Origin: Octopus sinensis
Lineage: Eukaryota
Length of the DNA stretch: 64,000 nucleotides
Direction: 5' to 3'
Assembly: GCF_006345805.1 (NCBI RefSeq)
Contig: NC_043001.1
Coordinates: 128,650,001 to 128,714,000, forward strand
The position numbers and the translations under genes are program-made. The notes under the pieces are model-generated. The model was not told the origin of the DNA. It worked only from the letters and a program-made list of their open reading frames with translations, and made no database searches. The stretch's first letter is position 1; each line of letters opens with the position of its first letter. Positions 1 through 64,000 of the stretch are shown in pieces.

Positions 1-2388
1 TGAACTCAGAACGTAGTAACAGCAGACGAAATACTGCTAAGCATTTCGCCCGATGTGCTAGTGTTTCTTCCAGTTCGCCGCTTCTTCTGGTTTCTGCCCA
101 CCTTATCCCCCTACGAAGGTTTAGTTGTCCTGAAGCTATAGTAGAACACACTTGCCCAAGGTGCCTTGTATCTGAAAGCAAATTCAGCTGTGAATAATAA
201 CTTCTAATACATTATGTTAAAAATTCCTTGGATGGAAAAGAAAAGGCAGAAAGCTACTTATGGGAGGCAAACCATGCATCTTCTGACAGACATGCTATAG
301 ATTACATTAAAACAACTTTCCCGCTTTCAGCCATCCAACTTTCCCGCTTTCATGCCTTGATCTTACCAGTGGGGTGGCATTATTTGAAAGCTACAACAAT
401 GTAAAGAAGCACATTGTGGTGTATAACAACATTCGATAGAGTGGTTGATACAGTGATTGGTGATGTACCTCAAAACAAATTCATTATCATTATCGTTTTA
501 ATGTCCACTTTTTTATGTTTGCATGGGTCAGACAGAATTTGTTGAATTAGATTTTCTATGGCCAGAGGCTTGACATCATCTTTAAGTAAAATCTCCAGAT
601 GCTCAACATCAACTTGGAGGATGCAGAAGGGCTGGTAAAGGACCACCAATGATGGGGAACACTAGTGGACCTTGATGGCGCTTCACACAATTACACCTCT
701 GGGACCCCATACCCATCAAGCAAGAACTTGAAGCAAGCATGGCCAAATGCCTTTCTTGTCACCAACCCTCACCTGTTCCTGAGCATGTTTTTACAGAAGA
801 TTAGACTTAAAGAAAACCCCTGGTTTGACAGTGACACTTGTTTACAACTATCACATGATATCAAAACAAGGGGACACATGCGCACACTCACATGGCAAAT
901 GTCTGTCAGTTATCATCTACTAAATACATTCACATGGCTTTGATCAGCCTAGGCACTTACCCAAGGTGCTGTGCAGTGGGATTTAACCTGAAACCACATG
1001 GCTGACAAGCAAACTTCTGAACTACACAGCTATAAATATTTATTTTATTTTTTTCCATCCAAGGTGTTTTTCACCCAATATATCATCAGCTATTATTTGT
1101 TAGTGAATTTGCTTCAAGATATACTTCGGAGTATATCTAAACTGGCTGACCCTCTGATTAAACTCATGCTCACCAGGTTCAAATGTAATATTTTATACTT
1201 AACCAGTGCTTATATTCACTACTCCATCGACTTGTCCACAACCTGGGGTAATACACAATTGATAGGAAGTTCAAGAGTTACTCTCAACTCTACTCAGGCC
1301 CAAGGTGGTAGTACTTGTCGAGAGCCCAGTTAGGTAATGGAAATTAGGAGCTTTGAACCTAACTTTAAATATAAAAGAAATAACTTTAGGCTGCAGATTT
1401 AATATCATTTTTTTCTATTTTAATTAATGGTTCCCATATGGCCTATATAAACTGATTCTTTTAGTTGTCTTTCAGTTTTGTCCATTTCTGTTATCTTGTT
1501 TTTGTTCCACAACAAAAAAGTTGTTTAAAGTTTCTGATTCAATCTTTTGGTCAGTCAGTTTGTATTTATTGTTGTTCAAGTGGCTAAACACTGCATCACA
1601 AACAGAAGACTAACTAATAGGAGACCATCCCTGTTATGGACAATGGAATGAGAACAATCTACCCATGTAGGTTTAAGTATTCAGTTAAAAATTCTGAGAA
1701 GATTAATGAATACAACAGCTATATGAAGCAGGTTGAAGGATACAATGGTCAAAATGTGATTATGACAACCAAGACAAGGACACAAGTTTGAATATATCAC
1801 AGTATAATACTCATTTCTTTGTTTCTATGTTTGATATATATATCATCATCATCATCATCATCATTTAACGTCCGCTTTCCATGCTAGCATGGGTTGGACG
1901 GTTCAACTGGGGTCTGTGAAGCCAGAAGGCTGCTTCAGGCCCAGTCTGATCTGGCAGTGTTTCTAGATATATATTTGTTTTTTTACTATTTTAAATATAC
2001 ATTGTTAAATTAGTCCATTGTGATCCAAAATTACATTAGGGTCAGAGACATTTTTATCCCGATATTATATGCATATGTTTTGAGGGTAGAAAGCACCCAT
2101 GAAATATGCAAACAGTATTATTCTTCTCTTCTTTTGCGGCATGAGTTGGAGAAATCCTTTGTCATCTCACCTGTGATACCAATCACCCTGAGACCTGATT
2201 TCTCCATTTTCTCTTTTCTCTTTATCAGCTGAGTAATTTCTTTGTTGTATTCAATCGGCAATGTCCTTAATACCAGTCATTGTTTAAGCTCACTTAAGCA
2301 CTTTCTTCTTTCTTTTATGCCAGTAAAGAATTGATGTGATCTATTATCCAAAATATTTAACTTGTCCTTACTAATTATCTCTTTTTAG

Positions 2389-2505
2389 GAAACTGATGTT
2401 GGCCAAACTCAGTGAAAATAATGAAACAAAGTTCACTTGGCTCGAATATTTGTTATCCAAAGTAGATGACAAACTATTCACTAAAGCTATCCCTTTACTT
2501 CCAAG
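2389..2505 (+). CDS. HPS5: HPS5 internal exon (first found in window): (R)KLMLAKLSENNETKFTWLEYLLSKVDDKLFTKAIPLLP(S)
   Basis: Acceptor ctttttag, donor AG|gtaagt, 117 nt, phase 2-2, open frame, joins next exon in frame. Weak positional similarity to human HPS5 (LRLDWLLLAV region) from memory. Confidence 0.8.
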
Positions 2506-3527
2506 GTAAGTAAATATCTTTGAACCTTTCTCAACACTTTTTCTGCCACTTTGTGAATAATCTGGGCTAATACACAATTGATAGGAAGTTCAAGAGTTAC
2601 TCACAGCTCCACTCAGGCCCATGGTGGAAGTACTTGTCAAGAGCATAGTTATGAATCAAATAGTAAAAGGTAATCCTGTGGCAAAGGAATACAGGACACA
2701 GAGCTGGACTGGCCCCATACACAAGTATAACACAGGCCACCAATGTATAGACTTGCCCTGTTGCTTTGTAAACCAATTTCCCCTTTCAAAGAGTTAAACA
2801 GGCCCTGTGCTTCAAGGATAAGCTCAGGAGAGTAGGAACACACACATACATAAATATGATGGGTTTCTTCCAGTTTCTGTCTACCAAATCCACTCACAAG
2901 GTTTTGACTAGCCCAAGGCTTTGATTGGCCCAAGGCTATTGTAGAAGACAGTTGCCCAAGGTATCATGCAGTGGGACAGAACCTGGAATCATGTGGTTGG
3001 GAAGCAAGCTTCTTACCACACAGCTACTCGTCACATTATTTTAAGCATTTAACTTTTTGTGTACACATTAATTTCTTTCATACATTAGTTACAAAACATC
3101 CATGCCCACAGCTTCAAACTGGCATAGGCAACCTTATTTTGAGAAGCAGGCCACATGAGGCATGGCTCATAATCAGGTGGTACAGGACCACCAATGATGG
3201 AGGACACTGGTGGACCTTGCTGGCTCTTCACACAATTACGCTTCTGGGACCCCAGACCCATCAAGCAAGAGCTTGAAGCAAGCAAGAAACAAGCATGACC
3301 AAATGCCGTTCTTGTCACCAACCCTCACCTGTTCCTGAGCATGTTTTTACAGAAGATTGGACTTAAAGAAAACCCCTGGTTTGACAATGACACTTGTTTA
3401 CAACTATCACATGATATCAAAACAAGGGGACATGAAGATAATTTTTCATTTAGCATGCCATTCAGAAAGTCCTACAGGAAGAAACAGAGAAATACCCTTT
3501 AAAACTGTTTTTCATGTTTTGTTGCAG

Positions 3528-3653
3528 TGCTGGAATGCATCTGTTGAAATGGAAGTACAGAGATATCATTGTTTTTTTGTGCAATAACTGCCGTGACGAA
3601 TCCGTGGCGGACGAACATTGGAAGAAAGTGCTGCATCTATGTTTAATAAACAA
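3528..3653 (+). CDS. HPS5: HPS5 exon: AGMHLLKWKYRDIIVFLCNNCRDESVADEHWKKVLHLCLIN(K)
   Basis: ttttgttgcag acceptor, AA|gtatgt donor, 126 nt, phase 2-2. HLLKWKY resembles human HLLSWGY. Confidence 0.9.
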
Positions 3654-4595
3654 GTATGTATCAAAGAGGCAAAAAAAAAAAAAAATGTTACGTCTCTTCA
3701 GAGACTAATTATTGTTAAAAATAATTTATTGTTTGTATTACATACCACATCTTCAATGTTTGTAATGGACTGTAGTTTATTCTAATGTTTATGGTTTATT
3801 TAAAATCAACTATTTTAACTTGAACTCATTTCATTTCATTGTTTTATATAAACTTTTTTTTATGTTATTATAAATTATAGGACGCGACTTATTGACGAAG
3901 TGACAAAAATTGGGAACCAATCAATAATTTCTCGCCAAAAAATTATAAGGAACACAACTCTTTATACAATATATGTAGAGTTATTTCCCTTAGTTAATTT
4001 TGCCATTTTCCTCTCATTTCACGTTTATCAATTTACGATACAGAGCTGGGATTGTTGTTTAGTTTCAGGTTAGTCTTGTTCGAACATACCTAAATTAAAA
4101 AGCGTTGCAACCGTAACTCTCCTGCCTTATTTTCTTATTTTCAAATATAGTATATTTGGGATTTCGTTAGCCAACCTATTCTTCCCTATTTAAGGCAGTA
4201 ATATATTTTTATTAGGTAGATTTGTTTGTTATTTCTAGCAGATTATGAAATCATGTAGCTGCTTCCTTGTTGGGTCATGATGATGCTGATGATGACGATC
4301 ATCATCATCATCATCATTTACAGTCCATTTTCCATGCTGGCATGGATTGGACTGTTTGACAGGAGCTGGCAAGCCTGAAGACTGCACCAGACTTCACTAT
4401 CTCTTTTGGCATGGTTTTTAACAATGACGACGTTACAGAATGGACAGGGTGCTTTCTACATGACACCAGCACAAATAAGGTCTGTTTGGCATAGTTTTTA
4501 TAGCTGGATGCCCTTCCCAACATCAACCACTTTACAGAGTGGGCTAGGTACTTTTTATCTACAGGTATAAATGTACTAAGCCATACGATACAAAT

Positions 4596-4850
4596 GTGAA
4601 GGTGTATAGCTTAGTGGTTAGGGTGTTGGACACATGATTGTAAAATTGTGGTTTTGATTCCTGGACCGAGCAGTGCACTGTGTTCTTGAGCAAAACACTT
4701 CATGTCACGTTGTTCCAGTCCTCTCAGCTGGCAAAAATGAGTAATCCTGCGACAGACTGGCGTTTCATCCAGGTGCAGAATTTATACGCCGTGGAAACCG
4801 GGAAACCCACCCTTATGAGTCGGTATGACTTGAGAAGGTAACTTTACTAT
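4596..4850 (+). mobile_element. SINE family B-related, older copy
   Basis: Shared head and CTCCAGTCC..CAGCTGGCAAAAATGAG body. Confidence 0.75.
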
Positions 4851-5659
4851 ATGTTACAAAAGAGTGCATTAAAACTGTTGATATGGCTCTGAAATGCCAG
4901 TCATTAGTGGAAAACTTATTGCACTGGCAGACAGTCTCAATTATAGCACTGTAGGGCATTATTGTTCCCCTGCTCACAATGGCCACAATATTCTGATTGA
5001 AATTTTTTTCATTTTTCAATAAAAATATCCTATTGTATTGAATTTAAGTAAAATATTCATCATATGATATTTTTATCATTGACTATAGTTAAGAGTTAGG
5101 AGGTTGTGAAGAAAAGGAGAAAGTACAGTTGGAGACTAAAAGTATTACATTACTTAGTTCAATTTCTTATGTGTCTGAAACCCTCTCTACAACTATTGAC
5201 TTAGAGAGAAATCAAAACAGAATGTGTGTCAGGATAAGTTATTATCTCCTCTCATTTGAACCCAGTTGCAATTTCCTACAGGTGTTTGCTCACCTCATCT
5301 CAAAAAAATAGTTTCAATATATTAGGAATCTATCTTGTTTGGTATTCCTCCAATTTTGCTCTGCTGATTTATACCACTGACCACTCTGAGATATTTTGCT
5401 TAGTTCATTTTGTTTTACAAAGTTATGAAGTGACGCAAGAATTTTATTGTTTATATGTATATAGATATATTTACTCACACATACACAAACATACTTACAT
5501 ATTTAGAAAAATATAAAGGAAATTTGGTTGCTATTTCTTCCGGGTCAAGTAACCATGAAGAGTCTCATTGTATGTGTGTGTAGGGGTGGTTGTATATGTA
5601 TGTAAATATATATTTATCATGATATTTGAAAACATGAAATTATTTCTTAAATTTCCCAG

Positions 5660-5772
5660 GTTCTGGTTGGGCTGCCTAATGTGTCTGAAGAAGTTAAAAC
5701 TCTGGCATAGTCTGATCACAATTATGGTAGCTCTTGGTGATCTCTCTCTCTTTGATGCTGATAATACATATG
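5660..5772 (+). CDS. HPS5: HPS5 exon: FWLGCLMCLKKLKLWHSLITIMVALGDLSLFDADNTY(G)
   Basis: atttcccag acceptor, G|gtaagt donor, 113 nt, phase 2-1. Resembles human FWPGYLILCLEL...LNDMSL. Confidence 0.92.
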
Positions 5773-6180
5773 GTAAGTGACTTCTGAATTCCTCCTCAGT
5801 TCATTTTATTGCTGTTAAATAGTTAAATACAGCATTTAGGACCAAATAGAATTTGAAAAAATAAACAAAACAAAAATGGAAACATAATGAGAAAATGAAA
5901 TTAGATAAAAAGGAAATTATTTAGATGAAATAAATATCATCTTTTACTGTCCATTTTCCATGCTGGTATGGATTGGACAGTTTGACAGGAGCTGGCAAAC
6001 CAGAAGACTGCACCAAGTTCCATTGTCTATTTTTGCATGGTTTTTAACAATAACCACATAATAACCATGTTACACATTACAGTGGACAGGGTACATTTTA
6101 CGTGGCACCAGCACCAATGAGGTCTGGATGTCCTTCCTTACATCAACCACTTTACAGAGTTGGCTAGGTACTTTTTATCT

Positions 6181-7160
6181 ACATCCCAACCGAGCTGCAG
6201 CAATTTTTGTCTGGTTCCCAAAGAAACGTGCGGTCTTGCATTATCATGTTGGAAAACAACAACCTTCCTGTTGGCCAATTCTGGATGTTTCTCTTGAATT
6301 GCTGCTTTTAACTCGTCCAGTTGTGTGCAGTATTTCTCAGAATTAATTGTCTGGTTACTTGGGAGAAGCTCATAGTACAGAATTCCTTTCCAATCCCACC
6401 AGACACAAAGCAAGACTTTTTTAGGGTGAAGACCCACTTTTGGAGTAGCTAAGGGTGGCTCATGTCACTTACTCCAGGATCACTTTCTCTGAACACTTCA
6501 GTAGATAATCCATTTCTCATCACCTGTCACAATTTGCTTGAAAAAAGGCGCGTTTTCATTCCGTTTATAAAGCGAATCACAGATGGAAATGCAATCCAAA
6601 AGGTTCTTCTCACTCAACTCATGTGGTACCCAAACATCATAGCGATTTGTGTACCCAAGCTTTACCAGGTGTTCATGAACGACGGATTTTGATAGGTTGA
6701 GGCTTTCTGCCAATTCTCGGGTTGTGCAATGTGGGTATTCTCAATTAATGACTTGATATGGTCATCATCTGTAGTGGATGGTCTGCCTGATCGCTCTTTA
6801 TCAATAAGGCTATAATCTCCAGCTTGGACCCTTATGAACCACTTCCGTACAGTTCTTTTGGATAAAGAAACATCACCGTAAACTGCGCATATTTCTTTGG
6901 TTGCTTGTGAGGTATTTTTCCCTTTATGGAAAAAGAAAAGCATCAAGTGCCGAAAACGAACTTTCTTATCTTCTATTTTAGAGGGTTACAGAATTAACAC
7001 AGGTTATAGGAACATAAACCTTCTTCCACGAAAAGATAGCTTAAACTGTGCTCTAAATAGAGGTGTAGTCAAATCCTATTTTATGGACTCAACCATGTTC
7101 TAAAATAAGTCGAAAGGTAAGCTACTATAAATCGGCACGAACTTTCTGGACGACCCAATA
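6181..7160 (-). mobile_element. 3'-truncated, frameshifted mariner (Mos1-like) transposon
   Basis: Three ORF pieces carry the HTH N-terminus (ERSGRP), IVTGDEKWIIY, LCVWWD and QHDNARPH. 5' ITR TA-TTGGGTCGTCCAGAAAGTTCGTGCCG ends at 7160. Breaks after LGWDV, so YSPDL, the third Asp and the 3' ITR are missing. Confidence 0.92.
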
Positions 7161-7320
7161 CTAAACAAAAGACAGTTTCTGTTATATATGAAATTTCATG
7201 GTTTATAATTTACTGGTGCATATTAAACATGAGTATATATTATATGCAAATAAATACAAAAAATTAAGAATGTTTACAAATTTGAAAATTTGAAATATCT
7301 TTAATTTTACTTAACTTTAG

Positions 7321-7732
7321 GTTATGTTCCTGAGAGTGAAGAGGAATGGCTCTATCTGCTTGATCAAAAAAAAATGCAGTCAGCAGAGGATGATACAAAT
7401 GCCTTCCAATCTTCTCTAATTGGTGCAGTAATGAAATGTTACAAAGACTGTGGTGTTTTTTCATTAGAAGAGTACAAGTCTCTTGAAGAAAGCCTTCATA
7501 GTACTGAACAAGACTCTGAGAACTTGAGTGAAACACACAAAGAACTAACATCACAGATATTTGTTCCTTCTCCTTTGACTTTGGATTCTGTGTATCGGTT
7601 ATTTATCCAACGTATGGGACCACAAAGAGGGATACATCTCCTGTTGGAGCACAATTGTCTTAAGCCAAGTGATTATCCATTGTCCTTTTACCAAAGCTGT
7701 CTCTTTGGCTCATTGATACAGCGACAACAGAG
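7321..7732 (+). CDS. HPS5: HPS5 exon: YVPESEEEWLYLL...FIQRMGPQRGIHLL...GSLIQRQQ(R)
   Basis: ttaactttag acceptor, AG|gtaaca donor, 412 nt, phase 1-2; contains ORF 7374-7736. Resembles human WIPETVEEW and AMGPDRAWSLL...EKRQR. Confidence 0.95.
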
Positions 7733-8899
7733 GTAACATTAATATTTTTTTAAATATTTTCAGCATCAAATTTTTTTTTTACTTCATAATATTTTTGTCC
7801 CCTCTCTTTCCCTCACTCATTGTTTTAATGCTCCTTAAACCTAAAATACCTGCTGTTAATAATTCTTATGAAGTAAATGAAATTAAAATTAAAATTTCTA
7901 AGCATTCTCTACATGTTATCATCATCATCAATTAATGTTCATTATCCATGCTGGCATGGTTCAGACCGTTTGACAGGATCCAGCAAACCACAAGGTTGCA
8001 TTATGCTCTAACATAAGCTTTAGTATGATTTTTACAGCTGGATGCCCTTCCTATTACTAACCCTCATCTGTTTTTCTAAGACAGGATCTTATATTCCCCA
8101 TGTGTTTGAAGGCCAACAATATTTTTGACAGAAGAAATGACAACTACATGTAGCTAGAGATTTTCAGAGAAATGCAAATGTAAATGTGCACATGTCTACA
8201 CACACACACACACAGCATCACCATCATCATCATTATTTAATGTCCACTTTCCATGTGGGCATGGGTTAGATGGTTTTACAGGAGTTTGTCAGCTGGAGAG
8301 TTGTCCAGGCTCCAGCTGTCTGTTTTGGCATAGTTTCTTACAGTTAGATGCCCTTCCTAACACCAACCACTTTACAGTGTGCTTTTCACCTGCATGGGTA
8401 AAATTCTGGAATCCATTTATTGGACTAAATTGTTTCAAGGCAGTGCTGGGCACTGCCTTGAAGAAATGACTGAAATGAGTAAAAGATAAAAAATGTGTGT
8501 TTGTGTGTGTGTATAAATATACGTGTGTGTATAAATAATGTGTGGCACACACACACACATTATTTATAGAGTCTACCAGCACAGTTAGGGGTACCCCAGG
8601 TTTCAAAATCCATTTCTGCAGACCTTTTGTAATGCCTATGTTTCTTATAGATCTGCCATCAATCACAAATAAGACTACCTTCTTATTTGGGATTGAAATG
8701 TAGGTATTAAATAATTGTCTACAAATATGGAATTTGAGACTTAAGACACCCCTAACTGTGCCAGTAGATCCTATTAATAACAGCACTCAGCTCTATTTGA
8801 CTATACAGAGCACTCTTCTTTCATTTCTAGCTCTCTACAGAAACTTTTAGTCAGGCCGACTGAAGCCTTGTGAGTGGATTTGGTAGACAGAAACTGAAA

Positions 8900-9308
8900 G
8901 AGCTGGCAGAGTCGTTAGAATGCCGGGCAAAATGCTTAGTGGTATTTCATCTGTCTTTACGTTCTGAGTTCAAATTCCGCCAAGGTCGACTTTACCTTTC
9001 ATCCTTTCGGGGTCGATAAATTAAGTACCAGTTACGCACTGGGGTCGATGTAATCAACTTAATCCCTTTGTCTGTCCTTGTTTGTCTTCTCTGTGTTTAG
9101 CCCCTTGTAGGTAGTAAAGAAATAGGCATTTCGTCTGTCTTTACGTTCTGAGTTCAAATTCCGCTGAGGTCGACTTTACCTTTCATCCTTTCGGGGTCGA
9201 TGAATTAAGTACCAGTTACGCACTGGGGTCGATGTAATCAACTTAATCCCTTTGTCTGTCCTTGTTTGTCCCCTCTATGTTTAGCTCCTTGTGGACAATA
9301 AAGAAATA
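8900..9308 (+). mobile_element. SINE family C with ~184-bp tandem duplication of its body
   Basis: TTCTGAGTTCAAATTCCGCC..GGTCGACTTT..GGGGTCGAT unit occurs at 8941-9124 and 9125-9308. Confidence 0.85.
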
Positions 9309-9761
9309 AGAAACTGAAAGAAGCCCATCGTGTTTTTTTTGTGTGTATGTGTGCACATGAATGTATGTATGTCTTTATGCCTGTTTGTTCCCCACCACCA
9401 CCACCACCACTTGAAAACTGTTGCTGGTGTGTTTATGTCCTTGTAACTTACTGGTTTGACAAAAGTGACCGATAAATACCACACTTAAAAAAATTAAAAT
9501 TCTGGAATCCATTCATCAAAGCAGTACCCCAGTATGGCTGCAATCTAATGACTGAAACAAGTGTGTGTGTGTGGAAATATATATATGTATTATATGTATA
9601 ATTTTACCCTTACGGGCTATCTTTTACTGGAAAGCAATACTTTCGTATTGCGTTACTATTTTCATTGAAACTTCTTCACTGTTCTCGTTCTGTTAACGTT
9701 TTGGCGTTCAGACAAGTGTACTGACATAGATGTGGCAACATTTGAAATTTTGTCTAGGTAT

Positions 9762-9832
9762 ATGCAGCTGATGAGGACAAATCAAATCTACGTTGTCAAA
9801 CGTATTTGAAGAGTCTGAAACCGGTCCTGCAT
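9762..9832 (+). ncRNA. Type I minimal hammerhead ribozyme motif (Penelope-type)
   Basis: ATGCAG-CTGATGA-GGAC..GTCT-GAAA-CCGG-TC-CTGCAT: 6-bp stem I, full core, long stem II, palindromic stem III ACCGGT, GUC site. Confidence 0.8.
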
Positions 9833-10075
9833 TATCTGTTTCTAGGTTTTTCATTTTTCAGATGTTCTTCCTAGAGGTAAGACAAATTTTTTTCATGTTT
9901 GTTGCACACACACGTCTTTGCTAGTATATACACAGTTAAGCTATACAATAGCGTCGTATTTATTACGATCGCTATTTTCCAGTAAATATCGGTACTTCGT
10001 TGTACCATTTATTTACTTTTATTATATATATATATATATTTAATTTTTGAATTCATTATATCTGTTCTTTGCCAG

Positions 10076-10151
10076 ATTTATAATTCACAACATGTTGGAG
10101 AAAATTGATGAATATTTTTGGTCAAAGAAACCAGCTTCTATGGCTCCAGCA
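10076..10151 (+). CDS. HPS5: HPS5 exon: FIIHNMLEKIDEYFWSKKPASMAPA
   Basis: ttctttgccag acceptor, gtaagt donor, 76 nt, phase 2-0. Resembles the human C-terminus LIQSMLEKCDRFLWSQQA. Confidence 0.93.
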
Positions 10152-10737
10152 GTAAGTAGAGAATTTTCTTTCTCCCAAATCTACATTATTGGTTTTGTAA
10201 CTCCACATCATTCCCTGATTCAGCAGGCCTATGATCATGACCAAGAGCCTTCCAACCTTGACGTCACCACTTTCTTTTACTTTTCAGATATATTGTATCC
10301 CAAAACTACGTACAATTTCCTAAGTGATCTCTTTTTGAAGGTAGTTGATCGTAATTTGAGGGACACTGGCTATTATTTCTAGCATTTCACAGCAACTTAA
10401 TGAAACATATTCAAAGTTGAATAACCCTTCCCCCACCAATACACTCATATACGCACACACACACACACTCTTTCTCTTTCTCTCTCTCTCTCTCTCTACT
10501 CATTTGTATATACAGGTATACTGACTCATTTTTCTTATCTGCACGCATGCACTCCCACACAGACACACATACATATGTACATGTACACCTTATCTATTGT
10601 CAAGGTCTACACATATAAACACTATAATACTTATATGTATCACATTTTCAAATAAAAATTTTGCCAATATTCTTTCAGAAATCCTTGTGACATTATTTCT
10701 TTCTTCTGTAACATTTTTTTATCTCCCTCCTCCACAG

Positions 10738-10806
10738 ATTTATTTTGCTGTAGAAGAAGAGAAGAACACAAACTACTTGGAACCATCTGTCTCTACGCAA
10801 GAACTG
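10738..10806 (+). CDS. HPS5: HPS5 exon (C-terminal extension): IYFAVEEEKNTNYLEPSVSTQEL
   Basis: Polypyrimidine tract plus ccacag, CTG|gtaagt, 69 nt, phase 0-0, open frame. Confidence 0.85.
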
Positions 10807-11631
10807 GTAAGTGCTGACTGAATAATCATTTTATTATTGGAGTTTGTACTTGTGCAAGCAATTGTCTTGGTCTTAGACTTTGGGTTGAAAATGAATCAAT
10901 TACATCATAAAAAGTTAATTTTAAGTCATTTAAAAATGCACAGAAAATCTGTTAAATTATTTTTTGTTAACTGACTTCTTGTGATGTCAAAATATTTGTT
11001 ACACATCTGCAGCTTGGTCACTGATGCAGTTTCACAGTGTCAGAGGAAAAATGGAAGTGTATCAGTCATCAGGTTACACAGTTTGTTCATTTAACAAATG
11101 AATGATGTAGAGACACAGGCATGGCTGTGTGGTGTTTAAGAAGTTCACTTTGCAACTATGTGGTTTTGGGTGCAGCACCTCCTAAAGCTTCAGGTTGACC
11201 AATGTCTTGTGAGTAGACTTGTTAGGTGGAAACTGTGAGAAAATCTGTTGTGTGTGTTTTGACAGAAGAAATGACAACTACATGTAGCTAGAGATTATCA
11301 GAGAAATGCAAATGTAAATGCGCGCACATCTACACACGCGCACACACACACACACACACTCTCTTTCTCTCTCTCTCTACTCACATGTGTAAATGCGTGC
11401 ACATCTACACACACACACTCTCTTTCTCTCTCTCTCTACTCACATGTGTAAATGCGTGCACATCTACACACACACACTCTCTTTCTCTCTCTTTCATACA
11501 TACACACAAATGTGTATATATATATATATATAAATATATATATATATGCTTCCTTGTTGGCTTGTCTAGCAAAATTGTATTCCAATTTGGTGTGTTTAAT
11601 TCCATACTTTTTTACTTTTATTCTCTTTTAG

Positions 11632-11714
11632 CTAAAACAGTTGCAGCCATTGAATGGGCAAAGATTTGCTGAAGAAAAGGAGTACCACTGGGGTAGTTCT
11701 ATAGATATCTTTAC
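11632..11714 (+). CDS. HPS5: HPS5 exon: LKQLQPLNGQRFAEEKEYHWGSSIDIF(T)
   Basis: ttctcttttag acceptor (in-frame alternative AGs end at 11640 and 11646), AC|gtaagt donor, 83 nt, phase 0-2. Confidence 0.85.
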
Positions 11715-11904
11715 GTAAGTTTCAGTAAAGTATTTTCTGTTCCTTTTTTTTTTTTTTTTGGTAGAAATACAGTAACAACTGTGTTGCCCCTTTAGCATTT
11801 AAAATGGCCATATCCAGCCGGAATATTCTCCGTTTTATGTTCAAATTAAGCAGATTCAGCCTTTCCCACTACCCTACAGTATCATTCTAAGTATAAAACA
11901 ATCA

Positions 11905-12069
11905 GGCGCAGGAGTGGCTGTGTGGTAAGTAGCTTGCTAACCAACCACATGGCTCCGGGTTCAGTCCCACTGCGTGGCACCTTGGGCAAGTGTCTTCTGC
12001 TATAGCCCCGGGCCGACTAATGCCTTGTGAGTGGATTTGGTAGACGGAAACTGAAAGAAGCCTGTCGTA

Positions 12070-12112
<43 letters not shown>

Positions 12113-12322
12113 ATGTGTGTTTGTGTGTCTGTGTTTGTCCCCCTAGCATTGCTTGACAACCGATGCTGGTGTGTTTACATCCCCGTCACCTAGCGGTTCG
12201 GCAAAAGAGACCGATAGAATAAGTACTGGGCTTACATAGAATAAGTCCCAGGGTCGATTTGCTCGACTAAAGGCAGTGCTCCAGCATGACCGCAGTCAAA
12301 TGACTGAAACAAGTAAAAGAGT
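11905..12322 (+). mobile_element. tRNA-headed SINE family A, full length
   Basis: GGCGCAGGAGTGGCTGTGTGGTAAG..GGGTTCAGTCCC head, central (TA)n, GACTGAAACAAGTAAAAGAG tail. Confidence 0.92.
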
Positions 12323-12669
12323 ATACATGTCAGCCGTGTATGTTGATCTCTTGCTATCAATGAAAGGGTGCTGTGACCAGCGGTGTGAAATGGACGCCCA
12401 AAGGACTGGTCAGTCAAGGTGATCAAGGTGATATATAGATCATAATCTAATGTTCACTTTTCAAAGCTTACATGGGTCAGATGGAATTTGTTGAGGCAGA
12501 TGTTCTTCAGCAAGGTGCCCTGATGCCCTTCTGTTGCTAATACTCCCAGCAAGATAATACTTCTTCATACTGAGACATGAGTTTTGCAAACGTCTGGAAG
12601 TAAAACACTTCGCTTGTATGACAATGATGTTCATTTACAACCATCATATGATGTTAAGACACACATACA

Positions 12670-12905
12670 TGTTAGTTAGTTAGTTAGTTAGTTAATTTGG
12701 CTCAAAAGCAAATAGCAAGGCCATGTAGGGGGACATGGAGTTAAGTACAGGGTGGTGTTCATGTAAAGAATTCAGGCCACTTGAGGTCGTCGTCGGCATC
12801 TTCACCATCTCGTCTGGCAGCTTGTTCCACGGATCCGCAACCCGGACGGAGAAAGCTCCTCTCCTTCGATTGAGATGAAATCGTCGCAGGTAGATACACA
12901 CAATG
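12670..12905 (-). mobile_element. CR1-clade LINE 3' end
   Basis: RRGAFSVRVADPWNKLPDEMV motif followed by a (TAAC)n tail. Confidence 0.75.
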
Positions 12906-13421
12906 GGTTTTTGTTTTCAATTTCTGTCACCCAGATACATTCACAAGGCTTTGATCAACCTGGGGCTATGTAGTAGAAGGTGCCGCAAAACTATGTGGTT
13001 GGGAAACAAATTTCGTCAATCACACTTGCACCCATTGCTTTATTTTTTACACATTTTTCTGTATTTTGCCTTTCCCCATTTTTTTCTTGTGCATGTGTGT
13101 ATATAGACGTGTATATGAACCTTTTTTGTGCTTGCATGTGTGCGAGTATGTATATATTTTTTGGCGAATGTGGGCACGCATGTGTGTGTTTCAAGTGAGT
13201 GTAGATGAGCATATGCATATAGGCACATGTACGTGGGTGTGCAGGCGCACATGTGTATGTATGGACATGTGCACTTACATGATTGCTATGAGCATTTTTA
13301 TTCCTTTACCTTTTACTGCCTCCTTTTATTAAGCAGTCATTCTAATAACTCTTTTGTTCTAATACTAGTCAATCACATAGTAATTTCCCTTTAATGGTCA
13401 TTTTTATAGCATTTTTTGATG

Positions 13422-13491
13422 GCCTGATAACTGAAGAGATGCCAGTGCGGGTTTCCACCTCGACATCCGAAACTCGGAGTTTTATCATGGC
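13422..13491 (+). ncRNA. Degenerate type I minimal hammerhead motif
   Basis: GCC-TGATAA-CTGAAGA-GATG..CATC-C-GAAA-CTCGGAG-TT-TTATCA-T-GGC: stems I and III pair; stem II has one extra C; site is GUU. Confidence 0.6.
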
Positions 13492-13603
13492 TACCGAATA
13501 ATTGCCACATATTATATTTACAGATAAATTCCTCTATTTACATAATATCGAGGTCTCTTTCATTCTTTTGTTGTCTTATCATTACTATCAATATATATAT
13601 ATT

Positions 13604-14022
13604 GGCGCAGGAGTGGCTGTGTGGTAAGTAGCTTGCTAACCAACCACATGGTTCCGGGTTCAGTCCCATTGCGTGGCATCTTGGGCAGTGTCTTCTGCTA
13701 TAGCCTCGGGCCGACCAAAGCCTTGTGAGTGGATTTGGTAGACGGAAACTGAAAGAAGCCAGTCGTATATATGTATATATATATGTATATATGTGTGAGT
13801 ATATGTTTGTGTGTCTGTGTTTGTCCCTCTAGCATTGCTTGACAACCGATGCTGGTGTGTTTATGTCCCCGTCACTTAGCGGTTCGGCAAAAGTGACCTA
13901 TAGAATAAGTACTGGGCTTACAAAGAATAAGTCCCGGGGTCGAGTTGCTCGACTAAAGGCGGTGCTCCAGCATGGCCGCAGTCACATGACTGAAACAAGT
14001 AAAAGAGTAAAAGAGTAAAGAG
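13604..14022 (+). mobile_element. SINE family A
   Basis: Near-identical to 11905-12322. Confidence 0.92.
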
Positions 14023-14219
14023 TATATATATATATCCAGTTTGGCCATACCCTTTAAGCTGAGAGATGTAAATGAGTATATGGGAATCAAAACTATAAAA
14101 CTGAGAATTAATGTAATGCTGAATGAAAGAATGCTTTCATTTTAATGTGAGATTTTTTTCTGCTAAAGCTTGCAGAAGATTTGGCTACTGCTATTGTATG
14201 TAATTCGCGTGTGTGTATA

Positions 14220-14630
14220 GGCACAGGAGTGGCTGTGTGGTAAGTAGCTTGTTTACCAACCACATGATTCCGGGTTCAGTCCCACTGCGTGGCACCTTGG
14301 GCGAGTGTCTTCTACTATAGCCTCGGGCCGACCAAAGCCTTGTGAGTGGATTTGGCAGACGGAAACTGAAAGAAGCCTGTCGTATATATGTATATATATA
14401 TATATGTATGTGCGTGTATGTTTGTGTGTCTGTGTTTGTCCCCCTAGCATTGCTTGACAACCGATGCTGGTGTGTTTATGTTCCCGTCACTTAGCGGTTC
14501 GGCAAAAGTGACCGATAGAATAAGTACTGGGCTTACAAAAGAATAAGTCCCGGGGTCGAGTTGCTCGATTAAAGTCGGTGCTCCAGCATGGCCGCAGTCA
14601 AATGACTGAAACAAGTAAAAGAGAAAAGAG
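14220..14630 (+). mobile_element. SINE family A
   Basis: Near-identical to 11905-12322. Confidence 0.92.
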
Positions 14631-15349
14631 ATATATACATATATTTATATTGAGTATACAACAGATGAACCATTTCTCTTGGACGAAAATCTTTGGTGAT
14701 AATTATTTCGTCCGTGGTGGATTGATAATTCATTGTAACTCACCATCGTAATTGCAGTGATTGGCTTTTTGGAAATAACTTTAAACATTATTCACCAAAC
14801 AAAAAGCAATAACCCACATTCCCAATAAATAAATAAATATTCCAAGGGAAACAACTCTTAATAATTTTTCCCGAGTAATCCCCCTTTATAAATTCTATAT
14901 TCGCAGATTTATCTTTATTTTCAAGACGGTGAGCATGCAGAATAGTTACTACGTCGGACAAAATGCTTTGTCGTACTTTTTCCACTTTTGCGTTCTGAAT
15001 TCAAATTCCGCCGAGGTCCACTTTATCTTTCATTCTCTCGGGGTCAATAAATATCATTCGAGTATTAGGGTCAATGTCATCGGCTAGTCTCCTGTTCCCA
15101 GAATTTCAGGCATGTGTCTACAGTAGAAAAAATCAACTCCACTTTCAAGGGTTGCGACCTGACAAAACGCCATACAATATTTCTTCAGACTCCTTATATC
15201 ATGAGTTCAAATCCCTTCAAGGCCAACTTTGCCTTTCATCTCTCCAGGATTGATCAGTCAAGTATTGGGCTCAATACGTAAGAATTGTTGGCCTTGTGCT
15301 TAAAACAGAAATTATTATGCCTACTTTTCAATTAATTAATAAAGATTTA

Positions 15350-15760
15350 GGACCTTTTCGGTTTGAACAGAAGTTTTTTCTAGCGGTGTCATATGAAATT
15401 GTCACCCATAATTACAACCCTAGTATCAATCTATTGCATTTCAATCTGTTTTAGGGTTAGGGGTGGGGGGAAGAGTATCTCTTTTTCTTCAGAAATGTAA
15501 ATAAACCCAATCTGTTTCTTAAACAAGGGACATATTCATACGGCACAGAATGTTTTTAACCACAATACACGTCATTGATTGGTTGAAATTGCAGAAATTG
15601 AAGAAAAAAAACAACAAATATCTTACAAACTATAGAATTTTCTCAATAAAGTCAAGAGAAAAAGATGTTTTATAAACACATTCTACCAGTATACGAAGTT
15701 TAAAATTTTTTAGTTACCTAGAAATTATGTTAAAAACTTCCGTTCAAACCGAAAAGATCC
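15350..15760. mobile_element. Non-autonomous DNA transposon (MITE), 411 bp
   Basis: 28-bp TIRs with 2 mismatches (GGACCTTTTCGGTTTGAACAGAAGTTTT / AAAACTTCCGTTCAAACCGAAAAGATCC); 8-bp TSD AAGATTTA at 15342-15349 and 15761-15768. Confidence 0.9.
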
Positions 15761-16328
15761 AAGATTTATACCATCGGCACAAAGCCAGCAATTTTGAGAT
15801 AAGAGCTTTATTCTATTACAACAACCCCATTACTTGACTGGGTACTTTATTTTAATGACTCCAAAAGCATGAAGGACTAAGTTGACTAAGTGGGATTTGA
15901 ACACAGAACTTGAAAAGTAGGAAGAAATACCACAAAGCATTTTTTCCAACTCTATAACAATTCTGCTAACTCACTGCCCGTTTCAATTAATGATGGCTTA
16001 GAATAACCTACTCCAAACTTATTTTGCTTTGGGTACCTGGCGAGTTTCAGATGCCAAAAGCTTAATTTTGATCTGCACTTGACCCAGGGTAGCAACTCAG
16101 TCAAAGAGATGAGCTGTAGAAAGATATGTCACATGAGTAGCATTGTCATCCAGGAATCTCTGCAGGAGTATCAGCTGAAAGTGTTCTTGTGCATCAATAA
16201 TCATGTTTTTGCAGCTGATTAATGTTCAGGCTTTTTGATTCTCTGTAAATGTTGAAATTAATTAAAAAAAAAAAAAAAAAAAGTAAACAAATAATGCATT
16301 TTAAATTGTTGTTTCTAAATTATATTCA

Positions 16329-16728
16329 ACTAGCAGTATCGCCCGGCGTTGCTCGGGTTTGTGAGGGAAATAACTATATAAGCATTTTTAGAGAGTTATA
16401 GCCAAAAAATAGCAAAAACATGCATTAAAACTGGAAAAAAAATGATGGTAAATTTTTTTTTAAATCGTTGACTCATTGTAGACATTTTTAGAGAGTTACT
16501 TCCCTTATATAATAGCGAAAAAATGCATTAAAATGGAAAAAAATGATGGTAAATTTTTTTTTAAATCATAGACTCATCATAGACGCGCGCTAATACCCAG
16601 AAGGGCTGGATATGAATCACGACTATAAGATACCCGGTTTTGGTTAAACTGCACCGCAAAATGTGGGAGTAGTTAGGAATCTAAATCGTAGGAGACAGAC
16701 ACACAACTTGACTTTTATATATAAAGAT
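16329..16728 (+). mobile_element. Helentron/HINE (DINE-1/Lep1-like) non-autonomous element
   Basis: 5' ACTAGCAGTATCGCCCGGCGTTGCTCGGG with subterminal hairpin; 3' AGACAGACACAC..TTTTATATATAAAGAT; internal ~60-bp direct repeat. Confidence 0.7.
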
Positions 16729-17054
16729 TATGTTTATTTACTGCTTTTCACAAACATTTCGGTGTCAGAATATAGTTTTGAGCATGTATTGTAGCTTAAC
16801 CATATTCTTGAATTTCATTGTGCTGTCTACTATACTTCATGGCTAAGTTATATTGCTGATCAAAGTGTCCAGCTTTCATTGTCTACTGAATATAGAATGA
16901 CCAGTTTATAATTTTTACCTCTCGAGTTATCTGAATCAACTAGAGATTGAGCTTGGCACCACATTAACCAAATTCTATTGACTATTACTTTCATTGTCTC
17001 TCTCTCTATTTGTTGTTTCATTCCTGTTCATCTTCAAGTGTTATATTACCTGAC

Positions 17055-17390
17055 CATCGCATGGCTCAGTGGTTAGAGCATTGAGCTTACGATCGTGAGG
17101 TTGTGAGCTCAAATCCCGGACCGGGCTGTGTGTTGTGTTCTTGAGCAAGGCACTTTATTTCACGTTGCTCCAGTTCACTCAACTGTAGAAATGAGTTGCG
17201 ACATCACAGGTGCCAAGCTGTATCGGCCTTTGTCTTTCCCTTGGATAACACTGGTGGCGTGGAGAGGGGAGGCTGGTATGCATGGGCGACTGCTGGTCTT
17301 CCATAAACAACCTTGCCCGGACTTGTGTCTAGGAGGGTAACTTTCTAGGTGCAATCCCATGGTCATTCATGACCAAAGGGGGTCTTTTAC
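17055..17390 (+). mobile_element. tRNA-headed SINE, different subfamily
   Basis: TGGCTCAGTGGTTAGAGC A box; 3' part also present reversed at ~58470-58640. Confidence 0.8.
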
Positions 17391-17792
17391 AGATTCTATG
17401 TTAAACTTGTGTGAAATTGTAGCATGGTGTTCTATGTTAATTCCTTCTGTTGCACAGTTTTACTATTTTGTTGGATAGAATTATCATAGAAAAAGACCAA
17501 GGACAAAGGAAGCTATATTGCTATTTTCTCAGACAGAGCAGAGTTACTTTGCTCAAATTCCTTTTCCTATGAAACTCAGCACTACAAACCAACTGATCAG
17601 TCACCAGATTCAACAATCCTATCACCAATTATGCTCACAACAATGAAATACACCATCAATGGTACACATGTATGACTATGTGATCCTAGCCATTGACATT
17701 TAAGAAACAAGCAAAACATAATACAGTGACAGGATGCCTTGCTTTATGTTCCCAACCTGTGATGGAATTATAGGGGTGCTATTGTTACTTAT

Positions 17793-18054
17793 GTGGAGGC
17801 ACGTGGCTTAGTAGGTTAGGGTGTCAGCATCATGATTGTAAGATTGTGGTTTCGATTCCTGGACCGGGCGACGCGTTGTGTTCTTGAGCATGACACTTCA
17901 TTTCACGTTGCTCCAGTCCACTCAGCTGGCAAAAATGAGTAATGCTGCAATGGACTGGCGTCCCGTCCAGCTGGGGAACACATATGCCATAGAAATCGGG
18001 AAACCGGGCCCATGAGCCTGGCTAGGCTTTAAAAGGGCGCATTTATTTTTACAT
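17793..18054 (+). mobile_element. tRNA-headed SINE family B with 13-bp TSD
   Basis: GTGGAGGCACGTGGCTTAG..GGTTTCGATTCC head; TSD TATTGTTACTTAT at 17780-17792 and 18055-18067. Confidence 0.9.
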
Positions 18055-18793
18055 TATTGTTACTTATACTATGTCACGAGTCCCAAACTTGATGGAGCCC
18101 AATAGCTCTCCAGGCTGCTTTCTTCCAAAGAGAGAGAGAGGAATTGATTTCATTACTGGACTAATATCTTATTTACTGATCTTGAAATGATGGAAGGTGA
18201 AGTAGCTTGGCAGGTTTTGAACTCAGAATGCAGAGAGCCAGAATAAATACTGCAAAACATTCTATCAAGGTGTATGAATTTACTGTAGATTGGTTTACAG
18301 TGGTATCAAGTTTCTGTGGCTTTCTTCTATTGTTGTTATTGGTTGTGTTGCTATTATTGTAACGGTTGCTAGGTTTTATTTTGTTTGAGCTTCAAACACA
18401 GACATTTGTCAGATTTCACATCAGATGTTGCACAAAGATTTCTCTTTCTCCTTTTATATATTTCTATCATTTCATCACTGCTGTTTTTTTTTTAAGGGCA
18501 TTGTACCTATGCATGTGTTGTGTCATTGTGTCAAGTGTGTAACATGTATATAGAAAATCTGTAGAGATGACCTTATCACATAACTCTTACAGTAGAAAGA
18601 ATCAATTCCACTTTCAAGGGTGGCGACCTGACAAAACGCCATACAATATTTCTTCAGACTCTTTATATCACTAGTTCAAATCCCTTCAAGGCCAACTTTG
18701 CCTTTCACCTCTCCAAGATTGACCAGTCAAGTATTGGGCTCAATATATATACATACATACATGGGGTTATATATATATATATATATATATATA

Positions 18794-19180
18794 GGTGTAG
18801 GAGTGGCTGTGTGGTAAGTAGCTTGCTTACCAACCACATGGTTCCAAGTTCGGTCCCACTGCGTGGCACCTTGGGCTAGTGTCTTCTACTATTGCCTCAG
18901 GCCGACCAAAGCCTTGTGAGTGGATTTGGTAGACGGAAACTGAAAGAAGCCCGTCGTATATATATGTGTGTGTGTGTGTCTGTGTTTATCCCCACAACAT
19001 TGCTTGACAACTAATGCTGGTGTGTTTATGTCCCCGTAACTTAGCGGTTCGGCAAAACTGACTGATAGAATAAGTACTCGGCTTACAAAGAATAAGTCCT
19101 AGGGTCGATTTGCTCGACTAAAGGCTGTGCTCCAGCATGGCCACAGTCAAATGACTGAAGCAAGTAAAAGAGTAAAGAGT
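18794..19180 (+). mobile_element. SINE family A
   Basis: Same head, body and tail. Confidence 0.9.
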
Positions 19181-21577
19181 ATATATGGATATATATGTAG
19201 GTGAACAAACAAAAGAAATTAGCACTCAGCATATTTGGTTGAAGGTACTTATATTCTTAATAAGTCTAACTCAGCTTCACATGACTTAAAGTTTCATGCG
19301 TATAGGATGAATCCATCTCATCAGATAATAGGAGTAGAATAGGAGTTTTAAGAGGAATTCAAGATGGTTTTTAGGTGTTTAGACCTCTATTGATCAGCTC
19401 AGATAATGTGGTATTAATGCTGTCAAAATTATACCAGTTATTTGCTTTATGTTTGTCCCATGTGTTTGGACAGAACATGGGCAGGACACTGCTACCACTT
19501 TTGCAGTAGGCTGTGGTGTAATGTTTCCAACAACCTTAAGTCCTTGTATTGAGAAATGCACATTGTTGGGTGGGATTTTGGCGCAAGTTAGTCGCTCAGC
19601 CATCATTCTGTTCATATGAACAATGGCAACAGCCTGTATGTGGGAGTAAGCAAAAGGTAAATTCATTGCCGGATCACAATCAACAATGTCCTTGATGTAT
19701 ACACACGAGGCAGGGTGGTCATGACTGGAATCCTTTACAACAACAGCAGTGTATGTTCTTTTATTCTTGTATTTGTTTCGGTAATGAGGCCACGATAATG
19801 CTGAGGCACTACTTTGAAGGTTTTACTCAAACAGCTCAGTCCCCAGTATCTATTTTCTTAAGGCTCTTACTTATTCTACCAGGCTCTATTTACCGAACCA
19901 TGACCCATACAGGGACGTAAACCAACACTGATTGTCAAGCAATTTTGTGGGTGAACAAACACAAACACACACACGTTCCCAACATGTGATGGAATTATAG
20001 GGGTGCTATTGTTACTTATGTGGAGGCATGTGGCTTAGTAGGTTAGGGTGTCAGCATCATGATCGTAAGATTGTGGTTTTGATTCATGGATCAGGCGACG
20101 CATTGTGTTCTTGAGCAAGACACTTCATCTGAGCTTTTGTTGATGTTGCATGAAGGATTTCTTTCAGTTTCCACCTACCAAATCTACTCACAAAGCTTTG
20201 ATTGGTCTGGGACTATGGTAAAAGGCACTTGCCCAAGGTGCTGCACAGTGGGTCTGAACTCGGAACCATGTGGTTGGGAAGCAAACTTCTTACCACACAG
20301 CCACAGCCGCATCTACAGTGTATACTTCAGCTTGAAATGATTTATTTCCAATCCACACTTCTTTGTGATGCATATGCATAGGAGTGACACTAAACTGGGG
20401 AAAAAAACCATAAGACATTAAGGCTATAAAACTGATTTAAAGTAGAGAGCTATGAAAGAAGTATGTATAACTGTAAGCAGAACATAAAAGAACACGGTTA
20501 TATTAGAGGTGTATATTCTAAAAGAGAGTAGCATAAAACCAAATGTTAATAGGAAAGGTAATAACCATCAGAATGTGGCCGTTGCCAGCACCGCCCCGAC
20601 TGGCGTCTGTGCTGGTGGCACGAAAAAAACACCATCCAATTGTGGCCGTTTGCCAACCTCGTCTAGCACCTGTGCAGGTGTCACGTAAAAAACACCCACT
20701 ACACTCATGGAGTTGTTGGCGTTAGGAAGGGCATCCAGCTGTAGAAACACTGCCAGATCAGACTGGGCCTGGCGCAGCCTTCAGGCTTCCCAGACCCCAG
20801 TTGAACCATCCAACCCATGCTAGCATGGAAAACGGACGTAAGAAGAGTAGAAGTAAAAGATTATTAAAAATACAATAAATAGAAAGAGAAAGGTAGTGAG
20901 GAACAACACACACACAGGGAGATTTCTCTCAAGTTATCTGATTTGACAGGTGAGTGAGCTTGGCACAAAGTTAACCAGATTCTTTTGTCTATTACTTTCA
21001 TTGTCTCTCTCTGTATTTGTTGTTTCACTCAAGTTGATTCAGATAACTTGAAAGGTAAAAGTTATAAACAGGCTACTCTGCACATATGTATGCATATGTA
21101 TATGTATACATATCTTTTACTTTTTTTATCTTTTACTTGTTTGAGTCAGACTGCAGCCATGCTGGGGTACCACCTTGAAGAATTTTTAACCTGGTACTTA
21201 TTCTACTAGTGTCTTCTTAACTGAACTGCTATGTCACAGGGACATAAATGTACCCACACTGGTTGTCAAGCAGTGGTGGAGACACACACGTACACACATA
21301 CATACATATTTCTGTCTACCAAATCCACTCTCAAGGCTTTGGTCTACCCAAGGCTATAGTAGAAGACACTTGCCCAAGGTGTCATGCAGTGGGACTGAAC
21401 CCGGAACAACGTGGTTGGGAAGTTCTTACCACACAGCCACACCTGCACCTCCACACAGCCTGTTTACCAATTAATCCTCATATACAAATCCCACTGTCAA
21501 TGCCAGATATGCTATATTTATGCTAGCATGTTCACACTACTATATATAATGTGTATATGCATGTAAATATGCATTCT

Positions 21578-21624
<47 letters not shown>

Positions 21625-22809
21625 TTAACTACCTTTCTCTTTCTCTCCCTTTCACTCTCCCATCTTCTAACTCTTATATATAGATATCTTTCAGGTTGAA
21701 CTGATAGTGTTTAGAGATTAAAAGTAAAAATAAATTAATATTTCAGATTTGGAAATATTTTCCCTTTAGGCAAATTAGTTTTAATGGAATAATTAACTTC
21801 AGAATAATAAAAATTCTTTTCTTTTTTTTTTTTTTTTTTGCCCAGATCTAATGAAGAGGTGATGGAGTGATTGTGGGGATAAATTATAATGAAGATACTT
21901 TCATTACACATTTCATAAATTTATGTGTGCGTGTAATTTTGTGTATTCATAACTATCACATAAGATATATATTTTCAGTATGCACTGAACCTGTGTGTGT
22001 GTGTGTAATACATTTGTATTAATAGTTTAACTTAGAATTCCATTACTATGAGTTTCACAAACGCCAAAAGCATTTCTGATTACGTGTATACAATTTCACT
22101 GAGTAAGGTAAATCTGAGTCAGTGTTAATCCAAATATTAACCTCCACAACATATGTTAGGTACTCTTTTCTTTTGTGTATACACTTATCTGTGTGTATAT
22201 GCATGTGTGTGTGTGAATATATATATATTTCTTTACTACCCACAAGGGGCTAAACATAGAGGGGACAAACAAGGACAGACAAAGGGATTAAGTCGATTTC
22301 ATTGACCCCAGTGCGAAATATATATATTATATATGTGAATATATATATATTTCCTAGGCTTGACGCTTTGCTGTGTTCAAGAAGACTCATACTCCACAGA
22401 TGAAGTTTTAAGGCCACTTACCCTGGTGAAGAAGAGTTGCCTGCAATAGTCCTATACTGGTGCCATATAAAAAGTTCTTGTGCCAGTGCCATGTAAAAGC
22501 GCTCCTGTGGTTTCACATGAAAACACCTGGTGCACTCTGTAAAGTGATTGGCATTAGGAAGGGGATCCAGTTGTTGAAAACTAGCCAAATCAGACTTGGA
22601 GCTTGGTGCAGCTCCCTGGCTTGCCAGTTCTGATCAAACCATCCATGGACAACAGATATTAAAAGGTGATGATGATGAGATGACAATTCATCTTGTGATG
22701 CATGTGGACAGATCATCAGTGATGTTTCTTGGGGTAATTAGGTGTTTCAACGCCAGACGCCCTCACCCAAGTAACCTGGCCAGGCTTGATCAAATCATAA
22801 CACTGCCCC

Positions 22810-23190
22810 TTCTAGGGCTTGCACCTCCTGATCAACTGCTGCCTTGAAGCAGCTTCTTGTGCCTCCACAGCCTACTTGATGGCCTTCATCCTATTGTCCC
22901 TTTTAATGCCAAGTATGCAATAAACACCTTAGCGGGACTGGCCTGCAAAACCTTCTACATCATACCTCGATGAGACCCCACCTTGCTTGCCAGCTATTGC
23001 ACTGGCATAATTCCACTAGCTTAGTATATTTCCTCCTCTTGCTCTTGTGGTCTTCCCAGGGAATGGGGAATTCCAAGAGAACCACTTGTTTGGATGCTTC
23101 TGACATCAGCTCCATATCCAGCCTAAGTGATGTTTAGGTAACAGTTTCTGGAAACTTCAGCTGCTTCCCTGGCTTCATTACTTGCTCTGA
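22810..23190 (-). mobile_element. HERO-like RLE non-LTR retrotransposon, C-terminal fragment
   Basis: Minus translation SEASKQVVLLEFPIPWED..KRRKYTKLVELC..WQAR..IEV*CR resembles the ELTVPWE...PIEVGCRGF restriction-like endonuclease motifs. Confidence 0.75.
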
Positions 23191-23194
23191 CTAA

Positions 23195-23906
23195 TCCCAT
23201 TTTGGACAGTGTCTGCTATGACCCTCAAAACCTGATCAAGAAGGCTGAGGGTGTCTTGGCATCACTTACCAAGTCCTTTGTGAGCCGTTCTCCGGCTATC
23301 TGTCTGAGGCTTTATATAGCTATGGTGCGGCCTCACCTAGAATTTGCATCACCAGTCTGGAACCCCTATCTTTCTCAGGATATTAATCATCTGGAAACCG
23401 TTCAGTGACGTTCAACCAAGAGAATACCTTCCATCAGGCATTTGCCATATTCTAAATGCCTTACTTCCCTGGGCATGGATACATTGAAACTCCAACGTCT
23501 GGCAGCTGACTTGGCAGACACCCATAAAATTATTAACCATCTTACTAACAATAACTCTGAGCACCTTTTCAAACTCCACCTGTCTAACACGCATGGACAT
23601 ATTTACAAAGTCAGAAAACAGCACAGCTCTCATGACTTTCGGAAACATTTTTTCATGCTGAGAGTTGCTGAAGCATGGAACAAACTGCCAGCATCAGCTG
23701 TTAGTTACCGGAGCACTGAATCCTTCAAAACTTCCATGCTTCCTGAGATTCACCAACACTACACCTGACTTTCTCCCCTCCATACACACACAAGCATGTA
23801 TCTGACTCATACACTGTTCACTTCCCAGACATTTGTACATTACTGCATATGCTTTATACGCACTTTTGACAAGTTGTGGTGCACCTGAGCACTATATACA
23901 ATAGTT

Positions 23907-23936
<30 letters not shown>
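23195..23936 (+). mobile_element. 5'-truncated CR1/L2-group LINE
   Basis: VRPHLEFASPVWNPY..LETVQ and HFFMLRVAEAWNKLP motifs; 3' UTR; (ATT)n tail. Confidence 0.88.
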
Positions 23937-23937
<1 letters not shown>

Positions 23938-24281
23938 ACTTCTAGTGGTAGCATCCCTCCCCCAGGACTGAGAATATGCTCTAGGGTTGCTCTCCTTGCA
24001 CACAGGGGGGAATATGTCAACTCCAATTTTTCCCAGCCAAATAAGTTGAATGGGCTTCATAGAACATCATAAACAGAGAGAGAGAGAGAGAGTTTAAAAA
24101 TTTAATAAATTTTGAGAAAGAATATGTGTGGCATTTTGTTTTAGAAAGAAACTTTATTGTGGTCACATGCAAGAGAAAGACATGGGGAAGAGAATGTCTT
24201 TTTACTACATTTGTTTTCACTTTTAATATGTTTTCCTTTCAATCAAACCTTAAAGATCCTGAATTTATTTTCATTCCACAG

Positions 24282-24358
24282 TGCTTGTCCCTGCTGTCAT
24301 GTCACCCTCTCAGCTGTTATTTCACACATGGAATCTGGCATTGTGATATTTGAATGTG
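24282..24358 (+). CDS. HPS5: HPS5 exon, first half of RING-H2: ACPCCHVTLSAVISHMESGIVIFEC(G)
   Basis: tcattccacag acceptor, G|gtaagt donor, 77 nt, phase 2-1, matching both neighbours. Confidence 0.88.
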
Positions 24359-24752
24359 GTAAGTTAGTCTAAATTCTTTTTCTCTCTGCATTTATTAATT
24401 ACAGGCAGTTATTATCTAGTTTGGAAAGGTCTACAAATTTACCTATTAGCACATGTATTGTTGGGGTAGCTTATTTGTTTGTTTACTTCTCAGCAGGATG
24501 CTATTAGTCACAACACATTTATGAGGCAACCTCTTTGTGGTTGCTTAGTGTGCATGGGTTTAACAAGTGCTTATTACCCTCAGATGCCTTCCTTGTTGCT
24601 CACCTGTACCTACCAATGGCTTATGTACATGCACTTAATTACATATGGTACATGCACTTAATTACTTAAAAAAAGGTACACGCCCTTAATTACATAAATA
24701 GTCTACATTAAAATACAAGTCCAAAACCGAAGAGAGCACAAACATGAGCATA

Positions 24753-25443
24753 GGCGCAGGCATTGATGTGTGGTAAGAAGCCTACTTCCCAAATGCATGA
24801 TTCCGGGTACAGTCCCACTGCGTGGCACCTTGGGCACTATTGCCTCAGGTCGACCAAAGTCTCATGAGTGAATTTGGTAGAGAGAAACTGAAAGAAGCCT
24901 ATCATATATATATATATACTAGCAGTATCGCCCGACGTTGCTCGGGTTTGTTTCGACCCGCTGGAATTGGAATTTTTGAAAAGTAAAAATTTTGCATTAA
25001 GTAGCTTGTTATTCTCTTCAAGTGAACATTTTTCTGGTTGAAATACACCGAAAAGTGGCGACACAGCAGTGAAAAAATCATAGGTAAATTCCAATTGAAG
25101 AAATTGTGTGAGGAGTAAATTATGTATTTATTTGTTTCTGTTTCCTGTGTATTTTTTTTTGAGTAGTGGTTGAAGGTACACTTGCAAAGAGAAAGTAGGA
25201 GAAAGTGTGGTAATAGCATGAGTGAAGCAGTTGAAATTAGAGAGGCAAATCATAAAATATTTAGTTTTCTCGAATTTTTGCTTAATTGGGGGTCAAATTG
25301 AAAAAAATTTATATGCCATGACCCAATCGAATCTACTTGGAAAAATCATAGGTAAATTCCAATTGAAGAAATTCTATATTGTACAATTGTATTAAAAAGA
25401 AACATAGTCACAGGCAGAGAAAATCTGCCTTTTATCATAAGAG

Positions 25444-25493
<50 letters not shown>

Positions 25494-25715
25494 GTGTGTA
25501 TCTTTGTGTCTAATTTTACCGACCACCACCACTTGACAACTGATGTTAGTGTGTTTACATCCGCATAACTTAGCCGTTTGGCAAAAGAGACCGATAAAAT
25601 AAGTACTAGGCTTTAAAAAAAGGTAAGTCCTGAGGTCAATTTGTTTGACTAAAACACTTCAAGGTGGTATTCCAGCATGGCTGCAGTCAAATGACTGAAA
25701 CAAGTAAAAGAAAAG
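24753..25715 (+). mobile_element. SINE family A split by a HINE insertion
   Basis: Head at 24753-24900; body and tail at 25450-25715. Confidence 0.8.
24918..25445 (+). mobile_element. Second HINE-like element, nested in the (TA)n of a SINE
   Basis: Same 5' terminus as the 16329 element; 3' CTTTTATCATAAGAGAT; SINE sequence resumes after it. Confidence 0.7.
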
Positions 25716-26829
25716 ACGAGAAAAAAGAGAAAAACCACATCAATTCAACACAAAGAGCATTAATCGGTTGCACACCACGAGGTTTGCCTACCTGTTTTTC
25801 AAATAAAGGAGTTTTCTTTAGAAGTACAGAGATAGTGGATAACTTGTGGACAGGGAAATGCTTACAGACTTCGTCATCTGTAGCTCAACTTAGTTCAGAA
25901 TTTAAGCATTTACACCACCAGCATACATACATACACCATACACACACCATCATCATTTAACATCCATTCTCCATGCTGGCATGGGTTGGATAGTTTGACC
26001 AGAGCTGGCAAGCTGAGGGGCTGCACCAGACTCCAGTCTGATTTTGCTTGGATTCTACAGTTGGATGCCCTTCTTAATGCCAACCACTTTACAGAGAGAG
26101 CTGGGTGCTTTTACATGGTATCACATGGGCACTTTTTATGTGGCACCACATGGGCGCTTTATGTGTCACTGCAGAGGCACTTTTATGTATATGTATATCT
26201 ATATGTAGGACAGGCTTTGTAGAATTTCTGTTAACCAAATTCTCTCACATGGCATAATTTGTACTGAATAAGCTGTTTTAATAGAATAAATGTATTATCA
26301 TTTACATAATTACATAACATACACAATAAATTAATTAAAATATATTGCTAAGAGCACCATCCGAGCATGATCATTGCCAGAGCTGCTAACTGGCTTCTGT
26401 GCCGGTGTTATGTAAAAAGCACCATTCGAGCATGATCATAACCAGCGTTGCCTTACTGGCACTTGTGCCAGTGGCACATGAAAAAACATTCAAGCGAGGT
26501 CATTGCCAGTGCTGCTGGACTGGCTCCTGTGCAGGTGGCACGTAAAAAACACCATTTGAGTGTGGCCGTTGCCAATACCACCTGACTGGCCCTTGTGCCG
26601 GTGGCATGTAAAAGCACCCACTATACTCTTGGAGTGGTTGGCGTTAGGAAGGGCATCCAGCTGTAGAAACTCTGCCAGATCAGATTGGAGCCTGGTGCAG
26701 CCATCTGGTTTGCCAGTCCTCTGTCAAATCGTCCAACCCATGCTAGCATGGAAAGCGGACATTAAACTATGATGATGGTGTTACCCATATCATCAAGATA
26801 AGAAATCATTTTTAGTCAATTCATATATG

Positions 26830-27180
26830 GAAGGGTCAAGGTTCTTATGCTAAGTCTTAGTCAGCAAGCTCACTTCATGGAAAAAAAACCCCAAAAAACT
26901 ATAGGGTTGCCCTCTTCGAAAATACAAGGACCAACTCAAAACAACACTGAAAGCCACTGGACTTGAGCTTAAATTGCTTGAAACACATGCTTCAGACCAT
27001 ACCAAGTAGTGGTGTACCATAAAAACCAAAAACTTTGAAACCACCAGAAAAGTAAGAAATCAAATGACAGGAGAAAAAGAGAGGCTCAACAAAATCCACC
27101 TCATCCTCTATGATTACTATGCAGTCAATGCCATCAAGTTTTCTATGCAAGAATCATCAAATGCTGTCACCATAAAAGAA
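26830..27180 (+). mobile_element. RTE-clade LINE 3' coding remnant
   Basis: GCPLRKYKDQLKTTLKATGL..LETHASDH resembles the RTE/BovB C-terminal G.P..RYKD.LK motif. Confidence 0.65.
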
Positions 27181-27352
27181 GCATTCAGCAAAGAAGAAAC
27201 TAAACTCTCAGTTATGAGATTTTAAAGCCTCCACCACCAATATACATGCAAGTTTATTCATCTAGGATTCAGTGCATTGTAATAACATATTGGAGTTTAA
27301 CCATGTGTTATCAATTGATCTCTGAAATACTGTGGATATATTTTATGATGTT

Positions 27353-27514
27353 GTGGCTTTGTGGTAAGTAGCTTGCTAACCAACCACATGGTTCCGGGTT
27401 CAGTCCCACTGCGTGGCATCTTGGGCAAGTGTCTTCTGCTATAGCCCCGGGCCGACCAATGCCTTGTGAGTGGATTTGGTAGACAGAAACTGAAAGAAGC
27501 CTGTCGTATATATG

Positions 27515-27548
<34 letters not shown>

Positions 27549-27766
27549 TGTGTGTTTCTTTGTGTGTCTGTGTTTGTCCCCCTAGCATTGCTTGACAACC
27601 GATGTCCCCGTTACTTAGTGGTTCGGCAAAAGAGACCGATAGAATAAGTACTGGGCTTACAAAAAGAATAAGTCCCGGGGTCGAGTTGCTCGATTAAAGG
27701 TGGTGCTCCAGCATGGCCGCAGTCAAATGACTGTAAAAACAAGTAAAAGAGTAAAGAGAGAGAGAG
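27353..27766 (+). mobile_element. SINE family A
   Basis: Same body; ends ~75 bp before the last HPS5 exon. Confidence 0.9.
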
Positions 27767-27841
27767 TTCATGAAAATATTACTAATGACTTACCAAATGT
27801 TCTTTTTTTTTTTTATTATTTGAATTTGTTTTTATTTCTAG

Positions 27842-27909
27842 GTCATGCCTACCACCGTTTCTGTGTAGGACCAAAGAAGATGTGTGTACTTTGTCCATCT
27901 ATCATGTGA
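27842..27909 (+). CDS. HPS5: HPS5 last coding exon: (G)HAYHRFCVGPKKMCVLCPSIM*
   Basis: tttttatttctag acceptor, phase 1, completes C-x-H-x2-H-x2-C-x6-C-x2-C, TGA at 27907-27909. Confidence 0.88.
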
Positions 27910-28190
27910 ATACCAATGAATACAGTTCAAAGAAGTAGAGATGAAAGCGACACTTGCAAAGAACAAAAAAAAAGCACCAAAAAAAACCCTCCTTCCAAAT
28001 GGAATTGTTTAAGCATGACTAATTTGGAGGAAATATGAAGGGTGATAACTAAGGGAAGGGGTGGAGTAACAAAGAAGCAAAAATACCATTGCTGAGAATT
28101 ATAATCATTGAAATTAAAAAAATTAAATTCTCATTCCATAAGAACTATGGTTTTTAACCAGCAGTTGAATTTATGAAGGAAATAAGACTA

Positions 28191-28233
<43 letters not shown>

Positions 28234-28433
28234 GTAGGATAGAAAAGAACAGAAGAGAGGAAAAGCATGAAAAATAACCAAATGTTTGTGTGTAGATTTG
28301 GGTGTGAATTCCATGTCAATGGTTTTCAATGGTTTCATACTGACTGCCCTTCACTGAACACTGAAGTTTTTCACATGAATGAGGTTTGTATGAAACCAAT
28401 GTTGTTTTAGTACCCTACACGCACACAGTTACA

Positions 28434-28482
<49 letters not shown>

Positions 28483-29589
28483 GAAGTAATAATGAAATGA
28501 AATTAAATAGTATGAAAATAAAAAAACAATATCACTTCAAAGGACGAAATTAAAAAAGGTAAAAAAAAGTGGAAAAAAGAAAACGGAAAATGAAAAGTAA
28601 AGCAGGTGATAACTTTAACATTTGTGATCAAATACCATCCGCTTTTCATAACAATCTACATTTTTTTTGTATATAAGAGAAATTGCCATCATCATCATGA
28701 TCATCATCATCTTCATCCTTCCCAATTTGTGTCCACTTTCCATGCTGGCATGGGTTGGATGGGCCATCATGGACCAAGTCAGCTGTTACTTGCAATAACT
28801 ACCCACCTAGACTAGTCAGAGGCCCATGTTTCACTTACGCATTCCATTTTGATTTGGTTTTTTGGCTGGTTGCCCTTTCTAGTGGGCACTCAGTCATAGA
28901 AGCCATACGAAAACAGAGTACTGAGTACATTTTATTGTTACACCAGTACTAGAGAAATTATCACGTTCCCTGGAAGACTAAAGAGTCCTCGTTCAATTGC
29001 CAACCACTTTATGATGTGTAGTGTAATGGGGTGCATGTTATTGTGGCACCAGCACTAGAGAAGTTACCTTGCCCCCTGCAAGACTGAAGAGCTCTCTCTG
29101 TTCTATGTTGTCTCTATCTTTTCAAAGCAAACATGTGTATATATTTGGTTTCTTTTAAAACCCATCATCTTTGTCATTATCAAGAGGAAAACCTCAAGTT
29201 AACAATAATGTTATCAAATACCAGCAGTTGATCAAAATATAAATATGAACCTCCTTGCCTGCTCAAAAAAAAAAACAAAAAAAAAAACATTTCATTTCAT
29301 TCCATTTTAGTATCTTAGATTCTTAAATTATATTCCATGTTGTTGAAGATGGGTGGCAGAAATGGTAGAGTGTTGATCAAAATAAATACTTTTTTTGTTT
29401 TTATTTATTTATTTACAACCCTCCAGTTTCTAAAATCAAATTCCTCCAAAGTCAATTTTTGCCTTTGTATTCCTGAAATTAATAAAAGTTTGTACCAGTT
29501 CAGTACTGGAGCTGATGACATTGAGTCAGTCCCACTTTCTAAAATTACTAGCCTTTTTCCTTGATTAGAAACAAATTATTATTATTATT

Positions 29590-30480
29590 ATTATTATCAA
29601 GGCTGCAAGCTGGCAGAAGCGTTAGCATCTGTCTTTATATTCTGAGTTGAAATTCCACTGAGGTCAGCTTTGCCTTTCATCCCTTTCAGAGTTGATAAAA
29701 TAAGTACCAGTTGAGCACTTGGGTCGATATAATCAAATTACCTCCTACCCCGAAATTGCTGGCCTTGTGCCTATAGTAGAAAGGATCATTATTAATTGGG
29801 ACTTTAATTCCCAGAAAGATGTTAGGCAAAGATGAATTCAAATCTGTTGGATTTGAATTCACTATGCAAAAAGCTGGAACAGATACTGCAAAGTTTATTT
29901 TCCTGATATAGGGATTCAGCCAAATAATAATAATAATAATAATAATAATAATCCTTTCTATTAGAGGCACAAGACCTGAAATTTTGGGGAAGGGGTCTAG
30001 TCAATTACATTGACCTCAGTGCATAGCTGATATTTATTTTATCGACCCTGAAAGGAAGAAAGGCAAAGTCGACCATGGCAGAATTTGAACTCAGAACATA
30101 AAGACAGATGAAATGCCACTAAGCATTTTGCCTGGTGTGCTAATGATTCTGCCAGCTTGTTGCCTTAATAATAATAATAGAGGCTTCAAATTTTGGCACA
30201 AGGCTATAAATTTTAGTGAGTGGGGGACTAAATCAATTATATCAACCCCAGTGCTGTGGCTTCAAATTTTGGCACAAGGCCATAAATTTTAGTGAGTGGG
30301 GTACTAAATCAATTATGTCAACCCCCAGTGCTGTACTGCTACTTATTTCATTTGACCCCTGAGAGAACAAAAGTCAACTTCAGTAGAATTCGAATTCAGA
30401 ATATAAAGGGTCAGAAGAAATAGCACTAATCATTTTGAGCAACTTATTAATGATTCTACTGGCATACTGCCTTTCTGCTG
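29590..30480. mobile_element. Cluster of SINE family C copies in both orientations with (AAT)n tails
   Basis: Recurring TTTGGCACAAGGCC and GAATTTGAACTCAGAAC motifs. Confidence 0.75.
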
Positions 30481-31267
30481 CTACTACTACTACTACAAAT
30501 GATAATGTTATTAATAATATCCTGCTGCTGGGGTGAACTCTTTCAAACCATTACACTTATCTTTTCTATTTGTCTCTTCTTGTTTATATTGTTTTTTGGG
30601 GGTGGGGATGTGAAGCACTACAATTTGGAATGGTTTGATCATAGCTGCTCAAGATGGATTTAAGCTCACAAATCTTTTAATCTGGGTTTGTTAACAATAC
30701 AATGTTCTCTATAGCTCACTTGATAAAATAGAAAATACAGAAAAGAAAAATAAAAATATCGGAGCCTTATATGAAATAAAGGCCTGTGCATCAATTCAGA
30801 CTTTAAGCAGTTTAACTTTGAGCTGTTTAACATAGCAAACATAACAGCTAATAATGGACAGAGATAAAGCTGTTTAAAATGTAGTGTTTTAGTAGTATTG
30901 TAGTTTGCTTGAAGCATTGTGATACAGAAGTAAGATAAATAATGGGAAGCTTCTTACAAAATGAAATGGGAAAATTGAGTAACCATTATAAATTTCAGAC
31001 ACAAAGGCCTGTAAGAGTTTCATTTCTTTAACTCTTTAGCATTAATACTTCTCTGTCAAATGTAATGCTCACTTATTCACAATGTTTTGAATTAATCATG
31101 CATTATACTTGTAGGGTAGGTGTGAGAGATAGGATTTGGCTGGTTCAAACATGAAACATGTAGAATATTTCGGCTGTATCTGGCTGGTTTAAATGCTAGG
31201 GGTGAATCCAGTCACTTCTGATAGGCCTTTCTGCTTGAAATATATAGTGGTTTAGTTATTTTTGAGA

Positions 31268-31431
31268 GAAGGAGTGGCTGTGTGGTAAGTAGCTTGCTAA
31301 CCAACCACATGGTTCCGGGTTCAGTCCCACTGTGTGGTATCTTGGGCAAGTGTCTTCTGCTATAGCCCCGGGCCAACCAATGCCTTGTGAGTGGATTTGG
31401 TAGACAGAAACTGAAAGAAGCCTGTCGTATA

Positions 31432-31472
<41 letters not shown>

Positions 31473-31668
31473 CTGTGTTTGTCCCCCTAGCATTGCTTGA
31501 CAACCGATGCTGGTGTGTTTACGTTCCCGTCACTTAGCGGTTCGGCAAAAGAGACCGATAGAATAAGTACTGGGCTTACAAAGAATAAGTCCCAGGATCG
31601 ATTTGCTCGACTAAAGGCGGTACTCCAGCATGGCCACAGTCAAATGACTGAAACAAGTAAAAGAGTAA
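31268..31668 (+). mobile_element. SINE family A
   Basis: Same head, body and tail. Confidence 0.9.
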
Positions 31669-32873
31669 GTCATAGAAAAAGTTATCCCAGCAGCATTAAT
31701 TATTCTAGCAGTACTAATTATGACAGTATTCTTACATAAAATTTTAGCAGCAGTCATATCTTTGTCTTTGCTTACTTCTAGAGATTTTTGACATCATTCA
31801 CCTGAAATACTCTTGTATTTGTGTTTTATTTTTGTATTTTGTTAATTCCAATTTAAATTATTGCTAATTATTTATTTGAATCAATGAACAAATCATGAAC
31901 AAAAACAATTAATCAAATTTTATAAAATAAAACTTTATGTATGTATATGTGTGTTTACCTGTAAATGTATGTATTTATTCATATTTTATATATGTATGTG
32001 TGGGTGACAGAAGCAATTATGAGATTCCAGGACTTCTTAAGCTCACCTCAACCTCACCTCAGAATCAGCAAGCTCAACAGCCATCCCATTTATATCCACA
32101 AATGAATTTAATCACCTATGAGACAAGAAACGTACCCTAGATACAGTATATATAAATCATCATTGTTTAAGGTCCACTTTACAATGCTTGCATGTATTCA
32201 GACAAAATTTGCTGAAGTTGGATGCTCTTCCTGTTGTCAACCCTCACTTCATTCCAAGCAAGAAAATATTTCTCCATGACTGGACATGTTTTCATGGAAG
32301 ATTGGAAACAAATGACATTGATCGTATGGTAGTGACACTTGTTTACAATTATCATTCAAGTTCAAAATGAAATTGTACATACACACACACACATACACAT
32401 GAGAGTGTGTGTGTGTGTGTGTTTGTATGTGTATATTAGTGTCGAGTTTCTTTCAGTTTCCATCTATCAAATATACTCACAAGGCTTTGGTCAGTGTGGA
32501 GATATAGTAGCGGACACTTGTCCAACATGCTACACATAGTGAGTCTTAACCAAAAATGGTTGAGCAGCAAACTTCTTAACCACACAGCCATTGCATGCAT
32601 ATCTTTCATTCTTTCGGGGTCACTATAAAAGTACTATTCCAGAATGGCAAGCTAACGAAATTGTAAGAACTTAGGACAATTGCCTTAAGGAAATCTTCCG
32701 TCCTCCTTCCTGATAGTCTTGGAGGTCTTGGTTCTGCTTTCCTTTCTTACTAAAAGGTAAGTGGTATTTATTTTGGTTCTTTTTAACTTGGAGTTCAATC
32801 CTTGCTATTCATGTGATTGATGAATAAAGTACCAAAGAGGTACTGAGATCAATTTCTTCCCCCTTTCTTTCTG

Positions 32874-32906
<33 letters not shown>

Positions 32907-33024
32907 GAATCAGCTATGTGAAGGGGCCAGTAAATAGCATTCACATTGTAGCCCCCTACAAATTCCCTTCGAGTTCAAGATGAGACAACACACACACACA
33001 CACACACACATGAGAGGATGTGTG

Positions 33025-33360
33025 TTTGTATCATCATCATCATCATCATCATCATTTAGCGTCCACTTTCCATGCTAGCATGGGTTGGATGGTTCAACTG
33101 GGGTCTGTGAAGTCGGAAGGCAGCATCAGGCCCAGTCTGATCTGGCAGTGTTTCTACAGCTGGATGCCCTTCCTAATGCCAATCACTCCATAAGTGTAGT
33201 GGGTGCTTTTTACGTGCCACCCGCACAGGTGCCAGACGGAGCTGGCAAATGACCACGAACGGATGGTGCTTTTACGTGCCACCGGCACAGGGGCCAGACG
33301 AGGCTGGCAACGGACACGAACGGATGGTGCTTTTACATGCCACCGGCACGGGGGCCAGGC
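33025..33360 (-). mobile_element. Family D repeat (RTE-X 3'-end type, (GAT)n tail); further copies at ~1845, 4295, 5935, 7920, 8215, 20560(+), 22480(+), 25953, 26360(+), 49725
   Basis: CATCATCAT..TCCATGCT(A/G)GCATGGGTTGGA..GGATGCCCTTCC motif, matching 44222-44400. Confidence 0.8.
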
Positions 33361-33618
33361 GGTGTTTGTGTGTTGTGTGTAGACAACAGCAAAGAGATTG
33401 GGTACATTTCTACGATGTCATCCACTACGCTGCGAAATTAATTGAGATGGTGTCATTAATTTGGCATTTTATTAATAGGAGTAGCTCAAAGCATGACTTT
33501 GAGCCTCTCTTATTGTTGCTGGATGATATTGTTAACCAGTCACAACTTATATCAACCTTTTGTATAAATATATTCAAACTGAGTCCAGGAGACTTTTTTG
33601 CACCAAAAGTTAATATAA

Positions 33619-34012
33619 GGCACAGGAGTGGCTGTGTGGTAAGTAGCTTGCCTACCAACCACATGGTTCTGGGTTCAGTCTCACTGCATGGCATCTTGGG
33701 CAAGTGTCTTCTGCTATAGCCTCAGGCCGACCAATGCCTTGTGAGTGGATTTGGTAGACGGAAACTGAAAGAAGCTTGTCGTATATATATGTATGTGTAT
33801 GTGTGTCTGTGTTTGTCCTTCTAGCATTGCTTGACAACTGATGCTGGTGTGTTTACGTCCCCGTCACTTAGCGGTTCGGCAAAAGAGACCGATAGAATAA
33901 GTACTGGGCTTACAAAAGAATAAGTCCCGGGGTCGAGTTGCTCGACTAAAGGCGGTGCTCCAGCATGGCCGCAGTCAAATGACTGAAACAAGTAAAAGAG
34001 TAAAAGAGAGAG
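33619..34012 (+). mobile_element. SINE family A
   Basis: Same head, body and tail. Confidence 0.9.
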
Positions 34013-35199
34013 TATAACTTGTGGTTGGCAAACATTAATCAATGAAATTGGTCAGCATCAAACCAAAAGTGAAATGATGCTTTGAGTTATTTCTACCCCT
34101 AATTGAACTAATTCATCATGGTGGAAAACATCTAGCTAGCAACACTATAGAAAGGTACCCAGTTGCTACATTTGCTTCTGGTTTCAGTGACAAGAACTAG
34201 TAGCACAAAAGAATTTCTTTTTTAAAAGCTGATTTTTGGTGGGTGAAGGAGAAGTTTTTGAAGCTGAGGACAAACTTTCTAATGATTTTTCATTTGAGTT
34301 TTTTGTTAAATTTTTTCTTTCGGTTTTGTTATTTTTTATAAGAAAATTTGTTTGAATAACGGGTGGGATGGAGTGTGATTTTTGTAAATATTTTTGTTGG
34401 TGGTTATTTTTTTTATTTTGTAAATATATATATATATATATTAACATTTTCTTTGTTTTGCTACATATTTTATATATTTTATTTTTCATTTATATTTTGT
34501 TATTTATATTTTGTAAATTAATTTCTTATGAACAGAAGAACAATTTTGATTTTAGCACTTACCTGTCTCATCCTATCTCTTTTCACTTTTTCCAACTTTG
34601 TCTTTTTCTAGCATCATTTCTTGCTCACTCACAGTTCTAACAACATTCCTATACTGACAATGCTTCTCATTCTTTCATCTACATGAAAATATAGTTTGTG
34701 TGTGGATGGCAACACACAAACTATATTTTCATGTAAGACATGCAAAAAAATATCCTCTAACCAAGACATTATTACCTAAACTCCTTCAACAGCACCAAAA
34801 TGCAACCACTACACATATCAAGGAAATATTGCGACAACATTACTTCTTAAAGAATATATTGCATTTTTAAACATATAAATTAGGTAATTTTAGCTAATTA
34901 GTCAAATCTCTGTTGATATTTCATGAAAATCTCACATCTTAAAACCTTTAGCATTCAGATTGACTTTTTCTTGTATCCAAGAATTTAATTTCTTCTTTGC
35001 TGATCACTTCCTTCACAGTGAAAGTGTTGATGACTATGTAGACCAGTTCTTGCATGGAAGAGTTGATGGCATAGACTGTATGGTAATGTTGGTAGAGGAC
35101 GAGGTTAGTTACATCTTGGGCTTTCAAATGATTTAGGCTCAACTCCAGTGACTTTCAGTGTTGTTTCAAGTTGATCCTTTTATCTTTAAAGAAGGCAAC

Positions 35200-37060
35200 C
35201 TCATGGTTTTTGAATAAGACTTGACATAGGGACCTTGACTTTTACATTCTTGCTACATGTCCTTGTCATCTTTCATAATTCAATGCTTTGACTGTTGGCT
35301 CTTTCCAGGACTTTGTTGTAATCACATAGTATTCCCATTGAGTGAAGTTTTTGCTGGATGTTGTGATAATATAGAGTCCAGATTTTGCAGCCATACAGCA
35401 AGAGTTAAAATAACAACAGCATTATAGACCATAATTTGTGTTGTTAAGTTCATGTATTTCTTGTTGAAGATCCATTTGATTTGCTTTCCAAATGCCCTGT
35501 GTGCAGCTCCAATTCTGTGTTCCACATCCTTTTCTCAGGTGCACTTGTTTGATAAAAGGCTGCCTAGATATGGAAAATGCTCTACTTGTTTGAGAGGTAT
35601 ATCAGCAATACTCACAAACAGCTGGAGTTCTTCTTTTGAATAGCAGAGGACAGCATTGTTATCAACATATTGAAGTTCTGAGATGTATTATGAGAGTGAA
35701 AATTCTTCTGACAGTGTGTTTCCTGACATATTGTCATGTATTGCTTGAACCAAGATGATAAAGTGTTTGGGACATCCTAAACAATGAAGAACTTTCCACA
35801 TAGCAGCCCTTGGAACACTATCAAAGGTCTTTTCTAAGTCATAGAAATTAAGGAAAAGGGGTTTTGTTGTTCCCTGCTTTTCTCTTGGAGTTACCCTGCA
35901 CAGAAAATCATGTTGATTGTGCCATGAGAGGTGCAAAATCCACATTGGTAGGATCAGGTAGGATCATTTTGGTGATGGTCTGGAACTGATTTAGAAGGTT
36001 CCTGCTAATGACTTTTCTAATGATGGAATGTAATGATATTCCTCTATAGTTCCTGCAGGCTTTTTGGTCACCTTTTTTGAAGATCATTATGATGGTTGCA
36101 TCTTTCAGTTCTTTGGGAACTTGTTGGGATTTCCACATCTTCAGAATGAGGATGAAGATACAGGTTTGCAAGGGGAAGCCCATGTTTGACCAGTTCAAAA
36201 ATGGATGTTATCTGAACCTGAGACTTCCTTGATCTCATCTGCTTCATAGCTTGCTTGAATTCTTGGAAAGTAAGCCTCATGTTCAACCACAACTGAGGAG
36301 AATACTTTGGAATGTTTCTCAGGAAGTCCTCAGCTGTCTATATTTTGGAGGGTGGAAAAGTGTTCCTTTCAGTGTAGGAGTATGTCTTGTGGATTGGTCA
36401 GGATGTTTGTATTGACAGCTGCTAGAAAGGACCAAATTGTTGTTCAAACTGGTCCAAATAGTGATTTCATTCTGGCATAGAGATTTCTGAGATCACATGC
36501 ATCTGCACAACCCTGAAATTTGACACCAAATGTTCTGCAATTCTCTTAGTCCTAGAAATGCATTTTTTTTTTTAGTTTGGGTCTTTGGTCTTGTTCGTGG
36601 GCCAGTCAAGCATTCTTTGTTTTTTTGCCTTAATCAGGTTGTTGATTTCAATATTGTTTCATCAAACCAATCCTGATTTTTGATCTTGGCAAAGCTGATG
36701 ACAGTGTTTGCAGTTTTTTGTGACTATATCACAAATGGTTCTTCATTCTTCATCAACAGATTAAAACTAAGTACCTGACTTATTTTGGTTTCTGCTGGTT
36801 CAGCTGTTGAGATCTGTTGTAATCATCATCTACTTGTTCCACAATTGGGGTCTTTTGGGGTTGGTGATGGTCTGGAATTGATTTAGAAGGTTCCTGCTAA
36901 TGACTTTCCTAATGATGGAATGTAATGATATTCCTCTATAGTTCCTGCAGGCTTTTTGGTCACCTTTTTGAAGATCATTATGATGGTTGCATCTTTCAGT
37001 TCTTTGGGAACTTGTTGGGATTTCCACATCTTCAGAATGAGGATAAAGATACAGGTTTAG
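35200..37060 (-). mobile_element. Decayed RTE (BovB-like) LINE RT region with an internal duplication
   Basis: KDATIIMIFKKGD..CRNYRGISL, FYDLEKTFDSVPR..MWKVL..LGCP and YNAVVILTL motifs; many stops and frameshifts. Confidence 0.88.
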
Positions 37061-39190
37061 AACACCCAATGGCACTGCTCTCAGGGTCATTGGTCCACAC
37101 AAGCTTCTCCACCATAAAAGGAGTGACCTTCAAAGGGGCTGTTGAATGTAATACTTTATTTATTCACATTGTTTTGAGTTGATCTTGTAGCTGCAGGATT
37201 TTGATGATGTGACTGTTTATTTTTAGAATGACATTATAGAGTGGGTGCAAGAGGTATGCAAAAGACATGGCCAGTTGAAATGCTAAAGAGTTAACATTGT
37301 CAAAACTGCATCCTTTAAAGTTTAGACTTCCTATTCAAAACCAGAAAATACATACTTCTGCCTCCATGAATTACCAACACTTTACTATTGGCACCAAATT
37401 GGCAGAGTTTTTTTAACATTGGACAGAACACCACATGCAATAGTTCTTTCTTTTGTGATCAATCAGAGACTTTCATTGACCTTTGGAAAGTGCTCTGTAA
37501 AGTTCTTTGTGAGGTAGGTATGACTTATCGATATAGATATATCCACTCCAGTGTAACTGAGAAGTCAGCACCATGATATCAACTCTAACCAGACCTACTT
37601 TGTCCCTCACTTATAAGTTTGTCACCTTGTCCAACACCTGATTGATCACAGCTCTCATGTGGGTATGTTTTGATCTACTTTTATGCTCACCAAATTAACA
37701 TTTAAACCATATATTCTACTTGTTTTATTTTCAAACTGGCCTGATACAGCCTCTCACACCTACCCTAAAAATAGGCAATCACAAAATAAAAATAAGCAAT
37801 CACATCTCAAAGCTATAAGATGATGCTATAACATGCTTAAAACAATAAAATATTACGTTTGACAGAGAAATCTTAATGCTAAAAGGTTAAAGATATTAAC
37901 ATTAACTTAATCTTAATTCTGATGCAAAGTCTTGCCCAAAATACTAGCCTTTACTTTGTCTCATACCAAACTGTGATAGTCAACTTCCATTTAAAATTAT
38001 TTAAAATTACATTAGTCCAGTTCATGTTTTCATTTAATTTTTAATTAACTCTGCTCTCAAAGTTGTCTCTGCTGATTTAAAAATTTTATTTTTTATTTTT
38101 ACTGCTGGAGCAGCCTGTATGGGGGTTTCATAGGCCCTCTGAGAATGGTAGGAATGGTGCCATCAATGTTCTTTTTGAACCATTGCAGGTCACCTGCTGG
38201 AAAGAGATGAGTTAGGAGGGAATCCCAGATTTTTCTAGACTGGAATCAGTCACTAAACCTAATGAATTTTTCTCTTCATTAAAAATGTAATTTTCATTGA
38301 TTAAACATATTTTTTAAAGCTGTTTAACTTGTTAGTTCTGTACAAGTTGTTGTTTAGCCCCAGGTCAGTTTAAATTAAACATTTGATCAAAAGCGTTCTA
38401 ACTATTGTTTTTGCTTTTTATAATATTTTGATATAGGTGCAGGCATTAGGGAGCCCAGGACTATGGAACAGCACCGTGAAACTGAACCAAAGACATATGG
38501 TTGCAAAGTAGACTTCTTGGCACCACAGCCATGCCTGTGCATGCACATATATATATATGCTGTTCCATAATCCTGGGCTACCAAATTCCTTGTGGATGAA
38601 TTATACATCTCTCACTGCTTGAAAACCCATTTTGGTTTGGCAAGAAGTGACTGATGGAGATAAGTACAAGGTTTAAATTGGATGCTGGAGTTGATTTGGT
38701 GAACTAACCACTTCAAGGCAATGTTGGGGCACAGCCCTGACACAAGTGAAAGAATTTTAGGGACTACATTCTTGAACATGCCCTTCTTTATTCAAAATTG
38801 TAGGTCGTGATTTGTAGCAGAGGTCACCTGTTTATGTAGTTTTATGGAAGCTTTCATCTTTTACTTGTTTCAGTTATTAGATGTGACCATGCTGGAGCAC
38901 CACCTTGAAGGGTTTTAGTTATAATGAATTGACCCCATTACTTTTTTGCTTTTAAGCCTGGTACTTATTCTGTCGGCCTCTTAGGAACTACTAAGTTATA
39001 GGGATCAAACAGTGGTGGGAGATAAACACACACACACAAACACACATATATATATATGTATATATATATATATACATATATATATATGTCCTCGTATATA
39101 TATATGTATATATATATATATGCATATATATATATGTCCTCGTACGAAACAATTGTACTGATATATTGATCCATTCTTGTTGCTTTTTTT

Positions 39191-39265
<75 letters not shown>

Positions 39266-40659
39266 AGAGATAATAGGCTTCTTACAGTTTTACATCTACC
39301 AATTCCACTCACAAGGCTTTAGTCAACCTGAGGCTGTGGTAGAAGACACTTGCACAAGAAGGTTAGGAAGCAAACCTCTTACCACACAGCTACACCTGTA
39401 ACTATATGAAGGTATGGCAGTAACTTTTTAACTAATCAAATAGAAAAATAAAATAAGCCTGTTGGCAATGAGGGGCTTTGTTTGTACTCAGTAATTGGGT
39501 TTGGCTGTATTTGCTTTATCTTTGGTTAAAAAACAACAACAACAAAAGAAAGTATATCTTTCTGATTTCTTCATTCATTTAATTAGTCTAACAAGCTGAT
39601 ATTCTTCATTTAATGGTTTTGAGGGAGTGGTCAACAGGAAGAAGTGAATCCTATTGAAAAAAAAAATCAGTTTCTAATATAAATAAATAAATAAATAAAG
39701 TAAAACAAGCAAATAAAAACGGAATAAAAAAAAAGAGTTGTCTGAAAACATGCAAATGAACAAATTTTAGAAACAAACAAAAAATGTAAAGAAAAAAAAC
39801 CCTCATGATAATTCATGAAAAGAAGACAGGAAAAAAAATTAGTTTTGAGTATTTACTTAAATCCCATTATAAGAAAATGTTAATATGATACTTCCCCCTT
39901 CTGGAAAGAAAAACCTAAAAGCCATTATCATGTGTTTTGTATAATGATCTTGTATCTATGATTTTGTATAATGATCTTTCTCTTTCTCTGATAACATTGT
40001 TATTGTCTGTGGAAACGGAAGCAAGCAGTTATAATAATGGATAAGGTGATTACAAACTTTAGTTCTGGAAAATGTTTAAAAACAATGTTATCAACACTTC
40101 ATATGGATACTAATAATTTAACAATCCTCTTCTTTAGAAAATGAATAAAATACTCAAAATCTTTCCGATTCAGTTTTATTTTTGTTGTTATTATTTGTTT
40201 TATTATTAGTTGGCATTAGTCAAAATATTTTGTGTGAATTCTTCCGACTCTTTAGATTATGAGTTCAAATGCTGCCAAGGTCGACTTTGTCTTTTATCCT
40301 TTTGGGGGTCCGTAAAGTAAAGCACCAGTCCATCACTGGGGTCACTGTAATCAACTTGTCCCCTTTCCTAAACAATTACTGGCCTTGTGCCAAAATTAGA
40401 AAGAATTATTAGGGTGGTGATCTGGCAGCATTCTTAGTGTGTCAGCAAAAATGCTTAGCAGCATTACTTCAGGTTTTACATTCTGAGTTCAAATTCTTCC
40501 AAAGCTAACTTTGCTTTTTGTCCTTTCAGGTTCAATGAAATAGGTATTATTTGAGCACTGGGGTTGCTGTAATCAACTAGCTTCCTCCACAATTTTTTCA
40601 GGCTTTGTACCTGGAGTAGAGAGGATTATTATTATTCCAATGCTGTTGCATACAGCTCT

Positions 40660-41640
40660 ATGCAGACATATCCAGTCCAAGCTGAGTTAAATCAGGTTGA
40701 ATCAGGCTCTGTCAACCTTGGTTTGCCTGTCCAAGGTGATTTTACCAGACCGGGCTGAACTACGCCAGATAGAAGCAGGCTTTGCCAACCTTAGTTTGCC
40801 ATTCAAAGCTGAGCTGATCTGAGCTAAGCCAGGCCAGACTATTGCTAGTGTATTCAGGCAGACCCATACCAGGCACCAGACTAAAGCAGGCTCTGCCAAC
40901 CTCAGTTTGCCAGTCCAAGCTGATTTCATATTTTATCATTATTATATATGTTCATATATATTATAAACAAGTGTCTTCTGTTATAGATCTTTTACAGATC
41001 TATGCAGGAATATCCAGACTAAGGTGAGTTAAACCAGATTGAATCAGGCTCTGCCAACCTTGGCTTGCCTATCCAAGGTGATTTCATCTGAGCCAGGCCA
41101 TGGCAGGTCTATCTGAGCAGATCTAGTTAAGGCCGAGCTACACAAGATCAAAGGAAGCTCAGCAAACCTCGGTTTGTCAGTCCAAGCTGATTTCAGCTGA
41201 CCCGAGCCAGGAAAATCTACTGGTGTCTATCCAGGCATATCTAGACCAGTCTGGGCTACACGAGATCAAAACAGGTTCTGACCATCTCTGTGTCCCAGTT
41301 CAAGCTAATTGAAGCTGAGTTAGACCAGGTGAATTTATTGCCGTTCTACCTAGCCAGATCTAGACCTGTTGAGTTATATGGGTAGGCTCTGCCAACCTTG
41401 ATTTGCCTATTAAAGCTGATGTTAGCTGAGCCAGTCCAGGCACATCTATTGCTGGTCTATCCTGTTAGATCTAGATGAAGCTGACCTACACCAGTTCGGG
41501 GCAGGCTATGCCAACCTCAGTTTGCCAGTCCAAGCTGGTTTAAGCTGAGACAGGAGGCATGCAAGTGCTTGTATATTCAGTGTGATCTTGTCCAGGTCTG
41601 CCACACCAGATAGAAGCAGGCTATTCCGGGCCAAGCTGAT
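40660..41640. repeat. Degenerate tandem array, ~110-119-bp period, about 9 units
   Basis: Core GGCTCTGCCAACCT(T/C)(G/A)GTTTGCC..CAAG(C/G)TGA at 40705, 40778, 40889, 41047, 41156, 41274, 41385, 41504, 41619. Confidence 0.85.
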
Positions 41641-43369
41641 TGAGACGAGCTGGCTTCGATTGTTATAAACCAGTTTAAACTGGATTATACCATTTCAAAT
41701 TGGTTTGGACCATTTGGAACACGTTTAGCCCTTCCCTTTCTTAACATGTTTCCTTAACTACATCCCCCTTCATTCTCTTTAATCTCCCTTCTTCTTTATT
41801 CATTACTCTTTTTCATCTCTGTTCCCCCTCACTTTCTCCTCAGTGTGTACCACCAATCCTTACTTTTATCTCTTCACCTTTATCTCTCTTACTCCTTTTA
41901 TTTCTTCCCCCACCTGTCCTTAATCATCTCTCTTTACTGCAGTCCAGCGTCCATCTTTTTCAACCTGTCCTTCCTTCACATGCTATCTTCCCAGCAGGAC
42001 AAACACAAACAATACATACATACACGACGGGCTTCTTTCAGTTTCCATCTACCATATCCACACACAAAGCTTTGGTCAGCCCGAGGCTATAAGAGAAGAC
42101 ACTTGTTCAAGGATCCACGCAATGGGACTGAACCCGGAACCATGCGGTTGAGAAGCACACTTTTTACTACATAGCCACACCTGCACCTATTTAACTCTGG
42201 TCACTATGTTGTATACTCCTCTACTTTAGGTTGTGTCTCAGCACTTTACCTCCATACCCCCATTGTCACTCTTGCATAGTCCCCCAACCTTTCCTGCAAG
42301 ACAATTTTTTATCTTTTACTCATTTCAGTGTGTTGCCATGCTGGGACACCACCACAAAGAATTTTTAGTCATTTTAAAACCAGACTCTTCTGCTGATTCA
42401 TGGGGATGTAAACACACCAACACCAGTTGTCAAGCTGTGGTGGGGGACAAACACAGACACAATGACACAAACAGACATATATATATATATGTATATATGA
42501 CAGACATTTTTTAGTTTCCATCTATCAGATCCACTCACAAGGCTTTAGTTGAGCCAAGGTTATAGTAGAAGTCACTTGCTTAAGGTGCCATGCAGTGGGA
42601 CTGAACCCAGAACCACATATAGAAATTTCCTACAAATGTAGAAAGTCTTAAACTTACATAAAAGTTCCTGAAAATGCCTTCGTCATTGTGTTCCCATCTT
42701 GTTTCTCCTACTGAACCATCAAATATATTTTAGTTTTCACTTCATACATACCAGTAGGCCTCTATTTGGTTCATACAAATGAAATTTCTAGAATGGTTTA
42801 CTGTCCCATGTTTATAACCTAACTGATAAATTCTTATAGCTAGCTCATTCATCTGTATACACTGTACGGCCTGGTAAAACATTTTCTTGTTTTTGCTTTT
42901 TATAATATTTTGATATAGGTGCAGGCATTAGGGAGCCCAAGACTATGGAACAGCACCGTGAAACTGAACCAAAGACATATGGTTGCAAAGTAGGCTTCTT
43001 GGCACCACAGCCATGCCTGTGCATGCAAATATATATATATATGCTGTTCCATAGTCCTGGGCTACCTAATTCCTTGTGGATGAATTATACATCTCTCACT
43101 GCTTGAAAACCCATTTTGGTTTGGCAAGAAGTGACTGATGGAGATAAGTACAAGGTTTAAATTGGATACTGGAGTTGATTTGATGAACTAACCACTTCAA
43201 GGCAATTTGGGGGCACAGCCCTGACACAAGTGAAAGAATGTTAGGAACTACATTCTTGAACATGCCCTTCTTTATTCAAAATTGTAGGTCGTGATTTGTA
43301 GCAGAGGTCACCTGTTTATGTAGTTTTATGGAAGCTTTCATCTTTTACTTGTTTCAGTCTTTACTTTGG

Positions 43370-43870
43370 GATGTATCTGGCTTTGCCGAGGGTAGACTTG
43401 CAAATCAGCGTCAAAATCCACAGTCAGTTATGGTTTGGGTGGCTGTGACAGCCACTGGAAGGTCCCCCTCATTTCTGTTTCCAGAATGTCGCTTATGTAT
43501 CACTTGGTTTTAATTTTAACACCCATTGATACATTAGCGACCCTCTGGATGCTGAACTGTTTTCGTGAGCAAATGAGCACTTTCAAGGCACACCTTTAAG
43601 GCTCCAAAGTGTGCCATCCCACAGCTCAAAACACACAACACTGGATTCAGAAAAACGTTCCATCATTCATAGGCAAGAATGTATGGCCCTCAAGAAGCCC
43701 CAATCTCAACCTGTGGGATTTTTGTTTGGTCCATTTTGGAGACGAGAGTCTTGATGCTCTGAAGACATCAGGAATGTGCCAGAAATGGGCTTCGATCCTG
43801 CAAGAACAGCTGCATGTCATTTGTGAAGCATTTGCACCTAGACAGAGGTGGTCATATTGAATAAATGTAG
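43370..43870 (+). mobile_element. Tc1/mariner-superfamily transposase remnant
   Basis: QSVMVWVAVTATGRSP and WPSRSPNLNLWDF (SPDLNP.D-like) motifs. Confidence 0.65.
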
Positions 43871-44221
43871 TAGTGTCATAATTGTGTTTCCTTTACATAT
43901 GCAACACAAGGATCCAAAATATAACAATATTTTGCTTTGGCAAAATTGAAAAAAGTTGGTTGCCTGCAATTTATTAAATACATATACTAATGTATATGTT
44001 TTGTGTAGTTTCTAGTGGCTGCAATGGCATCGCAGAGTGTATAAACTCTCATGTCACCAGTGTTAAACCATCTTAGCCATGGTGTTTTAATCAGCGACAT
44101 GCAAGTTTATATACTCTGCTACACTATTGCAGCTACTGGAAAATAAACAAAGCATATACATTAGTATATGTATTTAATAATATTTATTACACTAGCCCTG
44201 CCTTTACATCATACACACACA

Positions 44222-45608
44222 CATACATCATCATTGTCATACGTCCGTTGTCCATGCTGGCATAGGTTGGATGGTTTGACTGGGCTGGCATGTTGGAAGG
44301 CTGCGCCAGGATCCAGTGTGATTTGGCATGGTTTTCTATGGCTGGATGCCCTTCCTAATGCCAACCACTCCGAGAGTGAAATGGGTGCTTTTTGTGCCAT
44401 TTACATGGCACCGGTATCTGCCATGACTGTGATTTTGCTCAGCTTGATGGGTCTTCTTCTCAAGCATGACATAATGCCAAAGGTCTTGGTCATTGCCTCT
44501 GTGAGACCCAACACTCGGCCACTTTGCCTCCATGAAGTCCAATGCTCGAAAGGAACTCAGCTACTTCGCCTCTGTGAGGCCCACTTGAAAGGAGCTCAGC
44601 CACCTCACCTCCATGAGGCCCAACTCTCAGAAGGAACTCAGCCACTTTGCTTCCATGAGGCCCAACACTCGAAAGGAACTCGTGAGGCCTATTCAAAAGG
44701 TACTCAGCCACCTCACCTCTATTAGGCCCAACACTCAAAAGGAACTCAGCCACTTTGCTTCTGTGAGGCCTGCTCGAAAGGAACTCAGCCACCTCACCTC
44801 CGTGAAGCCCAACACTCAAAAGGAACTCAGCCACTTTGCTTCCAAGAGGCCCAATGCTCAAAAGGAATTCAGTCACTTTGCCTCTGTCAGGCCCAACATT
44901 TGAAAGGTACTCAGCCACTTTGCCTCCATGAGGCCCAACATTCAAAGGTTGATAAGCACATCACCAAAGGTATGGCCTCTGTCAAACATGCACACTGACA
45001 TTGCACATCCAGCAAAGCATAGTGGCTTCATTTCTCTCAATGTCCTTGGCTGTCATAGCCCATGTTTCACTGCCATGCAGTATAGCTGTTCACACACAGG
45101 CATCAAATAATCTGCCTTTCACTCTGAGAGGCTCTTTGTTCCCAGCAGGGGTAAGAGCTCTCTGAACTTTGTCCAGTCTAGTCTTATTCTCACAGCTATG
45201 CTTCGGAACAACCACCTCTATTACTAGCCTGGCTGCCTAGATACTTGAAGCTACTACTTCTAGCTTGCCCCACTGGAGTCTATTTTCTGCACATGTTCAG
45301 CATTTATTACACCTGTGCACTTTCCACATACAAAAGTTAGTTTCCCTGTAAACCTTCCTTTCATGTTGCTGCACCTTTTGTGTATCCAAGGCTTACACTG
45401 GGTGCATCTTATGGAGTTTCTACCTACACTTTTTCTACAGATCAAGCAGGGCCGGGCATCTATCTGAGGGATTGGTGATTTGTCTGCTAGGTTAACTCTA
45501 AGACCTTTTGATTCTAGACCCTGTTTCCATACCTGGAACTTCTCTAGCTGAGGTTGTGATTCAGCTATAAGAGCAAGGTCATCAGCATAGAGGAGCTCTC
45601 AGGGACAA

Positions 45609-45610
<2 letters not shown>
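44222..45610 (-). mobile_element. 5'-truncated RTE-X-like LINE with full 3' UTR and (GAT)n tail
   Basis: GCP*ELLYADDLAL (RT core), NSIRCTQCKPWIHKRCS..FVCGKC, ILHGSETW, then the 42-bp array and a tail shared with many short repeats in the window. Confidence 0.85.
44500..44945. repeat. ~42-bp tandem array (about 10 units) in the LINE 3' region
   Basis: Unit approx. GAGGCCCAACACTCGAAAGGAACTCAGCCACTTTGCCTCCAT; produces the 14-aa periodic ORFs in the track. Confidence 0.9.
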
Positions 45611-45652
<42 letters not shown>

Positions 45653-45812
45653 TGGTCATCCCTCTTTTAAGAATGTAATATAATTTTCTGAACCTTCAGA
45701 TTTTAATATGCTAGATCACTGGTTTTAAATTGATATTAATCAAATTAATATTCAATTTTTCACCCTCATTTTAATTATATATATAAGTAACATATATATA
45801 TATATAAGTAAC

Positions 45813-45859
<47 letters not shown>

Positions 45860-46112
45860 TAACGTATATATATATACATTACTTATACACACACATATGT
45901 ATACATTATTACATATATCATATATATAATACAAAAACACACTGCTGACTGTGATAATTAATGAAATAGTAATAAAATTTTAAAATTCATTCTTTCTGTG
46001 TGGTCCAGGATCACCAGACTTTTCATTTGATAAGGAAGTGTGTAACAGAAATGCAGTGAAAAGGCCCAACTGGGAATTGAACCAGTGCCACATATGGCAT
46101 TTTGTCTGATTT

Positions 46113-46215
46113 ATTTTGTCTTATACACACATTTTGTCTTATACACACATTTTGTCTTATACACACATTTTGTCTTATACACACATTTTGTCTTATACAC
46201 ACATTTTGTCTTATA
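46113..46215. repeat. 18-bp minisatellite (TACACACATTTTGTCTTA) x ~6
   Basis: Direct reading. Confidence 0.95.
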
Positions 46216-46634
46216 CACACACACACACGAATGCATGTGTATGTGTTTGTTAGTGTGTGTGTATATTCTTTATTATCTATAAATACAAGAATATTTTATA
46301 ATTTCAATGTGTCCATACATAATTAGAGAAAAATCAACCAAAAATGATTTTTAAACAATAAAAAACAATATTGCTTATGTTTATTTCATTATTACATTTT
46401 TTTGTTTTACATAATTTTGCCTGCGTTCTTGTTCATAAACATTTTCATAAGTAGCTGCTGTTCTTGTTAAAAAAGACACAAACAAAAAAAATTGAAATAA
46501 ACCATTATCTTAAAAGAGATTTTTGTTCTTGTTATTATTACAGTTTTATTATTGTTTTTGTGTGGTTGTTCTTGTGCTGTAGAAATCTGAAAAGCCATTT
46601 ATCCCTGGGACAATTTTTGTGATTTTGTTGTTGT

Positions 46635-46700
46635 GCATGTATATATATGCATCTGTATAATATATATATATATATATACACATCATACACACATGTATGT

Positions 46701-46758
<58 letters not shown>

Positions 46759-46958
46759 CATGCACATATATATATACACATGTATGTATACATATATATA
46801 TATACATACATATGTATATATGTGTATGTGTATACATATGTATATATATGTGTATATTTACATGTATGTGTGTGTATATATACATATGTATATATATGTA
46901 TGCTCACACACAAAATTATATATAAGCACATATACATAGATATATACACATACATACG

Positions 46959-46990
<32 letters not shown>

Positions 46991-47345
46991 CACATATATG
47001 TACATAATTATAAAAAATATGTATATATATATATATACAAACATGTGCATATATGTGTGTGATATATATATATATATACACACACACACAATACTTGCAT
47101 ATGCATATATATTTTGTGTATGTATATGTGTATATTTGTAGATATGAATTTATATGCATGCGTTCATGTAAGCATGTATATATTTGTGTATATGCATGTA
47201 ATTTTATAATCATGCACACACACACACACACACACACACATGTACATATGTATATAGACACACATGTATACATACACATTCAAACATCTGCTTACATATT
47301 CATACACATGCATGTATGTATGTATGCCTGTGTGTACGTAAGCAC
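46635..47345. repeat. Compound (TA)n/(CA)n/(TG)n microsatellite field
   Basis: Direct reading; source of spurious Y/I/H/C-rich ORFs. Confidence 0.95.
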
Positions 47346-48213
47346 TTGTACATGTGTTACTGGTTTGCTTTTTTATTATTTGTCCTTTGCTATTTTTGTT
47401 AATTTAAACCTATTTAAGGTAACTTGTAATATAAAAGTAGAAGATATTTTCCCTGTCGCATAAAACCTTGCTGTCGGGCATTTTATGAACAAGAATCTAA
47501 AATGACTTTAGTTAGACTTCAGTAAGTATTAGATTGGCATATATAGCCTTTTTCTTAATATATGTGTGTTTCTTGAAACAATTCAATTAATTTCTTCAAG
47601 TAAATATTTTTATTTATTTATATAAATTTATTTGTGTATTTTCAAAATTTGATGTTATTTATTTTACTTTGGTTTTAATATTGTCTGTTTTAAAAATTTT
47701 TTTGTTTTTGTTTCTGTTTTATTAGTTTTGAAAATTTCAAGAAATGAAACAGAAATAAAGACAAAACAACATACAAAAAAAAAAAATAATAAATAAAATC
47801 AGCCAGAAAATTATAAGAAATAACAATAAATACCATAAGCAACACAGTGTTAATGAATAATGCAATTTTCTTTTATTAATAACATAACGAAACAATGCAA
47901 ATAATACAGTAATAATAATACAATAATAAAACAGCAGAATAAATACATAATGAATTTACACAGTTATTTTCCCCTCTATGACCCATTTACCCCCAAATCC
48001 CCTTGTTTTCAGAAAATTATATTTGAGTTGAGATTTTGCCTTTTTTCATTTTAGTTAACCCTGTTCAGTTTGTGGATTGATAAAATTCTCATCAAGCATT
48101 ATCAAAAGAAGAGTTGAAAAAAGTTACATCCAGTGACAGGTATGATAATAGTTTAGGCTTACTCTTCAATTGGCATACAGCCTATTCCTTAATATTTATG
48201 TGTTTGCTGAAAT

Positions 48214-48605
48214 CGTGGAGGCGCAATGGCCCAGTGGTTAGGGCAGCGGACTCGCGGTCATAGGATCGCGGTTTCGATTCCCAGACCGGGCGTTGTGAGT
48301 GTTTATTGAGCGAAAACACCTAAAGCTCCCCGAGGCTCCGGCAGGGGATGGTGGTTATCCCTGCTGTACTCTTTCACCACAACTTTCTCTCACTCTTACT
48401 TCCTGTTTCTGTTGTACCTGTATTTCAAAGGGCCAGCCTTGTCACTCTCTGTGTCACGCTGAATATCCCCGAGAACTACGTTAAGGGTACACGTGTCTGT
48501 GGAGTGCTCAGCCACTTACACGTTAATTTCACGAGCAGGCTGTTCCGTTGATTTGGATCAACCGGAACCCTCATCGTCGTAACCAACGGAGTGCTTCCAC
48601 ATATG
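48214..48605 (+). mobile_element. tRNA-headed SINE with 15-bp TSD
   Basis: A/B-box head; TSD TGTGTTTGCTGAAAT at 48199-48213 and 48606-48620. Confidence 0.88.
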
Positions 48606-48767
48606 TGTGTTTGCTGAAATAATTCAAGAAAGTATTTAAACTGCTATATCTAGCCCAAATATTTTACCTGTTTCATGTCTCACATTTAAACCAACCAGAT
48701 CCAGCCCCGTATACCTACCATACAATGTCATTCTATAATTAAACAGTCACATTATTGAAACCTCAAA

Positions 48768-49170
48768 GGCGCAGGAGTGGCTGTGTGGTAAGTAGCTTGC
48801 TAACCAACCACATGGTTCCGGGTTCAGTCCCACTGCGTGGCATCTTGGGCAAGTGTCTTCTGCTATAGCCCCGGGCCGACCAATGCCATGTGAGTGGATT
48901 TGGTAGACGGAAACTGAAAGAAGCCTGTCGTATATATGTATGTATATATGTGTGTGTATGTGCTTGTGTGTCTGTGTTTGTACCCCCCTAGCGTTGCTTG
49001 ACAACTGATGCTGGTGTGTTTACGTCACCGTCACTTAGCGGTTCGGCAAAAGAGACCGATAGAATAAGTACTGGGCTTACAAAAGAATAAGTCCCGGGGT
49101 CGATTTGCTCGACTAAAGGCGGTGCTCCAGCATGGCCGCAGTCAAATGACTGAAACAAGTAAAGAGAGTA
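48768..49170 (+). mobile_element. SINE family A
   Basis: Same head, body and tail. Confidence 0.92.
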
Positions 49171-49920
49171 CAAGATAATGTATGATTAATTGAAACACTG
49201 AATGAATCAGCATTGCATTTGAAAGAACTATCTGAATGCTAAAGGGTTAAATCTTGTTGGGTTCTCTCTATCCTGTGGTTAATAGATACTAAAGATTGTC
49301 CAAGCTGAAGTTTCAAACTTTGCACTGTGGCCATGCATGAAGAATAAGGGCAGGATGGAAGGTGTTTACCTCGATAAAAGATATGCTCAGAGCATAGTTA
49401 CACACACAGACACACACACAAATGGATATGCATATAAAATACATACACATAGTGGTCACATCGCTAGATTGTGGGTTCAGTTTCTGGATCAAGTAGTGTG
49501 TTGTATTCTTGAGTAAAGCACTTCATTTCATGCTGCTCCAGTCCACTCAGCTGTGATGGATCAGCCTCCTGATCAGGGGGAATGTTGGCTTGATTGCCTA
49601 GTTAGAGGAGTGGCATCATTCAAAAGCTAAAATAATGCAAAGTGCATTGTGATCAGTGATATATAACAACATCTGATTATCTGGTCGATCATGTGATCAT
49701 GTGCCAAAAACCACAGAAATCATCACCATCATCATCATTTAACATCTGTTGTCCATGCTAGCATGGGTTAAATGGTTTCACCAAAGCTGGTGGGGCTGCA
49801 CCAGACTCTAGTCTGATTTGGCTGAGTGCTGTTACATGGCACTGCACTGGCACTTTTGCATGGTGTGGCACAGGTACTTTTACATGACACCACACAGGTA
49901 CTTTTACATGTCACCACCAT

Positions 49921-50330
49921 GTTAACACTTTGAGTAGAGAAGGGTATGTTTAAAGTGACTGAGAAGAGATTAGTTGATGAACCTAATGCTATTAGGAGAA
50001 GAAAGTGAATGACAATTGGAGGTAGAAGAGATCATAAGAGAACTGGAAAAGAAAGACCAGACCGTGGGAAAGAAAAACAACAATGGTGAAGAAGGCTGTG
50101 TGGTGGTCACTGTTGAAATTCCACTTAAGAAGAATATTAGGTGAGAAGTAATTTTTTGAAATGTGGATGAGAGTAATGCAACAGTTGTTGTTATGTGGAC
50201 TTACTTGAAGTGACTGTAGGCTAGTAAAAAGAACTGCTGTGGAGTACGGTTTTTCTTGAGAAATGTGTTGTTTAACATCAAATTGTATAAAGGAGATTTC
50301 TGTCATCATCAAGTCATTAAAAAATGGTTA
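49921..50330 (+). mobile_element. R4/Dong-like LINE N-terminal fragment
   Basis: First ~160 bp nearly identical to 52692-52857; extends further 3'. Confidence 0.55.
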
Positions 50331-51084
50331 TATTGAAAATAATGGAAGTTGCTCATGTTTGATGCATTTTATTTGCCAAAGATTCTTAAATCACGACTTT
50401 TGTTTACACCTTTGTAGTTGCATTTACTTTAAATGACATTGAAAAGCTGTTTTCAAAGTTATGTCAAGCTCCATTTATAGGTCTGCATTTGATGAAGTGA
50501 AATCTATCTTTAGAAATGGTAGCATACCAGAAATGTTGAACAATAAGCATTTGAGTTTGTGAAAAATATTGATGTGATGGAACAAAATGGGTTTCATTTG
50601 TGAAATGGATTTTCATTTGTGAAATCAGCACCCCAAAATTCTTGGGAAACATGTCTCCAACACTTTCCATCATTCCATGCTTTTCATATGCAAGCCAGTA
50701 GGGTTCACTCTGAGCACTCTAATTTTTTCACAGTGAACGTACCGGTTGTACAGTAAAAACCATGTTCCCTACCATAAAATATACTAATTTTATGCTTGAA
50801 AAATTAATCCAATATTTTCCACATGTAGAACAGTGGAGTTGGCTCAGTGCTGTAAGAACCTATTTTGGTTCATTAGCATTTCCTTCTTCAGTATCTCATT
50901 GCTTTTTAGTTCCAACCTTGTCATGACTAAGACAAACACCATTTTCTTTCCTTCTACACTGAGCCTGTTGACTCTTTCTTCTCCCTACTTTTTTTTTCTC
51001 TTATCATTAGGAGACAAAAATCTGTATTTGCTTCCTTGAGATAAGTTTTACTAAGAAAACCTTTACTATGTTCGTAGTAGTAGT

Positions 51085-51785
51085 AGTGGTTTCAAATTTT
51101 GTTACAAGGGCAGCTATTTTTTAGGGGAGGAGATGTGTTGATTACATCACCCTCAGTGTTTTACTGGTCCTTAATTTATCCACCCCGAAAGCATGAAAGG
51201 CAAAGCTGGCCTTGGCTGATTTTGAACTTAGAATGTAGCAATGGGCAAACTACCACTAAGCATTTCACCCAGCATGTTAAAGATTCTGCCAGCTCACTGT
51301 CTTAATAATATTAACCCTTTTGATACCAACCCGGCCAAAACCACCTCTGGCTCTGTAGTACAAATGTCTTGTTTTCATAAATATTGAATTAAAATCTTCC
51401 ACCAAACCTTAGTCACAATTTATGTTTCTAACACTAGCCGAATGATAACGAAGTTATTTTACTAAATTTTTTGTTATATTTAAAATTAATTGAAAGAAAT
51501 GTAGAGCATCTCAAAATAAATACGGTAACGAAAGGGTTAATAATAATAATAATAATCTTTTCTACTGGAGGCACAAGGCCTCAAATTTGGTGAGAGGGGA
51601 CTAATCGAATACATCAACCCCGGTGTTTCACTGATACTTAATTTATCGACCTCAAAAGAATGAACGGCAATGTTGACCTTGGTGGAATTTGAATTCAGAA
51701 CGTAGTGATGGGTGAAATACCTCTAAGCATTTCATCCAGTGTGTTAACGATTCTGCCAGCTCACCACCTCAACAATAACAACAAC

Positions 51786-51832
<47 letters not shown>

Positions 51833-52012
51833 TTCTTTCGAGTTTCAGCACAAGGCCAGCAATTTTTGAGGGATGGGATTCAACAGTTACTTGTTTTGTC
51901 AGCTTCAAATGGATGACAGGCAAAGTCAACATTGGTGAAATTTGAACTCAGATGTAATGCCATAAGCATTTTGTCCAGTGTGCTAATGATTCTGCCAGCT
52001 TGTCACCTTTAT

Positions 52013-52050
<38 letters not shown>

Positions 52051-52056
52051 TGATGA

Positions 52057-52099
<43 letters not shown>

Positions 52100-52869
52100 G
52101 AGGAGGAGGATCCTTTCTATTATAGGTACAAAGCCTGGAATTTGTTGGGAGGGAGTAAGTTGATCACATCGATCCCAGTGCTTGGTTGGTACTTAATTTA
52201 TCAACTCCAAATAGATGAAAGGCAAAATTGACCTTGGTGGAATTAGAATTCAGAACATAGAAACAGATGAAATGTTGCTAAGCATTTTGCCTGGTGCAGC
52301 AACATTTCTGCCAGTTTGCCACCTTAAAAATAAAAATAAAAATGATAATAATAAGAAAATGCAGCATACACCACCCTACCAGCACAGAGGTGCAACAAAT
52401 AATGCAGTAGAAAGTTGCTGGAAACTTTCAGATCTCAAACATTACCTTAACAGAGAGACGAGTTTCCAAAGGACTCTGGTTGTTGTAGGGAAAACAAAGC
52501 TGGACCTTTAAGGGAAAGCCTCCCGCTTAGTAGTGGATCAGTAAAAATGTAGACTGACCACAGCTGTCATCCTAATACAGTATCAGCAGATAATAGAGCA
52601 AGGAGGAGGAAGTGGACTAGCAAAGAAAACAGGATAGTGATACAGTGCTACTTAGAAAGTGAACCTAAAAGAAGAGGCTATAGAAAACAGATGTTAACAC
52701 TTTGAGTAGCGAAGGGTATGTTTAAAGTGACTGAGAAGAGATTAGTTGATGAAGCTAATGCTATTAGGAGAAGAAAGGGAATGACAGAATTGGAGGTAGA
52801 AGAGATCATAAGAGAACAGGAAAAGAAAGACCAGACCGTGGGAAAGAAAAACAACTACATAAGAGAAAC

Positions 52870-52910
<41 letters not shown>

Positions 52911-53470
52911 CTTGCTAATTTTTGGCACAAGGCCAGCAATTTCAAGGGAGAGGGGAAGTTGATTACATAAACCCCATTGCTCAACTGGTACTTATTTTAT
53001 CAATTCTAAAAGGATGAAAGATGAGGTTGACTACTGAGGCATTTGGACATAGAACATAAATCCAGAAGAAATGCTCTCATTTTCTTCATCAAACAGTATT
53101 TGAAAAAGTTGTTGAGAGCTTGGCCAGAAGAAAAGGCTCTGTTCTGAATTTTTTGAGTCTTGTCCACCATATTATCTCTTTTTCCATAGCCATCAAACAG
53201 AAGAAAAATGCCTGTCCTTCCTCCTGCCAAAGAATGCCTCAAATTTGGGGGAGGTGTGCTGTTTTAAAGATGAAAGGCAAATTTGACCTTGGTAGGATTT
53301 GAACTTGGAGTATAAAAGAATCTTAACAAAATACAGCAAGGCATTATGCTTGATTCTGCTACTCCACCTTTCTAAAAAATAAAACTAGTTCTAATAACAA
53401 TAGTTTCAAATTTTGGCACAAAAGATAAGTTGATAACATCGACCATAAAAGGATGAATGACAAAGTCGAC
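51085..53470. mobile_element. Dense cluster of SINE family C copies with (AAT)n/(GAT)n/(GAC)n tracts
   Basis: At least six degenerate copies of the family C motifs. Confidence 0.75.
52390..52860 (+). mobile_element. R4/Dong-like LINE N-terminal fragment
   Basis: RRKWTSKENRIVIQCYLESEPKRRGYRKQM..KVTEKRLVDEANAIRR..ELEVEEI, the typical N-terminus of these elements as I recall it. Confidence 0.6.
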
Positions 53471-56400
53471 TTTTAAAAAATTTTGGGGGAAAATTTTCCT
53501 ATATTTTTAGGGGAAAATTTTCAAAAATTTTTCGGGTAAATTTTGGGGAAAATATTGAAAAATTTTGAATATTTTAGGAAAAATTTTGAAAAGTTTTTGG
53601 GAAATAATTTCAAATATTTTTGGGGAAAATTTTGAAAAAATTTTGAGGAAAAATTTTCAAAAATTTTGGGGAAAATTTTCAAAAATTTTTGGGAAAAATA
53701 TTGAAAAATATTTGGGAAAAATTTAGAAAAATTTTTGTGGAAAATTTAGAAAAAATTTTTGGGAAAATTTTGAAAAATTATTGGAAAAAATTTTCATATA
53801 TTTCTGGGGAAAATTTTAAACAATTTTTGGGGAAAATTTTCAAAAAACTTTGGGGGAAAATTTTGAAAAAATTTTGGAGAAAATTTTCAGAAATTTTGGG
53901 GGAAAATTTTCATATATTTTTGGGGAAAATTTTGAAACGTTTTTGGTAAAAATTTAAAAAACTCTTTGGAGAAAATTTTCATATATTTTTGGGGAAAATT
54001 TTGAAACGTTTTTGGTAAAAATTTAAAAAACTCTTTGGAGAAAATTTTCATATATCTATGGGGAAAATTTTCAAAAACTTTAGCGGAAAATTTTGAAAAA
54101 TCTTTGGGAAAAAAATTTTGAAAGATATTATGTAAAAATTTTCCAAAAATTTTCCAAAAATTTTCGGGAAAATTTTAAAAAATATTTTGAAAAAATTTTC
54201 CAAAAATTTCAGGGAAAACTTTTCAAAAATTTTTGGGAAAATTTTGAAAAAATTTTAGGGAAAATATTGAAAAATTTTTGAGAATAAATATTGAAAAATA
54301 TTTGGGAAAATTTTGAAAAGTTTTTGGGAAATAATTTCAAATATTTTTGGGGAAAATTTTCAAAAAATTTTGGGGAAAAATTTTCAAAAATCTTTTGAAA
54401 AATTTTCAAAGATTTTTGGGAAAAATATTGAAAAATATTTGGGAAAAATTTAGAAAAATTTTTGTGGAAAATTTAGAAAAAATTTTGGGGAAAATTTTCA
54501 AGTTTTTTGGGAAAAATTTTGAAAAATTTTGGGGAAAATTTTAAAAAATTTTTGTGAAAAATATTGAAAAATTTTTGGGGAAAATTTAGAAAAAATTTTG
54601 GCGAAAATTTTCAAAAATTTTTGGAAATAATATTCATATATTTTTGGGGAATATTTTAAGAAATTTTTGGGAAAAAATAGTGAAAAATTTTTGAGAATAA
54701 ATATTGAAAAAGTTTTGGGGAAAAGTTTTGGGAAAAGTTTTGAAAAATTTTAGGGAAAAATTTAGAAAAATATTTTGGGGAAAATTTTGGGGAAAATTTT
54801 GAAAAATTTTATTGTATTTCTGGGGAAAGTTTTCAAAAAATTTTTCAGGAAAATTTTGAAAAAGATTTTGGAGAAAATTTTCATATATTTCTGGGGAAAA
54901 TTTTGAACAATTTTTGGGGAAAACTTTAAAAAAATTTTTGGGGTAAATTTTGAAAAAATTTTGGAGAAAATTTTCAAAAATTTTGGTAGAAAATTTTCAT
55001 ATATTTTTGGGAAAAATTTTAAAAAGTTTTTGAGAAAAATTTTTAAAAATTTTTGGGGAAAATTTTCATATATTTTGGGGAAAATTTTGAAAAATTTTTT
55101 GGGAAAAATTTTGAAAAATTTGAGGAAAATTTTGAAAAATCTTTGGAAAAAATTTTCATATATTTTTGGGGAAAATTTTGAAAAAATTATTCAAAAATTT
55201 TTGTGAAAATTTTTGGGAAAAATTTAGAAAAAAAATTTTCGCCAAAAATTTTTGAAAAGTTTCCCCATTACTTTTTGAAAATTATTCCCCAAACCTTTTG
55301 AAAATTTTCTACAAAATTCTTTCAAAATTTTTTCCCCGAAATTCTTCATATGTCCAGCTATCTACGCCAATATCCGGCAATCTCCGTTAGTGTCCGGCAA
55401 TTTCCGCCAATCTCCGGCAATTTCCGACAATCTCCGGTAATTTCCGACAATCTCCGGGAATTTCTGGTAATCTCCGGCGACTTCCGGTAATCTCCGGCAA
55501 TTTCCGGTAATCTCCGGCAATTTTCGGCAATCCCCGGAAAAATATTTTGAAAATTTACCCCCAAAATTTTTGAAAATTTTCGCGCAAAATTTTTGAAAAT
55601 TTTCCCGCAAAAGTTTTGAAAATTATTCCCCAAAATTTTTGAAAATTTTCCTTAAAAATCTTTCAAAATTTTTTCCGCAATATTCTTGATATGTCCAGCT
55701 ATCTCTGCCAATATCCGGCAATTTCCGTTAATTTCCGGCTATCTCCGTTAATTTCCGACAATCTCCGATAATTTCCGGCAATCTCCGTTAATTTCCGACA
55801 ATCTCCGATAATTTCCGGCAATCTCCGTTAATTTCCGACAATCCCCGCCAATTTCTGGCAATCTACGGAAAAATGTTTTGAAAATTCTTAGCCAAAATTT
55901 CCGTCAATTCCCGTCAATTTCCGGCAACGTGCGGCAATTCTCGGCAATCTTCGGAAAAATGTTTTGAAAATTTTTCCACAAAATTTTTGAAAATTTTTGC
56001 CGAAGATTTTTGAAAACTGCCCAAAAATTTTTTTAAATCATTCCCAAAAATTTTTGATAATTTTCTACCAAAATCTTTCAAAATTTTTTCCCCAAAATTC
56101 TTGATATGTCCAGCTATCTCCGGCAATTTCCGGCAATCTCCGTTAATTTCCGACAATCTCCGGCAATTTCCGTCAATTCCCGGCAATTTCTGCAATGTGC
56201 GGCAATTCTTGGCAATCTCCGGAAAAATTCTTGAAAATTTTTGAAGATTTACCCCAAAAATTTTTGAAAATTTTCGCCAAAAATTTATGAAAACTTTCTC
56301 CAAAAATTTTTGAAAATTTTCGCCAAAAATTTTTGAAAATTACTCCCCAAAATTTTTGAAAATTATTCCCCAAAATTTTTGAAAATTTTCTACCAAAATT

Positions 56401-56906
56401 TTTCCCGGAAATTCTTGTTACAGTACTTCAACTTTGAGAAGGAGAAAAGCTTCTGGGATTTTGGAAATGTCCGGCTATATCCGCCAATCTCCGGCAATTT
56501 CCAGCAATCTCCGGTAATTTCCGGAAATCTCCGCCAATTTCCGGCAATTTATGATAATTTCCGTCAATTCCCGGCAATTTTCGGCAATCTCCGGAAAAAG
56601 CTTTTGAAAATTTTTCCCTAAAATTCTTGATATGTCCGGCAATCTCCGCCAATCCCCTTTAATTTCTGGTTATTTTCGGCAATCTCCGGTAATTTCCGGC
56701 AATCTCGGATTATTTCCGGTAATTTCCGGCAATTCCCGGCAATTTCCGGTAATTTTCGGCAATCCCCGGAAAAATTTTTTGAAAATATTTCCTGAAAATT
56801 TTTTGAAAATTTTCGCCAAAAATTCTTGAAAATTTCCCCCAAAATTTTTGAAAATTTTTGGGCATAATTTTCAAAAATTTTTGGGGAAAATTTTCAAAAA
56901 TTTTGA
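53471..56906. repeat. Complex AT-tract satellite with inverted halves and CCGG-decamer blocks
   Basis: ~11-bp spaced A4-6T4-5 tracts; G-spacers up to ~55235, C-spacers after; CAAT(C/T)TCCGG arrays only in the right half. Confidence 0.95.
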
Positions 56907-56914
56907 TCAATTCA

Positions 56915-57385
56915 GGAACAGTTACTCTGTTCTTTTGAAAAGCAGTCAATCATGATATGCAATTTCATTATGGGACTCCCAATATGGTTTCACTGATGGT
57001 AGACATTCCTTCTCTTATTTTGGCCAGCCATTTATCACAATATCATGTAGTGTTGTCATACTAACACACTTTCACTGGTTGCTGTCTGAAACTGTTCTAG
57101 TTTTGTCGGTGACATGGGAATCAAGCTGATAACATTAACTTATATTAGAATTTGTCTCAGAGAGGATTGTCATGCTCATTCAGGCATGCTTTTGAGTAGT
57201 CACGGGTAAAATCCAACCCATGGTCCTTTCTGAATGGCATGTCTGATGAAAAATACCTTGAATATTTTTAGTTGTACAAACTGCCTGATGAGGAAGCATG
57301 TTCAATGTGAACTGTTTCTTGAAAAAGGTTGCCGTTGTCTGCTCTTTAGAGAGCATCGGCTACAAGTAAATCTTTCCAACAGCAA
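56915..57385 (-). mobile_element. Gypsy LTR-retrotransposon pol remnant (end of RNase H to integrase linker)
   Basis: GKDLLVADAL*R, IPMSPTKLEQFQTAT and LHDIVINGWPK..VKPYW..EIAYHD.LLFK motifs. Confidence 0.7.
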
Positions 57386-57474
57386 ACAATAACCTGCGAG
57401 ATCTCCTGTATCAAGTAACCGGCACTGCGTAGTAGCCACAGCTTCCCGCATGACTTGTGCCTCAACTGGCTCTG

Positions 57475-58345
57475 CTTTTTAACCACATCTTGTTACAGTA
57501 CTTCAACTTTGAGAAGGAGAAAAGCTTCTGGGATTTTGGAAATATCTTCTCCATGAGTAGTGGCCACTGGCTCAGAGAACAAGTACTCCTCCTTCATAAC
57601 TTCTGTCAAGGAGCAAACATAAACAAGGTCTGTGGAACATGAAGCAACATTTGTCGACTCATCCAGATGCAATGAATACACCGGACTTTTCTTCACAGCA
57701 ACACCACTTGCAGCAGAATATCCTCACTCTTGTCTGAGATCCAACTTTTGACTGTATCATTTGACAGGGAAATTGCCCTCAACTGGTGTGCCTGCTTTTC
57801 TCCAAGTATCACCTTTGTTACTTCTAGTGTGCAAGGCTTAATTGAATCTTTGCCTACATTTTTCCAGCTGAGTGGACTGGAGAAGTATTTTGCTCAAGGA
57901 CAATGCATCACTGCTAAAGTAACTTTCAGTCTCCTTTCCATAAAAATGTTAACAGACAGTCTACTGTAGTCCCACTCAGTTGAAAGGGATCTCAGTCTTA
58001 CAAGATACATGACAACTTCACTATTGCTGGTGCCATGGAAAAATCACTCAGTATACTCTGTCAAGTGTGGAGGTGCGTGGCTTAGTGGTTAGAGCTTCTT
58101 AGTCTGTGTGATTTTTGGAGCAATTCTGTATGAAGCCTCCAGCACTGCTTTGTTCTGACAAGCGAAGTGACCAGTGGAAGCTTCTTTACATGTGAAATAG
58201 TCTGAGCTGTGGCAAGATTCAAAATGAACCTTCAGTTTGCTTGGCTCAAAACCTTGGTGCAAACAGCACATTGCGGCTTGACCACAGGGTTCTGAATGAT
58301 ATTTGTGAAACCCATTTTGAGAAAGGCTTCTTTGTATGTACACTT
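57475..58345 (-). mobile_element. hAT (Buster/Charlie/ZBED5-like) transposase remnant, interrupted at 57857-58092
   Basis: PSKLKVHFE, AVLEASYRIA..TKK, IKPC..LSNDTVK and SLHLDESTNV..KEEYLF motifs in the expected order. Confidence 0.88.
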
Positions 58346-58789
58346 AGGACACAGAAGTGTATGTACAAAGAAAATAAAAATTTCATTTCACACAGGCATG
58401 AAGAGAAAATAATAACTCAGTATACACTGTAAATGTTGTTTTATTAATTGTATTAAGAAAGTAAAAGGATAAAGACGGCTTTTGGTCATGAATGACCCTG
58501 GGATTGCACCTAGAAAGTTACCCTCTGGGGCACAAGCCCAGCAGTTGCCCATGCATACCAGCCTCCCCTTTCCATGCCCCCAGATGTTATCCAAAGGAAA
58601 GGCAAAGGCTGATAGAGCTTGTCACCCGTGACATTGCAACTTAGGTTTAGAGTTAGAGCAGCAGTTCTTAGGCTAGGGGTGATGATCCTGGGAGGAGGGG
58701 AGGTGTCATTTTGCTGCTCTAACTCTAAACCTAAGCCTAAACTCAAACACTAATCTGAATCCCAACCCTAACAATTATTTTTTGTACGT

Positions 58790-58857
58790 ATGTATGTATG
58801 TATGTATCTATCTATCTATCTATACATATGTATCTCCAGAAATTTTCTTTCATTAAT

Positions 58858-58939
<82 letters not shown>

Positions 58940-59093
58940 GGTATGTATGTAGTGTATGTATGTATGTATGTATGTATGTATGTATGTATGATGTATGTAT
59001 GTACGTACGTACGTATGATGTATGTATGTATGTATGTATGTATGTATGTATGTATGATGTATGTATGTATGTATGTATGTATGTATGTATGTA

Positions 59094-59124
<31 letters not shown>

Positions 59125-59269
59125 ATGTGTGTATGTGTGTATGTATGCATGCATGTATGTATTTATGTATGTATGTATGTATGTATGTATGTATGTATGT
59201 ATGTATGTATGTATGTATGTATTTGTATGTATGTATCTATCTATTCATATCTATCGGACGCTAAACGAC

Positions 59270-59300
<31 letters not shown>

Positions 59301-59599
59301 TATGGACTTCCAGAAATCTTTCATTAGTTTTTCTTCTCTTACTACAGTTCCTCTTCATACTCTCCTCCCTAGTTTCTCTTCCAGCAGTTTTCCTTGTCTT
59401 CCATCTAATTCCACTTCTGCACATATCTCACTTTCCTTTTTTTTTTATTTTGCCATGCACTTAGGGTATAGAGCAGTACGTGCATACACACATGTATGTA
59501 TTGTGCATGTGCACATTCATATATATTATACATACATACACACACACACATACATACATACACACACACATACATACATACATACATACATACATACAT

Positions 59600-59631
<32 letters not shown>

Positions 59632-59760
59632 TACATACATACATACACACACACATACACACACACACATACATACATACATCATACATACATACACACA
59701 CACATACATACATACATATATACATACATATTCCCACATTTGTACATATGCACATACATA
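58790..59760. repeat. (TATG)n/(TG)n field followed by an oppositely oriented (CATA)n/(CA)n field
   Basis: Direct reading. Confidence 0.95.
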
Positions 59761-60244
59761 CTTTTTATCATCCTAATTTAAAGAAGCATAAAAGTTTTGA
59801 AAAAAATGAAAACACCCCCCATACACACACATACACACACACACACACAAACAAACAAACAAACAAACAAGAAAACAAACTACAAACTTAAAGAAAACAA
59901 CAATCACCACAACCACGGCAACAAAAAGAAATGATAAAAAAAAGAACAAAACAAAACAAAATAAAAAAAAATAACAACAAATAGCTTTCTTTTGTTTTGT
60001 TTCAGGCTAATATTGAAAAATCAGAAATTAAATCCTAGATTTAATTGAATTTAAATTAAATTCTAATGCATATTGTGCTTAATTAGTCTCTTTGATTCTG
60101 TGCCTGAAGGAATTTGTACATCTACACTACCATGTTTTATTTTTCTGTATATTACTAGTCTTACTGCCTTTACACTGTTTTGAGCACTAAACAGTCATCT
60201 TATACACTTATAAAAGACAATGGCAAATTTTTTTGTCAATTAAT

Positions 60245-60488
60245 GTTATATATATATTATATATATATATATATTATATATATATATATATAATATATAT
60301 ATATATATATACATGTGTGTGCGTGTGTGTTTCTGCATGTGTGCATGTATGTGTGTAGTTTAAAGTGTCTATGTCTGTTTAATCTGTCTGTGTGTATGTA
60401 TATGTAGTTAGCCTAAATGAATGACGGGCAAACTCATCAGTTTTACAACTGTGCAAATATATATTGTGTGTGTGTTGTATACATATGC

Positions 60489-60554
<66 letters not shown>

Positions 60555-60630
60555 GTATATATATATGTATATATATGTATATATATATGTATATATATAT
60601 GTATATATATATATATATATAATATATATA

Positions 60631-60664
<34 letters not shown>

Positions 60665-60770
60665 CATAGGTACTAATACAGATATACACACACATGTAAC
60701 AGTATGTCTTTAAACATACATTTATAAACTTGTATTCATGCACACACACACACACACACACACATATGCA
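60245..60770. repeat. (TA)n-rich microsatellite field
   Basis: Direct reading. Confidence 0.9.
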
Positions 60771-61059
60771 CACAGCATATGATGCATAAAAAAATATATA
60801 TCTGTCCACGTATGCATGTGTGTACAAATTTTCCTTCTAGATATGAGATTTCTCTAACAACTTTACATTAATGATAAATTACAAAGGACTCTTTATAACA
60901 CTTCAAACAGTTATAATAGTGATTTACACAATTTTAACAGAATTTCTTTCTAAATCTTCATTGTTCTCTGGTTCACTTCACCTACTGCAACCGCGGTCAT
61001 ACTGGTGCACTATGTACACTGTCTGCTGCAGCATGCTACTACCAAGTGAGGTAGTCTTT

Positions 61060-61560
61060 ACGTGATTGCATCACCTGTTAGAAATTAGCAAACAAATCTA
61101 CCTTAAACAGTATTACCTGCCTAGTCTGTTCTACAGGCTGACACAGGCGATACCCGCTAAGGTGGCGTTAGACAAATTGGATATTATTATACGAGATGGG
61201 GTGCAAAGAATGCTCCATTTCCCGGACTCGACCTCGAAAAGCTTCCTGTACAGCGCAAGAAGGGACGGAGGATTGAGCCTCTGTCAGTTGGCGCGCGCTA
61301 TACCGAAGAACGTGATTCGTAGGAATCTGTGATTGCTGGGCTCCGAATACAACGCTGTTCGCATGATAGCTCAGGCTGCCGTCCTAGCCCATCAAAACGA
61401 GGAGCTATCCGTACTGTTCGATCTACCATCTGTCCGAAATGATGGCAATCCATACGCCCCTGACCTCCGCCTCGTCCATGCTAAGAGATGGGCCTTGCAA
61501 CCGTTCCAGGGGGTGTGCGCTGCCGCCTTCAAATCGGACCCGATCGGAAACAGTTGGCTG
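61060..61560 (+). mobile_element. R2-like (RLE-clade) non-LTR retrotransposon fragment, thumb region
   Basis: One frame with a single stop: LKQYYLPSLFY..LDIIIRDGV..LHFP..FLYS..GGLSL..W..QG...SDPIGNSWL; GC- and CpG-rich relative to flanks. Confidence 0.7.
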
Positions 61561-62038
61561 ACATCATCATCGTTTTAACATCCACTTTTCCATGCATGCA
61601 TGGGTTGGAGGAATTTTTTGAGGTAGATTTTCTTAACATGTATTCACTCTTTTTAAGCAATGCTAATATCAGTTGCTTGCAATTCACTGTGAAAGCACAT
61701 CCAAGCGTCTTGATGTATTGTGTAATCTTTGTAAACAAAAGTCTCATTCAAATGCTGTACATTTGTATCCAGTTCTCTGCATAACAAGTCTGGGCTGTTT
61801 GCCAATTAAGAGATGGGATGTTATTACCTTGCTTGGAAACAAGTGAGGGTTAAAATTACTGAAGACATCCAGCATTAGAAGTCTCTGACCCATACAACCA
61901 CAAAAAAGTAGACATTAAAATAGTAATGATGATGACAATGATAATAGTGACAATAATGTCAAAGACGATGTTGATGATTAGACATTTTTACTTTGCATTT
62001 CCATGTTGGAAACTCATTTAAAAAAAAAAAAGATTATA

Positions 62039-62450
62039 GGCGCGAGAGTGGCTGTGTGGTAAGTAGCTTGCTAACCAACCACATGGTTCCGGGTTCAGTC
62101 CCACTGCGTGGCATCTTGGGCAAGTGTCTTCTGCTATAGCTCCAGGCCGAGCAATGCCTTGTGAGTGGATTTGGTAGACGGAAACTGAAAGAAGCCTGTC
62201 GTATATATGTATATATATATGTATGCGTGTGTGTTTGTGTGTCTGTGTTTGTCCTCCTAGCATTGCTTGACAACCGATGCTGGTGTGTTTACGTCCCCGT
62301 CACTTAGCGGTTCGGCAAAAAGAGACCGATAGAAAAAGCACTGGGCTTCCAAAGAATAAGTCCCGGGGTCGATTTGCTCGACTAAAGGCGGTGCTCCAGC
62401 ATGGCCGCAGTCAAATGACTGAAACAAGTAAAAGAAGAAAGAAAAAAGAA
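62039..62450 (+). mobile_element. SINE family A
   Basis: Same head, body and tail. Confidence 0.92.
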
Positions 62451-63672
62451 GATGTCTGACTCTTTTCTTAAAAGAAGAATGAGAAATACAGGATTGATTG
62501 AACAAAAGGTTTTATTAAACTACAAACAGTACATGATACTTGTTTTTCTTGTTAGAATGAATCAGTGTTTTGTATTAAAGTAAGAATTTTGTAAGTGAAT
62601 TGAAGCTTTTATTTAATGAACTCTTTACAAATCAAACAATTCCACAGCTGTGAAGGAAGTTTCACATGAAGGGAGTACAAATGGTTAGAGTCTTAAAACT
62701 AAAACTAATGTTAATTGTAAAACTAGTGATTAGAAGAAGGTTTATATGGTTGATTAACACTTGTTAAATCTGAATGGATTTATCCTTGGTGAGTATGGAT
62801 AGTGTCTTCTGGGTGACATTGCTGCAATGAAAAAGAAATGCCAAATAAATAAATAGATAAAGTATAGCTTGAATGTGTTATATAAGAGTAAAAAAATAAA
62901 AATATAAACTACTTCATATAAGTTGCTCCAGTCCACTCAGCTGGCAAAAATGAGTAACACTGCAATGGACTGGCATCCCGTCCAGTGGTTAGGGTGTCAG
63001 CATCATGATCGTAAGATTGTGGTTTCGATTCCTGGACCGGGTGATGCATTGTGTTCTTGAGCAAAACACTTCATTTCAGTCCACTCAGCTGGCAAAAATG
63101 AGTAACGCTGTGATGGACTGGCATCCCGTCCAGCTGGGGAACACATAGGCCATAGAAACCGGGAAACCAGGTCCATGAGCCTGGCTAGGCTTTAAAAGGG
63201 CGCATGTCAAGTAGTTGCCCTACAAACCATGCTCAGATGAGATTAAATGATGTTCATATTTCTTGATGTAGAAAACTGGTACTCCATCGGTTATGACAAT
63301 AAGGGTTTCAGTTGATCTGAACAATGGAGCAGCCTGATTGTGAAATTAACATGCAAGTGGCCAAGCACTTTGCAAACATGCATACTTTTAAAATAATTCT
63401 CAGGGGGATTCAATGTGACAAAGAGTGTGACAAGGCTGGCTCTTTGAAATACAGGTACTACTCATTTTTCCAGCTGAGTGGACTGGAGCAGTATTTTGCT
63501 CAAGGACAATACATCACTGCTAAAGTAACTTTCAGTCTCTTTTCCATAAAAATGTTAACAGACAGTCTACTGTAGTCCCACTCAGTTGAAAGGGATCTCA
63601 GTCTTACAAGATACATGACAACTTCACTATTGCTGGTGCCATGGAAAAATCACTCAGTATACTCTGTCAAGT

Positions 63673-63925
63673 GTGGAGGCACGTGGCTTAGTGGTTAGGG
63701 TGTCAGCATCATGATCGTAAGATTGTGGTTTCGATTCCTGGACCGGGCAACACGTTGTGTTCTTGAGCAAAACACTTCATTTCATGTTGCTCCAGTCCAC
63801 TCAGTTGGCAAAAATGAGCAACGCTGCGATGGACTGGCATCCCGTCCAGCTGGGGAACACATACGCCATAGAAACCGGGAAACCAGGTCCATGAGCCTGG
63901 CTAGGCTTTAAAAGGGCGCATTTAT
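63673..63925 (+). mobile_element. SINE family B with 15-bp TSD
   Basis: TSD TATACTCTGTCAAGT at 63658-63672 and 63926-63940. Confidence 0.92.
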
Positions 63926-64000
63926 TATACTCTGTCAAGTAGTTGCCCTACAAACCATGCCAAAGGAGACATTGGTTCATGATGCAGTCCTCCGATCTGT

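What the first reader, a model, noticed from the sequence alone, without database searches (positions are those of the whole stretch)
9762..9832. Near-intact minimal hammerhead ribozyme in sense orientation inside an HPS5 intron
Seen: stem I ATGCAG/CTGCAT, core CTGATGA (9768-9774), stem II GGAC/GTCT extended by TCAAAT/ATTTGA and ACGTT/AACGT, GAAA (9817-9820), loop-less palindromic stem III ACCGGT, and GUC with predicted cleavage after 9826. The only defect is G10.1-U11.1, explainable by CpG deamination. Established: minimal type I hammerheads with palindromic stem III mark Penelope-like elements and cleave best as dimers. Inference: it lies on the HPS5 pre-mRNA strand ~240 nt upstream of an exon, so it could cut nascent transcripts or be a co-opted regulatory element. 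The long, fully paired stem II may indicate recent origin or selection.
Basis: partly seen in the sequence, partly recalled or inferred. Interest (0 to 1): 0.75.

Follow-up and report, generated by a model that had tools for sequence, protein, structure and literature searches.

The report
Young solo hammerhead retroelement in octopus intron
The hammerhead ribozyme motif is really there, in the sense strand of an Octopus sinensis HPS5 intron, but it belongs to a roughly 400-450 base mobile-element insertion that O. vulgaris shares and O. bimaculoides lacks, and that shows no sign of being used by the host, so it is an ordinary relic and not a co-opted regulator.

Summary
Window 9762-9832 (+) carries a complete type I hammerhead: a 6-bp helix I, the CUGAUGA core, a 4-bp helix II (G10.1·U11.1) with a long hairpin extension, GAAA, the ACCGGU palindrome and C17. 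It is the only such motif in the window (0.005 expected). Its best Rfam match is Hammerhead_HH9, at 27.2 bits against a gathering score of 52.

The window is Octopus sinensis, and the motif lies in the sense strand of the HPS5 intron 7734-10075, 243 nt upstream of exon 10076-10151.

The co-option idea is not supported:
- The hammerhead sits in a self-paired unit of about 400-450 nt, inserted into a TA microsatellite at the tail of a SINE.
- O. vulgaris has the unit (97.9% identical). O. bimaculoides lacks it precisely, leaving an empty site. The Argonauta hians HPS5 locus has no hammerhead.
- O. sinensis and O. vulgaris differ by 1.7% in the unit and 1.5-1.8% in the flanking intron, which is the neutral rate.
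- Helix III is one base pair plus a palindromic tetraloop. Motifs of this type cleave poorly alone and well as dimers, and only one copy is present.

Best reading: a solitary monomer of a hammerhead-bearing non-autonomous retroelement (non-LTR retrozyme or Penelope-derived). This is a new member of a known kind. Genome-wide copy number could not be checked.

The parts
9762..9767 (+). Helix I, 5' strand (AUGCAG)
   Evidence: Pairs with 9827-9832. O. vulgaris has U at 9765, which turns a G-C pair into G·U.
9768..9774 (+). Catalytic core C3-A9 (CUGAUGA)
   Evidence: Exact consensus. Aligned to the core of the Rfam HH9 model.
9775..9816 (+). Helix II. The basal 4 bp are GGAC/GUCU, with G10.1·U11.1 (9775·9816). 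Then come a 3+3 nt internal loop and an extended hairpin (9782-9809).
   Evidence: MFE fold. The Rfam alignment shows a 31-nt insertion in loop 2. O. vulgaris has U at 9791, giving a G·U pair.
9817..9819 (+). Core G12-A13-A14
9820..9825 (+). Helix III: A15.1-U16.1 closing a palindromic CCGG tetraloop (ACCGGU). This is the dimerisation palindrome.
   Evidence: Sequence. It has the same architecture as the salamander HHR_Amex1 type described in PMC7229834. A double-hammerhead dimer evaluates to -41.3 kcal/mol, against -39.4 for two monomers.
9826..9826 (+). C17. The predicted self-cleavage site lies between 9826 and 9827.
   Evidence: GUC triplet at 9824-9826. Cleavage itself was not tested.
9827..9832 (+). 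Helix I, 3' strand (CUGCAU)
9756..9837 (+). Hammerhead plus the distal extension of helix I: AGGUA 9756-9760 pairs with UAUCU 9833-9837, and U9761 is bulged six base pairs from the core.
   Evidence: MFE fold of 9600-10010.
9606..10006 (+). Core of the inserted, self-paired unit that carries the hammerhead (36% G+C). Long-range pairing joins 9623-9760 to 9833-9986.
   Evidence: MFE -118.5 kcal/mol, z -6.5. My own control gave z -5.5. There is no other copy in the window or in the L002-L004 loci.
9584..10030 (+). Full stretch present in O. sinensis and O. vulgaris but absent from the O. bimaculoides orthologous site. It comprises the insertion plus TA-repeat material, and its ends are blurred by the microsatellite.
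   Evidence: Three-species alignment A1; BLAST coordinates.
9574..9605 (.). Left TA-rich flank (target microsatellite)
10007..10042 (.). Right TA-rich flank (target microsatellite)
9310..9573 (+). SINE copy ending in a (TG)n tail, whose TA-rich end received the insertion. Part of it (9340-9605) is also present in O. bimaculoides.
   Evidence: Many copies in the window. 9340-9605 aligns to L003 79954-80220.
7734..10075 (+). HPS5 intron that contains the element (donor GTAACA, acceptor TTTGCCAG)
   Evidence: Exon mapping with the O. sinensis and Argonauta HPS5 proteins.
7321..7733 (+). Upstream HPS5 exon (start approximate)
   Evidence: Matches residues 1896-2037 of Argonauta HPS5 (P0001): 70% identity by phmmer and 63% by tblastn. 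Weak Pfam TPR_HPS5 hit.
10076..10151 (+). Downstream HPS5 exon (RFIIHNMLEKIDEYFWSKKPASMAPA)
   Evidence: Matches the O. sinensis HPS5 protein sequence. 86% DNA identity to the Argonauta exon.

Best explanation
The motif is a genuine canonical type I hammerhead ribozyme. It was carried into the intron by a small non-coding mobile element of about 400-450 nt. The element is most likely a solitary monomer of a metazoan non-LTR retrozyme, that is, a non-autonomous derivative of a Penelope-like element's terminal repeat.

The element inserted into a TA microsatellite at the tail of a SINE, about 50-70 nt upstream of the 3' splice site of an HPS5 intron. This happened in the common ancestor of O. 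sinensis and O. vulgaris, after the split from O. bimaculoides. I infer that integration used a Penelope-type reverse transcriptase and GIY-YIG endonuclease supplied in trans, because such enzymes prefer AT-rich and (TA)n targets.

In its family the hammerhead would process multimeric transcripts into unit-length RNAs by forming double hammerheads between neighbouring copies. At this locus there is only one copy. Its helix III is one base pair plus a CCGG tetraloop, its 10.1-11.1 pair is G·U, and its most stable monomer fold ties up core bases C3-G5. It is therefore transcribed passively within the HPS5 pre-mRNA and removed with the intron, with little or no self-cleavage and no host function.

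Shown: the motif, its gene context, its presence or absence across species, and its neutral divergence. Inferred: the family assignment, the integration machinery, and the lack of cleavage.
For: - Motif and significance.
- The window is O. sinensis (100% identity to L002).
- HPS5 identity of the gene: the Argonauta homologue carries Pfam Beta-prop_HPS5 (E 1.6e-105) and TPR_HPS5, and the exons map to the + strand.
- Insertion polymorphism: O. vulgaris has the unit at 97.9% identity. In O. bimaculoides, window 9605 aligns to L003 80220 and window 10023 to L003 80196, so the flanks meet inside a TA-rich stretch.
- No hammerhead in 63.6 kb of the Argonauta HPS5 locus at Rfam E <= 1, and no CTGATGA in its orthologous intron.
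- Neutral divergence: 7/408 in the unit and 2/71 in the hammerhead, against 27/1826 and 34/1900 in the upstream and downstream flanks.
- Properties of the unit match published non-LTR retrozymes: 150-450 bp, under 45% G+C, highly self-paired, canonical type I hammerhead (PMC7229834). Here G+C is 0.36 and the fold z-score is -5.5 to -6.5.
- Dispersed monomer derivatives, about 43% of them intronic in Xenopus, are described in bioRxiv 10.64898/2026.07.22.740005.
- Penelope-like elements prefer (TA)n or AT-rich targets (PMC8557442; PMC11167929).
- Dimer dependence of this helix III type: 6% cleavage in 1 h as a monomer and efficient cleavage as a dimer (PMC7229834).
- Dimer energetics.
- The monomer MFE pairs CUG 9768-9770 with CGG 9822-9824.
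Against: - No second copy of the unit was found in about 290 kb of non-orthologous octopod sequence. No eukaryotic genome collection could be searched, so membership of a multi-copy family is inferred, not shown.
- No tandem arrangement, no Penelope-like ORF nearby and no recognisable target-site duplication.
- The Rfam score is below gathering.
- The fold z-score is not unique: 4 of 28 control segments of the window reach z <= -4 (one of these overlaps the unit), and the minus strand folds almost as well, z -6.2.
- The O. sinensis / O. vulgaris divergence is so low that the test for selection has little power.
Confidence: 0.7

Rival explanations
1. A hammerhead-like motif arose by chance inside an unrelated mobile element, for example a Stowaway-like MITE or foldback element mobilised by a Tc1/mariner transposase that inserts at TA. 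Under this reading the motif has no ribozyme history.
For: - The element was inserted into a TA-rich site.
- The unit is self-complementary on both strands, z -6.5 and -6.2.
- A mariner/Mos1-type transposase remnant lies at 6141-6985 in the same window.
- There are no sister copies and no tandem array.
- The Rfam score is below gathering.
Against: - The match goes beyond the core bases required by the descriptor. Helix I (UGCAG/CUGCA) and GAAACC...GGUC align with identical letters to the HH9 consensus.
- Helix I is 6 bp and helix II 4 bp, with a bulge six pairs from the core. These are the canonical metazoan dimensions (PMC4209133).
- The string GAAACCGGTC also occurs in the full text of the newt satellite 2 paper (that text could not be read).
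- The two arms are only 52% identical as a DNA inverted repeat, the one perfect 11-mer is internal, and no terminal inverted repeats are seen.
Confidence: 0.15
2. The hammerhead has been co-opted by the host as an intronic ribozyme. It cuts nascent HPS5 pre-mRNA or modulates its splicing, in the manner proposed for the amniote HH9 and HH10 ribozymes.
For: - Sense orientation, 243 nt upstream of an exon and close to the 3' splice site.
- The core is intact.
- The best Rfam match is the intronic HH9 family.
- Both O. sinensis / O. vulgaris substitutions in the hammerhead keep pairing, G-C to G·U.
Against: - Absent from O. bimaculoides, and no hammerhead in the Argonauta HPS5 locus, so HPS5 works without it.
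- Divergence equals the neutral intron rate.
- Helix III is too weak for monomeric cleavage and no partner copy lies in the transcript.
- The 10.1-11.1 pair is G·U.
- Retrozyme copies are depleted from introns relative to intergenic DNA, which suggests selection against genic insertion rather than for it.
- Two substitutions are too few to show covariation.
Confidence: 0.05
3. The locus is an active retrozyme source copy that releases a circular RNA from the HPS5 intron.
For: The unit size, low G+C and self-paired fold match retrozyme circular RNAs.
Against: Release of a unit-length RNA needs two cleavage sites. Only one hammerhead exists in the intron and in the whole window, and there is no direct repeat of the unit.
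Confidence: 0.03

Closest known systems
Canonical type I hammerheads of metazoan non-LTR retrozymes, especially the salamander satellite-2 / HHR_Amex1 type (PMC7229834)
   Same: - Type I topology, with a 6-bp helix I and a 4-bp basal helix II.
- Helix III reduced to one base pair closing a palindromic tetraloop. Motifs of this type cleave poorly alone and well as dimers.
- The carrier unit is a few hundred nt long, has low G+C and is highly self-paired.
- Dispersed monomer copies occur in introns.
   Different: - A single unit instead of a tandem array.
- Helix II has a long extra hairpin in place of the short loop 2 that makes tertiary contacts.
- G10.1·U11.1 replaces G-C.
- Family copy number and circular-RNA expression in Octopus are unknown.
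Minimal hammerheads in the terminal repeats of Penelope-like elements (PMC4209133)
   Same: - Type I, dimer-dependent, and associated with retroelements that insert into AT-rich or (TA)n DNA.
- Widespread in invertebrate genomes.
   Different: - The Penelope minimal form has no helix III or loop 3, an extra nucleotide between A9 and G10.1, and a longer helix II. The octopus motif has none of these.
- No reverse transcriptase / GIY-YIG ORF accompanies the octopus motif.
Hammerhead_HH9 (Rfam RF02275), the conserved intronic hammerhead of amniotes
   Same: - Best-scoring Rfam family.
- Nearly identical helix I (UGCAG/CUGCA) and GAAACC...GGUC.
- Sense strand of an intron.
   Different: - HH9 has a 3-bp helix III with a loop, a short loop 2, and deep conservation at an orthologous site.
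- The octopus motif scores 27.2 bits against a gathering score of 52, lacks a stable helix III, and is a young lineage-specific insertion.

Membership tests
Hammerhead ribozyme, type I | Conserved core: C3 U4 G5 A6 N7 G8 A9, G12 A13 A14, A15.1-U16.1, H17 | tested here: met
   CUGAUGA 9768-9774, GAA 9817-9819, A9820/U9825, C9826.
Hammerhead ribozyme, type I | Helices I and II flank the core, with helix I open-ended | tested here: met
   Helix I is 6 bp (9762-9767/9827-9832). Helix II is 4 bp plus an extension (9775-9816).
Hammerhead ribozyme, type I | A helix III able to form | tested here: inconclusive
   Only A-U closing a CCGG tetraloop. A 6-bp helix III forms only between two copies; the dimer evaluates to -41.3 kcal/mol against -39.4 for two monomers. 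Only one copy is present.
Hammerhead ribozyme, type I | G10.1-C11.1 base pair | tested here: not met
   G9775·U9816 wobble, in both O. sinensis and O. vulgaris.
Hammerhead ribozyme, type I | Score at or above the Rfam gathering threshold of a hammerhead model | tested here: not met
   HH9 scores 27.2 bits against 52. Nothing at gathering.
Hammerhead ribozyme, type I | Site-specific self-cleavage | not testable with these tools
   Needs in vitro transcription of monomer and dimer constructs.
Metazoan non-LTR retrozyme | Canonical type I hammerhead in a unit of 150-450 bp with G+C below 45% | tested here: met
   The unit is about 400-450 nt with G+C 0.36. Definition from PMC7229834.
Metazoan non-LTR retrozyme | Head-to-tail tandem repeats (two or more units) | tested here: not met
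   One unit only, with no direct repeat of it. It would have to be a monomer derivative, as described.
Metazoan non-LTR retrozyme | Highly self-paired unit | tested here: inconclusive
   z is -5.5 to -6.5, but 4 of 28 control segments reach z <= -4 (one overlaps the unit) and the minus strand gives z -6.2.
Metazoan non-LTR retrozyme | Multi-copy family expressed as linear and circular RNA | not testable with these tools
   No Octopus genome or transcriptome collection could be searched. Indirect attempts failed.
Penelope-like element | ORF with reverse transcriptase and GIY-YIG endonuclease between pseudo-LTRs | tested here: not met
   No long reading frame runs through the roughly 415-nt unit. 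By eye, the reverse-transcriptase fragments elsewhere in the window have LINE-type motifs; they were not scanned.
Penelope-like element | Minimal hammerhead: no helix III and an extra base between A9 and G10.1 | tested here: not met
   The ACCGGU helix III is present and there is no extra base. Definition from PMC4209133.
Penelope-like element | Insertion into AT-rich or (TA)n DNA | tested here: met
   The empty site in O. bimaculoides is a TA-rich stretch. Target preference from PMC8557442 and PMC11167929.
Conserved intronic hammerhead (HH9/HH10 kind) | Conservation at the orthologous intron across distant species | tested here: not met
   Absent from O. bimaculoides, and no hammerhead anywhere in the Argonauta HPS5 locus.
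Conserved intronic hammerhead (HH9/HH10 kind) | Sense orientation within an intron | tested here: met
   The + strand carries both the motif and HPS5.

The most novel reading that the evidence does not exclude
The solo intronic hammerhead is cut in vivo after all. It does not act alone. It forms a double hammerhead in trans with abundant transcripts of sister copies: in a double hammerhead both helix I and helix III are intermolecular, so any RNA with the same helix I and ACCGGU sequences could serve as partner. This would give O. sinensis and O. vulgaris a lineage-specific drain on HPS5 pre-mRNA.

Alternatively, the element's strong internal splice-site look-alikes (9847-9861 and 9877-9882) create a poison micro-exon.
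Probability: 0.04. Interest if true: 0.6.

Novelty: new member of a known kind. Interest (0 to 1): 0.2.

Why it matters
It matters little for HPS5 biology. Its value is as a clean, datable example of a hammerhead-bearing element caught as a single insertion, with the empty site preserved in a sister species. The example shows insertion into a TA microsatellite, which fits the proposed mobilisation of animal retrozymes by Penelope-like machinery. It also flags that cephalopod genomes carry the canonical, amphibian-like form of the ribozyme. The empty-site comparison is a quick way to separate co-opted intronic ribozymes from relics.

Tried and rejected
- Protein search with the 120-aa exon ORF found nothing. 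HPS5 identity came instead from the exhaustive representative search and Pfam on its top hit.
- Pfam on concatenated putative exons gave no hit. The single exon gave only a weak TPR_HPS5 hit (E 0.017).
- I looked for sister copies of the unit through gene calls on public assemblies, using a concatenated six-frame translation of 9605-10012. There were no hits at E <= 10.
- A metagenome scan for the pattern GCAGCTGATGAG-N(12-42)-GAAACCGGTCCTGC gave 0 matches.
- A relaxed descriptor found two further hammerhead-like motifs with palindromic helix III: L003 (O. bimaculoides) core at 2055 on the + strand, and L001 (Argonauta) core at 13832 on the - strand. About 0.02 are expected per 64 kb. No Rfam hammerhead model matched either motif, even at E <= 10 locally. 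I therefore do not count them as evidence for a family.
- A recent inverted duplication or long-TIR foldback origin is rejected, because the arms are only 52% identical.
- An 'empty site' could not be defined in Argonauta, because its orthologous intron is unalignable apart from the exon edge.
- The full text of the newt satellite 2 paper could not be read to compare sequences.

Full report
**Observation.** The sequence at 9762-9832 (+) reads AUGCAG-CUGAUGA-GGAC...GUCU-GAAA-CCGG-U-C-CUGCAU. That gives a 6-bp helix I, the full hammerhead core, and a 4-bp basal helix II whose first pair is G9775·U9816. Helix II is extended by an 11-bp interrupted hairpin. G12-A14 follow, then A15.1 and U16.1 around a palindromic CCGG, then C17 at 9826. 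A descriptor scan of both strands of the window finds only this hit. A strict descriptor is expected 0.005 times per dinucleotide-shuffled window.

Rfam reports nothing at gathering thresholds. A local scan gives Hammerhead_HH9 at 27.2 bits, E 6.5e-05 for 301 nt, against a gathering score of 52. Identical letters run through helix I and GAAACC...GGUC, and the penalties come from a 31-nt insertion in loop 2 and a deleted loop 3.

The motif is the canonical metazoan type I form with a weak palindromic helix III. It is not the 'minimal' Penelope form, which lacks helix III and has an extra base after A9 (PMC4209133).

**Organism and gene.**
- The exon-like ORF 7305-7733 matches a 2160-aa protein of Argonauta hians at 70% identity.
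- That protein carries Pfam Beta-prop_HPS5 (E 1.6e-105) and TPR_HPS5.
- Its Octopus orthologues are named Hermansky-Pudlak syndrome 5 protein homologues.
- Window 7300-10900 is 100% identical to the O. sinensis HPS5 locus L002 (GCA_006345805.1, CM016863.1). By offset, window base 1 corresponds to about position 128,650,001 of that record.
- The last nine HPS5 exons lie on the + strand.
- The hammerhead is in the intron 7734-10075, and the next exon is 10076-10151.

**What surrounds the motif.** The region upstream, 8900-9562, is made of SINE copies that recur throughout the window. The region 9600-10000 has no other copy in the window. The hammerhead sits inside a stretch whose halves pair with each other (9623-9760 with 9833-9986). 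The fold has an MFE of -118.5 kcal/mol and z = -6.5.

This supports the retrozyme reading but does not settle it:
- The minus strand folds nearly as well, z -6.2.
- 4 of 28 control segments of the window reach z <= -4. One of the four overlaps the unit.
- As a DNA inverted repeat the arms are only 52% identical.

The unit is bounded on both sides by TA-rich microsatellite.

**Cross-species test.** I fetched the HPS5 loci of O. sinensis (L002), O. bimaculoides (L003), O. vulgaris (L004) and Argonauta hians (L001).
- O. vulgaris has the unit at 97.9% identity.
- In O. bimaculoides the flanks are conserved, but window 9605 and window 10023 map to overlapping positions (L003 80220 and 80196). The alignment shows the two flanks meeting in GAAATATATAAAAATATATATTTAAT. 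This is an empty site.
- The roughly 447 bases 9584-10030 are therefore an insertion into a TA microsatellite at the tail of a SINE. The ends are blurred by TA repeats.
- Argonauta has no hammerhead anywhere in 63.6 kb of its HPS5 locus, and its orthologous intron is otherwise unalignable.

The insertion is thus younger than the O. bimaculoides / O. sinensis split. A precise deletion in O. bimaculoides is the less parsimonious alternative.

**Selection.** Between O. sinensis and O. vulgaris the unit differs at 7 of 408 aligned bases (1.7%) and the hammerhead at 2 of 71. The flanking intron differs at 1.5-1.8%. Both hammerhead differences (9765 and 9791) are C/T changes that switch a G-C pair to G·U, but two sites carry no statistical weight. 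Nothing indicates constraint, though the test has little power at this divergence. U11.1 is shared by both species. T9816 is followed by G9817, so a CpG deamination is plausible but cannot be dated.

**Mechanism.** According to the literature read here:
- Most canonical type I hammerheads in animal genomes belong to non-LTR retrozymes. These are tandem units of 150-450 bp with low G+C, expressed as highly self-paired linear and circular RNAs (PMC7229834).
- Salamander motifs with a one-base-pair helix III capped by a palindromic tetraloop cleave about 6% in an hour as monomers and efficiently as dimers.
- Retrozymes are related to the terminal repeats of Penelope-like elements, and they leave dispersed monomer copies, many of them in introns (bioRxiv 10.64898/2026.07.22.740005).
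- Penelope-like elements prefer (TA)n or AT-rich targets.

The octopus unit fits all of these except the tandem arrangement.

Energetically, a double hammerhead of two copies (-41.3 kcal/mol) is about as good as the best predicted dimer (-41.8) and slightly better than two monomers (-39.4). The monomer's best fold pairs C3-G5 with the CGG of the palindrome. With one copy in the pre-mRNA, I infer little or no self-cleavage.

**Comparison and verdict.** The closest known relatives are:
- the salamander-type retrozyme hammerhead, which shares the helix III architecture;
- the Penelope minimal hammerheads, which share the biology but differ in motif details;
- HH9, which is the best Rfam match and shares the intronic sense setting, but is deeply conserved and has a real helix III.

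This locus is a new, unremarkable member of a known kind. The empty site in a sister species and the neutral divergence argue against co-option independently of that test.

Noticed in passing
window 9847-9882: Inside the inserted unit lie a strong 3' splice-site look-alike (TTTTTCATTTTTCAG|ATG, boundary 9861/9862) and a strong 5' splice-site look-alike (GAG|GTAAGA, boundary 9876/9877). Together they would define a 15-nt micro-exon, ATGTTCTTCCTAGAG. In the incoming reading phase of HPS5 this micro-exon contains an in-frame TAG. There is no evidence that it is used.
   Followed up: partly
window 8941-9124 and 9125-9308: A tandem duplication of a 184-bp SINE-like repeat, 93% identical between the two copies. 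Together with 8901-9340 it is absent from the O. bimaculoides orthologous intron, so it is a second lineage-specific change in the same intron.
   Followed up: partly
window 6141-6985 (- strand): Remnant of a mariner/Mos1-type DNA transposon: Pfam Transposase_1 (E 7.9e-25) and HTH_48 (E 1.4e-17), split over several frames.
   Followed up: partly
window 35325-37129 and 45263-45598 (- strand), 23142-23405 (+): Fragments of non-LTR (LINE-type) reverse transcriptase reading frames, with motifs such as NYRGISL, F.DLEK.FDSV and YADD. I recognised them by eye in six-frame translations and did not scan them against Pfam.
   Followed up: no
window 53471-56403: An AT-rich satellite with a 23-bp period (also 46 and 69 bp), consensus TTTTCAAAAATTTTTGGGGAAAA, in about 38 copies of the 46-bp unit. 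It is followed by 20-bp and 341-bp repeats. It coincides with the low G+C (0.26) and strong GC skew seen in the composition profile.
   Followed up: partly
L003 (O. bimaculoides) about 2051-2106 (+); L001 (Argonauta) core at 13832 (-): Two further hammerhead-like motifs with palindromic helix III (ACCGGU and ACACGUGU) turned up under a relaxed descriptor. About 0.02 are expected per 64 kb. No Rfam hammerhead model matches them even at E <= 10. They could be decayed relics or chance.
   Followed up: partly
L001 4246-61447: Several tRNA-like Rfam hits (25-39 bits; five of the six reach the tRNA gathering score of 29) are scattered through the Argonauta HPS5 locus. They are most likely heads of tRNA-derived SINEs, not tRNA genes. 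The O. sinensis window gave no such hit at gathering.
   Followed up: no
HPS5 protein, residues encoded by window 11632-27906: Cephalopod HPS5 is about 2160 aa, nearly twice the length I recall for vertebrate HPS5. It ends in a Cys/His-rich RING-like segment (CPCCH...C.H..H..C...C..C). Some molluscan orthologues are named 'RING-type domain-containing protein'.
   Followed up: no
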